A stretch of DNA of 64,000 bases from Rhynchopus sp. YZ270_cl-10 (taxonomy: Eukaryota). The DNA lies in NCBI GenBank assembly GCA_964035575.1, contig OZ037846.1, forward strand, positions 1,054,001 through 1,118,000, given 5' to 3'. Within the stretch, counting starts at the first letter, position 1, and each line of letters begins with the position of its first letter. Made by a program: the position numbers and the translations under genes. Positions 1-64,000 of the stretch are shown in pieces. The notes below the pieces were generated by a model, which did not search any database, was not told the DNA's origin, and saw only the letters and a program-made list of their open reading frames with translations.

Positions 1-504
1 GGCACTGTGGGAGTTGCACAGCTTGCAGTGGGTGACGTGGTGCACAACACAGCTTTTGACCACATGAGCTGCAGGTTGACGACACTGACGATCACACTGG
101 AGCAGAGTGGAGGGAGTCTGGTGACGCTGCTTGGGAACTGTGTGTGTGTTGGGTGGAACGTGTCGCGATCTGCACCTGCACACATGGAGAACGCGATACG
201 GTTTGTGCAGCGCATGTCTGTGAAGTCTGCACTGAACGGGGCTGGTCTTGCAAGCGGTCCTGTGCAGCACGGGGATGTTGGTGCACGGAGCCAGCGCTTT
301 GTGACTGTGATGGGGGATGTTGTGCGTCGGAGTTGGGCGCTGTGCGAGGAGGCTGTGCGTGACGGGGTTGTGTGTCTGTACGAGCCTCCTGAAGGGACAA
401 CACTGCCGTCTGCACTTGAAGACGTTCTTGTCCGGCACAAGGGTTGTTACCGTGTCCTTGAGGTACAGGAGAACTGGGGCACGATCGATGTGTTGCAGTC
501 TTAA
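1..504 (+). CDS. 3' end of a type A membrane adenylate cyclase (degenerate second cyclase domain), truncated by the window edge
   Basis: Reads identical to 23191..23694, the C-terminal part of the 696-aa cyclase gene. Confidence 0.9.
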   Translation, partial: GTVGVAQLAVGDVVHNTAFDHMSCRLTTLTITLEQSGGSLVTLLGNCVCVGWNVSRSAPAHMENAIRFVQRMSVKSALNGAGLASGPVQHGDVGARSQRFVTVMGDVVRRSWALCEEAVRDGVVCLYEPPEGTTLPSALEDVLVRHKGCYRVLEVQENWGTIDVLQS

Positions 505-3273
505 TTTGTTGCAAAAATATATCTGTGGCAGCGAATTGTGGGGAAAATGCGTGCGATATTTTTGATGGTGTCTTGTTTGAATTCCCGACCTTGAGGTTTT
601 GTGATTGGTGCGCTGTTTTTTTGAGAAGTGCGGTTATTAATGCGCTGCTGACTTTCACTCACCACGTCCCCCTATTCCGACACCCCAAATGAGTCACTCC
701 CCCCCGGGTGGACTCCACCGTGTACCTGTGTGTGACCATACCCCAGATGGTCTGAAGAGTGATACGAGCATATTCTCCAGGTACAATATATACCCGGAGA
801 ATCCATTGGAGCAAGAATTTTGCACTTTGGAGCACCACAGATTACATGTTGCATGAGCACTGTGAATTGTTATGTCGAATAGCCTCAAGGTTCCGCACGT
901 CGGTTGGTCATGGATTCAAGTCACAAAGCAACAGAAAAAGTGGATTCATCCTCGGGTGTCTACACACAACCAGGTTTTCAAAAAAAAACAAAAAAGTAAA
1001 CACATTTCTTAAAAAAGGAGTTTCAGGAAATCGTTCCCTTTTACCAGGGTCTCTTTTTCTTTCCAATCACCTTCGCAACATTAGTGCCACTTCTGTCGCT
1101 CTTATAAGATCTTGTTACTTTCATTTCCTGCAAACAAGCAAAATGGGATGGCGACATCATCCCCTCACAACCGTCTTTTCTGGCATCGCAACCTAACCGT
1201 TCGGCCAGCCTCATCATAGGAGTGTCGTGTGTGATCTCCGCGCAGCCGGCAACTTGCTTCACGAAGCTTAAAATGTTTGCACGTGTCTGTGCCGCAGGGT
1301 GTCCCCGTTACTGACGTCAGTTCTTAGGTGTTTTTTTTTTTTATGTCAACCCAGTGTTTCCCAGCATCTCACCTAACTCTGAAAATAGGTGAGATTTTGC
1401 GGTTTTGCGGGTTTTTGTATAGGTGTGGCGAGCCCGGGCGCGCTTCGCGCGCCCGGGTCCCCACCTTAGCTCAAGTTGGGGGCCTCCGGCGGAATGTGAG
1501 AATTTCTCGGAGTTCGGCACTTCATTGATATTTGCACCAGGCACACGTGGTACACGAATTATCAGTAACCTCAGTACATTTACAAAATAAACGGCAGTCA
1601 TGGCAGGCATGGCACCCAAGCGAAGCCACGGTACGCAACATTTCTAATAATTGTTGACATAAATGTCACTGTCGTTGGAAGATTGGGGGGTCAGCTTGTT
1701 TTTGTGCCCAAAATTTCTCAGCACTGCCGACCAGGGACATTGGGAACATAGGGATTTTTGCGGAGCAAAAAAAAATCAAACAAATGGCGCCGCAGGCGAA
1801 AAAAAATTAGGGTACAGTGTAAAAATCTATCTTTTTTACAGCACATAGTCACACACCTAACCCTTTTTTGCGGAGCAAAAAAGGGAAAATGGCGCCGCAG
1901 GCAAAAAAAAATTGAGGTACAGCCTGGATGGTGCGGTCAGCAACCCAGTTCCCCATGGTACTCCCGTGGTTCAACCATGATTTTTTTTTTTTTTTTTTCC
2001 CCTGCAGGTGAGATTTCTCACCTCACTTTTTTTTTTTTTTTTTTTTTTTTTGTGAGATTTCTCACCCCAAAATCTCACCGTGGGAAACACTGTGTCAACC
2101 ACAAAATGGATGTAGGACTGCATGGTTGGGTGTCCACCCAGGTAGAGCCGGTCATACCAAGGTACACTCACGAGGTCTTTGTATTTCAAGTCAACTTTTT
2201 TTACGTACAACCTTAGAACCGGTATGCAGACACTGCTAACAGAGGTTTGTTCCTGCGTAGTGTGCGTGCAACTTCCGTTGCAGGCACATGCATGCGACCC
2301 TTTTCTGCCCTCGATTTTCACCCCCAATAATGCTTGTGGAAAATTTTACTGGTTTGAAAAATTGCATCGCCCCCCTTCATCGAAACCCCTCCACCAGCCA
2401 GAGAAGAAGGTCTAGCGGGTGCTTTTACACTGATCGGTCATAAACAATGGGCTGCCTGGATGCTGTGCTGTCGCTGGATGGGACACTGGACAAGAGACAG
2501 AGGCAGAAGCGGACGTTGTTCTTGGTACTCAACATAGCAGGGTTGATTCTGCAGACGCTTGGTTCACTTGAAGCCTATGCAGTGCCACGTGGACGGTACT
2601 TCTTTTACATTTCGAGTATTATCACCAGCTGTGCGTCTCTGTGTGCTATCGTGCTGGTGCTCTGCAAGTTCAAGGTCACGACGACGTCCATTATGATTCT
2701 TGCGTACATCTACAGCGTATCCACGTTTAGTGCAGACCTCACAGCGCGTGCTGCAGGGAACACTTCATGGCCTGTTCTCGTGCTTGTGGTTGATTTTGTG
2801 CTTGTGATGGAGGTGCCCGCCCACCACAGTATGGGTATCGTCAGTGTGGCAGTAGTCTACTTCGTGATCATGTCTGTGGAAGAGGCGTTCAGGTTCGGCA
2901 TCCTCGACATACCTGGTATCATGCCGCAGGAGGAGAGGCTTCACTACATGGAAGAGACGTACCAATGTACAGAGCTTCCCTGCCCTAATAACTCAGCGAA
3001 CTATCAGGTTGCTGCTGTTATTGTGTTTGTAACTGACTTCATCGCAACGCGAGGCTTCGCGCGTGGTCTCCTGAAGGAGCAGGAGTCAATGCAAACAACG
3101 ATCAACACCGTGCAGGAGATTGCGTCGTTGCTGGCTGGCTACGACGTGGAGCAGGTGGCGGAGCTGTTGAAGGCGCATGGGGGTGACCTGCCTGAGGGGA
3201 TGACAGAGGCACTTCGGAGACTGGAGGAGAACCTGCGTGTGTACAAGGCGTACCTCCCGCAGACGTGTCTGCC
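1..3273 (+). repeat. Segmental duplication copy 1 (>=3273 bp, direct repeat of 23191..26463)
   Basis: ORF track repeats at offset 23190; identity ends at gtgtctgcc|g (3274) vs gtgtctgcc|t (26464). Confidence 0.95.
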
Positions 3274-4165
3274 GTTTGCGACTGAAAGAGACGCTGAGCA
3301 ATCGTTCTCGGAATCCATGAGTGCAGGGGACGAGGCTGCAGACTCTGTGGAAAGGTCAGCGTCTTCATCTCTTCGTGCAGCAACGTTTATGCAGACAGTG
3401 AATCTTCAACAGTTGGGCCTTTCGTCTGCGAAGGTAACGCTGCTGACAGTGAACGTGAAGGACACACTGATCCGCTTGGTGGAAGACAGTGCATGTTTCT
3501 CGGACCTGTTCACAACTCTTCTTCTGAAGACGTTGCAGGGAACAGAGACAAGACGTGGGATGGTGGACGTGTTCATTGGTGACAGGATCCACTGCTCGTT
3601 CAACGCGTCGAAGCAGTGTGCGTCGCACGCAACCTCAGCACTGCACACAGCCACCCTGCTCATCAGAGGTGGTGTCACATCGTACGCGAACATGGGTGTT
3701 GCGACTGGGAAGGTGCTGCGTGGTGACATGGGTTGTGAGGTGATGCGTCGGTTCAGCATGGTGGGGGAGCTTGTGCGTGATGTGAACGGGCTGGAACGTG
3801 CGGGGCGTATGCTGGGGTGTGATGTGGTGTGCAACAGGATGTGCTTCAGCGATGCTGAGTGCGAACACCAGCTGCGTCTGCTTCCGTGCAAGGTGGAGGT
3901 TGTCTCTGGGTGTGAGGCACAGGTTGTGGCGGAACTGGTTGCAAATGAGGAGGAGGAGACAGCGGAAGAAGCAGACGAATGGATGTACATGATAGGTGGG
4001 AAGAAGCATTGGGAAGAGTACAACATTGCCGTGCGTGGGTACCTGCGTGGTGAGCAGTCTGACCTTGACGTTGCTATGGCATGGTCAGCTGCGGGAGGGG
4101 TTGGCACACCAGCACACGCAGTTCCTTCCGGGACGTGCAGTGTTGTGTGTTGTTACATTCGTTAA
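2447..4165 (+). CDS. Type B multi-pass membrane protein with degenerate (pseudo) class III cyclase domain, 572 aa
   Basis: Several hydrophobic N-terminal segments; family linker FARGLLKEQ..VYKAYLP; cyclase-like motifs TLLTVNVKDT, VDVFIGDRIHCSFN, MGVATG, FSMVGELVRDVNGLE. Confidence 0.85.
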   Translation: MGCLDAVLSLDGTLDKRQRQKRTLFLVLNIAGLILQTLGSLEAYAVPRGRYFFYISSIITSCASLCAIVLVLCKFKVTTTSIMILAYIYSVSTFSADLTARAAGNTSWPVLVLVVDFVLVMEVPAHHSMGIVSVAVVYFVIMSVEEAFRFGILDIPGIMPQEERLHYMEETYQCTELPCPNNSANYQVAAVIVFVTDFIATRGFARGLLKEQESMQTTINTVQEIASLLAGYDVEQVAELLKAHGGDLPEGMTEALRRLEENLRVYKAYLPQTCLPFATERDAEQSFSESMSAGDEAADSVERSASSSLRAATFMQTVNLQQLGLSSAKVTLLTVNVKDTLIRLVEDSACFSDLFTTLLLKTLQGTETRRGMVDVFIGDRIHCSFNASKQCASHATSALHTATLLIRGGVTSYANMGVATGKVLRGDMGCEVMRRFSMVGELVRDVNGLERAGRMLGCDVVCNRMCFSDAECEHQLRLLPCKVEVVSGCEAQVVAELVANEEEETAEEADEWMYMIGGKKHWEEYNIAVRGYLRGEQSDLDVAMAWSAAGGVGTPAHAVPSGTCSVVCCYIR

Positions 4166-4514
4166 GAAAGTGAGTATAGTAGGACAAGTAATACTGGCGA
4201 CGAAGAAAGTCGTCAATTACATAGAAGAAACCCCCCGAAATCCGCCAATATTTTTTTGGTCGACAAGTTATTTGGTGGGATGGAGGTTCTTATTGACACA
4301 AAATAGCAGAAGGCCAAAAAAGGTGTACGTAAAAAGGTATCTTTCAAGAAAGTCGAACATTAGTTCCACGACACGCGCACTCAGCCACCCAAAAATACAC
4401 GTGGTGAGTCGAAGGGAGGCACAAAAACGTTAGGGTAGTGTAACTTTTTCGGTCTGTTACCGTTATTTTGGTGTTCGAAAAACCCGGCGGGCGGCGGAGA
4501 AAAAAAGTTACCTA

Positions 4515-6462
4515 CCCCCCCCCGTAGGGGGAGCCACGTATAAGGAAATCCTTAAGGATTTGCTGTCCGAAACCCATTTTTTTGAAATTTGGGTGAAGAA
4601 ACCCACTAAAATGGGCGTACCTGGCCGCAAATCGCCCTGGGGATCACCCATATATCCCAATAAACCACCCGACGACCTTCACAGAGCATTTCTTGTCCCA
4701 AAAAAATCGATTTTTTGTGAAAAAACACCCCAAAAGTGCGTAACGCTCGCGTAACGCTTGGGGGCCAAAATTTAACACTTGCCAAGAAATTTCTCTTATC
4801 AGACAAAACTCCTTCTAAACACCCGAAAAACACCTCAGTCCACATCCGCTGGGGTCCCGGGGTGGAAATGTATGGTTTTTGGGGCTTTTAGGGGTCCTGG
4901 GAGGGTCCCAGGCGTATTTATGAGGGACGGAACCGCTTATAATGCCCGAAATTACCTCTTTTTTAGGGTGCTTTTTCACCTTAAAAATTCAAAAAAAAGT
5001 GCTCAGACAATCACAGAAGTGACAAAACCCCCTCGGAACTACTCGCTAGACCCCCTGCGGGGTGGAGAATCATATTTGCGATCACTTTTTGGGCTATTTT
5101 GCCTAAAATAACCCCGTGTCCCACTTTTGTCCCACTTGTCCCAAAATGGGGTATTTTAGGCCATTTTGGGACAAGTGAGGCACAAGTGAGGCACGTGATT
5201 ATTTCGGGAAAAATAGCCGAAAAAGTGATCGCAAATATGATTCTCCACCCCGCAGGGGGTCTGGCGAGTAGTTCCGAGGGGGTTTTGTCACTTCTGTGAT
5301 TGTCTGAGCACTTTTTTTTGAATTTTTAAGGTGAAAAAGCACCCTAAAAAAGAGGTAATTTCGGGCATTATAAGCGGTTCCGTCCCTCATAAATACGCCT
5401 GGGACCCTCCCAGGACCCCTAAAAGCCCCAAAAACCATACATTTCCACCCCGGGACCCCAGCGGATGTGGACTGAGGTGTTTTTCGGGTGTTTAGAAGGA
5501 GTTTTGTCTGATAAGAGAAATTTCTTGGCAAGTGTTAAATTTTGGCCCCCAAGCGTTACGCGAGCGTTACGCACTTTTGGGGTGTTTTTTCACAAAAAAA
5601 CCCATTTTTTTGGGACAAGAAATGCTCTGTGAAGGTCGTCAGGTGGTTTATTGGGATATATGGGTGATCCCCAGGGCGATTTGCGGCCAGGTACGCCTAT
5701 TTTAGTGGATTTCTTCACCGAAATTTCAAAAAAATGGGTTTTGGACAGCAAAACGCCTTTGGTGGCTCCCCCTAACCCCCCCCCGTGCATAAGTCTGCGT
5801 ATAAGTCCGATTTTTGGGGGGGCTGAGGGCCTCCGGACTTATACACGGGGTTTCGGACTTATGCACGGGTATCGGACTTATACACCGGTTTTGTGCACCC
5901 AGGTACCCAGACCCATGCAGGGTCACATGACCTCAGTGTGAGTGACCCACATGTGACACCGCAAAATTTACCCTGTCTTCGTGCACCTTCGGCACAACGC
6001 CGCAGACAGGCCAAACAGCGTTGGAGGAATGCTTGCTGTGCAGGTATCAAACATGAGAACCCACTCAACAAGGGACACCTTTTGGCTGTTGAGACTGTTT
6101 GGGGTGCAAAGTTTTCCACAATGTTGCAGTAACAGGTGCACATCTTTGAGCATTGTGAGGATGATGTTTTGACATGAGAAGCGTGAAGATGATCCCTGGT
6201 GAATACACCACCAATAAAAATAAAGTTACGCTCGCTTCGCTCGCGGAAAAATACCTCAATTTTTTTCTCCCGCTCGCTTCGCGAGCGGGAAAACGCCTCA
6301 AAAAAATTTCTCCCCACCACTAGTACACAAAACCGGTGTATAAGTCGGCCTGTGCATAAGTCCGATCCTGAGCCCAAATCTGCCCGGACTTATACACGGG
6401 TCATCGGACTTATGCACGGGTCATGGGGGTCGGACTTTATGCACGGGGGGGGGGGGGGGGGG
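4515..6462. mobile_element. TA-flanked TIR element with subterminal CGGACTTAT(A/G)CAC repeats, interrupted by a foldback element
   Basis: Reconstructed left end TA-C9-GTGCATAAG; right end TTATGCAC-Gn-TA; about 5 motif copies per end (5785-5890, 6325-6445). Confidence 0.65.
4525..5774. mobile_element. Foldback (near-complete palindrome) element, ~600-bp arms, Mutator/Foldback-like
   Basis: Termini TAGGGGGAGCCAC / GTGGCTCCCCCTA; near-identical 110-aa ORF on opposite strands (4779+, 5531-); flanked by direct ACCCCCCCCCG (4514-4524, 5775-5785). Confidence 0.85.
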
Positions 6463-6702
6463 TAGGTATGAAGAAAAAAAAGTTTTACCAGGGGGAAAAA
6501 AGTTATGAAGATATTTTCTTACATTTTTCCAGAGTTTTCTTCACAGTCAAATCCTTATTTTCGTGACGTGTAGCTTGTTTTCTCTTGCGTGTAGCATTTT
6601 GTGTCTTCTCATTATCATGTTGCCTGGGTACCTAGGTTCCTGGACACCGGGTGTCTGGTTCCCAGAATGACTGGGTACCAGAAAGTTATAGGTACTACAG
6701 TG

Positions 6703-6995
6703 TGTACAGTGTACAGTGTACAGTGTACAGTGTACAGTGTACAGTGTACAGTGTACAGTGTACAGTGTACAGTGTACAGTGTACAGTGTACAGTGTACAG
6801 TGTACAGTGTACAGTGTACAGTGTACAGTGTACAGTGTACAGTGTACAGTGTACAGTGTACAGTGTACAGTGTACAGTGTACAGTGTACAGTGTACAGTG
6901 TACAGTGTACAGTGTACAGTGTACAGTGTACAGTGTACAGTGTACAGTGTACAGTGTACAGTGTACAGTGTACAGTGTACAGTGTACAGTGTACA
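6703..6995. repeat. (TGTACAG)41 microsatellite
   Basis: Perfect 7-mer run. Confidence 0.97.
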
Positions 6996-9586
6996 AGAAA
7001 ACACTCGAGAAGGAAAACGACTTTTCTCTCGAGAAAAAATTGCTTACTCACCAAGTGATCGTGAGGTGCTCTAGGTATGGGCCCTGTACAGCCCCACCCA
7101 CATCTTTCCTATAGAACCTCTTCATAACTTTTTTCCCTAGGTACTTTCTACATAACTTTTTTTTTTTGGTTTTCAAAAAATCCGGCGGGCGGTAACGGTA
7201 ACAGGCTGAAAAAGTTACACTACCCTTACCAAAAATCGTGATAAAAGCTACTTCCCAACGCAATGTAGGGGGGTCCTAGCTAGGCCGGGGCTCTGTCGGA
7301 AAAACTATTTTTTTTTAAAAATATGCCTAAGTCCCCGAAAACACACGGAATTGCTCCAGAACACATTTTTTCCAGTGTCCCGCAGTGTCCCACCACTGTT
7401 TTTTGGTTTTTGTGGCATAAAAAATACAAAAAAAAATACATGGTTCTATAGGGGCCGAGTACAATGGCGTTTTTCACGTATTTTTCATGATTTTTCAAAT
7501 TTGGCAAAATTCAAGTCAAATACCAGACATTCTCCCCCCCACCTCGTTATGTCACCAACATGCAGGGCGTTCGCCCCGGGGCGAAAAATATTTTTTTTCG
7601 TTAAAAAAATCTTTTCCTGAAAAAATGACGTTTTATTTCGCCCCAGGGCTTCGCCCCACCGGGGCGAAACCCTGTATAAATAAATAAATAAATAAAAAAA
7701 GGGGAAAAAAAAAAAAAAAAGAGAGACAGATTTCTCCCCACCACCCTGTAGACCCCCCCGGAGGGGGGGTCGCAGAGGGGTGTCCACTGTACTCAAAATC
7801 ATCCGCAAACCCGCCTGCCGTGAGAGGAAGTTTCCCCAGCACTCCCGCTCGCTCCTCAATCCTGCAGTCTGCTGAAGGTGTACCGTACCCCCTGTTATAG
7901 AAGGTGTCACTGCTCGTGTCAACTCTATCTTCAATGGCAGAGAGTTGAAAATAATCAAAATAAGGATGAAGTCTCATATGACGGATGCCTCTCTCTTGTA
8001 CATCTGCTTGATTAAACAACACAAAGAGACCCTCAGTGAGGGGGGATTGATGAAATTCTCCATCGTTTTGCTGGTTTTAGTATCAGGAAAGTTCAGCTGT
8101 AATATCACTTGTGCTGGGGAAGGGATCACGCACAAATCGCAAATTTTTTTTGACCATTCAGTACCAGGGATTCACCCCACGAACTAACTTCTCTCCGGCG
8201 GGGAAAATTTTTTTGACCTATTTTAAGCACTAGTAAAAAAACGAAAATTTCGGGGTTTTTGGCATTTCGCCACGATCAGGAAAAAACGATGGCGATAGCG
8301 AACGCCCTGCCAACATGTCCAAAAAAAAGATGTTTTTCCATTTTGTATTCTACCCCCAGTGTAACATAAAATTCCACATTTCCACCAAAATCCACAAACC
8401 CAGCGTCACACACAGGCTAATATCGCTCCGAAAATGTCCGTCATTGTTTCAGTTATTTGACAACAGTTCTGCAGGCGCACTTTCGTAGGGTACCTAATGT
8501 CACTATTTGGGCACATTTGGAGGTGTTGCAACGGTGCGCTCTTAAATCTGCCGTCATTGTTTCAGTTATTTGACAACAGTTCTTCAGGCGCACTTTCGTA
8601 GGGTATCTAATGTCACTATTTGGGCACATTTGGAAGTGTTGCAACGGTGCGCTCTTAAATCTGCCGTCATTGTTTCAGTTATTTGACAACAGTTCTGCAG
8701 GCGCACTTTCGTAGGGTACCTAATGTCACTATTTGGGCACATTTGGAGGTGTTGCAACGGTGCGCTCTTAAATCTGCCGTCATTGTTTCAGTTATTTGAC
8801 AACAGTTCTTCAGGCGCACTTTCGTAGGGTATCTAATGTCACTATTTGGGCACATTTGGAGGTGTTACAGCGGTGCGCTCTTAAATCTGCCGTCATTGTT
8901 TCAGTTATTTGACAACAGTTCTTCAGGCGCACTTTCGTAGGGTATCTAATGTCACTATTTGGGCACATTTGGAGGTGTTGCAACGGTGCGCTCTTAAATC
9001 TGCCGTCATTGTTTCAGTTATTTGACAACAGTTCTGCAGGCGCACTTTCGTAGGGTATCTAATGTCACTATTTGGGCACATTTGGAAGTGTTGCAACGGT
9101 GCGCTCTTAAATCTGCCGTCATTGTTTCAGTTATTTGACAACAGTTCTGCAGGCGCACTTTCGTAGGGTACCTAATGTCACTATTTGGGCACATTTGGAG
9201 GTGTTGCAACGGTGCGCTCTTAAATCTGCCGTCATTGTTTCAGTTATTTGACAACAGTTCTTCAGGCGCACTTTCGTAGGGTACCTAATGTCACTATTTG
9301 GGCACATTTGGAAGTGTTGCAACGGTGCGCTCTTAAATCTGCCGTCATTGTTTCAGTTATTTGACAACAGTTCTGCAGGCGCACTTTCGTAGGGTATCTA
9401 ATGTCACTATTTGGGCACATTTGGAAGTGTTGCAACGGTGCGCTCTTAAATCTGCCGTCATTGTTTCAGTTATTTGACAACAGTTCTTCAGGCGCACTTT
9501 CGTAGGGTATCTAATGTCACTATTTGGGCACATTTGGAGGTGTTACAGCGGTGCGCTCTTAAATCTGCCGTCATTGTTTCAGTTAT

Positions 9587-13696
<4,110 letters not shown>

Positions 13697-15137
13697 GCCC
13701 TTTGGCAACTTGTTCGTTTGGGGTTGGGGCTGTCGCTGCAGGGATTATTGTGGTGTTTGGCTTGTTAACGATTTTACGTATTTTGTTCTAGTTATCTTCT
13801 CTTCTTTCAGTTCCGGGTTATATTCTTATGTTTGTTTCAAAATTACGTCATTCGTTCCTTTCTTGACAAAACGTTACTAATGCCCCATCACCCTTTTCCA
13901 TTGTCCTGGCCCTCCTTTCCCGTCCGGGAAGGGCTGGGGTTGGGGTTTGATTGGTGAAGATTAGGTTGTATTTTGCATTATTGGGGGTTGGGTTGCTTGG
14001 GTTGCTTGGGTTGGGTTGGGTTGGTTGGGTTGGTTTGTATTTTTATCGTTAGGTTTTATGTTATGTTCAGTTTCTTTCTTCTTGCTTCAACCAACAATGA
14101 CTAAACGAAGATACCCAAATCCCCAAGTTTATAAAGCACCTCTTTCCATTTTCCTGGCCCTCCCTTTCCATCCAACCCACCCCCGGCACTGACTCTTACA
14201 ACTGATCCCAGATTCTGTTCCAGATGTAATGATTCGATGTGTTTCGGTAACATGGTATGGTGCAAATTGGTCGCTGCCTGAAGTATCCGTAATTGAATTA
14301 GTTCTGCATTCTGTGATCAGTCTTATGAGTGTATGCTGCAGGCGACAATTGAAAATTGTATTGTGCTAATTGGTGGTCACCTGAAGTATCCGTAATTGAA
14401 CTAGTTATGAAATCTGTTGTCAGTCTTATGAATGCTGCATGCTCTACCGACAATTGAAACGTTTCAAACAACATTGTTTTGTGCTAATTCACCCCCGAGA
14501 GTCCCCGACCCCATACAACACTTTTTTCGTGAAGTACGTTGAGAACATTTTTGACAGGTCGCTGACCGATTTCCGAAAGCAGCGGGCAGGGCTTCCGCCA
14601 AGGTGACCGGAGTGGCCATGGCCCACTCGGAGAGAAATGGGGTTTAGGAGGTTGTGGATGAGCCTTAGTTGTCATGCGACCCCACCGTGCAGAGCATTTG
14701 GCTCGCTGTGTCAAAAGAAGTGGACGAAAAGGGGAGTGGTGAATTTTCCAGTGTCCCGCAGTGTCGCACCACTTATTTTTTCCGCATTTTGAGGGGGGGG
14801 GGGGGGGGGGGGGAAATGCAAAATGAAAACAAAATTTTGGTAGATTCACAGAATTCAGATTTTTGCTAAGGTGCTGGCAGCTGTCCCCAAAAAAAAAATA
14901 TCTCCCCCCCACATTTTTTGGTCCTGGGTCAGGGCTATCGGTAAGAAGGGGTTTTGGGGGGCATCATATATCATATTTCATATTTCAAAATCATATTTCA
15001 AAAAAAAAAAAAAAAAACACGAGTTTACGGGCAAAAACCCATTCCGAGCTTTCGGCCCCGCACGTTGGCGGGGCATCTCCCCTCATATGTGGATATGTCC
15101 GGAAAATGCGTTGCAGCGCGACACTGACCTGGACGAA

Positions 15138-15998
15138 ATGGAGTGTCTGAAGTTCCTAGGGAAAGGCAGGAACGAGAACTCGTGGCAGAGACAAACATTT
15201 CCCGAGGTGCTTGAGATGCGTGAACGGCTCAAGTTCCTCTACTTTGTGGATCAGCGTGCAATCTGCAAAGCTGCGGCGGACGTTCTGCATAGTCGTAAGC
15301 GAACTCGTAAAGCTCTGGAAGCCGCGCTGCGCGAACCGCTCCACATCTGGGTAGAGGGTGTGAAAGAGTCCCTGCCATTCCTGCAACAAGATGGCATCAA
15401 CAGCATACCCGATGTGCGCATTGATTCTGAGCTGGCGGAGTACACGTTTGCTCTGGAGATGAAACACCTCCCGCAAGAACATGTCACGGAGGTTGTGGCA
15501 TGGAAAGGGTGTGTCAGCGCAGGTCTCTCTACGCAGAAAGCAGCGGGCAGCACCGCCGTCACTCATGTTCTGGTCTCTGAGTCCATCGAGATTGAGGACT
15601 CACAAAGACTCTCTGTGTCAGGGAGTGTCACGCAAGCGGCATTGGAGGATGCGTTGACCCTACCCCCGGAGCAGAGTCTTGAGTTTGGATCATTCCTTTC
15701 CGTTGCTGATCCGGCGGCGACTCTAGCTGACAGTGATGCCCCCATGTGGATGAGCCTCATGCCGAGGGTTTTTCGTTGTGTCTGTCCCCTTGGCTGGAAT
15801 ATGTGCGAGCGTGCGAGAGACGTTATGTGTTCCGTACAAGATTTTTTGATGGAGGCTGTAACGGCGGCAGTGAGAGAAATGGAGGGGGGTATAAGCAAGA
15901 AAAAACTGGGGGGATTGTCTCAGATAGATACATTGTGTGTGGAAGTTGAAAATTTTTTAACTGTGGTGGTGAGTTTGCAGTCGTCGGTTACGTCTTAA
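15138..15998 (+). CDS. Hypothetical protein; apparent 5'-truncated paralog of the region after the C48 domain of the 9587 ORF (may be a pseudogene)
   Basis: KFLYFVDQ~GLLFFLDV; LHIWVEGV~MRAWEEQV; GINSIPDVRIDSELAEYTFALEMK~GIDSVLCEVRLKGDSLTDCFLALEVK; ATG 15138 in frame with ORF 14871..15998. Confidence 0.55.
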   Translation: MECLKFLGKGRNENSWQRQTFPEVLEMRERLKFLYFVDQRAICKAAADVLHSRKRTRKALEAALREPLHIWVEGVKESLPFLQQDGINSIPDVRIDSELAEYTFALEMKHLPQEHVTEVVAWKGCVSAGLSTQKAAGSTAVTHVLVSESIEIEDSQRLSVSGSVTQAALEDALTLPPEQSLEFGSFLSVADPAATLADSDAPMWMSLMPRVFRCVCPLGWNMCERARDVMCSVQDFLMEAVTAAVREMEGGISKKKLGGLSQIDTLCVEVENFLTVVVSLQSSVTS

Positions 15999-16598
15999 GT
16001 CCCGTTTGTGTTTCGGATTTTTGCGAACAGGGCCTATTAAAATTAAAGGCCAGTGTGTATTTTTTCTGGTTTGTTTCTCTTCTTACGCTGTCTTTATTTT
16101 CAAGTAATACCACACCCTCTCATCTGAGTCATCAGCCTGCTGATCAGGGTAACTGTTATAATATCAGCCTCTCTAGGTATTCTTGAGTCAACCTACGCAA
16201 GCCTTCTCTCGAAAGCTTTTCTGTTGCGATTCTACTATTCTATTTGTTCCGGTTTTAGCCTTTTCACAAGTTGTGTAATATTTGCAGGTACTCTCTGTTT
16301 TGATAGTTTCTCTTCCTTCTTCAACCAACAAAGATACCACCACCCCACCCCTTTCAATTTTTCATTTCCTCTATTCTTCCCATCCAAGCCCTCCCCTACC
16401 CCACACGAAACACACCAGGTTGCTCAGACTCGCTGCAGGGATGGTTTCTGGCTGAGCCCCAGCGAACATGGTTTCGATCATGCATGATTTCCAGTGACAT
16501 TGTACCTTCTCAAGCTTCTCTGCAACGAACCGGGGTCACGGCATGGGTCACATTGGGTGCATTGCCGGAGAATTTTCGAATTTTCGAATTTTTTTTTT

Positions 16599-18910
16599 GG
16601 GGAATAGTCAGTTATGCCCTACCCTTTTTTTGAAATGGTCAGAGATACCCGAAAATAAGTTCAGATATTGGTCAGAGATGCCCCATTTTCAAAAATAGGG
16701 CATAACTGACCAATATCTGAACTTATTTTCGGGTATTTCGGGTATCTCTGACTATTTCTCAACTTATTTTCGGGCATGTCTGACCATATCGCCAACTTTT
16801 TTCGGGTACCCCAAAAAAGTTGGTTTTCGGGTATACCCAGATACCCAGATACCCAGATACCCAGATACCCAGATACCCAGATACCCAGATACCCAGATAC
16901 CCAGATACCCAGATACCCAGATACCCAGATACCCAGATACCCAGATACCCAGATACCCAGATACCCAGATACCCAGATACCCAGATACCCAGATACCCAG
17001 ATACCCAGATACCCAGATACCCAGATACCCAGATACCCAGATACCCAGATACCCAGATACCAGGTCCAGGTCCAGGTACCCAGGAACAGGAAAAAAGTCG
17101 TGAAAGAGCAACCACAGCTCCACATGACAAACACAAAAGTGTCCAGTCACGTGGGGCATTCATGCACTGAGGAGATAATGATCCAACAATTTACAAGAAA
17201 GATTACTTAACCTACTGCTGGAAATTGCCAGGTCGTAGTAACACACAAAGTGTGCCTCCGTTCGGGAAGACCGGATATTCTAGAGACCAAAAAGGCCTCA
17301 AGAATATCTTCCGGTAGTCAAGGTAGAACCGAGTGAACGGCCCAAGACCCCCGTGGAGAAGTTAAATGTTGTAATGCTATCAGGTAGAAACTGCGAACAC
17401 TGTCTTACCCTCCTCAATGCATGGTGGTGTCTTCCACAACAAATTTCCTGTACCCAGGTACCCAGGTTTCCAGACCCACGCAGCACTACGTCGCAGTACT
17501 ACGCAAAATTTACCACCAGACCCTGTCTTCGTGCACCTGAAGTACAACGCCGCAGACAGGCCAAACATGCGTTGGACTCAGAGGAATGCCCGCTGTGCAG
17601 GTATCATGAGAACCAACTCCCAGCAACAAGGGGCGCCTTTTGGCGGGCGTTGTTGAGGGTGTTTGGGGTGCAAAGTTTTCCACAATTTTGATGCGCGGGT
17701 ACAGAAGTGTTATCTTGTTCTTTCATCTCTAAGAAATGTAAATGTCAATCGCGTTTAACTACCACGAGGGCTTGTTCAGTGAACCCACGAGGGGTCGAAG
17801 GGGGTTGGTTATCCCATATCTATCAAAGGTTGTGTCGACCAGGCTAAACCACTATGTTACGCTGTACGTTGTTAAATCCGAAGAAATAACACTTTAGCAG
17901 CCGCAGGAAGTTTGCTAAAAAGAGTGCCTCACGCTACACAAACCACCACCCGCGATTGACTTAGATGTTATAACAAAGAGAATTCAGAACAAAACAACAC
18001 CCTGCCCCATACACACTAAATTGTCATGCTTCAAGAGCATGCCTGGGCCAAAATTACTGTGACAAAAAAGGCAACAAGACCACCCACAAGGAGTGTGAAA
18101 TGTGCACTGGTTTTCTGGGGGAACGCAATATTTTCTTGTGCCTCGTCCTCCGTAAGCAGAGGACAGACTTTCCGGAAGGTTTCCAAAGTCGAATTTCTTG
18201 CACTAGCTATGCTCCCTGGGTTAATGGCTATAGCAGTGACTGACAAAGTGTTCCCACCCCCAGGTCTTCGTCCACAAACAAATCTAGAATAGATTGATTT
18301 GGGTGAAGCCTTGGATTTTGAGTTGTTGAATGTCGGAGAGCGGCGCTCATCGCAATCACGGATGCAGTTCAGATTTCACGATCCTGTGATGAGTGTAAAT
18401 GTGGGGTGTGATTAAGTTATGGTATACAAACGCAGTAGTCGGGAAGGGTGAGGTTAATGAAAAAAGTGGTAATAACTATGTATTTCCGCGAAATAAGGTA
18501 GCCTTTTTTCACGCTACAGAGAGTTTCCTGCTGCACTAATGGTTCCCAAGCGAAGCGAGGGACCATGTATAAGGGTTTGCGGGTTTGCGGGTATTTACCC
18601 CCACTAAAAGTGGCTGTGTGTGGGGTAGAGGGGTGAAAATCATACCATGCTGCTTCAATACTGTCTCTGCTGTCGCATTCCCTCATGGTGGGTCACTCAC
18701 CCACTGGGCAAAAAATCAAAGGGGGTACCCCCAAATAAGTGGGTACCCCAAATAAGTTCAGAGATACCCGAAAAAAGTTCAGATATACCCGAAAATAAGT
18801 TCAGATATAGTCAGTTATGCCCTATTTCTGGTTTTCGGGTATATCTGAACTTATTTTCGGGTATCTCTGACCATTTCAAAAAAAGGGTAGGGTATAACTG
18901 ACTATTCCCC
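16599..18910. mobile_element. Non-autonomous TIR element nested in the 11.75-kb element
   Basis: ~70-bp TIR GGGGAATAGTCAGTTAT(G/A)CCCTACCCT..GAAATGGTCAGAGATACCCGAAAATAAGTTCAGATAT; both flanks are T runs. Confidence 0.85.
16833..17060. repeat. (ATACCCAG)28 microsatellite
   Basis: Perfect 8-mer run. Confidence 0.97.
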
Positions 18911-19392
18911 TTTTTTTTTTTTTTTTTTTTTTTTGTGACCCCAAAAATTTGACAACACCTCAAAATAGTTTTTCCGACAGACCCTCCCATAGAAATTTGG
19001 TCGGCTAGGACCCCCCTACGCAATGTGACTAAGAACCACTATCCTACCAATTAATATTGGCGACCAAAAAAGTCGCCAATTACAAGAAAACCCCCAAAAT
19101 GCGCCAATATTTTCGTCGCCAAGTTTCTTGTCCTACTGTATGTTATTTGTATGGATAGTTGAAATGACGTTGCTATGAATTGGCAACGTTATAATTGCTG
19201 GTGTTCATCAGTTTTATTTGACTTCAGCCACATCATTGAGAACACCACTTCATGTTTCGCGCTGTTTCCAAGACGTCTGCAGGTCTTCCTCTCTCTCGCC
19301 ACTGCAGGAAGAAGGTGCCACCTGGGATGGTTCCGTCATAGCGTGCAGGTGTTTCTCACACAGCTTGCACCCTACAGATACTGACACACACA

Positions 19393-21123
19393 ATGGGCTG
19401 TCTGGATGATGTGCTGTCCTTGGACGGGACACTGGATAAGAGAAGCACGCAGAAGCGCACGTTGTTCTTCGTCATGAACTTGTCGGGGCTGTTTCTGCAG
19501 ACGGCGGCAGCGATTCAGACGTGGGCAGACCCGCGTGGCCGCTACATCTATTGCGTAGTGAGTGCACTCACGAGTTGTCTGTCGCTCGCTGCCGTCGTGC
19601 AGGTACTGCGACGCTGCCAGCTGACCCCATTGCGGTTGGTATTCTTCGGCTACGCGTACTGCCTCTCCATCCTGTCTAGCGACCTCACAGCGCGCACTGC
19701 AGGGAACAACGCTTGGCCCATCCTCGTTGTGGTGGTGGACTACCTGCTTGTGATGGAGGTGCCCACGTGCTACAGTGTAGGCGTCGTGTGCGTAGCGTCG
19801 CTGTACTTCGTCGTTATGACCGTCGAGGAAGCCTTCAGGTTTGGCATCCTCGACATGCCAGGTCTCATGCCGCAGGAGGAGAGGGCCATCTACATGTTAG
19901 ATCCGGTAAGCTGCACTGATCTGCCCTGCGCGCGCAACACAGTGAGTTACCAGCTCGTGGCCGTGATGGTGTTTGTGACAGACTTTGTGCTTACAAGAAG
20001 CTTTGCGCGTGGTCTCCTGAAGGAGCAAGAGTCAATGGAGCGGACGATCAACGTTGTGCAGGAGATTGCGTCGTTGCTGGCTGGCTACGACGTGGAGCAG
20101 GTGGCGGAGCTGTTGAAGGTGCATGGGGGTGACCTGCCTGAGGGGATGACAGAGGCACTTCGGAGACTGGAGGAGAACCTGCGTGTGTACAAGGCGTACC
20201 TCCCGAAGACGTGTCTGCCGTTTGCGACTGAAAGAGACGCTGAGCAATCGTTCTCGGAATCCATGAGCGCAGGGGACGAGGCTCCAGACTCTATCGAAAG
20301 GTCAGCATCTTCAGCTCTTTCTGCGGTGCTGTTCCAGACTGTGCATCTCCAACAGTTAGGCCTCTTGTCTGCGAAGGTAACGCTGCTGACAGTGAACGTG
20401 AAGGACACACTGATCCGCTTGGTGGAAGACAGTGCATGTTTCTCGGACCTGTTCACAACTCTTCTTCTGAAGACGTTGCAGGGAACAGAGACAAGACGTG
20501 GGATGGTGGACGTGTTCATCGGTGACAGGATCCACTGCTCGTTCAACGCGTCGAAGCAGTGTGCGTCGCACGCAACCTCAGCACTGCACACAGCCACCCT
20601 GCTCATCAGAGGTGGTGTCACATCGTACGCGAACATGGGTGTTGCAACGGGAACATTGCTGCGTGGTGACATGGGTTGTGAGGTGATGCGTCGGTTCAGC
20701 ATGGTGGGGGAGCTTGTGCGTGATGTGAACGGGCTGGAACGTGTGGGGCGTATGCTGGGGTGTGATGTGGTGTGCAACAGGATGTGCTTCAGCGATGCTG
20801 AGTGCGAACACCAGCTGCGTCTGCTTCCGTGCAAGGTGGAGGTTGCCTCTGGCTGTGAGGCACAGGTTGTGGCGGAACTGATTGCGAAACAAGAGAACAC
20901 AGCGGAAACAGGAGACGAATGGATGTACATGATTGGTGGGAAGAAGGACTGGGACGAGTACAACAATGCCGTGCGTGGGTATCTGCGTGGTGAGCAGTCT
21001 GACCTTGACGTTGCTATGGCATGGTCAGCTGCGGGAGGGGTTGGCACACCAGCACATGCAGTTCCTTCTGGGACGTGCCGTGTTGTGTGTTGCTATATTG
21101 CAAAGCCATCTGCAGCACTGTAA
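19393..21123 (+). CDS. Type B membrane pseudo-cyclase, 576 aa
   Basis: Paralog of 2447..4165 with the same degenerate motifs. Confidence 0.85.
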   Translation: MGCLDDVLSLDGTLDKRSTQKRTLFFVMNLSGLFLQTAAAIQTWADPRGRYIYCVVSALTSCLSLAAVVQVLRRCQLTPLRLVFFGYAYCLSILSSDLTARTAGNNAWPILVVVVDYLLVMEVPTCYSVGVVCVASLYFVVMTVEEAFRFGILDMPGLMPQEERAIYMLDPVSCTDLPCARNTVSYQLVAVMVFVTDFVLTRSFARGLLKEQESMERTINVVQEIASLLAGYDVEQVAELLKVHGGDLPEGMTEALRRLEENLRVYKAYLPKTCLPFATERDAEQSFSESMSAGDEAPDSIERSASSALSAVLFQTVHLQQLGLLSAKVTLLTVNVKDTLIRLVEDSACFSDLFTTLLLKTLQGTETRRGMVDVFIGDRIHCSFNASKQCASHATSALHTATLLIRGGVTSYANMGVATGTLLRGDMGCEVMRRFSMVGELVRDVNGLERVGRMLGCDVVCNRMCFSDAECEHQLRLLPCKVEVASGCEAQVVAELIAKQENTAETGDEWMYMIGGKKDWDEYNNAVRGYLRGEQSDLDVAMAWSAAGGVGTPAHAVPSGTCRVVCCYIAKPSAAL

Positions 21124-21603
21124 CTAGTAAAACTGGGCATGCGGTGCTGAGCCGGTGATATGGCCATGATCACGTCTTGTTTGTGTTTGTCAACACACTA
21201 CAAGGGTTCTATGTAATGCATGCGTATCTTGCCTTTCGGTCTGCAGTCATGTTACGCCTTTCTCACATATGTGCAATACTTTTTCTTACATGATTACATG
21301 CAATGCTAAAAGGAAATTGAACACCGTACCCCTGCCTTCCTTTTTCTGTTTTCCATTCTGGGGTGGGTTGGAGTAGAGCCACTTTTGCCTGTATTACATT
21401 CGAGACTCAGCGTCCCAAGCACGTCCCTGTAAATGCTTTGTACCGTGCATCCACAGAAATTTACATGGTTGCCGTTTGCGCCCACAACTTTCCCTTCCTT
21501 CTCCCTGTTTCCCCCCTTTTCCAATCCAGCACAACCTGTTCACCAGGCTAAATGAAAGTATCCCACGCATGATTGTAGAAGAATTCACAATCGTACACAC
21601 ACA

Positions 21604-23694
21604 ATGGGCTGTCTGGATGCTGCGCTGTCGCTGGACGGGACACTGGACAAGAAGAGTACGCAGAAGCGGACGTTGTTCCTCACCGTGAACGTGGCAGCGT
21701 TTCTTTTACTTTTGGCAGGGCCTGGGCTGTCATTAACGGCTCTGAATGGTCGTTATTGGTACTGTGTGGCGAGCGTGTTGGCGTTCTGCATGTCGCTGTG
21801 TGGAATAGCAACGGTGCTGTGCAGGTGCAAACTGACCACAAGCATCATTGTGTCTCTTGCCTACGCCTACAGTATGGCTATCCTGGTCACTGACTTCACA
21901 GCCCGTGCTGCAAGTACCACTGCATGGCCTGTTCTCGTTGTGGTGGTGGACTTCCTGCTTGTGATGGCAGTGCCCGCACCATACAGCATGTGGTTAGTGT
22001 GCGTCACAGTGCTGTACTTCGTTGTCATATCTGTTGAGGAAGCCTTCAGGTTTGGCCTGCTTGACATACCTGGTATCATGCCGCAGGAGGAGAGGGCTGC
22101 CTACATGGCTGAGGCGTACCAGTGTACGAAGCTGCCCTGTCCTAGCAACACGGCAGGTTTCCAAACTATCGCTGTAATGGTGTTCGTAACAGACTTCATC
22201 GTTACACGAGGCTTTGCACGTGGTCTCCTGAAGGAGCAAGAGTCAATGGAGCGGACGATCAACGTTGTGCAGGAGATTGCGTCGTTGCTGGCTGGCTACG
22301 ACGTGGAGCAGGTGGCGGAGCTGTTGAAGGTGCATGAGGGTGACCTGCCTGAGGGGATGACAGAGGCACTGCGTAACTTGGAGGAGAACCTGCGGAAGTA
22401 CCGTCCCTACCTCCCTGCTGCGCTGTTTGAGGCTGAGGTGGATGAGGGCGGTGTGCAGCAGCCGACTGTGGCACCGCCTGGGCTTGTCAGCGAGACAGCT
22501 ACACTTGTGTTCACAGACATCCGTGCTTCAACACAGATCTGGGAGAACGCACCTGAGGGGATGCGTGCTGGACTGCAGATCCACAACGCTGTGGTGCGTG
22601 ATGTGATGCGGATGTGCGGTGGGTACGAGGTGAAGACCATTGGCGACGCATTCATGATTGCCTTTGCATCCACTTGCGACGGTGTGGCGTTTGGGTTGCG
22701 TGTGCAGGAACGTCTGTTTGAAGCAGACTGGCCTGTGTCTCTGCTTGAGGATGCACCAATCTGCTCTCGGCAGGGGTCGCTGTGGGGTGGTCTGACTGTG
22801 CGCATTGGTGTGAACACTGGCCCTGTGACTGTGGAGCAGAACACACTGACGGGACGGACAGACTATCTTGGACACACAGTGAACGTTGCTGCACGCCTTG
22901 AGAGCACATGCACACCTGGTGCTGTGGCTTTGCCCTCTGACCTGTGGACGTCTGTCTCTGGATTATGCAGTGCTGTTGCTGGTGTGCCAGAGGCAGTTCA
23001 CTTGAAGGGTGTGGCAGACAGCATGTTGGTGTGCTGTGTGTGGCCTGTCTCGCTTGGGGGACGAAAGGGCACGCCACTGCGTGAATTTGCTTCAGCAGAA
23101 AAGTCTCTGACCGATTCGGCGAGCCTGTTTTCAACTATGTCTTCTGAGGATTCGTACCGGGCATTGGCACACCCTACCAGGCAGGTCTCCGGCACTGTGG
23201 GAGTTGCACAGCTTGCAGTGGGTGACGTGGTGCACAACACAGCTTTTGACCACATGAGCTGCAGGTTGACGACACTGACGATCACACTGGAGCAGAGTGG
23301 AGGGAGTCTGGTGACGCTGCTTGGGAACTGTGTGTGTGTTGGGTGGAACGTGTCGCGATCTGCACCTGCACACATGGAGAACGCGATACGGTTTGTGCAG
23401 CGCATGTCTGTGAAGTCTGCACTGAACGGGGCTGGTCTTGCAAGCGGTCCTGTGCAGCACGGGGATGTTGGTGCACGGAGCCAGCGCTTTGTGACTGTGA
23501 TGGGGGATGTTGTGCGTCGGAGTTGGGCGCTGTGCGAGGAGGCTGTGCGTGACGGGGTTGTGTGTCTGTACGAGCCTCCTGAAGGGACAACACTGCCGTC
23601 TGCACTTGAAGACGTTCTTGTCCGGCACAAGGGTTGTTACCGTGTCCTTGAGGTACAGGAGAACTGGGGCACGATCGATGTGTTGCAGTCTTAA
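21604..23694 (+). CDS. Type A multi-pass membrane adenylate cyclase (class III), 696 aa, with a degenerate second cyclase domain
   Basis: LVFTDIRAST, YEVKTIGDAFMIAF, VRIGVNTG, RTDYLGHTVNVAARLES: both metal Asp, the ATP-specifying Lys/Asp and the Asn/Arg are present. Confidence 0.92.
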   Translation: MGCLDAALSLDGTLDKKSTQKRTLFLTVNVAAFLLLLAGPGLSLTALNGRYWYCVASVLAFCMSLCGIATVLCRCKLTTSIIVSLAYAYSMAILVTDFTARAASTTAWPVLVVVVDFLLVMAVPAPYSMWLVCVTVLYFVVISVEEAFRFGLLDIPGIMPQEERAAYMAEAYQCTKLPCPSNTAGFQTIAVMVFVTDFIVTRGFARGLLKEQESMERTINVVQEIASLLAGYDVEQVAELLKVHEGDLPEGMTEALRNLEENLRKYRPYLPAALFEAEVDEGGVQQPTVAPPGLVSETATLVFTDIRASTQIWENAPEGMRAGLQIHNAVVRDVMRMCGGYEVKTIGDAFMIAFASTCDGVAFGLRVQERLFEADWPVSLLEDAPICSRQGSLWGGLTVRIGVNTGPVTVEQNTLTGRTDYLGHTVNVAARLESTCTPGAVALPSDLWTSVSGLCSAVAGVPEAVHLKGVADSMLVCCVWPVSLGGRKGTPLREFASAEKSLTDSASLFSTMSSEDSYRALAHPTRQVSGTVGVAQLAVGDVVHNTAFDHMSCRLTTLTITLEQSGGSLVTLLGNCVCVGWNVSRSAPAHMENAIRFVQRMSVKSALNGAGLASGPVQHGDVGARSQRFVTVMGDVVRRSWALCEEAVRDGVVCLYEPPEGTTLPSALEDVLVRHKGCYRVLEVQENWGTIDVLQS

Positions 23695-26463
23695 TTTGTT
23701 GCAAAAATATATCTGTGGCAGCGAATTGTGGGGAAAATGCGTGCGATATTTTTGATGGTGTCTTGTTTGAATTCCCGACCTTGAGGTTTTGTGATTGGTG
23801 CGCTGTTTTTTTGAGAAGTGCGGTTATTAATGCGCTGCTGACTTTCACTCACCACGTCCCCCTATTCCGACACCCCAAATGAGTCACTCCCCCCCGGGTG
23901 GACTCCACCGTGTACCTGTGTGTGACCATACCCCAGATGGTCTGAAGAGTGATACGAGCATATTCTCCAGGTACAATATATACCCGGAGAATCCATTGGA
24001 GCAAGAATTTTGCACTTTGGAGCACCACAGATTACATGTTGCATGAGCACTGTGAATTGTTATGTCGAATAGCCTCAAGGTTCCGCACGTCGGTTGGTCA
24101 TGGATTCAAGTCACAAAGCAACAGAAAAAGTGGATTCATCCTCGGGTGTCTACACACAACCAGGTTTTCAAAAAAAAACAAAAAAGTAAACACATTTCTT
24201 AAAAAAGGAGTTTCAGGAAATCGTTCCCTTTTACCAGGGTCTCTTTTTCTTTCCAATCACCTTCGCAACATTAGTGCCACTTCTGTCGCTCTTATAAGAT
24301 CTTGTTACTTTCATTTCCTGCAAACAAGCAAAATGGGATGGCGACATCATCCCCTCACAACCGTCTTTTCTGGCATCGCAACCTAACCGTTCGGCCAGCC
24401 TCATCATAGGAGTGTCGTGTGTGATCTCCGCGCAGCCGGCAACTTGCTTCACGAAGCTTAAAATGTTTGCACGTGTCTGTGCCGCAGGGTGTCCCCGTTA
24501 CTGACGTCAGTTCTTAGGTGTTTTTTTTTTTTATGTCAACCCAGTGTTTCCCAGCATCTCACCTAACTCTGAAAATAGGTGAGATTTTGCGGTTTTGCGG
24601 GTTTTTGTATAGGTGTGGCGAGCCCGGGCGCGCTTCGCGCGCCCGGGTCCCCACCTTAGCTCAAGTTGGGGGCCTCCGGCGGAATGTGAGAATTTCTCGG
24701 AGTTCGGCACTTCATTGATATTTGCACCAGGCACACGTGGTACACGAATTATCAGTAACCTCAGTACATTTACAAAATAAACGGCAGTCATGGCAGGCAT
24801 GGCACCCAAGCGAAGCCACGGTACGCAACATTTCTAATAATTGTTGACATAAATGTCACTGTCGTTGGAAGATTGGGGGGTCAGCTTGTTTTTGTGCCCA
24901 AAATTTCTCAGCACTGCCGACCAGGGACATTGGGAACATAGGGATTTTTGCGGAGCAAAAAAAAATCAAACAAATGGCGCCGCAGGCGAAAAAAAATTAG
25001 GGTACAGTGTAAAAATCTATCTTTTTTACAGCACATAGTCACACACCTAACCCTTTTTTGCGGAGCAAAAAAGGGAAAATGGCGCCGCAGGCAAAAAAAA
25101 ATTGAGGTACAGCCTGGATGGTGCGGTCAGCAACCCAGTTCCCCATGGTACTCCCGTGGTTCAACCATGATTTTTTTTTTTTTTTTTTCCCCTGCAGGTG
25201 AGATTTCTCACCTCACTTTTTTTTTTTTTTTTTTTTTTTTTGTGAGATTTCTCACCCCAAAATCTCACCGTGGGAAACACTGTGTCAACCACAAAATGGA
25301 TGTAGGACTGCATGGTTGGGTGTCCACCCAGGTAGAGCCGGTCATACCAAGGTACACTCACGAGGTCTTTGTATTTCAAGTCAACTTTTTTTACGTACAA
25401 CCTTAGAACCGGTATGCAGACACTGCTAACAGAGGTTTGTTCCTGCGTAGTGTGCGTGCAACTTCCGTTGCAGGCACATGCATGCGACCCTTTTCTGCCC
25501 TCGATTTTCACCCCCAATAATGCTTGTGGAAAATTTTACTGGTTTGAAAAATTGCATCGCCCCCCTTCATCGAAACCCCTCCACCAGCCAGAGAAGAAGG
25601 TCTAGCGGGTGCTTTTACACTGATCGGTCATAAACAATGGGCTGCCTGGATGCTGTGCTGTCGCTGGATGGGACACTGGACAAGAGACAGAGGCAGAAGC
25701 GGACGTTGTTCTTGGTACTCAACATAGCAGGGTTGATTCTGCAGACGCTTGGTTCACTTGAAGCCTATGCAGTGCCACGTGGACGGTACTTCTTTTACAT
25801 TTCGAGTATTATCACCAGCTGTGCGTCTCTGTGTGCTATCGTGCTGGTGCTCTGCAAGTTCAAGGTCACGACGACGTCCATTATGATTCTTGCGTACATC
25901 TACAGCGTATCCACGTTTAGTGCAGACCTCACAGCGCGTGCTGCAGGGAACACTTCATGGCCTGTTCTCGTGCTTGTGGTTGATTTTGTGCTTGTGATGG
26001 AGGTGCCCGCCCACCACAGTATGGGTATCGTCAGTGTGGCAGTAGTCTACTTCGTGATCATGTCTGTGGAAGAGGCGTTCAGGTTCGGCATCCTCGACAT
26101 ACCTGGTATCATGCCGCAGGAGGAGAGGCTTCACTACATGGAAGAGACGTACCAATGTACAGAGCTTCCCTGCCCTAATAACTCAGCGAACTATCAGGTT
26201 GCTGCTGTTATTGTGTTTGTAACTGACTTCATCGCAACGCGAGGCTTCGCGCGTGGTCTCCTGAAGGAGCAGGAGTCAATGCAAACAACGATCAACACCG
26301 TGCAGGAGATTGCGTCGTTGCTGGCTGGCTACGACGTGGAGCAGGTGGCGGAGCTGTTGAAGGCGCATGGGGGTGACCTGCCTGAGGGGATGACAGAGGC
26401 ACTTCGGAGACTGGAGGAGAACCTGCGTGTGTACAAGGCGTACCTCCCGCAGACGTGTCTGCC
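23191..26463 (+). repeat. Segmental duplication copy 2
   Basis: Reads identical to 1..3273. Confidence 0.95.
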
Positions 26464-27373
26464 TTTTGACAACGAGAAAGAGAACGATTATGTGTCCGAG
26501 AGTTCTGCAAGTGGAGGACAGGATTCTGAAGACTCGTTGTCAAGGTCGGGGTCTTCATCTCTTCATGCATCAATGTTTATGCAGACTGCACCGCTTCAAC
26601 AGTTGGGCCTGTCGTCTGCGAAGGTAACGCTGCTGACAGTGAACGTGAAGGACACACTGATCCGCTTGGTGGAAGACAGTGCATGTTTCTCGGACCTGTT
26701 CACAACTCTTCTTCTGAAGACGTTGCAGGGAACAGAGACAAGACGTGGGATGGTGGACGTGTTCATCGGTGACAGGATCCACTGCTCGTTCAACGCGTCA
26801 AAGCAGTGTGCGTCGCACGCAACCTCAGCACTGCACACAGCCACCCTGCTCATCAGAGGTGGTGTCACATCGTACGCGAACATGAGTGTTGCGACTGGGA
26901 AGGTGCTGCGTGGTGACATGGGTTGTGAGGTGATGCGTCGGTTCAGCATGGTGGGGGAGCTTGTGCGTGATGTGAACGGGCTGGAACGTGTGGGGCGTAT
27001 GCTGGGGTGTGATGTGGTGTGCAACAGGATGTGCTTCAGCGATGCTGAGTGCGAACACCAGCTGCGTCTGCTTCCGTGCAAGGTGGAAGTTGCCTCTGGC
27101 TGTGAGGCACAGGTTGTGGCGGAACTGATTGCAAATGAGGAGGAGGAGACAGCGGAAACAGCAGACGAATGGATGTACATGATTGGTGGGAAGAAGGACT
27201 GGGAGGAGTACAACATTGCCGTGCGTGGGTACCTGCGTGGTGAGCAGTCTGACCTTGACGTTGCTATGGCATGGTCAGCTGCGGGAGGGGTTGGCACACC
27301 AGCACACGCAGTTCCTTCTGGGACGTGCCGTGTTGTGTGTTCCTATCTTCGGGATATTGCAGGTCTGCAGTGA
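25637..27373 (+). CDS. Type B membrane pseudo-cyclase, 578 aa
   Basis: N-terminal half identical to the 2447 gene; degenerate cyclase motifs. Confidence 0.85.
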   Translation: MGCLDAVLSLDGTLDKRQRQKRTLFLVLNIAGLILQTLGSLEAYAVPRGRYFFYISSIITSCASLCAIVLVLCKFKVTTTSIMILAYIYSVSTFSADLTARAAGNTSWPVLVLVVDFVLVMEVPAHHSMGIVSVAVVYFVIMSVEEAFRFGILDIPGIMPQEERLHYMEETYQCTELPCPNNSANYQVAAVIVFVTDFIATRGFARGLLKEQESMQTTINTVQEIASLLAGYDVEQVAELLKAHGGDLPEGMTEALRRLEENLRVYKAYLPQTCLPFDNEKENDYVSESSASGGQDSEDSLSRSGSSSLHASMFMQTAPLQQLGLSSAKVTLLTVNVKDTLIRLVEDSACFSDLFTTLLLKTLQGTETRRGMVDVFIGDRIHCSFNASKQCASHATSALHTATLLIRGGVTSYANMSVATGKVLRGDMGCEVMRRFSMVGELVRDVNGLERVGRMLGCDVVCNRMCFSDAECEHQLRLLPCKVEVASGCEAQVVAELIANEEEETAETADEWMYMIGGKKDWEEYNIAVRGYLRGEQSDLDVAMAWSAAGGVGTPAHAVPSGTCRVVCSYLRDIAGLQ

Positions 27374-28149
27374 TTTGCTTACACAGGGCACCCTGCTCTA
27401 TTCAACTCACTCGCGGCCACCTCTCCCCTCCCACGCAATGTACACTTCACATTTCGATTTTTTCAAAGAAGCCCTTCCTCTTTCCCTTCTTCCCTGACCT
27501 CTCCAAACCCACAGAAGTTTGTGATTATCTCCCCATTTTTTGTTATCACCGATTTTAGAAATTTTGTGTTTTTTTGGCAGTAAATCAACTTCCACTCCAC
27601 TAATCTAATCGAGTAAAAATATGGTGGACTCAGCGGAGGTCAGTCCCGGCGGGGAAAATGCAGAAATCAGCACAATAGTGCCTTTGTGAGATGCTTAAAT
27701 GCAAAAATGGACCCCATTTTTGGGTGTATTTTTTAGGGGTCCCACGGAGGACGTGATTTTGATGTGAAAATTTTTGTCAAAAAAAAATGTGAAAAATTAC
27801 TATGTCGAGCTTTTGTGTGAAATAAAGCCAATGCAGAAATTTTTGAGTGTTTTTGACCATCTGTGGGTAGCGCATATTTTTTCTAGCAAAAGTGGATTTT
27901 TTGGGAATTTTTTGGGAATTTTGCCCTTTTTTCGGAAATGGAAAAATAATACGACAGTGAAGTTATGGGTGGAGGATTTTTTTCGGGTTTCGTATTTGAA
28001 CGATCTGGTGCAAATGAAGTGAATGCCTGAAATTTTGACGACTTTCGAGACAATTTTTCGAACTCAGAAACAAATTGTCGGTGGGGGGATTTTGGGGATT
28101 TTTGACCGAGATCTGACTTTTTTGTAAGGTGGACTTGAAGAAAACCTGG

Positions 28150-29280
28150 AAAAATTTTCCGCTCGCTTCGCTCGCGGATGTAATTTTTTGACTAATGCTT
28201 GGTATTGTGTAATTGTTTTTGTATTGTGTTCGCTCGCGAACACAATACAAAAACAATTACACACTATTCCCGCGCGCGAAGCGCGCGGGTAAAAATTTTT
28301 ACGGGTAGTTTTTCCGCGAGCGAAGCGAGCGGTAAAAGTATATTCCCGCGCGAAGCGCGCGGGAAAATTTTTTGCGAGTAGTTTTTCCGCGAGCGAAGCG
28401 CGCGGGAAACATTTTTACGAGTAGTTGTTCCGCGAGCGAAGCGAGCGGTAAAAGTAAATTCCCGCGCGCGAAGCGCGCGGGGAAAAATTTTTACGGGTAG
28501 TTTTTCCGCGAGCGAAGAGAGCGGGAAAATTATAGTGTACCTCCGCGAGCGCAGCGAGCGGAAATTTTTTTTTTTTTTGCAATTTTTGGGCAAAGTTCAA
28601 AAATCCCAGCTAAAAATGGTCGGGAATGTTCTGCCGGGATTTTTGGACGATTCGTTTTTCCCGGACAAAAAACCCACACAAATTATAAAGTGACACCCCC
28701 TTGTGTCAAGGACATGTCAACGACATGTCAATCTAGGCCCCCTCCGGAACACCAAGCGAGCGGAAAAAGGGTGTACACTCTTTGGTTGTAAAAGGTGCGT
28801 GCGTACTGGGCAGCTTCACGCCACAGTTCCCGGACCCGCTAGCGCGTGCCGCTCACAATAAAACAGCAAATTGGCTTGTGCCTGTACGAACTGGCTTTTC
28901 AGGTCGAAAACGGCCTCAAAAATAGGTGCTTTTGGGGACTCATTCATGTGTATGACCAAAAACCAAGTGGCCTGAAGTGTGATCTGTCCCTAGTACCCAA
29001 GTAGAGCAAATCCCCAAAAAACCAATTAGCGAAGGACTTTTACACCATTGACCACAGATTTCATGTTATTTTACGGGTTTTTCGATGCACGTTTGTGAAC
29101 TGGGAAGCATGCCACCAGTGATAAAATTTTACAACGAAAAAATGGCCAAAAGTAAAGAAATTTTATGGTGTACCTCCGCGAGCGAAGCGAGCGGGAAAAC
29201 TTTCAAGGTGTACCTCCGCGAGCGCAGCGAGCGGAAAAATTTTTACGGTGTACCTCCGCGAGCGAAACGAGCGGTAAATT
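28150..29280. repeat. Clustered CGCGAGCGAAGCGAGCGG-type repeats, including three ~41-bp tandem units (29167-29280) and a 28-bp-stem hairpin (28206-28263); probable TE subterminal sequence
   Basis: Motif visible many times, mostly on one strand; also at 6228-6292. Confidence 0.75.
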
Positions 29281-29680
29281 TTTTTGCGCCCATTCTTTTG
29301 AAAATGTGTCAGTAGGGTAACCAGGGGGTGATAACAAATATCTACTCCACTAATCGGGTCGAGAAAAAATGTCGTGAATTCGAGAGGGTTGTCATTCGGT
29401 TCAAAACGACACAACTTATCCACAGAAAAGTTTTTGATTTTGTCCCTACACACTCCACAAAAATCCGGTGCGATCAACGAAAAATTCTTTTTCTGATTTC
29501 GTTTCTTTCTTTTTCAGACTAGCTTAAACTCAGATGACAGTTTTTATTTTTGGGATTGCAATCAGCGGATCGAATTGAGTTAAATGCGGGGTCGTAGGGT
29601 CAAAAATTTGCATCTGTGGTTTATTAAGTGAACGAGGCCCAGAGTATACGCCTAACGAGATCTTGGCTGATATGTGAACC

Positions 29681-30892
29681 TGTACTGTACTGTACTGTAC
29701 TGTACTGTACTGTACTGTACTGTACTGTACTGTACTGTACTGTACTGTACTGTACTGTACTGTACTGTACTGTACTGTACTGTACTGTACTGTACTGTAC
29801 TGTACTGTACTGTACTGTACTGTACTGTACTGTACTGTACTGTACTGTACTGGGTACTGGGTACTGGGTACTGGGTACTGGGTACTGGGTACTGGGTACT
29901 GGGTACTGGGTACTGGGTACTGGGTACTGGGTACTGGGTACTGGGTACTGGGTACTGGGTACTGGGTACTGGGTACTGGGTACTGGGTACTGGGTACTGG
30001 GTACTGGGTACTGGGTACTGGGTACTGGGTACTGGGTACTGGGTACTGGGTACTGGGTACTGGGTACTGGGTACTGGGTACTGGGTACTGGGTACTGGGT
30101 ACTGGGTACTGGGTACTGGGTACTGGGTACTGGGTACTGGGTACTGGGTACTGGGTACTGGGTACTGGGTACTGGGTACTGGGTACTGGGTACTGGGTAC
30201 TGGGTACTGGGTACTGGGTACTGGGTACTGGGTACTGGGTACTGGGTACTGGGTACTGGGTACTGGGTACTGGGTACTGGGTACTGGGTACTGGGTACTG
30301 GGTACTGGGTACTGGGTACTGGGTACTGGGTACTGGGTACTGGGTACTGGGTACTGGGTACTGGGTACTGGGTACTGGGTACTGGGTACTGGGTACTGGG
30401 TACTGGGTACTGGGTACTGGGTACTGGGTACTGGGTACTGGGTACTGGGTACTGGGTACTGGGTACTGGGTACTGGGTACTGGGTACTGGGTACTGGGTA
30501 CTGGGTACTGGGTACTGGGTACTGGGTACTGGGTACTGGGTACTGGGTACTGGGTACTGGGTACTGGGTACTGGGTACTGGGTACTGGGTACTGGGTACT
30601 GTGTACTGTGTACTGTGTACTGTGTACTGTGTACTGTGTACTGTGTACTGTGTACTGTGTACTGTGTACTGTGTACTGTGTACTGTGTACTGTGTACTGT
30701 GTACTGTGTACTGTGTACTGTGTACTGTGTACTGTGTACTGTGTACTGTGTACTGTGTACTGTGTACTGTGTACTGTGTACTGTGTACTGTGTACTGTGT
30801 ACTGTGTACTGTGTACTGTGTACTGTGTACTGTGTACTGTGTACTGTGTACTGTGTACTGTGTACTGTGTACTGTGTACTGTGTACTGTGTA
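29681..30892. repeat. Compound microsatellite (TGTAC)34-(TGGGTAC)107-(TGTGTAC)41
   Basis: Perfect blocks switching at 29851 and 30600. Confidence 0.97.
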
Positions 30893-32712
30893 AAAACCAT
30901 AGGGGGGACCCTATGGATTTTTGGATTTTGCACTGAAAATTTTGGAGCATAAATTTGGAGAACAAAATTACTATGTCCGAGTTTGAGGCCCAAAAATTCC
31001 ATTAAAGCAAGAATTTTTAACTTTTGAGTATCTGTGGTACTCTCATATTTTTTCCTAACTTGCACAAAATTTCTAAAAACGGTGTATAAATAAAAGGAAA
31101 TTTATTTCACACCGGTACCCTTATTCTTTTTTATTTTGCTTTTTATTCTATATTTCTTTCTTCTGTGTCGGCTTGGGTTTTCTATCTGATGCACACACAG
31201 GATGTGACTGGTATTTGTCTAGATTGGTAGCAACTATTGCACGGAATACTCTACGTACACACTGCAGCCATCAAGACCAAGACTTTTTAAGTTACCCTCC
31301 TCCTGGTGAACAGACAGGACATATCCGGTAAGGACAGAGAAAGGACAAGGAGACAGGGGGAAAAAAAACTTTTTTAATTTTACCCCATTTCCCCACACCA
31401 CGTTTTTTTGGTGTGGATCTTTCTTGGGGATGGGGATATTCAGATGGACAGAACAACGATTTTTTTTTATAAGTAAGAGAAAACCGAATGGAGTGGGAAC
31501 GCTAGTGAGAGCGATTAGTTGGTTGTATTTTGGGGAAATTTTTGGCCGAAAATCGGCCCCAGCTATTAGTGACCGGGCTCATATTGTCCAAAATTTAAGT
31601 CGCTAAAATTTTGTCCATTTTTCCAGATTGACCCCACCACTGACTGGGATTGGCTCAAAAATGCAAATAACGGCGTTTTCGCCTGTATTGTTTGTTACGA
31701 AACCCCGTGCAGACTAGCCATTTAATTACTTACTTACCCGACCCCCCCAATCCTTAGTCTGCAGACTGTACCCCACCCCCTTTTTTTTTGAGAAAAAAAA
31801 ACCTCCCGTGGTGTGCCCTCTATAGGGGTGGTGGTATACCTTAGAAGGACCTTTTTTACACCTTTTTTTTTATAGAAAAATCACACCAACTCCCATATTT
31901 TTTTCATCCGCCAGTTTAGTTATGCGACTCTACAATTATCCCCCTCACCCCTTTAGTTACTGGGAAGATCAATCAGGGGCAGCCCTTACGGGCGCGTTCC
32001 GAAGTGCACCCGCCAGAGGTGTGAGTGAGAGTCACACTTGGTGTGGTGTTTTTGGTTAATATTCTCATCATTTGTAAAGAGCCTCAGGGAAGTGTCCTGG
32101 CTGCAGTGGTGTCTGTACTTCCCCCTTGCCTACTAGACGAGTAATAGGCCGGCACCCTAGGTGGAGTGTTGACTCATTAGGGATCGGGTGTGTACCTCCA
32201 CAGTGTGTGACCACCTTCGTTTCCCACAGGGTTATCCATCCCAGCACTTTTTACCCTCAGGCCAAGACCTTCCGTACTGATTTTCTTTTCTTTTTTCCTT
32301 TAGGGTGCATGTGTTGACCCTCTCAAATACTTTCAATTCTGTGAACTGAAAGTATATGAATCTAAAACTTTAGGTACTTCTTTGTAGTGCCCTCTATGCC
32401 TTCTTTTCGTAAGAAAAGAAAGTAGATGAAATAATTTTTTTTGTCTTTCCTCTTCCAGCGTTTTTTGGTGACATAGTGCGTGAAAAATACCCAGAAAATG
32501 AAATTTTTGTACTATTTTCAACCCCCACCCCCTGTTTTGGATATACGGAGTGCATTTTACGGAGCGCACAAACAAAAGACCCGATCTTTTTTTTTTTTTT
32601 TTTTTTTTTGGTTTTTCAACACTTTTTTCCACCCCCCTTTCCCTCCCTCCCTCCATACCCTTTTTAAACCTTCTTCACCTCTTTTAGCAACCCTCCCCTT
32701 CCCCCTCCCCCT

Positions 32713-35388
32713 ATGTGGCGCTGCTCCCCCACCTTGCTGCTGATCGCAGCAGTGCATGCTGCGGAGAACGACTTCGACTGCACCAAATGGCCGCCTCCTA
32801 TCAACAACGTGGAGTACCCGCGATGGCCGTACTGCAACCGACGACCCGGAGACGGGGAGACACGCTATACGTGGATGCTTACAGGAATGCCGCCGGCCAA
32901 CCAAGCCCCGTATCAATGCCCGAAGGGGTTGGTACTGCGTGCAGATTCTCCAGGGCTTACCTGCGCTGATTACAGCATTGCGGATGAAGCAGCAGGTCCG
33001 TGCATGACGGAGACATGCTGTACCACTGCGGTTTGCAGTGCCCACCGCTGTGCATCGGGATGGACGCTCCGCCCCGACCATGGAGAGATGTCTTGCTACT
33101 TCGGCTGCACCGATGCGATATGCTGCGATCCACCCCCAGACTCACGTCTTCCCAAACACCATGCTGCTGGGCTAACCTTTGTCGACCGCGACCCAGCCCG
33201 CTTCGTTTACGGCGGCAAAGTCACCATCCACCGAGCATACGACGAATCCGACATCACACATTACCGTGTATACTGGGGTTTCATGAAGGTCCTCCGAAAG
33301 GTTCCATCCTGCACGCTTGCACGCCCGGTTTCGTGGAATACCGAAAAATATTTGGATACAACCAAACTATTGAAAGAAGTTCGGGCTACTGGATGTGACA
33401 TTAGCTTTGACATTCCGATGGGAACTAAAGCACAGGACCATGCAAGGTGCGAAATATCCTTCGACAGAAAGGACCGTACGAAGGCGGTTACTGACGAATG
33501 CAATCCACACTACCTTATGGTCGTTGCTGTCAACCGCTTTGGAGAAAAACCTGTTACACGAACCAACGAAGAGCAGGTCGGCCCCCGCCTACCTATCAGC
33601 GACTACGAAGGAGAATGGAACCTCCCCTGCGCAGAAAGCGGCGTAACCGGCGGGCACGACCTCCCTGGCCCCGCGGACACCATCCTCGGAGTATGGAACC
33701 AAGTAGAATCCGCCGCAGACTGTGCCGCTCTCTGCCGTGCCCACCACGACCCCATCACCGGACCCTGCCGTTATTGGACCTGGTCAGTCCCCACTGGAGG
33801 CCCAACACACAAATCCTGTTGGATCGAAACCCAAACCACTCAACGCTCTCACTACGGTGTTCGTGTCATGGGTCCTGCAGTATGCCCCACCCGAGACGGA
33901 GAACTCCCAACCGGCAAAGAAAGACCACGGTGCACCAGATGGGTGAGACTCCAAAACACGATTCCCTTCGTGGAGGCAGAGATCTATGGGTGGGATAATA
34001 AGCAAGGGGTGAATTTTGTACAGCCGCCGAGGCTGCCAGATAACCCGTTGGGGCCGTATGACAATGCGGAGCAGTGCCAAGGGGTGTGCGACCAGGATGT
34101 GCTGTGCATTGGGATCGTTTGGATGAAGAGAAACAAAAACTTTCGGTATCGGAGGTGCTGGCTGGTTCGGGTCGATTCGGGGCTGCGGGTGGCGTCGCAG
34201 AACTTTGATATGTGGTTTTGTTCTCGCGAAACGTTGCCTCCACTCATTAACGGCTATACACACCAAAAACACCACTTTGGCTACAAAACCTGCGCCACCA
34301 CCGCCCTTTCCAACACAACCGAATCATCATACGACTGCTGCGCAAACCAATGCGACGCACAGTCCACATGCTCCCATTTCACCTATCACGACGGAACCAA
34401 CGGACACGGCTTTTGCGAACTCTATTCCTCTTGCCCCATGGCACTTCACACCAAAGCAGAAGGCTGCGCGTACGAAGGCTGCTTCTCCGGCTACGGTGCA
34501 GCAACGTACTCCAAAGACACCGCATCAATTGAATTTGTAGACCCATACCCATTTCAGGCGAATCCTTCTGGGATCGAAGTGAATCTGCAGACGAATGGGT
34601 TGGTGTCGGAGGAGGTGGTGTGTGTTGCGGTGCTGGCAGGGCCTGCAACGACAATGAGGTCGTCTCTCCCAGAGTCTGCGAAGGCGATGAAGGCGCAGGA
34701 GGCGCTGAAGAATGTGGTAGTCACATCATCGGTGGTTGATTCGGTCGCATCATTAGTAATCCGATCGGAGACTGGTGCCGCGTCTCTTTCATATACAGCA
34801 GAGTATACCATCCGGTGTGGATTGACGAATCACGCAGAGCACAATCTCCCTGCTGCCATCGATTTCACCTACCAAACCACCGCACCCCCAGGGTATCGCC
34901 ATTTAGGTAATGGATGGTGCAGGGTTCTTCGAAATGCGTGTATCAAAACGCAGAAGGACTTTAAGGATAAGGTTTATTCCTTGGAAACCTGCAAGACAGT
35001 GTGTGATGGGGACAGTAGCTGTACCGCCTTTGCGTTTGTTCAGGCAAATGGAATGTGCATTACCTATGGAAACTGTGCGTTTAACATTGTGGACCCAAAG
35101 CCGTCGATATTCTGTCTTGTGAAGGTTCCTGTAGGGGGTGCGGTGTTGAACCAGACCGATGCAACGTTTCGTGGTGGAGGGGAGTGTTCACGTGGCTGTG
35201 GGAATGATGATATGTGTTTAACGAAGAGGACCTTCGGACGTCACACACGAAATGTGTTTCTCCCCGCCAGAGGGGGTGTGTGTTCCGACTCGAGAAAGGG
35301 GAATGTCACAGAGTTTGCTGAAACAGCGGGGATGACGTTGCGCCCATCCGTTCTGATTGTTCTCCTTGCGTTTGTTGTGTTTGTGTGA
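32713..35388 (+). CDS. Cysteine-rich cell-surface protein with about 4 PAN/Apple-like domains, 891 aa
   Basis: Signal peptide; CxxxC..C..(F/W)..C units (SAADCAALC, NAEQCQGVC, CCANQC, SLETCKTVC); hydrophobic C-terminal tail with no cytoplasmic part (GPI-like). Confidence 0.8.
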   Translation: MWRCSPTLLLIAAVHAAENDFDCTKWPPPINNVEYPRWPYCNRRPGDGETRYTWMLTGMPPANQAPYQCPKGLVLRADSPGLTCADYSIADEAAGPCMTETCCTTAVCSAHRCASGWTLRPDHGEMSCYFGCTDAICCDPPPDSRLPKHHAAGLTFVDRDPARFVYGGKVTIHRAYDESDITHYRVYWGFMKVLRKVPSCTLARPVSWNTEKYLDTTKLLKEVRATGCDISFDIPMGTKAQDHARCEISFDRKDRTKAVTDECNPHYLMVVAVNRFGEKPVTRTNEEQVGPRLPISDYEGEWNLPCAESGVTGGHDLPGPADTILGVWNQVESAADCAALCRAHHDPITGPCRYWTWSVPTGGPTHKSCWIETQTTQRSHYGVRVMGPAVCPTRDGELPTGKERPRCTRWVRLQNTIPFVEAEIYGWDNKQGVNFVQPPRLPDNPLGPYDNAEQCQGVCDQDVLCIGIVWMKRNKNFRYRRCWLVRVDSGLRVASQNFDMWFCSRETLPPLINGYTHQKHHFGYKTCATTALSNTTESSYDCCANQCDAQSTCSHFTYHDGTNGHGFCELYSSCPMALHTKAEGCAYEGCFSGYGAATYSKDTASIEFVDPYPFQANPSGIEVNLQTNGLVSEEVVCVAVLAGPATTMRSSLPESAKAMKAQEALKNVVVTSSVVDSVASLVIRSETGAASLSYTAEYTIRCGLTNHAEHNLPAAIDFTYQTTAPPGYRHLGNGWCRVLRNACIKTQKDFKDKVYSLETCKTVCDGDSSCTAFAFVQANGMCITYGNCAFNIVDPKPSIFCLVKVPVGGAVLNQTDATFRGGGECSRGCGNDDMCLTKRTFGRHTRNVFLPARGGVCSDSRKGNVTEFAETAGMTLRPSVLIVLLAFVVFV

Positions 35389-36160
35389 GGGGGAGGGATG
35401 GAGTAGAAATGGTGAAAAAGAAGGGGGGGGAAAAACATATTTTTTTACAACACAATACCTCATTTTCTTGGATTCTTTTTAAAAGATGTGCGGGCATATT
35501 CACAAAATTTTTTCTATTTTTCCTCCACACGAAGTGTGTTTAGAAACCAGACAAAAAGAAAGCCAACATTTGACTTGTTAACGACCGTTCTATTTCCTTT
35601 TTACATCATTTCACTTCGCGCCACATCAGGATTTCACCTTTTGGGCTGCGTTCAAACGAAAATAAGTCTTCTTTCCTTTTTTTCAAGTTATCAAGATCAG
35701 TTGGCGGGTATAGTTGTCTGGGTTTTTCTTCTTCTCCTCTCAGCATTCCCGACACACTGTGCTACGAAAAACCCGACTAATTTCGTAGGCGATGTTCTCG
35801 TTGTTCCCTGTATACTAGCTTTGTGCTTTTCACTCCGGGGCTGGACCCTCATCGTCCAGTGGGTCAGTAGGAGGTGTATACAATCAATAACTATCATTTT
35901 TTTTTATCCTCCTGCGATGTGTGTGCACAAGACACATCCACCTTGTAATTTTTCTTTCTTCTTCCCTCCCACCCACCTCCCGGCTGTTTTAAATAAAAGG
36001 AAATTGGTTTCTTGAAAACTTTGTATTAGTAGACATAGTGTGCAGACGAACATTTTGGTTCGTCTGCACACACTATGCCTAGAGTGTGCTCCACTCTTCT
36101 AAACACTGTTTACGACACCGCAGAGCGATGATCTCTCTTGTGTGGGGCAGATGCCACATT

Positions 36161-36307
36161 TGGTGTGGCTGAAAGGGGGGGTGCTATTGTTGTGGTATTT
36201 TCTGCTATTCTGGGCATCTGGATTTTTTTTGGTGCGGCTGAAGGGAGGTACTATTTTTGTGCTGCTTTCGGCTATTTTCTGCTATTTTGGGGTTGTCGGC
36301 TACACCA
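36161..36307. mobile_element. Small TG..CA inverted-repeat element; related copy at 58457..58525
   Basis: TGGTGTGGCTGA..TCGGCTACACCA with ACATT on both flanks; second copy TGGTGTGGCTGA..TCAGCCACACCA has no TSD. Confidence 0.5.
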
Positions 36308-37467
36308 ACATTGATGTCGGTTTCTTTTTACTTAATACTATAAACCCACCTCCCACCTCCCGCTCTCCCCCTACACCTAAACAAACGATACTCGCAAAAA
36401 GCCATTTATAGGCTACGTGCGTACCCCAATACCCGCCTTTTTGTCTTGATTCATGGGGAACGATTTCCTTTTGTAGTCGGTGTGATCTGGGTGAGGAAGC
36501 GTTCCAACTTTTTCAATATCTCACCCATTTTTTCTATTCGCGATTTTTTTCCCCACCCCCGTTTTTAGAATCAACAGAGTGTGTACATTAAGATTTGTAG
36601 TCTACTGCCAGTGAACCAGCAGGGTTGAGATTTTTTGTACAGAGTGAAAGAACAAACAGAGTAAAGCCTGGGGGCAGCTGCATTCCCTAATACGTTGATG
36701 TTGGGGGGTGTGTGCTTTTCATCCTCTTATAAAAAAAAACGTTATGTGTGGACGGTATTCATATTATCAAAGAAAACAATTCAAAAGCAAATGACACACT
36801 GTGTACGAAACAGGTGTCCGTTTCTCTCGGGTCGTATGTATAGCATGGCCTCGTCTTGTACAGCGTTGCTAATCCCAGAGAATGTCGGTGTGTTCGTCAA
36901 AAAAAAAAGGTTGTGTGTTCTTTCTTCGAAATCCACTCAAAAATCAAAGCACCCTTCTTTGCAAAAGGATGTGTGTGTTTGAAAGCATGTCTGGGTATTC
37001 CTATTGGAACATTGCGCTGATGTTAGACAGTGAGACACATCTTATCTTTTCAAGTTATTTTGTTCCTCTCTCCATGTATGTATTTATGTGGGGCAAAAAA
37101 AAAGCTGTACTGATCATTGCTCCGCTCTCTCCTTTTTTTGCGTTCGTCGTAGCAATCAGTTTCCATTGCCACATAAAGGAGGTCACTATGGTCATATGGA
37201 CGGCCAAGACTATTAGCAACTAAGCGTGGGGATAGGGGAGGGGAGGGGGGGAAAGCGTGTTTTCCGACACTTCTTCTTCTTCTTTTTTGCAAGGAAAAAT
37301 GGTGTATGTTTTACCCATGTTTACCCCTTCCCCCAACTCCCCCCAAGTCAAAGTTTCAGCAAAAATGCCAAAAATACGAAAACTTCCATAGGGCTTTCAT
37401 AGGGGCCTTGAATCGGGTCTGCAAGCCCCACACCTCTATCTCTCGTATCAAACCACATCCTACACCA

Positions 37468-37775
37468 CACACAACACACTTTAAGGGCCATATTCTGCGC
37501 AAGAATTACCCCTCACTAGGCATCAACCAACACACAACACACTTAGTGGCGATACTCCGTTTAGGCGTTACTACCCACTCTAAAATCTGTTATCTAACCA
37601 CACCCCCAACCTCCTACGGCACACACAACACACTTTAAGGGCCATATTCCACGCAAGAATTACCCCTCATTAGGCATCAACCAACACACAACACACTTAG
37701 TGGCGATACTCCGTTTAGGCGTTACTACCCACTCTAAAATCTATTATCTAACCACACCCCCCAACCTCCTCTACA
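37468..37775 (+). repeat. Two tandem copies of a ~154-bp unit upstream of the 37793 gene
   Basis: CACACAACACACTTTAAGGGCCATATTC..CCAACCTCCT twice; part recurs at 39138-39180. Confidence 0.85.
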
Positions 37776-37792
37776 GCACCACACACAACACT

Positions 37793-39447
37793 ATGGACGA
37801 CATCTTCGCAGAGTTCGAAGGCGAAGCACCGTCCGCAGACTTCCTCGCGACAGATGCTGAGGACACTGCCGACTTCCTGGGCGGGCCTGACGTTGCCACC
37901 GAGGAGGTGCCTGCAGCAGCAGCCACCTTGGTCCTCCCGGGGTACCTTCCGGGGTATGGGCCACCACCGTCGACACCGCCACCTTCTTATGCGGCTGTGA
38001 TGGAGATGAAGCAGAGGGAGGATGCGGAGCGGCGGCAGGCTGCAGTGGCGGCCGCGTCTGTTGCGAGAGGGGGTAATGTGTTTGGCGAGGCTGTGGATAG
38101 CGATGAGGAGGACCGTGGTGTGCCTCCAACTGCCACTGTCGCTGCGACGCAGCAGCTCGGTCTCAGCAACGTCGACGAATGGGAGCTTGTCGTGCTTGAG
38201 AAGAAGGGGTACGGTGTGCTGATCTCCCCTGTCCCCCCTTCAATGGATATCGACGAAACGCAGATGGTGGTCGACGTGCTTGCAGAGCAGATTCCAATTT
38301 CTCCTGGCCGGATTATCTTCTTGAGAAAACGCAAAATGGCGTTTCTCACCTTAAAAAAAGGGAAGGAGGAGCAAGCTGCTATCGACAAAGCAGCGTTTCA
38401 AGTACCAAGACTGGGTGGGTTTTCGATTTACAGCAGAGAGTTGGTGTTTGGGTCAAGCTTTTCGGGGACAAAAAAGCAGGAGACGGAGAAGCAAACCGGG
38501 GCGTACAATTCGAAGTACAATGGTCCGCAGAAGAGAAGTGTCACGCCGTTGTCGTTGTCATCGTCGGAGAGTAGCAGTACTGACTCGGATCTGTCGTCAG
38601 CCTCGAGAGAACGGAGGCGGAAGAAGAAGAAGCAAAAGAAGAAGCAGGAGAAGCGGAGAAAGAAGGAGGAAAAGCGCGGCCGGCGTGAGGCACAGGACCT
38701 GCACTACGGGCACCCGATCACGCAGGGCGGCATGATGGGTGGCTACGATGCGTACGGCTGGCAGGTCGACCCCTGGGCAGTGGGCATGCCTGGAGGATTC
38801 GCGCCACCACCCCCGCCGGCGAGGGTGGAGTACTTCCTCATTGAGGCAACGCGGGAGCGTGGGCCTAAGTGTGGGCGTTGTAGAGAAAACCTACGCGAAT
38901 CTGTGCCAGAAATATGCCCAATGTGCGGTGCCCCTCTACGCGCCCCGTATGTCCATTTTTCCTATTTGAAAAAACGCTTTTGAGCACAGTGCACTGCACT
39001 GCACTGCACTGCACTGCACTGCACTGCACTGCACTGCACTGCACTGCACTGCACTGCACTGCACTGCACTGCACTGCACTGCACTGCACTGCACTGCACT
39101 GCACTGCACTGCACTGCCCTACACTACTCCCCTCTCTTAAAGGGCCATATTCTGCGCAAGAATTGCCCTCACTAGACATTACACTACCTACACTACACCA
39201 CCCCCTCTCCCACAGAACCGCTCCTGGCAAGGAGAGCAGACGCAGGGACACGAGGGACTCACGTGAGGCAGATAGAAGTGCACGGAGCAGAGGCCATGCG
39301 GACGAGCGAGAACGGGATGGCAGGTCAGGCAGGCAGGACCGTGACCGTGAACGCGATCCCCGTGACCGTGAACGTGGCCGTGACGATCGTACTGACCGTC
39401 AGAGACGCAGTGGTGGTGGCGACTCACAACGCGACCGGAGAAGATAA
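37793..39447 (+). CDS. Two-exon putative RNA-binding protein (join 37793..38946, 39216..39447): RRM-like region, S/K-rich tract, CxxC..CxxC Zn ribbon, RD/RE-rich tail
   Basis: ATG 37793; GTATGT donor 38947 and CACAG acceptor 39215 join in frame (CC|A) to TAPGKESRRRD..; CGRC..CPMCG; RKMAFLTL is RNP1-like. Confidence 0.65.
38990..39114. repeat. (TGCAC)25 microsatellite inside the predicted intron
   Basis: Perfect 5-mer run. Confidence 0.97.
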
Positions 39448-40341
39448 ACAAGCACGGCCTCCTTTGCCATCTCAACTGTTGTGCCCGCGAGAGACATCCA
39501 TCTCTGTTTAGCTTTTGTTTTGGGGGGTTTTTTGTGCTGTTTCGATCAGCTAGGATGTCCTCCCGCTAGAGGGATCCGCCGCATGTGTGTTGCCGATTTT
39601 TCCAGCAGTACGTCGCCTCCGTTCGGTTGATGGTGCTGTAAAATAGTTTTCAGCCCTGCTCGAGAAGAAGAGAGTGGGGGAAAAAAAGGAAAAGAAAAAA
39701 AAAAGCGTTTTTTTGTATAGTGGTTCATCCTCGGGTGTCTACACTAAAACAAAGTTTTCCAAAAATTAAAAAAAAATGAAAAAAAAAAAAAAAACGGACC
39801 GGTGGTTTGCCGATTCTGCAAAAAACATGATAGTCTGGTGGATCATCGGGGCAACTGAATTTTGTGAGGCCTGGGGGGGAGCAAAGGAGTGTTGGCGCCT
39901 CGAAGTCCCCTGACTGTGCTTTGGCTGTTTTGTGCGGCAGGCTACACTAATCCAACAGGTTATCAAGGGTGGGTAGGGGTGGGATGTTTGTTGTTTTAGG
40001 GGTGTTAGGGGAAAAGGACATTGTTACCTTTATAAATTGAAAAAATAAAAGTGTGATTTCCCCCCATTTCTACCTGCCTAAACCCATATATTTTTTTGAA
40101 AGTTTGATATAGTGTAGAGACCTCGCCTTTTTTTTTTTTTTTTTTCCTCGTGAGCTCCGCGCAGCCGTTCCTCGCTTTTCTCTGGTTTCGTACATTGGGT
40201 TCGATATCCCATGGAGAGTCAGTGCTGTGTCCTGCTGTCCCAGAGGGGTTTGAACTATCAACTTCACCTTTTTTTAAATATTACTACCTTTCAGGGGGGG
40301 AAAAAACACATTTTTTTTTTGGCCAAATCACACAAAGCACG

Positions 40342-42066
40342 ATGCGCTGTTTGGATGCTGCGCTGACGCTTGACGGGACGTTGAATGTTGTCGACCGACA
40401 GAGGCGGAAAGTATTTTTCCTGCTCAACTTTATTGTGCTTTGTGCAACTGTTGTGTTTGGGCTGAACCAGCTGCGGGACATGCGGGAGCGGTACATTTAC
40501 TTTGTCGCCACAGCGGCTACCTTCGTGACGTCTTTGTTCAGTGTGCTCCTTGTCGTACGCAAGCGTAGGCTCACCACAACGATCATCGTCACTACATCAG
40601 GCATCTCGTGTGTGTGTCTTCTGTTCTATGATCTGACGGGACGTGCTGAATACAAATACGCCTGGCCTATCATGGTATTGGTCATCGACTTCCTGCTTGT
40701 CATGGGTGTCCCCGCACACTACACCACCGCAGTTGTGGCTTGTACACTGGTATACCTGGCTCTCATTACTGCAGAGGAAACCATCCGCTTTGGCATCCTT
40801 GACCTGCCTGGGCTTGTGACTCAAGAGGATCGCCGCGACTACGTGAACGGCATGGGCGACTGCACCAGCCTCCCCTGTACGCAGAGCACCGCAGTGACGC
40901 ACTTTGCTGCGGCCGCAGTTGTCTTTGTGATAGACTTCATCGCAACGCGAGGCTTTGCGCGTGGTCTCCTGAAGGAGCAGGCATCAATGGAGCGGACGAT
41001 CAACGTTGTGCAGGAGATTGCGTCGTTGCTGGCTGGCTACGACGTGGAGCAGGTGGCGGAGCTGTTGAAGGCGCATGAGGGTGACCTGCCTGAGGGGATG
41101 ACAGTTGCACTTCGGAGACTGGAGGAGAACCTGAGGATGTACAAGGCGTACCTCCCGCAGACGTGTCTGCCGTTTGAGAACGAGAAAGAGCGAGTACTCT
41201 CTCTCCTGGAAGGCTCCTTGAGCATGGCGGATCAAAGCACAGAGTCACGTACTTCTCGTTCGGTGTCGATGTCGAGTTCGAATGTCCTGGTGCGCTGCAG
41301 TGTGCGTGCACAGCCACTGGGCCTCTTGTCTGCGAAGGTAACGCTGCTGACAGTGAACGTGAAGGACACACTGAGTCGCTTGGTGGAAGACAGTGCATGT
41401 TTCTCGGACCTGTTCACAACTCTTCTTCTGAAGACGTTGCAGGGAACAGAGACAAGACGTGGGATGGTGGACGTGTTCATCGGTGACAGGATCCACTGCT
41501 CGTTCAACGCGTCAAAGCAGTGTGCGTCGCACGCAGCCTCAGCACTGCACACAGCCACCCTGCTCATCAGAGGTGGTGTCACATCGTACGCGAACGTGGG
41601 TGTTGCGACTGGGAAGGTGCTGCGTGGTGACATGGGTTGTGAGGTGATGCGTCGGTTCAGCATGGTGGGGGAGCTTGTGTGTGATGTGAACGGGCTGGAA
41701 CGTGCGGGGCGTATGCTGGGGTGTGATGTGGTGTGCAACAGGATGTGCTTCAGCGATGCTGAGTGCGAACACCAGCTGCGTCTGCTTCCGTGCAAGGTGG
41801 AGGTTGCCTCTGGCTGTGAGGCACAGGTTGTGGCGGAACTGGTGGTGCTGGAACATGACGCAGTTGCTGTGGCCGACGAATGGATGTACATGATTGGTGG
41901 GAAGAAGGACTGGGAGGAGTACAACATTGCCGTGCGTGGGTACCTGCGTGGTGAGCAGTCTGACCTTGACGTTGCGAAGGCGTGGTCAGCTGCGGGAGGG
42001 GTTGGCACACCAGCACACACAGTTCCTTCCGGGACGTGCCGTGTTGTGTGTTCCTACCTTCGGTGA
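40342..42066 (+). CDS. Type B membrane pseudo-cyclase
   Basis: ATG 40342 (MRCLDAALTLDGTL) matches family starts; degenerate motifs. Confidence 0.85.
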   Translation: MRCLDAALTLDGTLNVVDRQRRKVFFLLNFIVLCATVVFGLNQLRDMRERYIYFVATAATFVTSLFSVLLVVRKRRLTTTIIVTTSGISCVCLLFYDLTGRAEYKYAWPIMVLVIDFLLVMGVPAHYTTAVVACTLVYLALITAEETIRFGILDLPGLVTQEDRRDYVNGMGDCTSLPCTQSTAVTHFAAAAVVFVIDFIATRGFARGLLKEQASMERTINVVQEIASLLAGYDVEQVAELLKAHEGDLPEGMTVALRRLEENLRMYKAYLPQTCLPFENEKERVLSLLEGSLSMADQSTESRTSRSVSMSSSNVLVRCSVRAQPLGLLSAKVTLLTVNVKDTLSRLVEDSACFSDLFTTLLLKTLQGTETRRGMVDVFIGDRIHCSFNASKQCASHAASALHTATLLIRGGVTSYANVGVATGKVLRGDMGCEVMRRFSMVGELVCDVNGLERAGRMLGCDVVCNRMCFSDAECEHQLRLLPCKVEVASGCEAQVVAELVVLEHDAVAVADEWMYMIGGKKDWEEYNIAVRGYLRGEQSDLDVAKAWSAAGGVGTPAHTVPSGTCRVVCSYLR

Positions 42067-43501
42067 TGGTTGGGTGAAACTTACGTTCCGGCTACAATTT
42101 TATTTTCTCTACTTTTGGGGCAAGCAAAAGGGTTAACCATCCCTTGCCACACACGGGGGATGAGCAGTCCTCTGCACCGTGGCCCTACTACGACAGATGG
42201 GCAAGCAGGGGGTATTCTGTTTGCCCGCATCCTGTCTCTTCTGATGTTCTTTCAATAACTATTCTTTATGTAGACTAAGCACGAGAGGCTCAGGCTCATC
42301 TTGCAAAAGTTTTTTATTTTTATTTTTATTTTCTACAGTTCTTTTGGGACGCTTTGCCAAGAGCTTAACGGAATTTCGTATACACAACAGTGAGTGTTTA
42401 CACACCCACACTGAACACCACTAAAAAATAATTGTAAGCCCTACATCCTCGAACTTTTTAAACACAAATGCTTTCACTGGACGCATCCCGTTTCTCTCCC
42501 CCTCCCCTCTATTACCGACGCCCTTTATGGATACGGAGTGCACCTTTGTTATAAAAGGATACCTATTAACTTGATGACGTAAAGTGCACTTTACGTCACT
42601 GAGGGGGGACATGGGGGGACATGCGTCGCTTGCCTTCTTCTTTATGCATTGTGCACACAGTGATGCCTTCAGCTTCGTATTTCAGGTCCGACATCATTTC
42701 TGTTTTGTTTCTGCCACCCTCAACCCTCAGTACCCCAGAGCGATCGTTGCTCTTCTCACCAGTAGTTGTCCTTCCTCAGTCTCCTGCTGGTGTTCGACAA
42801 AACGTTCTCGATTGGTGCCGCGGGAAAACACGGCGCTTGTTTTGGTGGGTTTTCACGAAGCATCCAACATCGTCAGGCGGGGGACGGCCTGCAGTTTCGA
42901 TCCTATGTATATTTCGTGGAGCTTGTTTAACATCGAAAAGAACTTGTCCAGATACTGTACGCTGCCAAGTGGCGGGTTGTGGTGCCTGAATGAGTGGTTT
43001 AGGTAGAGGGCAGGAATGCCCTTCTCGGAGCGTGCTGGGCCGTTTGCACCGAGAAAAGAGCATGAACTCGTTCCATCTTTTGTAGACTGTTTTCGATGTG
43101 AAGCTTTTTGTCGAACTCTGCTCGTACACATCGACCAGGGGCGCTTGTGAATGGGAAACTGGGTAGGGTTGTAGTTGTAGCGCGTGGAAGGGGAACCATA
43201 TACTTTTGCAACTTTTGGGTGGGTTTTAGCCCAGTGGGAGTGGTCAGCCCAAATTGGGCTAAGTCAGCCCAAAGTTTGCCCATTTTTGGTGGGCTAAGTT
43301 AGCCCACGTTTTTTCTGGGTTTTTTTTTCCAAAACCCCAGGATTGGGCTAAGTTTTTTTTAGTTTTTCAGCCCCGGCGGAAACCCTGGTGTTTCTTTTAC
43401 TTATTTCTCTCAACCCCCTCTCGATCACTCCACAACTCTTCACCAAGGGATGTTTGTTTTGAATTTTGTTCAGATCCACAGCAACATAGCAGGGGGAAAG
43501 C

Positions 43502-45583
43502 ATGCGCTGTCTGGATGCGATGCTGTCGATGGACGGGTCACTGGGCAAGAAGGAGACGCAGAAGCGGAAGCTGTTCTTCGTCATCAACGTGGTGCTGCTC
43601 TTTGTGTTGGTGGGGCTTATGTTATTGATGTTTTCTGACGTGCGTGGCAGGTTTTTTTATGTGGTCGGCATCTTATTTGGCTTCGTAACGGTGCTCTTCA
43701 ACTTAAGCATGATCGCGTGCAAACGCAGGTTATCGCCAGCTTTGATACTGGCGGCGTCGTGCAGCTTCTGGGTGTGCACCCTTCTTGTGGACATGAGTTC
43801 GCGCGCGCAACTGAGGAGCACGTGGCCCGCGATTGTGCTTATTGTTGACTTTGTACTTGTGATGGAGGTGCCCGCACACCACAGCACACTTCTTGTCTGT
43901 GTGACCGTGTTGTACCTCATCGTCATATCTGTTGAGGAATCCTTCAGGTTTGGCCTGTTGGACCTCCCCGGTTTAATGCAGGTATCGGATCGTCGTAGCT
44001 ACGCGGATGAGATGACTCAATGCGCAGACATCCCCTGTGCACGGAACACCACCCCAGCCCTGCTTGCCGCGCTCATGGTGTTTGTGGTGGACTTCATCGC
44101 AACGCGAGGCTTCGCGCGTGGTCTCCGGAAAGAGCAGGAGTCCATGGAGCGGACGATCAACACCGTGCAGGAGATTGCGTCGTTGCTGGCTGGCTACGAC
44201 GTGGAGCAGGTGGCGGAGCTGTTGAAGGTGCATGGGGGTGACCTGCCTGAGGGGATGACAGAGGCACTGCGTGCATTGGAGGAGAACCTGCGGAAGTACC
44301 GTCCCTACCTCCCTGCTGCGCTGTTTGAGGCTGAGGTGGATGAGGACGGTGTGCAGCAGCCGACTGTGGCACCGCCTGGGCTTGTCAGCGAGACAGCAAC
44401 ACTTGTGTTCACAGACATCCGTGCGTCGACGTCGATCTGGGAGAACGCACCTGAGGGGATGCGTGCTGGACTGCAGATCCACAACGCTGTGGTGCGTGAG
44501 GTGATGCGGATGTGTGGTGGGTACGAGGTGAAGACCATTGGCGACGCATTCATGATGGCCTTTGCATCCACTTGCGACGGTGTGGTGTTTGGGTTGCGTG
44601 TGCAGGAGCGTCTGTTTGAAGCAGACTGGCCTGCATCTCTGCTTGAGGATGCACCAATCTGCTCTCGGCAGGGGTCGCTGTGGGGTGGTCTGACTGTGCG
44701 CATTGGTGTGAACACTGGCCCTGTGACTGTGGAGCAGAACACACTGACGGGACGGACAGACTATCTTGGACACACAGTGAACGTTGCTGCACGCCTTGAG
44801 AGCACATGCACACCTGGTGCTGTGGCTGTGCCCTCTGACCTGTGGACGTCTGGGTGCTGGTCGTGCAGTGCTGTTGTTGGTGTGCCAGAGGCAGTTCACT
44901 TGAAGGGTGTGGCAGACAGCATGTTGGTGTGCTGTGTGTGGCCTGTCTCACTTGGGGGACGGAAGGGCACGCCACTGCGTGAATTTGCTTCAGCAGAAAA
45001 GTCTCTGACCGATTCGGCGAGCCTGTTTTCAACTATGTCTTCTGAGGATTCGTACCGGGCATTGGCACACCCTACCAGGCAGGTCTCCGGCACTGTGGGA
45101 GTTGCACAGCTTGCAGTGGGTGACGTGGTGCACAACACAGCTTTTGACCACATGAGCTGCAGGCTGACGACACTGACGATCACACTGGAGCAGAGTGGAG
45201 GGAGTCTGGTGACGCTGCTTGGGAACTGTGTGTGTGTTGGGTGGAACGTGTCGCGATCTGCACCTGCACACATGGAGAACGCGATACGGTTTGTGCAGCG
45301 CATGTCTGTGAAGTCTGTGCTGAACGGGGCTGGTCTTGCAAGCGGCCCTGTGCAGCACGGGGATGTTGGTGCACGGAGCCGTCGCTTTGTGACTGTGATG
45401 GGGGATGTTGTGCGTCGGAGTTGGGCGCTGTGCGAGGAGGCTGTGCGTGACGAGGTTGTGTGTCTGTACGAGCCTCCTGAAGGGACAACACTGCCGTCTG
45501 CACTTGAAGACGTTCTTGTCCGGCACAAGGGGTCTAACTACAGAGTCGTTGAGTCAGACAACCTAGAACGAGACGTGTTTTAG
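43502..45583 (+). CDS. Type A membrane adenylate cyclase, 693 aa
   Basis: FTDIRAST, EVKTIGDAFM, DYLGHTVNVAARLES intact. Confidence 0.92.
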   Translation: MRCLDAMLSMDGSLGKKETQKRKLFFVINVVLLFVLVGLMLLMFSDVRGRFFYVVGILFGFVTVLFNLSMIACKRRLSPALILAASCSFWVCTLLVDMSSRAQLRSTWPAIVLIVDFVLVMEVPAHHSTLLVCVTVLYLIVISVEESFRFGLLDLPGLMQVSDRRSYADEMTQCADIPCARNTTPALLAALMVFVVDFIATRGFARGLRKEQESMERTINTVQEIASLLAGYDVEQVAELLKVHGGDLPEGMTEALRALEENLRKYRPYLPAALFEAEVDEDGVQQPTVAPPGLVSETATLVFTDIRASTSIWENAPEGMRAGLQIHNAVVREVMRMCGGYEVKTIGDAFMMAFASTCDGVVFGLRVQERLFEADWPASLLEDAPICSRQGSLWGGLTVRIGVNTGPVTVEQNTLTGRTDYLGHTVNVAARLESTCTPGAVAVPSDLWTSGCWSCSAVVGVPEAVHLKGVADSMLVCCVWPVSLGGRKGTPLREFASAEKSLTDSASLFSTMSSEDSYRALAHPTRQVSGTVGVAQLAVGDVVHNTAFDHMSCRLTTLTITLEQSGGSLVTLLGNCVCVGWNVSRSAPAHMENAIRFVQRMSVKSVLNGAGLASGPVQHGDVGARSRRFVTVMGDVVRRSWALCEEAVRDEVVCLYEPPEGTTLPSALEDVLVRHKGSNYRVVESDNLERDVF

Positions 45584-46228
45584 CGAGGCTTTGCTGATGG
45601 AAGGTGCAAGGCGACAAAGACATTGCCCGTGTTCTTGCAGAGCATCTTGTTGCCGTCTCTAACTCCAAGGTAGAGGGCTTCAGGATTCAGTGGTGGCTGC
45701 CCTTCTGTGGCTGTTGTACCGTCATGTTCTAGCTGCCCAAACGAAGAATGAGCAGCAAGGGTAATGATCAAGCTCGTGTACCATAGCTAGGGAGTCACTC
45801 GTATGCTGACCAAATTTGTGTTCTGTGCATGGTTTTTTGTGTGCCGCATATATTAAAGATTTTTCTTTTTTCGGGCATGGCATTTGACAGTCTTGTGATA
45901 TCTTGGGAAATCTTTTTGTATACGAGAAAGACGATTCTCGTGCTGCGGGTACTTCATTTTTGGATTGTGCAGGTCTGAGTGGGGGTAGTCTTTTACAAGC
46001 CTTACCTCTCTCTCGTTGTCTTGTCTCCTCTTGTTTTGTGGCGGGTTTGTGTGACCCACCCCACCCGAGCCTTCCCTTGTTTGTTTGTTTATTTAGTCAC
46101 GGCGTGTCATACTCGTTGTAAAAAGAACCCCCCTATCCCCGTGTACTGCCCACAGTTTCCCAAAATTTGCTGATCGTTCAGCGAAGTCTATTATGTCGAA
46201 TAGAATTCGTAGAATTCTGTAAGCACTG

Positions 46229-46358
46229 CCCTAGGCATACCCCGAAGGCGGTTCGTATTTGCCCTATATTCGGATCCGAATATAGGGCAAATATGGTCCA
46301 GGAATTTGGTATCCGAATAGACGGCGAATTTGAATTCGCCTTCGGGGTATGCCTAGGG
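46229..46358. mobile_element. Palindromic MITE-like insertion
   Basis: 22-bp inverted ends CCCTAGGCATACCCCGAAGGCG / CGCCTTCGGGGTATGCCTAGGG; no TSD seen. Confidence 0.6.
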
Positions 46359-46453
46359 TACGTCCCTCCCTCTCGATCACTCCACAACTCTTCACCAAGG
46401 GATATTTGTTTTGAATTTTGTTCAGATCCACAGCAACATAGCAGGGGGAAAGC

Positions 46454-48190
46454 ATGCGCTGTCTGGATGCGATGCTGTCGATGGACGGGTCACTGGGCAA
46501 GAAGGAGACGCAGAAGCGGAAGCTGTTCTTCGTCATCAACGTGGTGCTGCTCTTTGTGTTGGTGGGGCTTATGTTATTGATGTTTTCTGACGTGCGTGGC
46601 AGGTTTTTTTATGTAGTCGGCATCTTATCTGGCTTCGTAACGGTGATCTTCAACTTAAGCGTGGTTGCGTGCAAACGCAGGCTATCGCCAGTTCTGATCC
46701 TGGCGGTGTCGTGCAGCTTCTGGGTGTGCGCCCTTCTTGTGGACATAAGTTCGCGCGCGCAACTGAAGAGCACGTGGCCCGCGATTGTGCTTATTGTTGA
46801 CTTTGTACTTGTGATGGAGGTGCCCGCACACCACAGCACACTTCTTGTCTGTGTGACCGTGTTGTACCTCATCGTCATATCTGTTGAGGAATCCTTCAGG
46901 TTTGGCCTGTTGGACCTCCCCGGTTTAATGCAGGTATCTGATCGTCGTAGCTACGCGGATGAGATGACTCAATGCGCAGACATCCCCTGTGCACGGAACA
47001 CCACCCCAGCCCTGCTTGCCGCGCTTATGGTGTTTGTGGTGGACTTCATCGCAACGCGAGGCTTTGCTCGTGGTCTCCGGAAGGAGCAGGAGTCCATGGA
47101 GCGGACGATCAACACCGTGCAGGAGATTGCGTCGTTGCTGGCTGGCTACGACGTGGAGCAGGTGGCGGAGCTGTTGAAGGTGCATGGGGGTGACCTGCCT
47201 GAGGGGATGACAGTTGCACTTCGGAGACTGGAGGAGAACCTGCGTGTGTACAAGGCGTACCTCCCAAAGACGTGTCTGCCGTTTGACAATGAGGATGGAG
47301 ACGTGACGCCATCTCGTAGGTCGTCTCGTCGGGAGAGTGCAATGACAGTAGACGACACCAGCACAGACTCTGCAACACAGTCTGCATCCACAAACTCCGC
47401 ACCAGTTCCCCACTCTCCCTCGAAGCGTGTGCAACGGTTAGGCCTCACGCCTGCGAAGGCAACGCTGCTGACACTGAACGTGAAGGACACACTGTGCCGC
47501 TTGGCGGACGATGTACCACAATTCTCGGAACTGTTTGCAACTCTTCTTCTGAAGACGTTGCAGGGAACAGAGACAAGACGTGGGATGGTGGACGTGTTCA
47601 TCGGGGACAGGATCCACTGCTCGTTCAACGCGTCAAAGCAGTGCGCGTCGCACGCAACGTCAGCACTGCACACAGCCACCCTGCTCATCAGAGGTGGTGT
47701 CACATCGTACGCGAACATGGGTGTTGCAACAGGAACATTGCTGCGTGGTGACATGGGTTGTGAGGTGATGCGTCGGTTCAGCATGGTGGGGGAGCTTGTG
47801 CGTGATGTGAACGGGCTGGAACGTGTGGGGCGTATGCTGGGGTGTGATGTGGTGTGCAACAGGATGTGCTTCAGCGATGCTGAGTGCGAACACCAGCTGC
47901 GTCTGCTTCCGTGCAAGGTGGAGCTTGCCTCTGGCTGTGAGGGACAGGTTGTGGCGGAACTGGTGGTGAATGAGGAGGAGGAGACAGCGGAAGAAGCAGA
48001 CGAATGGATGTACATGATTGGTGGGAAAAAGGACTGGGAGGAGTACAACATTGCCGTGCGTGGGTACCTGCGTGGTGAAAAATCTGACCTTGACGTTGCG
48101 AAGGCGTGGTCAGCTGCGGGAGGGGTTGGCACACCAGCACACACAGTTCCTTCCGGGACGTTCCGTGTTGTGTGTTCCTATCTTCGGTGA
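46454..48190 (+). CDS. Type B membrane pseudo-cyclase, 578 aa, with an N-terminal module nearly identical to the 43502 gene
   Basis: First ~250 aa match the 43502 gene; type B C-terminus. Confidence 0.87.
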   Translation: MRCLDAMLSMDGSLGKKETQKRKLFFVINVVLLFVLVGLMLLMFSDVRGRFFYVVGILSGFVTVIFNLSVVACKRRLSPVLILAVSCSFWVCALLVDISSRAQLKSTWPAIVLIVDFVLVMEVPAHHSTLLVCVTVLYLIVISVEESFRFGLLDLPGLMQVSDRRSYADEMTQCADIPCARNTTPALLAALMVFVVDFIATRGFARGLRKEQESMERTINTVQEIASLLAGYDVEQVAELLKVHGGDLPEGMTVALRRLEENLRVYKAYLPKTCLPFDNEDGDVTPSRRSSRRESAMTVDDTSTDSATQSASTNSAPVPHSPSKRVQRLGLTPAKATLLTLNVKDTLCRLADDVPQFSELFATLLLKTLQGTETRRGMVDVFIGDRIHCSFNASKQCASHATSALHTATLLIRGGVTSYANMGVATGTLLRGDMGCEVMRRFSMVGELVRDVNGLERVGRMLGCDVVCNRMCFSDAECEHQLRLLPCKVELASGCEGQVVAELVVNEEEETAEEADEWMYMIGGKKDWEEYNIAVRGYLRGEKSDLDVAKAWSAAGGVGTPAHTVPSGTFRVVCSYLR

Positions 48191-49169
48191 GTTTTGTCGA
48201 ACAGACACAAATGGAGCACAGACTAGGTAGTGCATCAGGAGGGATTCTTTACACCACCTGTTCATGTTTGTCCATAATACTCTGCCTCATTGCTCCGCCG
48301 TGCAGTACAACAAATAGAAGGAACTGGCACCCGTTTTAAAAAAAACCCTGTCAAAACAAACAGTTTTATTCCCAGCTCAATCCCGTTTTTACTCATTTCC
48401 CCCATCAGTCTAGTCTGTGCAATAAATTTGTTTTAATTTTGGATTAATTCGTGTATTTTCTGCTCTCATGTCTACAGTAGGTAGGGCAGCACCCATTCAC
48501 TGTTGAAGCCTACCCCTCCTACACAGAAAAGAAGAACCTAATAAACAGAAAAACGAAAAACACGGGTTGGGAAAAGACCCTATCTTTTTTTTTTTTTTTG
48601 GATTTTTGAAATCTGAAGAAGTCTTTTCAGATTTCTTCAATGGGAGTAATTCGGCAAGCACTATCTAAAAAAAAACAGAGTTTTATTTTACTAAAATTCA
48701 AAACAAAACAAGAGCACAAAGCAAACATACCAAAAACCTCATAAAAACCCTTTCCGTCCCCTTTACACGAAGTGTTAATAGAAACGTGAGTAATAAAGCC
48801 CACATTTTTATTAGAACGCCTATTCTCCCCATGCGCACGAGAGTGGTAAAATGATGTGTGTTCCCACTTGCGTGGCTATGTTTCCCCCCTGATCCCCCCC
48901 TCCCCTTTTTGAGTGTGTAAATATGCTGATTTCTTTGTCTACCTAAAAAAGTATGACACTTGCCGAACAACTTTTCTTCATTTGATTCATCTGGCCGGTG
49001 AGTCCACGAAATGGATATAAGACTGCTTGGGGTCCACCCCGATACAGCCGGTCACTGTACCAAAGGTACACTGTCACGAGAGGGCTGTTGGGTTTTCAAA
49101 TCAACTTTGTTTCAGTGGACCAAGGAAGGCCTCAGGTTTGCAACCTGGGCCCAGGATCGATACATGAAG

Positions 49170-49296
49170 ATCATGTATCGAGCAAGCTTTTACCCTTATG
49201 CTCTACGTGAGATTTCTGTTCTCACTGAGCTTGCCTTAGGACACCTGCGTTATTGTGTAACAGATGTGCCGCCCCCAGCCAAACTCCCCACCTGAC
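49170..49296 (-). rRNA. Isolated fragment of eukaryotic LSU (28S) rRNA, domain V region; not a functional gene
   Basis: Minus strand reads GTCAGGTGGGGAGTTTGGCTGGGGGCGGCACATCTGTTACACAATAACGCAGGTGTCCTAAGGCAAGCTCAGTGAGAACAGAAATCTCACGTAGAGCATAAGGGTAAAAGCTTGC, a recognisable conserved LSU tract. Confidence 0.9.
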
Positions 49297-49430
49297 TGGT
49301 GTCTCATTAGGGCTCACTAGCTAATGCTAATGAACCATATCACAGTGTCTCTATGGTCATGCATTGCATTATTCCGTGACGTTCTGACACCACCCCCATT
49401 TCCACAGCATCTGATACAACAGGGTAAACA

Positions 49431-51110
49431 ATGCGCTGTCTGTCGCAGGACGGGACACTGGACGCTCGTGGAAGGCAGAAGCGGACGTTGTTCTTCGTGA
49501 TGTGTCTTGTGACGACCATTGTATCCCTTGGGATGTTTGTACAGATGCGGAGGACCCAGCCTGACTCGTTCGCGATGCTGGGGGCCACAGTGAGCACAGC
49601 ATTCGTAAGTGTGTTCGCACTGATCTGGTTGATGTGTAAGCGCGACCTTACGACACAGCTTGTCTTGTTCGCCGCCATGGGGGGCTACTTGTCTGTGATG
49701 CTGTCCGACGTTGTCTCTCGCACCGTAGGTAGCAGCGCGTGGCCGCAGTTCGTCCTCGTCATCGACGTGCTCCTTGTGATGGAGGTGCCCGCACACCACA
49801 GCATGGGTGTCGTCTGCGTCACAGTAGTGTACCTCGTAGTCATGTCGCTAGAGGAGGGGTTCAGGTTTGGCATCCTCGACATACCTGGTATCATGCCGCA
49901 GGAGGAGAGGCAGAAGTACATTGTTGACCTGCTCAGCTGCGACGTGCTGCCATGTGCACAGAACACGATTCCCATTACCCTGACTGCGCTCATGGTGTTC
50001 GTGGTGGACTTCATCGCAACGCGAGGCTTTGCGCGTGGTCTCCTGAAGGAGCGAGAATCCATGGAGCGGACGATCAACACCGTGCAAGAAATTGCAGCGC
50101 TTCTGGCTGGCTACGACGTGGAGCAGGTGGCGGAGCTGTTGAAGGTGCATGGGGGTGACCTGCCTGAGGGGATGACAGAGGCACTGCGTAACTTGGAGGA
50201 GAACCTGAGGATGTACAAGGCGTACCTCCCGAAGACGTGTCTGCCGTTTGAGAACGAGAAGAGCCTCTCACTCAGTTCCGTGGAGAGTGCGTCCGAAATG
50301 GGTTCATCGGCAATGAGTTGCTCCTTGCGCTTTCGTCGCTCTTCTCTTCGAGCTCAGCAGTTGGGCCTCTCGTCTGTGAAAGGAACGCTGCTGGCAGTGA
50401 ACGTGAAGGACACACTGAGTCGCTTGGTGGAAGACAGTGCATGTTTCTCGGACCTGTTCACAACTCTTCTTCTGCAGACGTTGCAGGGAACAGAGACAAG
50501 ACGTGGGATGGTGGACGTGTTCATCGGTGACAGGATCCACTGCTCGTTCAACGCGTCGAAGCAGTGTGCGTCGCACGCAACCTCAGCACTGCACACAGCC
50601 ACCCTGCTCATCAGAGGTGGTGTCACGTCGTACGCGAACATGGGTGTTGCAACAGGAACAGTGCTGCGTGGTGACATGGGTTGTGAGGTGATGCGTCGGT
50701 TCAGCATGGTGGGGGAGCTTGTGCGTGATGTGAACGGTCTGGAACGTGTGGGGCGTATGCTGGGGTGTGATGTGGTGTGCAACAGGATGTGCTTCAGCGA
50801 TGCTGAGTGCGAACACCAGCTGCGTCTGCTTCCGTGCAAGGTGGAGGTTGCTTCTGGCTGTGAGGCACAGGTTGTGGCGGAACTGATTGCGAAACAAGAG
50901 AACACAGCGGAAACAGGAGACGAATGGATGTACATGATTGGTGGGAAGAAGGACTGGGATGAGTACAACACAGTGGTGCGTGGGTACCTGCTTGATGAAA
51001 AAGCTGCCCTTGATGTTGCGAAGGCGTGGTCAGCTGCGGGAGGGGTTGGCACACCAGCACACGCAGTTCCTTCCGGGACGTGCCGTGTTGTGTGTTCCTA
51101 CCTTCGGTGA
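49431..51110 (+). CDS. Type B membrane pseudo-cyclase, 559 aa
   Basis: Family paralog. Confidence 0.85.
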   Translation: MRCLSQDGTLDARGRQKRTLFFVMCLVTTIVSLGMFVQMRRTQPDSFAMLGATVSTAFVSVFALIWLMCKRDLTTQLVLFAAMGGYLSVMLSDVVSRTVGSSAWPQFVLVIDVLLVMEVPAHHSMGVVCVTVVYLVVMSLEEGFRFGILDIPGIMPQEERQKYIVDLLSCDVLPCAQNTIPITLTALMVFVVDFIATRGFARGLLKERESMERTINTVQEIAALLAGYDVEQVAELLKVHGGDLPEGMTEALRNLEENLRMYKAYLPKTCLPFENEKSLSLSSVESASEMGSSAMSCSLRFRRSSLRAQQLGLSSVKGTLLAVNVKDTLSRLVEDSACFSDLFTTLLLQTLQGTETRRGMVDVFIGDRIHCSFNASKQCASHATSALHTATLLIRGGVTSYANMGVATGTVLRGDMGCEVMRRFSMVGELVRDVNGLERVGRMLGCDVVCNRMCFSDAECEHQLRLLPCKVEVASGCEAQVVAELIAKQENTAETGDEWMYMIGGKKDWDEYNTVVRGYLLDEKAALDVAKAWSAAGGVGTPAHAVPSGTCRVVCSYLR

Positions 51111-51425
51111 TGTCCCACGTCTTCTTCGTGCGAGCTCCACATCCTTTTTAAATGTTAAGGTGACTAAGCACACGTGAGACTTAGGTTCATTCTTTGAACT
51201 TTTATTTTATTTTTTGTTTCGAGTCAGGCCAGCTTATTGCACATAGGAAAGCTGCCACATCCAGGGGCGAGATGTGCTGCCTGCTAATGACTTCTCGAGC
51301 CCGCATTGCACTTCGCGGTGGCCCCAAGGGATGACACCCTTCTTCAGAAGACAGGTAGAGAATGCTGCCCTACCCCTTCTGTGATCTAGCTGTAGTGATT
51401 TAGGATTTCCCTGGGGAGTTGGTTA

Positions 51426-51525
51426 CCGTCTTCGTAAAAATGTTCGACTGTTATAAAGTTTGTCCTTTTCAGGATTTTTCTGGAAGTTCGTCTTTTTTTA
51501 CGGTCGAACATTTTTACGAAGACGG
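51426..51525. mobile_element. 100-bp Tc1/mariner-type MITE
   Basis: TA|CCGTCTTCGTAAAAATGTTCGAC..GTCGAACATTTTTACGAAGACGG|TA. Confidence 0.8.
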
Positions 51526-51933
51526 TACATCTTTTTTTCTTTCTTTTACACTGCGTCCTGAGATTTTGTCATGTTTACGATAAAGAGTGTATCACTCCAC
51601 TTGAAGCGAGAAAAAAAATATATGGTAAAATGTTGCAAATCCCCAAGGCACTCCCCTTGTACCATCATTGAAATGACATTGCTTACCTATGGTCACTCCA
51701 ATACTGTTTGCTCCGTTTTTTTATTTTTATGTTTGTTATTCCGGTGGGTTTTTTACAATAAGAGGTGTGCATTTCCACCACAACCTCTCTCCCATGGGTT
51801 TTTTTCCGTGTGATGAGTGTTAAGTTTCTGTTTCACACCCCCCACCCGCTTGCTTCACAACCCTCCCATCAAACAACCCCCACTTCTTCTACAGAACATT
51901 ACACACCCATTTCCGGTTTCCTTCTGTCCTTGG

Positions 51934-53565
51934 ATGGTATCAGAGCTCTGTTGGGCGTCTTCGGTAACTAAACAGCCGGCGAGCCCACAGGAGGGCGCTG
52001 TCACGGTCATGACTCTGACAAAGACATCTTCCTCACGTCGCATTCAAGACACCGTGCTGTCGCCTCAGGCCCTCAACGATGTGCCACATGGCAGTACCCC
52101 GGCGGCGAAGCTGGCATCACCCAACAATCTTGGGAAAAAACGGCTTTCTGATGGGTTTTCCTCTTTCGAAAAGAATGCACGCCAAGGAAGCTACTGGGAA
52201 GAGGTTGAGGCGAATACTACATTAGAAGGGAGTGTGAAGCAACCTCTTCCGCGATGCGTTGATTTGCTGGCTAGAATTCGGGAGTTGAACCTGGAAATCG
52301 CTTCATTACAACATTTGAAGCATGTGGCCGCACAGAAGGAGGACATAGCCATACAAGCTACGTCCGCAAAGCTAGAGCAGGAACGTCACGCTGTCATAGT
52401 GGAGGAGCATGCGAGAAGGGCAGGGCTGACGCTTGCGTGGCAAGAAGTCTCCGCAGCGTTGTCTCTGTCAATGGTGCTGTCAAGGCCGGATCTCTCAGTG
52501 TGCGCTGCAGGCGGTGGTGGGACAACGTTGCGCACGGTCTCCAACCTATCCCACAGCGTCAACAGAACCCGCAGCGCACCGCTCTCAGAAAACAGTGCAT
52601 TATGCACCACTACCACTTCCCCCTTGACAGCATGCTTCGACGTCTTCAGCACCCTTTCTGCAGAGACGAGCTCCCCGACCGAGGAGACCCCAAGCAAGGA
52701 GACACAACTTGTCAAAAACATTACAGACCTGACCGCGATGCTCTGCGACTCGGAGAGAAGGGTGTCGCAGCTGGAGGTGGATCTCCTCGAGAAGGACGCT
52801 AGGTTGGAGAGGCTGGAGTCGATTGTGACGAAGGATCGGCAGATTTTTACTACAGCAATGGAGAAGAAGCATGTGAGAGTACAGCCGGTGTCGGACCTGG
52901 AGAGGTCTAATACATATGAGTACCCATCATGTCTGTCGCCAACTACCGCACCGATTCCTTCGTATTCTGCAGCCGTAGCGTCGCCTCTAAGCATCACGCA
53001 CAGTTCCCCATCCTCTACCTTCAAACCCGTTAAAGCACCGAAAAAAGTCAAACTCCCCGCCTGCCTCGAACTCTGTACCTCAGAAACAAGCGGTGTCACC
53101 ACCCTTTTCCTTGCACCAAGAGAACGCTGGACCGGTGCAGGCCCCGTTTGGGAGGCCGGCAACAGAAAGCTGAAGATCAACGCCTCTGGGCATTGGGCAT
53201 TGGTGATCGGAGGGGACGAAGTGCTGAGGACGCGGAGGGTGACGAGAGGGACGCTGCCGTTGAGTCTGCCTGCGGTAGGGTGGGTGGGGTACAGCTCGAC
53301 GGGGGGTGAGTTGGTGACCGTGAGTGTCAGCATCACGAAGCGTTCTAGACGGGGCAGTGCGCGTGGGAGAAGTCGCAGCCGTAGCGTGGGAGGCGGCAGT
53401 GCACGCCAGGTCAGTCCGTCATCTGATGCGTTGTCACCACTGGAGGGTGGGGCCATGGCGAGGCGTGGTGCCTCTGTGCGCACGTCAAGTCCCATATCGG
53501 AAGTGCTCTCTGCAGCCGATATGCCCGTGCCATCGCCGTCGCCAGCGCTTGCAAGGGTATGGTAA
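51934..53565 (+). CDS. Hypothetical protein with coiled-coil segments and Ser/Arg-rich tail; start uncertain (ATG 51934 or 52009)
   Basis: 1.6-kb open frame; heptad-like LLARIRELNLEIASLQ and VSQLEVDLLEKDARLERLE. Confidence 0.7.
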   Translation: MVSELCWASSVTKQPASPQEGAVTVMTLTKTSSSRRIQDTVLSPQALNDVPHGSTPAAKLASPNNLGKKRLSDGFSSFEKNARQGSYWEEVEANTTLEGSVKQPLPRCVDLLARIRELNLEIASLQHLKHVAAQKEDIAIQATSAKLEQERHAVIVEEHARRAGLTLAWQEVSAALSLSMVLSRPDLSVCAAGGGGTTLRTVSNLSHSVNRTRSAPLSENSALCTTTTSPLTACFDVFSTLSAETSSPTEETPSKETQLVKNITDLTAMLCDSERRVSQLEVDLLEKDARLERLESIVTKDRQIFTTAMEKKHVRVQPVSDLERSNTYEYPSCLSPTTAPIPSYSAAVASPLSITHSSPSSTFKPVKAPKKVKLPACLELCTSETSGVTTLFLAPRERWTGAGPVWEAGNRKLKINASGHWALVIGGDEVLRTRRVTRGTLPLSLPAVGWVGYSSTGGELVTVSVSITKRSRRGSARGRSRSRSVGGGSARQVSPSSDALSPLEGGAMARRGASVRTSSPISEVLSAADMPVPSPSPALARVW

Positions 53566-54649
53566 ATAGAAATAGTGCCGGCGTTTCACTGTAAATAACA
53601 AAAATTTACTTTTTGACGTTATTTTCTCGGTTTTTCCGCCCCACCCGACCCATTCATGACAAAGTTTGTTCGGTCATCTTGTGAAGCTGCAACGGCACCT
53701 TGTGACATACGAGCAAACGCACTCACCGCCACGGTAAAATTTCAATTTCTGCTTTTCGAAACGTTCTTTGCTAGATACGTTTTTAGCCTTTTTACCTGCT
53801 GTACACTATTGGGAAAAAGGGATTAAAAAAAAAAAAAAATACCAACAACAGGCAATCCGGCACTCCCAGACGTCGTAGAGAGTTCGCCACCCCGTCACCC
53901 CGTCAGTTGTGTGCGAGCATCCGTGAACCACCCCTCCCTCCCTTCTATTTCCCTCTTTTCCCAGTGCCCCTGCGTTCAGCCGATGGAACGACGTTTGTGG
54001 TGCTCCAGAAATCCAAAATACCAAGTACGCAACAACTACGCACTAAGTACGCAACAAGTACGCAAAATGGGGTCGTCAGGAGCACCAGTTTGTACTTTCA
54101 ACTGTTCCCCCCTCCTCCCCTTCCTCCCCCCTTTTTCTCTTCTTCTTCCTCCCCCTTTTTTTGCGATAACGACAGTGGTAAAGACATGTGTGCACGAGAG
54201 GCACACTCAAGTTGAGAGTTCTTCTCTCAAAAGTGACTAAGCACGACCGGCTTAGATCCATCTAATTAACTTTTTTTTTTCTTGTTTTCAAAGATGGGAA
54301 CATTGTTATTGATCCCTCCTGTGCTATCAATTTATTGATTGCATAATGTTGAAATACTTGTTTTATTTTTTTTTTTTTTGCTGTGATATGATATGGGGGG
54401 CGCGCTTGCCAGTACGCGTAGTTAGTATTCTTCGATTTATTGGGGGTTAACTTCTCTGACACCCAAATTCCCTAATACACCTTTGCTCGTTTGTACCCAT
54501 TTTTTTCCTTTCCGGTCTTAACGAAACATAGGTATTGGGGGGAGAGAAAACCCCCTTTTTTTATTTGCGTGACCGTTTTTCTTTGTTTCAAGTCAACTTT
54601 ATTTTAGGGTAGTGACTAAGTGCAACTTTTTCAGCCGGAAAATAAAATA

Positions 54650-55043
54650 CCGTAATCGTAAGAATGCTGGGGCGTAAAATTTTTGGGACGTAAATATTCT
54701 GGGGCGTAACAAAACTGGGACATTTTGGGCTTTTTTAAACTTGGGACATTTTTACGTCCCAGAATATTTACGCCCCAGAATTGTCTGTGTGACCTTCCCC
54801 CCTCCCTCACCCATGCACTTAGGTGCAAACCCAAACATGTCCAACAAACAAAAAAAATATACATACTTGGGCCGGTTATTATCCCTCCGCCAACCAGCCG
54901 CACCCCACCACCCACACCCCCAAAAAATTGACAAGTACCCGGAAAGCCGCCCGAACAATTCTGGGACGTAACAAAACTGGGACAATTGGGGGAAAATCTG
55001 AAACTTGGGACATTTTTACGTCCCAGAATTCTTACGATTACGG
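54650..55043. mobile_element. Tc1/mariner-type non-autonomous element
   Basis: TA|CCGTAATCGTAAGAAT..ATTCTTACGATTACGG|TA; internal GGGACGTAA repeats. Confidence 0.8.
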
Positions 55044-55046
55044 TAT

Positions 55047-55194
55047 AGGGAATAGTCAGATTTATCCTATTTTGAATAGTTCAGACCTGCTCTAGAAACC
55101 TTTTTAAGGGAAGTCTGAACTTATTCTTTGGGGCAACTCAACTCCGAACTATTTTTTTTTTCCCCCCAAAAATAGGGTACATCTGACTATCCCC
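55047..55194. mobile_element. Short MITE related to the ends of the 16599..18910 element
   Basis: GGGAATAGTCAGAT..ATCTGACTATCCCC. Confidence 0.6.
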
Positions 55195-55462
55195 CCAAAA
55201 AAAAATATTTTTGTTCTACCAAACAAAACTCCCCTCCCCTCCACGCCCACACGGTGGTCTTGTCGGGGAACGCAGCACAGATGAAGCGCATGCGAGAGAC
55301 AGAGTTATTCTATAAGGTGACTAAGCCTCGAGTGGCTTAAGCCCCCATCTTAACAACCTGTCCCCTTCTCCTCCTCCTTCTCCTCCTCCTCCTCCTCTTG
55401 TCTTTTCCGCGTGCTTTTCCTGAAGAGTGCTCTATAGATTATTGCGAGCGTATTTATTAAAT

Positions 55463-55583
55463 GGGCAAATTGCGACAACACGTATACTTTTTTTTTTCCA
55501 TTTGCGATAACACGTACACAAAAAGTATAGGTGTTATCGCGAAAAGTGGTCAAAAAAAGGGTACCTGTTATCGCAATTTACCC
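55463..55583. mobile_element. 121-bp Mutator-type MITE
   Basis: GGGCAAATTGCGACAAC..GTTATCGCAATTTACCC with 9-bp TSD TTATTAAAT (55454-55462, 55584-55592). Confidence 0.85.
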
Positions 55584-57196
55584 TTATTAAATTGAAGTGG
55601 CTGAAAAAGGGGTGTTGTAGTGCGGAAATAAATAAGGTTATAATATGTGGTGTCCCGCGACCAGCCCACAATAGCCCCCCCAGAGCCCACCTGTGCCCAC
55701 CTGAGCCCAATTTCACCCAATTTCGCCCGATTTCACCGGGGCTGGGGACACCCTTTATATAATATAGCTCATCCTGTGTACACTAATGTAATATTTTCAA
55801 AAAAAAAGGGGGGTGAGGAAATGCATCGTTGTGCACACCATCAGAGGAAGGAGCTGTTGTGTTGAAGATTTCCTCTTTTTTTTCTGTTGGAGACCGTGCT
55901 CTTACAAATTATCGACCGGTAATAATTTTCGACTACAGGATTTTTCTGTTCGATTTTACGGTCGAAAATTTTTACGATTACGGTAATTTGGAATAATGGG
56001 CCTTCCCAAACGAATTTTTTTTTCTCGTAAGGTAACTGAGGGAGGCTTTGTTTTTAATACCCACACCCCTCTTCGCCCCTCCCTCCTCCTCTTCCCCTCT
56101 TTTCCTCTCGTTCCCCGCACGTTTACACTATTCACATGGGTTATTTTGTTCGTAAAGGTTGTCTATGTTGTGAGACTGAAGGCACCTTACAAACCTTTCC
56201 TTCCTTTTAAGTTTGGGTGTGGGGTGGGGAGGGAGTGCGAGCACATCGCAAGGTGCCGGCTTCTCGTCAAAAAAAAAAAAATTTTTTTTTTTTTTGTGTG
56301 GAAAAAAGTATCCGTAGTCTCGAATGTAACAATACCTATGTAAAAAAAAAAAAATAACAAAAACAAAAACAAAAATTACTCCCTTGCTTCTGATATGAGT
56401 GTGTAGGGACACATTCATTACAAGGTGACGAAGCAACGAGAGGCTTAGGATCATCTTGTAAACTTTTTTTTTTTTTTCTCATTCATTCGTTTCACATTTC
56501 CCCTCCCTCTTCCCCTCCCTCTTCCCCTCCCCCTTTTTTTCTGCGCAAAGATGGCAAATGGAGGACCCCGTCTTTGCTTTTCTTGTTAGCCTCCTTGCAC
56601 GTTCTCGTGAAGTGGCAGCAGACCATTTTTTCCCCCCTCATTCAGGGTTTTTCTAGCGTTTGGAGGGGACGAAAAGATTCATTTCTGCATTTTTTTTATT
56701 TCTTCTCTCCTTCTGTACACACAAATAAACAACTATGAGGGGGTTCGATAACCTTCATCGTGTTTTTCATTTTTTTTTCCCCCCCTGCCTTCCTGAGGCT
56801 TTTTTACCAACTTCACTTCATTTTCATTTTTCATTTTCCTGGGAAACATTTTTGATCCCTATACCTATGCTATCAATTCATTGAATGCATACGTTGGAAT
56901 ATTTCCCTTTTTTCATTTTTTTCATTTTGTAGTTCAGAGGGAGCACCAGTAGTGCCTGCTCCACACAAAAAAAAAAAAAAAAATGCGAAGCTTCCATATT
57001 TACCCCCCTCCCTTGAAAGCTTGAGAGAGGTGTAAAACGAGAGGCACATCCCATCTTTCACGTTACTTCCTTCAAAACACCTTTGAAAGCCCTTTTGTCC
57101 TTTAATTCATTTTCCTTTTTCAGAAAGGTGGGCGTTCTAAACACCCAAGACTAACAAAAAAAAAGGCCGTTTTTTTTTTTTTTTTTTTTTTTTTTT

Positions 57197-58354
57197 GGGT
57201 AAATTGCGATAACACGTATACTTTTTTTTTCGATTTGCGATTAACACGTACACAAAAAGTATACGTGTTATCGCGAAAAAGTGTACGTGTTTTCGCGAAC
57301 AAAAACGTACGTGTTTTCCCAGGTACCCAGGTACCCAGGTACCTGGGTACCTGGTTTGTCAAGGAAACCAAACTTTTTGTCACGGAAAAAGTCGTGACAG
57401 GGCACTGGGTACTGGGTACACTGTGTACAAGGAAAAAAGTCGTGAAAGAGCAACCACAGCTCCACATGACAAACACAAAAGTGTCCAGTCACGTGGGGCA
57501 TTCATGCACTGAGGAGATAATGATCCAACAATTTACAAGAAAGATTACTTAACCTACTGCTGGAAGTTGCCAGGTCGTAGTAACACACAAAGTGTGCCTC
57601 CGTTCGGGAATACCGGATATTCTAGAGACCAAAAAGGCCTCTTCCGCTAGTCAAGGTATAACCGAATGAACGGCCCAAGACCCCCGTGGAGAAGTTAAAT
57701 GTTGTAATGCTATCAAGTACAAACTGCGACCACTGTCTTACCCTCCTCAATGCATGGTGGAAGATGTCTTTGACAACAAATATCCTGTACCCAGGTACCC
57801 ATATTCCCAGACCCACGCAGTACCACGTCGCAGTACTACGCAAAATTTACCACCAGACCCTGTGTTCGTGCACCTTAAGTACGTAAGTCTGGTTCCCAGA
57901 CCCACGCAGTGGCACATGACCGCAAGTGTGAGTGCCCACACAGAGGGATACGCAAAATTTACCACCAGACCCTGTCTTCTGAATGTCACACGTACATTTT
58001 TTTTTTTGAACACTTTTCGCGATAACACGTACATATTTCGCTAAAAAACTGGGTGCTCGCAACCGCGTTCTAGACCCCCACAGATGCTCAAAAGTGCCAA
58101 ATTTTGCTTTGAATGGCCTCAAATCGTCGAAATTAGCCATTTTTGGGGCTAAAAAAAAAAATCGAGGGTCTAGGTATGGAGAGCGAGCACCTTAGAAGAA
58201 GGAAACACGTACATTTTTGTTCGCGATAACACGTATACTTTTTTGACCACTTTTCGCGATAACACGTACACTTTTTCGCGATAACACGTATACTTTTTGT
58301 GTACGTGTTATCGCAAATGGAAACAAAAAGTATACGTGTTATCGCAATTTGCCC
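57197..58354. mobile_element. Longer member of the same Mutator-type family, carrying the shared core sequence
   Basis: TIR GGG(T/C)AAATTGCGATAACACGTATACTTTT; subterminal GCGATAACACGTA repeats; T-run flanks. Confidence 0.85.
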
Positions 58355-58614
58355 CCTTTTTTTTTTTTTGTTTTGTTTTGCACCGCAACTCGCCCCCCTG
58401 CAATAATAGCAACTTTCATTAAAAACTGGCGACTACATGTTGTCTATAACCAAACATGGTGTGGCTGAAGGGGAGGGTGCTATTTTCTGCTATTTTCTGC
58501 TATTTTGGGGTCGTCAGCCACACCACCTTTAACAATTTTTTGTTTTTGTTTTTGCACCGTTGCAATTAGCTATAATTAACACCACCCTACCCCCATTTTC
58601 CACAGTATCTTACA

Positions 58615-60711
58615 ATGCACATCCTGCGCTGTCTAGAGGGTGTGCTGTCGTTGGACGGGACACTGGATGCTAGCACGTCAGAAGCGGACGTTGTTTTTTG
58701 TAATAAATGTTGTGGGTCTGGTGTCCCAGATAGTAGGTCTTTCGACGTGGGCGGATCCTCAAGGCCGGTATATTCAGTGCGCCTCTAACGCTGTGACAGT
58801 TGCCACAATGCTTGCCGCTGTTGTACTGATCCTGTGCAGATGCAAGCTGACCACACACAACATCGTGTTTCTTGCCTACCTGTTGGTACTCTCAATACTC
58901 GGCATAGACATGACCTCACGTGCCAACGGGAATACCATGTGGCCGCTGCTCGTGCTCATCGTTGACATCCTCCTTGTGATGGAGGTGCCCGCACGCTACA
59001 GCATGGGTGTCGTCTGCTTTGCGCTGGTGTACTTCTTTGTGATGTCGCTAGAGGAAGCCTTCAGGTTTGGCATCCTCGACATACCTGGTATCATGCCGCA
59101 GGAGGAGAGGCACGATCACATGGCAGAGAGGATCAACTGCACAAACCTTCCCTGTCCTGATAAAGAGGCATTTATCTACCAGATTTATGCTGGCTTGGTG
59201 TTCGTAACAGACTTTGTCGCAACGCGAGGCTTTGCGCGTGGTCTCCTGAAGGAGAAGGCATCAATGGAACGGACGATCAACACCGTGCAGGAGATTGCGT
59301 CGTTGCTGGCTGGCTACGACGTGGAGCAGGTGGCGGAGCTGTTGAAGGTGCATGAGGGTGACCTACCTGAGGGGATGACAGAGGCACTGCGTGCATTGGA
59401 GGAGAACCTGCGTGTGTACAAGGCGTACCTCCCTGCTGCGCTGTTTGAGGCTGAGGTGGATGAGGACGGTGTGCAGCAGCCGACTGTGGCACCGCCTGGG
59501 CTTGTCAGCGAGACAGCAACAATTGTGTTCACAGACATCCGTGCTTCAACACAGATCTGGGAGATTGCACCTGAGGGGATGCGTGCTGGACTGCAGATCC
59601 ACAACGCTGTGATGCGTGAGGTGATGCGGATGTGTGGTGGGTACGAGGTGAAGACCATTGGCGACGCATTCATGATTGCCTTTGCATCCACTTGCGACGG
59701 TGTGGCGTTTGGGTTGCGTGTGCAGGAGCGTCTGTTTGAAGCAGACTGGCCTGCGTCTCTGCTTGAGGATGCACCAATCTGCTCTCGGCAGGGGTCGCTG
59801 TGGGGTGGTCTGACTGTGCGCATTGGTGTGAACACTGGCCCTGTGACTGTGGAGTTGAACACACTGACGGGACGGACAGACTATCTTGGACACACAGTGA
59901 ACGTTGCTGCACGCCTTGAGAGCACATGCCCACCTGGTGCTGTGGCTGTGCCCTCTGACCTGTGGACGTCTGTCTCTGGGTCGTGCAGTGCTGTTGCTGG
60001 TGTGCCAGAGGCAGTTCACTTGAAGGGTGTGGCAGACAGCACGTTGGTGTGCTGTGTGTGGCCTGTCTCACTTGGGGGACGAATGGAGTCACTACTTGGT
60101 GAGTCCTTTTCACATGAGAAGCGGAAAATGACTGCTTCCACATGTCATTCGTATGCTTCATCCGTGGACATGCTCTCTACGTCGCTGTTGGCACACTCGC
60201 ACCGTCAGGTCTCCGGCACTGTGGGAGTTGCACAGCTTGCAGTGAGCGACGTGGAACACTACACAGCTTTTGACGACATGAGTTCAAGACTGACGACACT
60301 GACGATCACACTGGAGCAGAGTGGAGGGAGTCTGGTGACGCTGCTTGGGAACTGTGTGTGTGTTGGGTGGAACGTGTCGCGTTCTGCACCTGCACACATG
60401 GAGAACGCGATACGGTTTGTGCAGCGCATGTCCGCGAAGTCTGCACTGAACGGGGCTGGTCTTGCAAGCGCCCTGTGCAGCACGGGGATGTTGGTGCACG
60501 GAGCCGTCGCTTTGTGACTGTGATGGGGGAAGGCGTGCGTCGGAGTTGGGCGCTGTGCGAGGAGGCTGTGCGTGACGGGGTTGTGTGTCTGTACGAGCCT
60601 CCTGAAGGTGCACTACTGCCGTCTGTACTTGAAGACGTTCTTGTCCGGCACAAGGGGTCTAACTACAGAGTCGTTGAGTCAGACAACCAAGAACGCGACA
60701 ACGTGTTTTAG
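58615..60711 (+). pseudogene. Type A adenylate cyclase with two frameshifts (~58675 and ~60470)
   Basis: ATG 58615 MHILRCLEGVLSLDGTLD is out of frame with QKRTLFF; GCAAGCGCCCTG vs GCAAGCGGCCCTG in the 43502 paralog; catalytic motifs intact. Confidence 0.75.
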
Positions 60712-61784
60712 CGAGGCTTTACTGATGGAAGGTGCAATGCGACAGGGACATTGCCCCGTGTTCTTGCAGAGCATGTGGCACCAGTAGCAAGGGAAGTCAA
60801 CAACTCATGTACCATAGTTAGGGAGTGTGCATCGCTCGTATGATGCGCAAATTTGTGTTCTGTGCATGGTTTTTTTTGTGTGCTGCATATATTGAATATT
60901 TGTATTTTTTCGGGCATGACACTTGTGACATATCTTGGGAAATCTTTTTGTATACGAGAACGACGATTCTCGTGCTGCGGGTACTTCATTTTTGGATTGT
61001 GCAGATCTGAGTGGGGGTAGTCTTTTACAAGCCTTACTTCTCTCTCGTTGTCTTGTCTCCTCTTGTTTTGTGGCGGGTTTGTGTATCTTGTTGAATATCC
61101 ATCTTTCAAAAAAACAGAAAATTATAGTGGAGCTCATCCTCGGGTGTCTACACTAATACAACCAAGTTTTCAAGAAAAAGAAGAAAAACCCCCTCCCATG
61201 TGTTTTTGAGTGGGGGAAAAACAGGAAATATGTGGTTTGACAAAAACAGGCAGAAATGACCTTAAAAATTTTACAGTAGTGTGGTGCTTTAGGAAATCCG
61301 TCAACGACCTGTCAGCGACCTGTCAGATATCGACTCCCACCATAGTCGTTACATTTTCAGCTCTCAAGGGAATTCAAGGGGATTTCCACTAGGTCTTTTT
61401 TGATCGTCTGGGGGGGGTTTTTTTTCTTCTGTGTGCATGCCAATGAAGTGCTCTCTGGGGTTCGATGACCCGGGGAGAACCAGTGTTTGCGTCTGCCGAT
61501 GAACGGTGAGATGTTTACACTTTCAACTTCTCTTTTTTTTTGCATTGAGATCAGATACTTCACTCTGAATTCATTAAAAAAAAGAATTGAGGAATTGAGG
61601 GGAAAGTCCGAGTGGAAAAAAGCGTTTTCAAAAAAAAAGGTTATGTGTTTACATGCAATGCTAGGAAATTGAACACCGTACCCCAACTCCCTTGCTTTTT
61701 TTCTATTCTGGGACCCCCTCCGTCCTGTTCACATCTCACAACAGACAGTAAAAATAGGAGGGAAAAGGGCAAAACCAAACAACC

Positions 61785-64000
61785 ATGCGTGCCTTCACAC
61801 TGCTGGCTGCTGCCAGCTGTGCCCTGGCTGTGTCCAACCCTGAGGAGTACGTCGACATCGTCGCTGGAGCGAAGGGCATCTTCCAGCTGAGCAGAGGCAA
61901 TCTTCTCCCGCTGGTCAGCACCCCGTGGGGGTTCAACGGATGGAGCGCGTACACGAACGTCGACGACCAGCAGTGGTGGTGGAACAACGACCAGCGCAAC
62001 TTCGTGGGCATTCGGTGCACCCACCGGCCGAGCCCGTGGATCAGCGACTGGGGACACTTCACGTTCCTCCCGATGATGGTTGGGGGCGCTAACACCGGGT
62101 ACTCTGGGAGCAACACTTATTCGATCTACAACCCGAACAGCAAGACCAGTGTGTGGAAGCCGTACCACTTTGCAACAGACCTGCCGTCCTCCGGCAACGA
62201 GAACGGTGTGCTGCGTCTGGAGCTTGCACCAAGCAGCCACGCTGCCGTGACGCGTGTCGTGTACCCGACCGTGAGCAGGGTGCCGGCGGCAAACTACAAC
62301 GAGTCGCGTGTCCTGCGCTGGAAGCTGCCCACGTACGAGGACACACTGAAGTTCGACACTGTAGGTGGCGTGCTGAGGGCGTCCGGCTACACGATGTCCG
62401 AGAAGGACCCCTCCAACCAGCTCAAGACCTTCGTCGTGATTGAGGTGGAGACGGACGCAACGCTGTTCTCGACACACTTCAGCTCCGAGTTGGGTATGTC
62501 TTTGGATGGGGGATCTATGGAGTATATCTTTGGTCTTTGCTGTGCGGATGTGTCTCAGGAGACTGAGGGCACATCGAATGGTGTTCTTGGTTGTGTGGTT
62601 AAGGGTTAGTTTTTGTGCACTAACATACCACAGGTTAACTTCAAGCAATGTTGTCAACACACCCATCACAGGTTACGCGATCTACGACACGGACGGAGAT
62701 GAGTTCATCATCAAGATGGCAACGTCGCTGATCTCTGAGGACCAGGCATGGCACAACCTGAAGTCGCAGGTCGGTTCGCTGACCTTCGACGAGGCACGTG
62801 CCAAGGCAAAGGCAGAGTGGAACACCTTGCTCTCCCGTGTGGCAGTGACGCCGATTGCAGACGACGAGGACAACCTCAAGGTCTTCTACTCGTCGTTCTA
62901 CCGTGCGTCGCAGTTCCCACGCTTCACGTCCGAGTACGACGTGCACGGGAAGGAAGTGCACTTCTCCACGTACGCGCCTGTCTCTGAGCGCAGGGCTGTG
63001 TACCGCAGTGGTGACCACAGCACGCTTGTCAAGGATGGACCGCTTGTCACAGACAGTGGCTTCTGGGATGCGTACCGCACTGTGTACCCGTGGCTGTCGG
63101 TCACACACACTGATGTGCTGGGACGCATGGTGCAGGGATGGGTGAACGCATATCAGGAGGGTGGCTGGCTGCCAAAGTGGGCGTCTCCTGGCTACAGGAA
63201 CAGCATGGTGAGCACGATGGGTGACTGCGTTCTGGCGGACGCGATTGTGAACGACATTGGCGGCTTCAACGTGTCTGGCGCCTACGACGCGATCAAGCAG
63301 GACGCCTTCAAGACCGACGACGGCGGCTCGGGCAGGGGCCGCGAGGCACTGTCTGCATACCTCGAGAAGGGCTACATCCCGCACGGCAACAGGGAGGACG
63401 TGTCTGTGTCGCTCAACTTCTACCTTGCAGACTACTCGATTGCGCAGGCCGCCATCAAGCTTGGCGACACAAAGACTGCCAACGAGCTTCTCGAGCGCTC
63501 TGCACAGTACCCATCACTGCTCCACGACGACGGGTTCATGCGTTCGCGCGACACGACAGGGAACTTCCTGACTGAGTTCGACCAGTACGCATGGGGCGAC
63601 TCGTACACAGAGTCTGGACCGTGGCAGTACCGTTTCTACGTCCCACACGACCCTAAGGGACTTGCTGTGGAGTACATGAAGCGTGGCATTGATATGTGCG
63701 AACGTCTGCAATACGCCATGACTGGGCCCGCCACTGCGCACACCGGAGGCTACAGCCAGATCATCCACGAGATGACTGAGATGACGGACATCTGCTGGGG
63801 CCAGTACGCACACGACAACCAACCCGTGCACCACATGCTGTACATGTTCGGAGGAATGTCCGACAGTCTGAACGACACCTGCGCACTGCGCGGACAGTAC
63901 TGGCTCCGCAAGGCCGTCACCGAGCTTTACCTCCCCTCGGTGGATATGTTCTCTGGTGATGAGGACAACGGTGAGATGGCGGCGTGGTACCTGCTCAGCT
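61785..64000 (+). CDS. Secreted GH92 alpha-mannosidase, join(61785..62493, 62672..>64000), 3' partial
   Basis: Signal peptide; GNLLPLVSTPWG, THRPSPWISDWG; after the GT-AG intron: FYSSFYRASQFPR, GFWDAYRTVYP, GGWLPKWASPG, YTESGPWQY, HDNQPVHH, GDEDNGEMAAWY. Confidence 0.92.

Follow-up and report, generated by a model that had tools for sequence, protein, structure and literature searches.

The locus described here reveals a receptor family with a pseudo-cyclase output domain that is about as large as the neighboring family of active cyclases and is kept across diplonemids. This family is the main find, and the pair of adjacent genes with nearly the same membrane module, one of type A and one of type B, is mainly a convenient natural experiment. 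Both genes lie in the window, i.e., the whole stretch of 64,000 nucleotides that was analyzed from contig OZ037846.1 of Rhynchopus sp. YZ270_cl-10.

Matched pair of type A and type B genes

The pair and its surroundings comprise the following features.

43502..45583, forward strand: type A gene, 693 aa, with six-helix anchor, HAMP-like linker, intact-looking cyclase domain D1 and dead cyclase domain D2
43502..44116, forward strand: membrane anchor of A, residues 1-205, six membrane helices predicted by AlphaFold2
44114..44323, forward strand: HAMP-like helical linker of A, residues 205-274, predicted dimer contact and site of the type switch
44384..44956, forward strand: D1, trypanosome-type class III adenylate cyclase domain, with D305, K344, D348, D420, N427 and R431 intact
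45074..45511, forward strand: D2, dead cyclase domain of A, about residues 525-670, related to the domain of B
46454..48190, forward strand: type B gene, 578 aa, with anchor, linker, Ser-rich spacer, dead cyclase domain and EWMY tail
47432..47938, forward strand: pseudo-cyclase domain of B, residues 327-495, with N342, V381, D385, S443, R450 and G454
47966..48187, forward strand: tail found in B only, EWMY motif at 48002-48013
43416..44261, forward strand: copy 1 of the duplicated module (86 nt of upstream sequence, anchor and most of the linker)
46368..47213, forward strand: copy 2 of the module, from self-BLAST and alignment
43416..43501, forward strand: upstream sequence common to both copies, whose T-rich tract runs up to an AG at 43472-43473
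43663..43815, forward strand: divergent patch, residues 54-105
46229..46358, no strand: palindromic repeat element of 130 bp with 22-nt perfect arms, its end lying 10 nt ahead of the 5' edge of copy 2

Self-BLAST of the window aligned 43416-44313 with 46368-47265 at 96.1% identity over 898 nt. The near-identity that an earlier note on this DNA had described was confirmed: upstream sequence, membrane module and most of the linker differ at 20 of 846 nt before the genes part into type A and type B C-termini at codon 254, within the linker. The differences are clustered (permutation p about 5e-5), 14 of the 20 and all 9 non-synonymous changes falling in the divergent patch. The dN/dS of the N-module is 0.28, and its dS (0.056) is at the level of ordinary turnover in the array. 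At the protein level the two anchors are 95% identical, compared with a family median of 37%. The AG at 43472-43473 is a possible spliced-leader acceptor; spliced-leader trans-splicing has been described in diplonemids (PMC10161547).

D1 of type A matched PF00211 with an E value of 6.5e-21 (75.2 bits; cut-off 21.9). Its top sequence matches were the Trypanosoma brucei cyclases GRESAG4.1/4.3 (1fx2, 1fx4; best 1fx2, E 4.4e-21), which also gave the best fold match (E 3e-8). The alignment of A proteins, from which 2 of 120 had been left out, showed the two metal-binding Asp residues, the adenine-specifying Lys and Asp, and the transition-state Asn and Arg to be unchanged in 118 of 118. D1 thus looks like an intact class III adenylate cyclase domain with a complete residue set. 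D2, which has a weak sequence match to the photoactivated adenylyl cyclase OaPAC (5x4t, E 0.023), lacks the second metal Asp and the Lys, Asp, Asn and Arg of the catalytic set. The cytosolic parts of the AlphaFold2 models of A and B are of low confidence, and superposition of the A model on a two-domain soluble cyclase reached an rmsd of only 17-20 Å, with no sign of a C1/C2-like D1-D2 pair in this low-confidence model.

Pseudo-cyclase domain of type B

The type B domain carries N342 at the first metal Asp, V381 at the base-binding Lys, and S443, R450 and G454 at the Asp, Asn and Arg positions, D385 alone being kept; the earlier description of Asn at the first metal Asp and of a missing Lys and N..R pair is thereby borne out. 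Among the best 120 of at least 415 B-like proteins, the first Asp and the K, D, N and R were absent in 120 of 120, and the second Asp was kept in 120 of 120. Lacking the residue set of an active class III cyclase, the domain appears to be a dead cyclase.

Pfam gave no match for this domain in the six type B copies of the window, Foldseek with the B model returned nothing at an E value of 0.001 or better, and the VIA structure search covered B residues 11-198, i.e., the anchor. A profile of the B family was found to pick up class III cyclases, and Atlas matched the domain to PF00211 clusters at 0.92. The best sequence match was the catalytic domain of OaPAC (5x4t; weak, E 0.029), and two relatives of B, P0358 and P0288, exceed the PF00211 cut-off, P0358 aligning to B at an E value of 1e-20. 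On these sequence grounds, the type B domain appears homologous to the class III cyclase domain.

Comparison with the two domains of type A placed B with the dead one: hhalign gave a probability of 91% (E 1e-6) against D2 and 0.4% against D1, and a tree that also included D1 and 11 further domains of class III cyclases joined B and D2 in one group apart from all of these (SH-aLRT 96). By sequence, then, the B domain is kin of D2 and not a broken D1. The view of B as a dead copy of A's enzyme has to be given up, and the contact predicted below is one of dead domain to dead domain. Decay from D1 is ruled out by the kinship with D2, and a pseudogene is ruled out by the intact open reading frame and by selection. 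Both D2 in type A and the EWMY tail in B had been overlooked in the earlier note.

Neutral evolution of type B, raised there as the case that would undo its reading, is not what was observed: pooled pN/pS was 0.39 for the B core and 0.25 for the tail, compared with 0.45 for D1 and 0.27 for D2, so that B is under purifying selection. In the tail, W518 and Y520 were found in 120 of 120 B proteins, and in 138 and 136 of the best 150 distant relatives. The B-type domain is of old origin; other diplonemids have kept it and transcribe it, and Diplonema papillatum has relatives of it. A profile search for longer relatives (871-2485 aa) gave one strong match and 11 generic class III cyclases; none of these 12 proteins came from a named eukaryote outside the diplonemids, which is weak evidence. 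For one relative, Atlas points to Heterolobosea clusters, as a lead only.

Probable shuffling of anchors and C-modules

The window contains the following paralogues.

1..504, forward strand: type A paralogue, of which the window has the 3' end, duplicated at 23191-23694
2447..4165, forward strand: type B paralogue (self-BLAST)
19393..21123, forward strand: type B paralogue (self-BLAST)
21604..23694, forward strand: type A paralogue (self-BLAST, Pfam)
25637..27373, forward strand: type B paralogue that has the same anchor and linker as 2447 but a C-module that already differs
40342..42066, forward strand: type B paralogue upstream of the pair (self-BLAST)
49431..51110, forward strand: type B paralogue downstream of the pair (self-BLAST)
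58615..60711, forward strand: type A paralogue whose reading frame is interrupted by two frame changes

The further A-then-B adjacencies reported earlier (1/2447 and 21604/25637) are present, but they belong to one segmental duplication (1-4151 and 23191-27341, 98.5% identity), and with anchors 60% identical in 21604/25637 neither is a matched pair. Both types occur in hundreds of copies each, and type B is about three times as frequent as type A on the contig (48 versus 16 clusters). Proteins were assigned to the contig by the equal length of their longest contig. The family searches yielded at least 415 B-like and at least 454 A-like proteins, and the comparisons cover the best 120 of each, so that matched pairs are undercounted genome-wide. 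From the anchor comparison, 16 of 241 rows were left out (2 with another sensor and 14 with an anchor shorter than 150 aa).

In the anchor tree of the remaining 225 rows, 24 changes between A and B were counted, 13 of them forced by starred branches, against a shuffled mean of 75; the whole-linker tree had only 6. In all three A/B pairs with 94-100% anchor identity, the switch lies in the linker. Anchors gave dS values of 1.0-1.8, whereas the B core stayed at 0.03-0.13 and D1 at 0.05-0.08. From the dN/dS values of the anchor, comparisons involving the broken gene 58640, which span just 36 codons, were set aside together with the pooled value. The anchors have diverged while the C-modules were homogenized, and the type has been switched repeatedly at the linker. 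The anchor match of A and B is likely a by-product of recombination in the linker between two very large families. The pair may well be one product of such sensor-by-output shuffling and not a dedicated couple of enzyme and inhibitor.

Predicted A/B complex and possible mechanism

Among 48,161 chains, the anchor of the B model best matched Mycobacterium tuberculosis Rv1625c (7yzi; Z 12.6, rmsd 5.0, 193 residues aligned), followed by mammalian AC9 (6r3q; Z 12.0, rmsd 4.3, 189 aligned) and AC5 (8sl3; Z 10.3, rmsd 6.8, 213 aligned). The remaining matches were at Z 9.8 or less. These three are 6TM cyclases, with Z values of 10.3-12.6 in the range, below about 13, that is possible for any helical bundles. 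The linker had no match to PF00672 or any other Pfam family in the window proteins. Its class is suggested by relative P0358, which matches PF00672 at the cut-off with a second helix that aligns with the linker, and by symmetric helix contacts in the A/B prediction.

ESMFold2, applied to the A/B pair only and without alignments, scored the complex at 0.66, the best of three controls scoring 0.00. Of 78 solved complexes 51 score as high as the mark, as do 2 of 108 mismatched pairs (39 of 65 and 2 of 126 for eukaryotes); the score may reflect likeness to solved HAMP and cyclase dimers, the two linkers are nearly identical, and proteins closely related to a real partner reach the mark as well. 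The runs had at least 55% of contacts in common, with partner pLDDT of at least 65. In both A and B the listed interface takes in residues 205-274, joined by 525-641 of A and 329-449 of B; D1 is absent from it, unlisted residues being uncertain and not excluded. The predicted interface residues of B showed no higher conservation than its other domain residues (0.46 versus 0.42, p 0.21). The model predicts that A and B pair at two places, linker against linker and D2 against the B domain.

Activity of class III cyclases, which work as dimers, requires a pair of catalytic domains. An A/A dimer would make cAMP through D1-D1, with D2-D2 as a clamp. B would bring both pairing surfaces but no D1, so that an A/B dimer would be silent and B would be a built-in dampener of active type A. 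Trypanosome cyclases likewise require dimerization (PMC6027212). Since the pairing surfaces are family-wide, B would need no matching anchor. This combination of matched modules, recombination in the linker, and a B that pairs with A and damps its cAMP output is considered to have about an even chance of being right. Among the points against damping, a promiscuous inhibitor would be costly with B outnumbering A about 3:1 on the contig, and the invariant EWMY tail, absent from A, points to a function of B's own.

Alternative readings

Type B could instead be a stand-alone receptor whose B/B dimers signal without cAMP through the pseudo-cyclase pocket and the EWMY tail; contact with A would then be incidental, and the pair would be one sensor with two outputs. 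This is possible, though on the unlikely side. Among the best 150 distant relatives of the B domain, none has D1 and 114 have the same anchor; N342 is kept in 119 and each EWMY position in 121-138. The domain also occurs behind other sensors, in two-helix HAMP proteins and one DOMON/cytochrome protein. An anchor clade of 36 B proteins has no A member, and on the contig 37 of 45 B anchors match another B at 70% identity or more, compared with 1 of 45 matching an A. However, the A/B model binds through two surfaces, the related dead domain of A is under purifying selection, which suggests a role in pairing, and an effector for B is not known. The stand-alone and damping readings can both hold.

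The proposal of the earlier note, that selection keeps B46454 as a dedicated sensor-matched inhibitor or modulator of A43502, stands in part: the catalytic residues are absent, B is under purifying selection, and binding to A is modeled. The close anchor identity, two further such pairs, the low dN/dS of the N-module and the passing A/B model agree with it, and the long identical tracts flanking a single divergent patch suggest conversion between the copies. The dedicated matching is not supported. A cross-type anchor match of at least 90% was found for 3 of the 112 A proteins and for 3 of the 113 B proteins, whereas 35 and 52, respectively, have same-type matches of at least 80%. On the contig only 1 of 15 A is matched, the module dS is that of ordinary array turnover, and the repeated adjacencies are one duplication. 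The proposal is therefore considered improbable.

It is very unlikely that a remodeled site (N342, D380, D385, N392 and H400) makes B, or the A/B dimer, an active enzyme for another substrate or one of low cyclase activity. This polar set is invariant in 120 of 120 B and kept in most of the 150 distant relatives, but the latter are free to vary where the base and the transition state would be bound, and D2 has the N, H, D and R of the set but neither metal Asp, which fits structural roles.

The assembly was checked against contigs from four public runs of two studies; it may itself have been built from the run that matches it best. The B version of the SNP block at 43663-43815 and the A version were found side by side in four of four runs (14 SNPs, of which the longest piece in one run has 13). 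The versions had depths of 101/111, 110/98, 79/144 and 232/459, with unique-flank depths of 99, 90, 85 and 289; both are thus at about single-copy depth in all four runs, with shared stretches near twice the flank depth. The 130-bp palindromic element had high depth. The contigs confirm both anchor versions; their phasing stops at the multi-copy linker, short of the join of anchor to C-module. An assembly chimera, for which a linker common to hundreds of paralogues and the end of short-read phasing there would speak, is hardly credible given both anchor versions in every run, the doubled depth of shared stretches, and two intact open reading frames with 20 differing sites.

Comparison with known systems

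In Leishmania, rac-B1 negatively regulates rac-A (Sanchez et al., 1995, as cited in PMC4413820). Both cases have a paralogue next to an active cyclase in a euglenozoan tandem array, and damping would be the corresponding step here. Unlike that system, the present one has a six-helix anchor, a dead domain in cis in A, and a B domain that forms a distinct lineage of old origin, has a tail of its own and occurs in hundreds of copies. The architecture of trypanosomatid receptor adenylate cyclases (RAC/ESAG4), with one membrane span and a Venus-flytrap ectodomain (PMC6027212), was rejected for the present proteins, which have the trypanosome-type catalytic domain with a six-helix anchor and no such ectodomain. 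Like D1, T. brucei GRESAG4.1/4.3 have all catalytic residues in one domain, which implies a homodimeric enzyme; unlike A, they have no second dead cyclase domain, and their sensor architecture differs. Mammalian C1 and C2 jointly form one active site (PMC6027212), whereas D1 has both site halves and D2 and B neither; a mammalian-type pseudo-heterodimer is thus ruled out. OaPAC (5x4t) has the N and R pair that is missing from B and D2, and it is active.

The apicomplexan protein UGO has inactive cyclase domains. Apicomplexan guanylate cyclase depends on it as a dedicated partner (PMC6694467; bioRxiv 10.1101/2025.04.01.645218). Like the proposed B, UGO is a partner of a protist cyclase, but as described in these sources it is single-copy and serves assembly or up-regulation, with no common sensor module and no expanded recombining family.

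A literature search on pseudocyclase, diplonemid adenylate cyclase and D. papillatum cyclase found nothing on the A/B family by title or beginning of abstract. The word 'cyclase' is absent from the main text of the D. papillatum genome paper, whose supplements may list the family (PMC10161547).

Significance

Receptor cyclases, of whose ligands and regulation little is known, are thought to be the means by which Euglenozoa sense their surroundings (PMC7719234), and six-helix cyclase anchors have been proposed as receptors (PMC4821796). As one sensor with two outputs, the pair is a test case for such anchors as receptors and for the role of a dead cyclase, and gene replacement works in D. papillatum (PMC10161547). 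More speculatively, and rather doubtfully, diplonemids may have a combinatorial library in which hundreds of diversified six-helix sensors are rewired by recombination at the linker either to cAMP or to an ancient EWMY pseudo-cyclase output, the latter silencing cyclases through pairing of dead domains and also signaling by itself without cAMP. If true, this combinatorial receptor library would be a major signaling system overlooked by standard domain annotation.

Shared module of the type A and type B genes

A single intronless gene family is present in the window, entirely on the plus strand: nine of its genes are complete or almost complete, and a 3' fragment of another is also there. Two adjacent members form the matched pair:

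43502-45583 (+): type A gene, 693 aa
46454-48190 (+): type B gene, 578 aa

The near-identical N-terminal module that the earlier note described in these genes was confirmed by self-BLAST of the window, 43416-44313 and 46368-47265 being 96.1% identical across 898 nt; the near-identical stretch stops at 44261/47213 (846 nt, 20 differences). Both versions of a SNP block at 43663-43815 were found in contigs of all four public runs (two studies; one run is a possible source of the assembly), and common stretches of the module were at about twice the depth of the unique flanks. Two module copies are therefore indicated and the duplication is almost certainly real, the run contigs being unable to phase either copy with its C-terminal half. 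The A-then-B adjacency also noted at 1/2447 and 21604/25637 turned out to be one 4.15-kb duplication in two copies (98.5% identity), with A and B anchors only 60% identical.

Both proteins open with a six-helix anchor, modelled confidently (residues 1-170, pLDDT mostly 85-98). Its top three structural matches among 48,161 chains were the anchors of Rv1625c, AC9 and AC5 (Z 12.6, 12.0 and 10.3), which is suggestive, such Z values being not conclusive for helical bundles. A helical linker of 75 residues follows, and the equivalent region in a distant relative scores as HAMP. In type A, the first cyclase domain (D1) is nearest to T. brucei GRESAG4.1, its six catalytic residues being unvarying in 118/118 aligned paralogues, and is followed by a second cyclase-like domain (D2) lacking the catalytic set.

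Type B continues past the linker with a Ser-rich spacer, a cyclase-like domain and an EWMY tail. The catalytic positions are occupied by N342, V381, D385, S443, R450 and G454, and the first Asp, Lys, base Asp, Asn and Arg were present in none of the 120 B proteins in an alignment of the best 120. Type B is very probably devoid of cyclase activity. The B domain matched D2 in hhalign (91%, E 1e-6) and gave no match to D1 (0.4%). In a cyclase-domain tree of 82 rows (10 D2, 5 D1, 56 B and 11 other class III cyclase domains), B and D2 formed one group (SH-aLRT 96), within which the long D2 branch has no resolved place. Because it matches and groups with D2, the B domain is not a broken D1. Type B resembles type A minus its enzyme.

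Size and conservation of the family

Searches that each scored about 8,000 candidates yielded at least 415 B-like and at least 454 A-like proteins; the top 120 of either kind, the majority on roughly megabase contigs, were analysed. For the B domain, 696 relatives were counted among representatives at 50% identity, and the best 150 contain D1 in 0, the anchor in 114, N342 in 119 and W518 in 138. All 14 named relatives (14 of 30 examined) point to diplonemids: Diplonema papillatum, D. japonicum, Rhynchopus euleeides, R. humris, Namystynia karyoxenos and, in one 'Hpha' transcript, presumably Hemistasia. Transcriptome assemblies account for 11 of the 14, and B-type domains are transcribed in diplonemid relatives. 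Among window copies, pooling few and non-independent pairs put pN/pS at 0.39 in the B core and 0.25 in its tail, with 0.45 in D1 and 0.27 in D2; the B values indicate purifying selection. These comparisons indicate that type B is an old pseudoenzyme under selection.

The same outputs occur behind other sensors. Among proteins P0282, P0166 and P0358, a B-type domain was observed behind DOMON, cytochrome b561 and b5 (D. papillatum) and behind HAMP (D. japonicum), and an A-type cyclase behind a solute-binding domain.

Origin of the matched anchors

Synonymous divergence among window paralogues is saturated or nearly so in the anchors (dS about 1.0-1.8), versus 0.03-0.13 in B cores and 0.05-0.08 in D1; the C-modules, the parts beyond the linker, have therefore been homogenised over old anchors. 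On the tree built from anchors (225 of 241 rows), A and B types cluster yet switch repeatedly: 24 A/B changes were required, starred branches forcing 13 or more of them, versus 75 with shuffled labels, and starred clades include one of 36 B/0 A and another of 33 A/0 B. The whole-linker tree required 6 changes and that of the linker's first 55 residues 19. The segmental duplicates 2447-4165 and 25637-27373 have identical anchors and linkers and different spacers and C-modules, which implies C-module exchange after duplication.

Anchor identity reaches 94-100% in three cross-type pairs (3/112 A and 3/113 B), a lower bound genome-wide since the best 120 of each family were analysed, and all three switch inside the linker. 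Besides the window's pair these are P0171/P0078 (100%), both on contigs of equal length, and P0138/P0067 (94%), on contigs of differing length. On the window's contig, a cross-type anchor match of at least 70% was found for 1/15 A and 1/45 B, and a same-type match for 37/45 B. The matched pair has a dS of 0.056, a value typical of routine turnover, and its differences are clustered, 14/20 lying within 153 nt, including all nine non-synonymous ones (p ~5e-5), as patchy conversion would give. We infer that recombination or conversion via the linker made the match, which is likely to have arisen through module shuffling. Type B as a dedicated sensor-matched partner, as proposed earlier, is not borne out by such rare cross-type matches and turnover-level dS, and selection on the anchor match itself is improbable.

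Predicted A/B complex

ESMFold2 gave A 196-693 with B 196-578 a score of 0.66 (best of three controls, 0.00), passing a mark attained by 51/78 solved complexes and 2/108 mismatched pairs; at least 55% of contacts were common to runs and partner pLDDT was at least 65. The pass may stem from likeness to solved dimers and near-identical linkers, and cannot tell which family member binds. The confident interface joins linker to linker and D2 of A (525-641) to the B domain (329-449); the listed interface includes no D1 residues, unlisted ones being uncertain. Catalytic domains of trypanosome-type cyclases are reported to require dimerisation (PMC6027212, in part), so that an A/A dimer would fire and an A/B dimer, leaving D1 unpaired, would be silent. 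Of the inhibitory heterodimer suggested earlier, the binding is predicted. Greater conservation of B interface residues than of the rest of the domain was not found (p 0.21). That B binds and damps A is put at roughly an even chance or slightly less.

Alternatively, B/B dimers may have a cAMP-independent role, consistent with B exceeding A 3 to 1 on the window's contig and with the EWMY tail being confined to B. This role and the damping of A can both hold together.

Other features of the window

4559-5752: region of about 1.2 kb, 96% match to its own reverse complement (self-BLAST)
6702-6995: near-perfect satellite, unit GTGTACA
8438-13696: 113-bp unit in 10.6 copies, extending into the beginning of an ORF of 1369 aa that has a long Gln/His tract and gave no match in a Pfam search
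16833-17061: near-perfect satellite, unit ATACCCAG
29680-30892: near-perfect satellite, CTGTA then GTACTGG (149 copies)
32713-35388: Cys-rich protein, 891 aa, carrying PAN domains and hydrophobic at its ends; probably located at the cell surface
38990-39125: near-perfect satellite, unit TGCAC
46229-46358: palindromic dispersed repeat (22-nt perfect arms, inner 19-nt palindrome) adjoining the 5' edge of the duplicated module
49151-49280 (-): large-subunit rRNA fragment, 130 nt, closely upstream of the B gene at 49431; contig depth very high
58615-60711: type A paralogue whose reading frame changes twice (near 58660-58680 and at about 60470), being either a pseudogene or misassembled
61785-63999: glycoside hydrolase family 92 gene in two frames; intron or frameshift

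Relation to known systems

Leishmania rac-B1 is reported as a negative regulator of rac-A, in a tandem array (PMC4413820, in part); the proposed action of B, here predicted from sequence and model, would be similar. The A/B genes differ from trypanosomatid RAC in architecture and from the mammalian C1/C2 pair in residues. An expanded cyclase family that includes double domains and HAMP is known from Euglena, with no dead family described in the available part of that report (PMC6366073). Titles and abstract openings, subscription papers being outside coverage, gave no literature on this pseudo-cyclase/cyclase family, and the main text of the D. papillatum genome paper, supplements being outside coverage, does not mention cyclases. 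The matched pair is probably incidental; what stands out is a pseudo-cyclase receptor family, large and conserved, that interchanges with active cyclases, and the pair renders the question of the dead cyclase directly testable.
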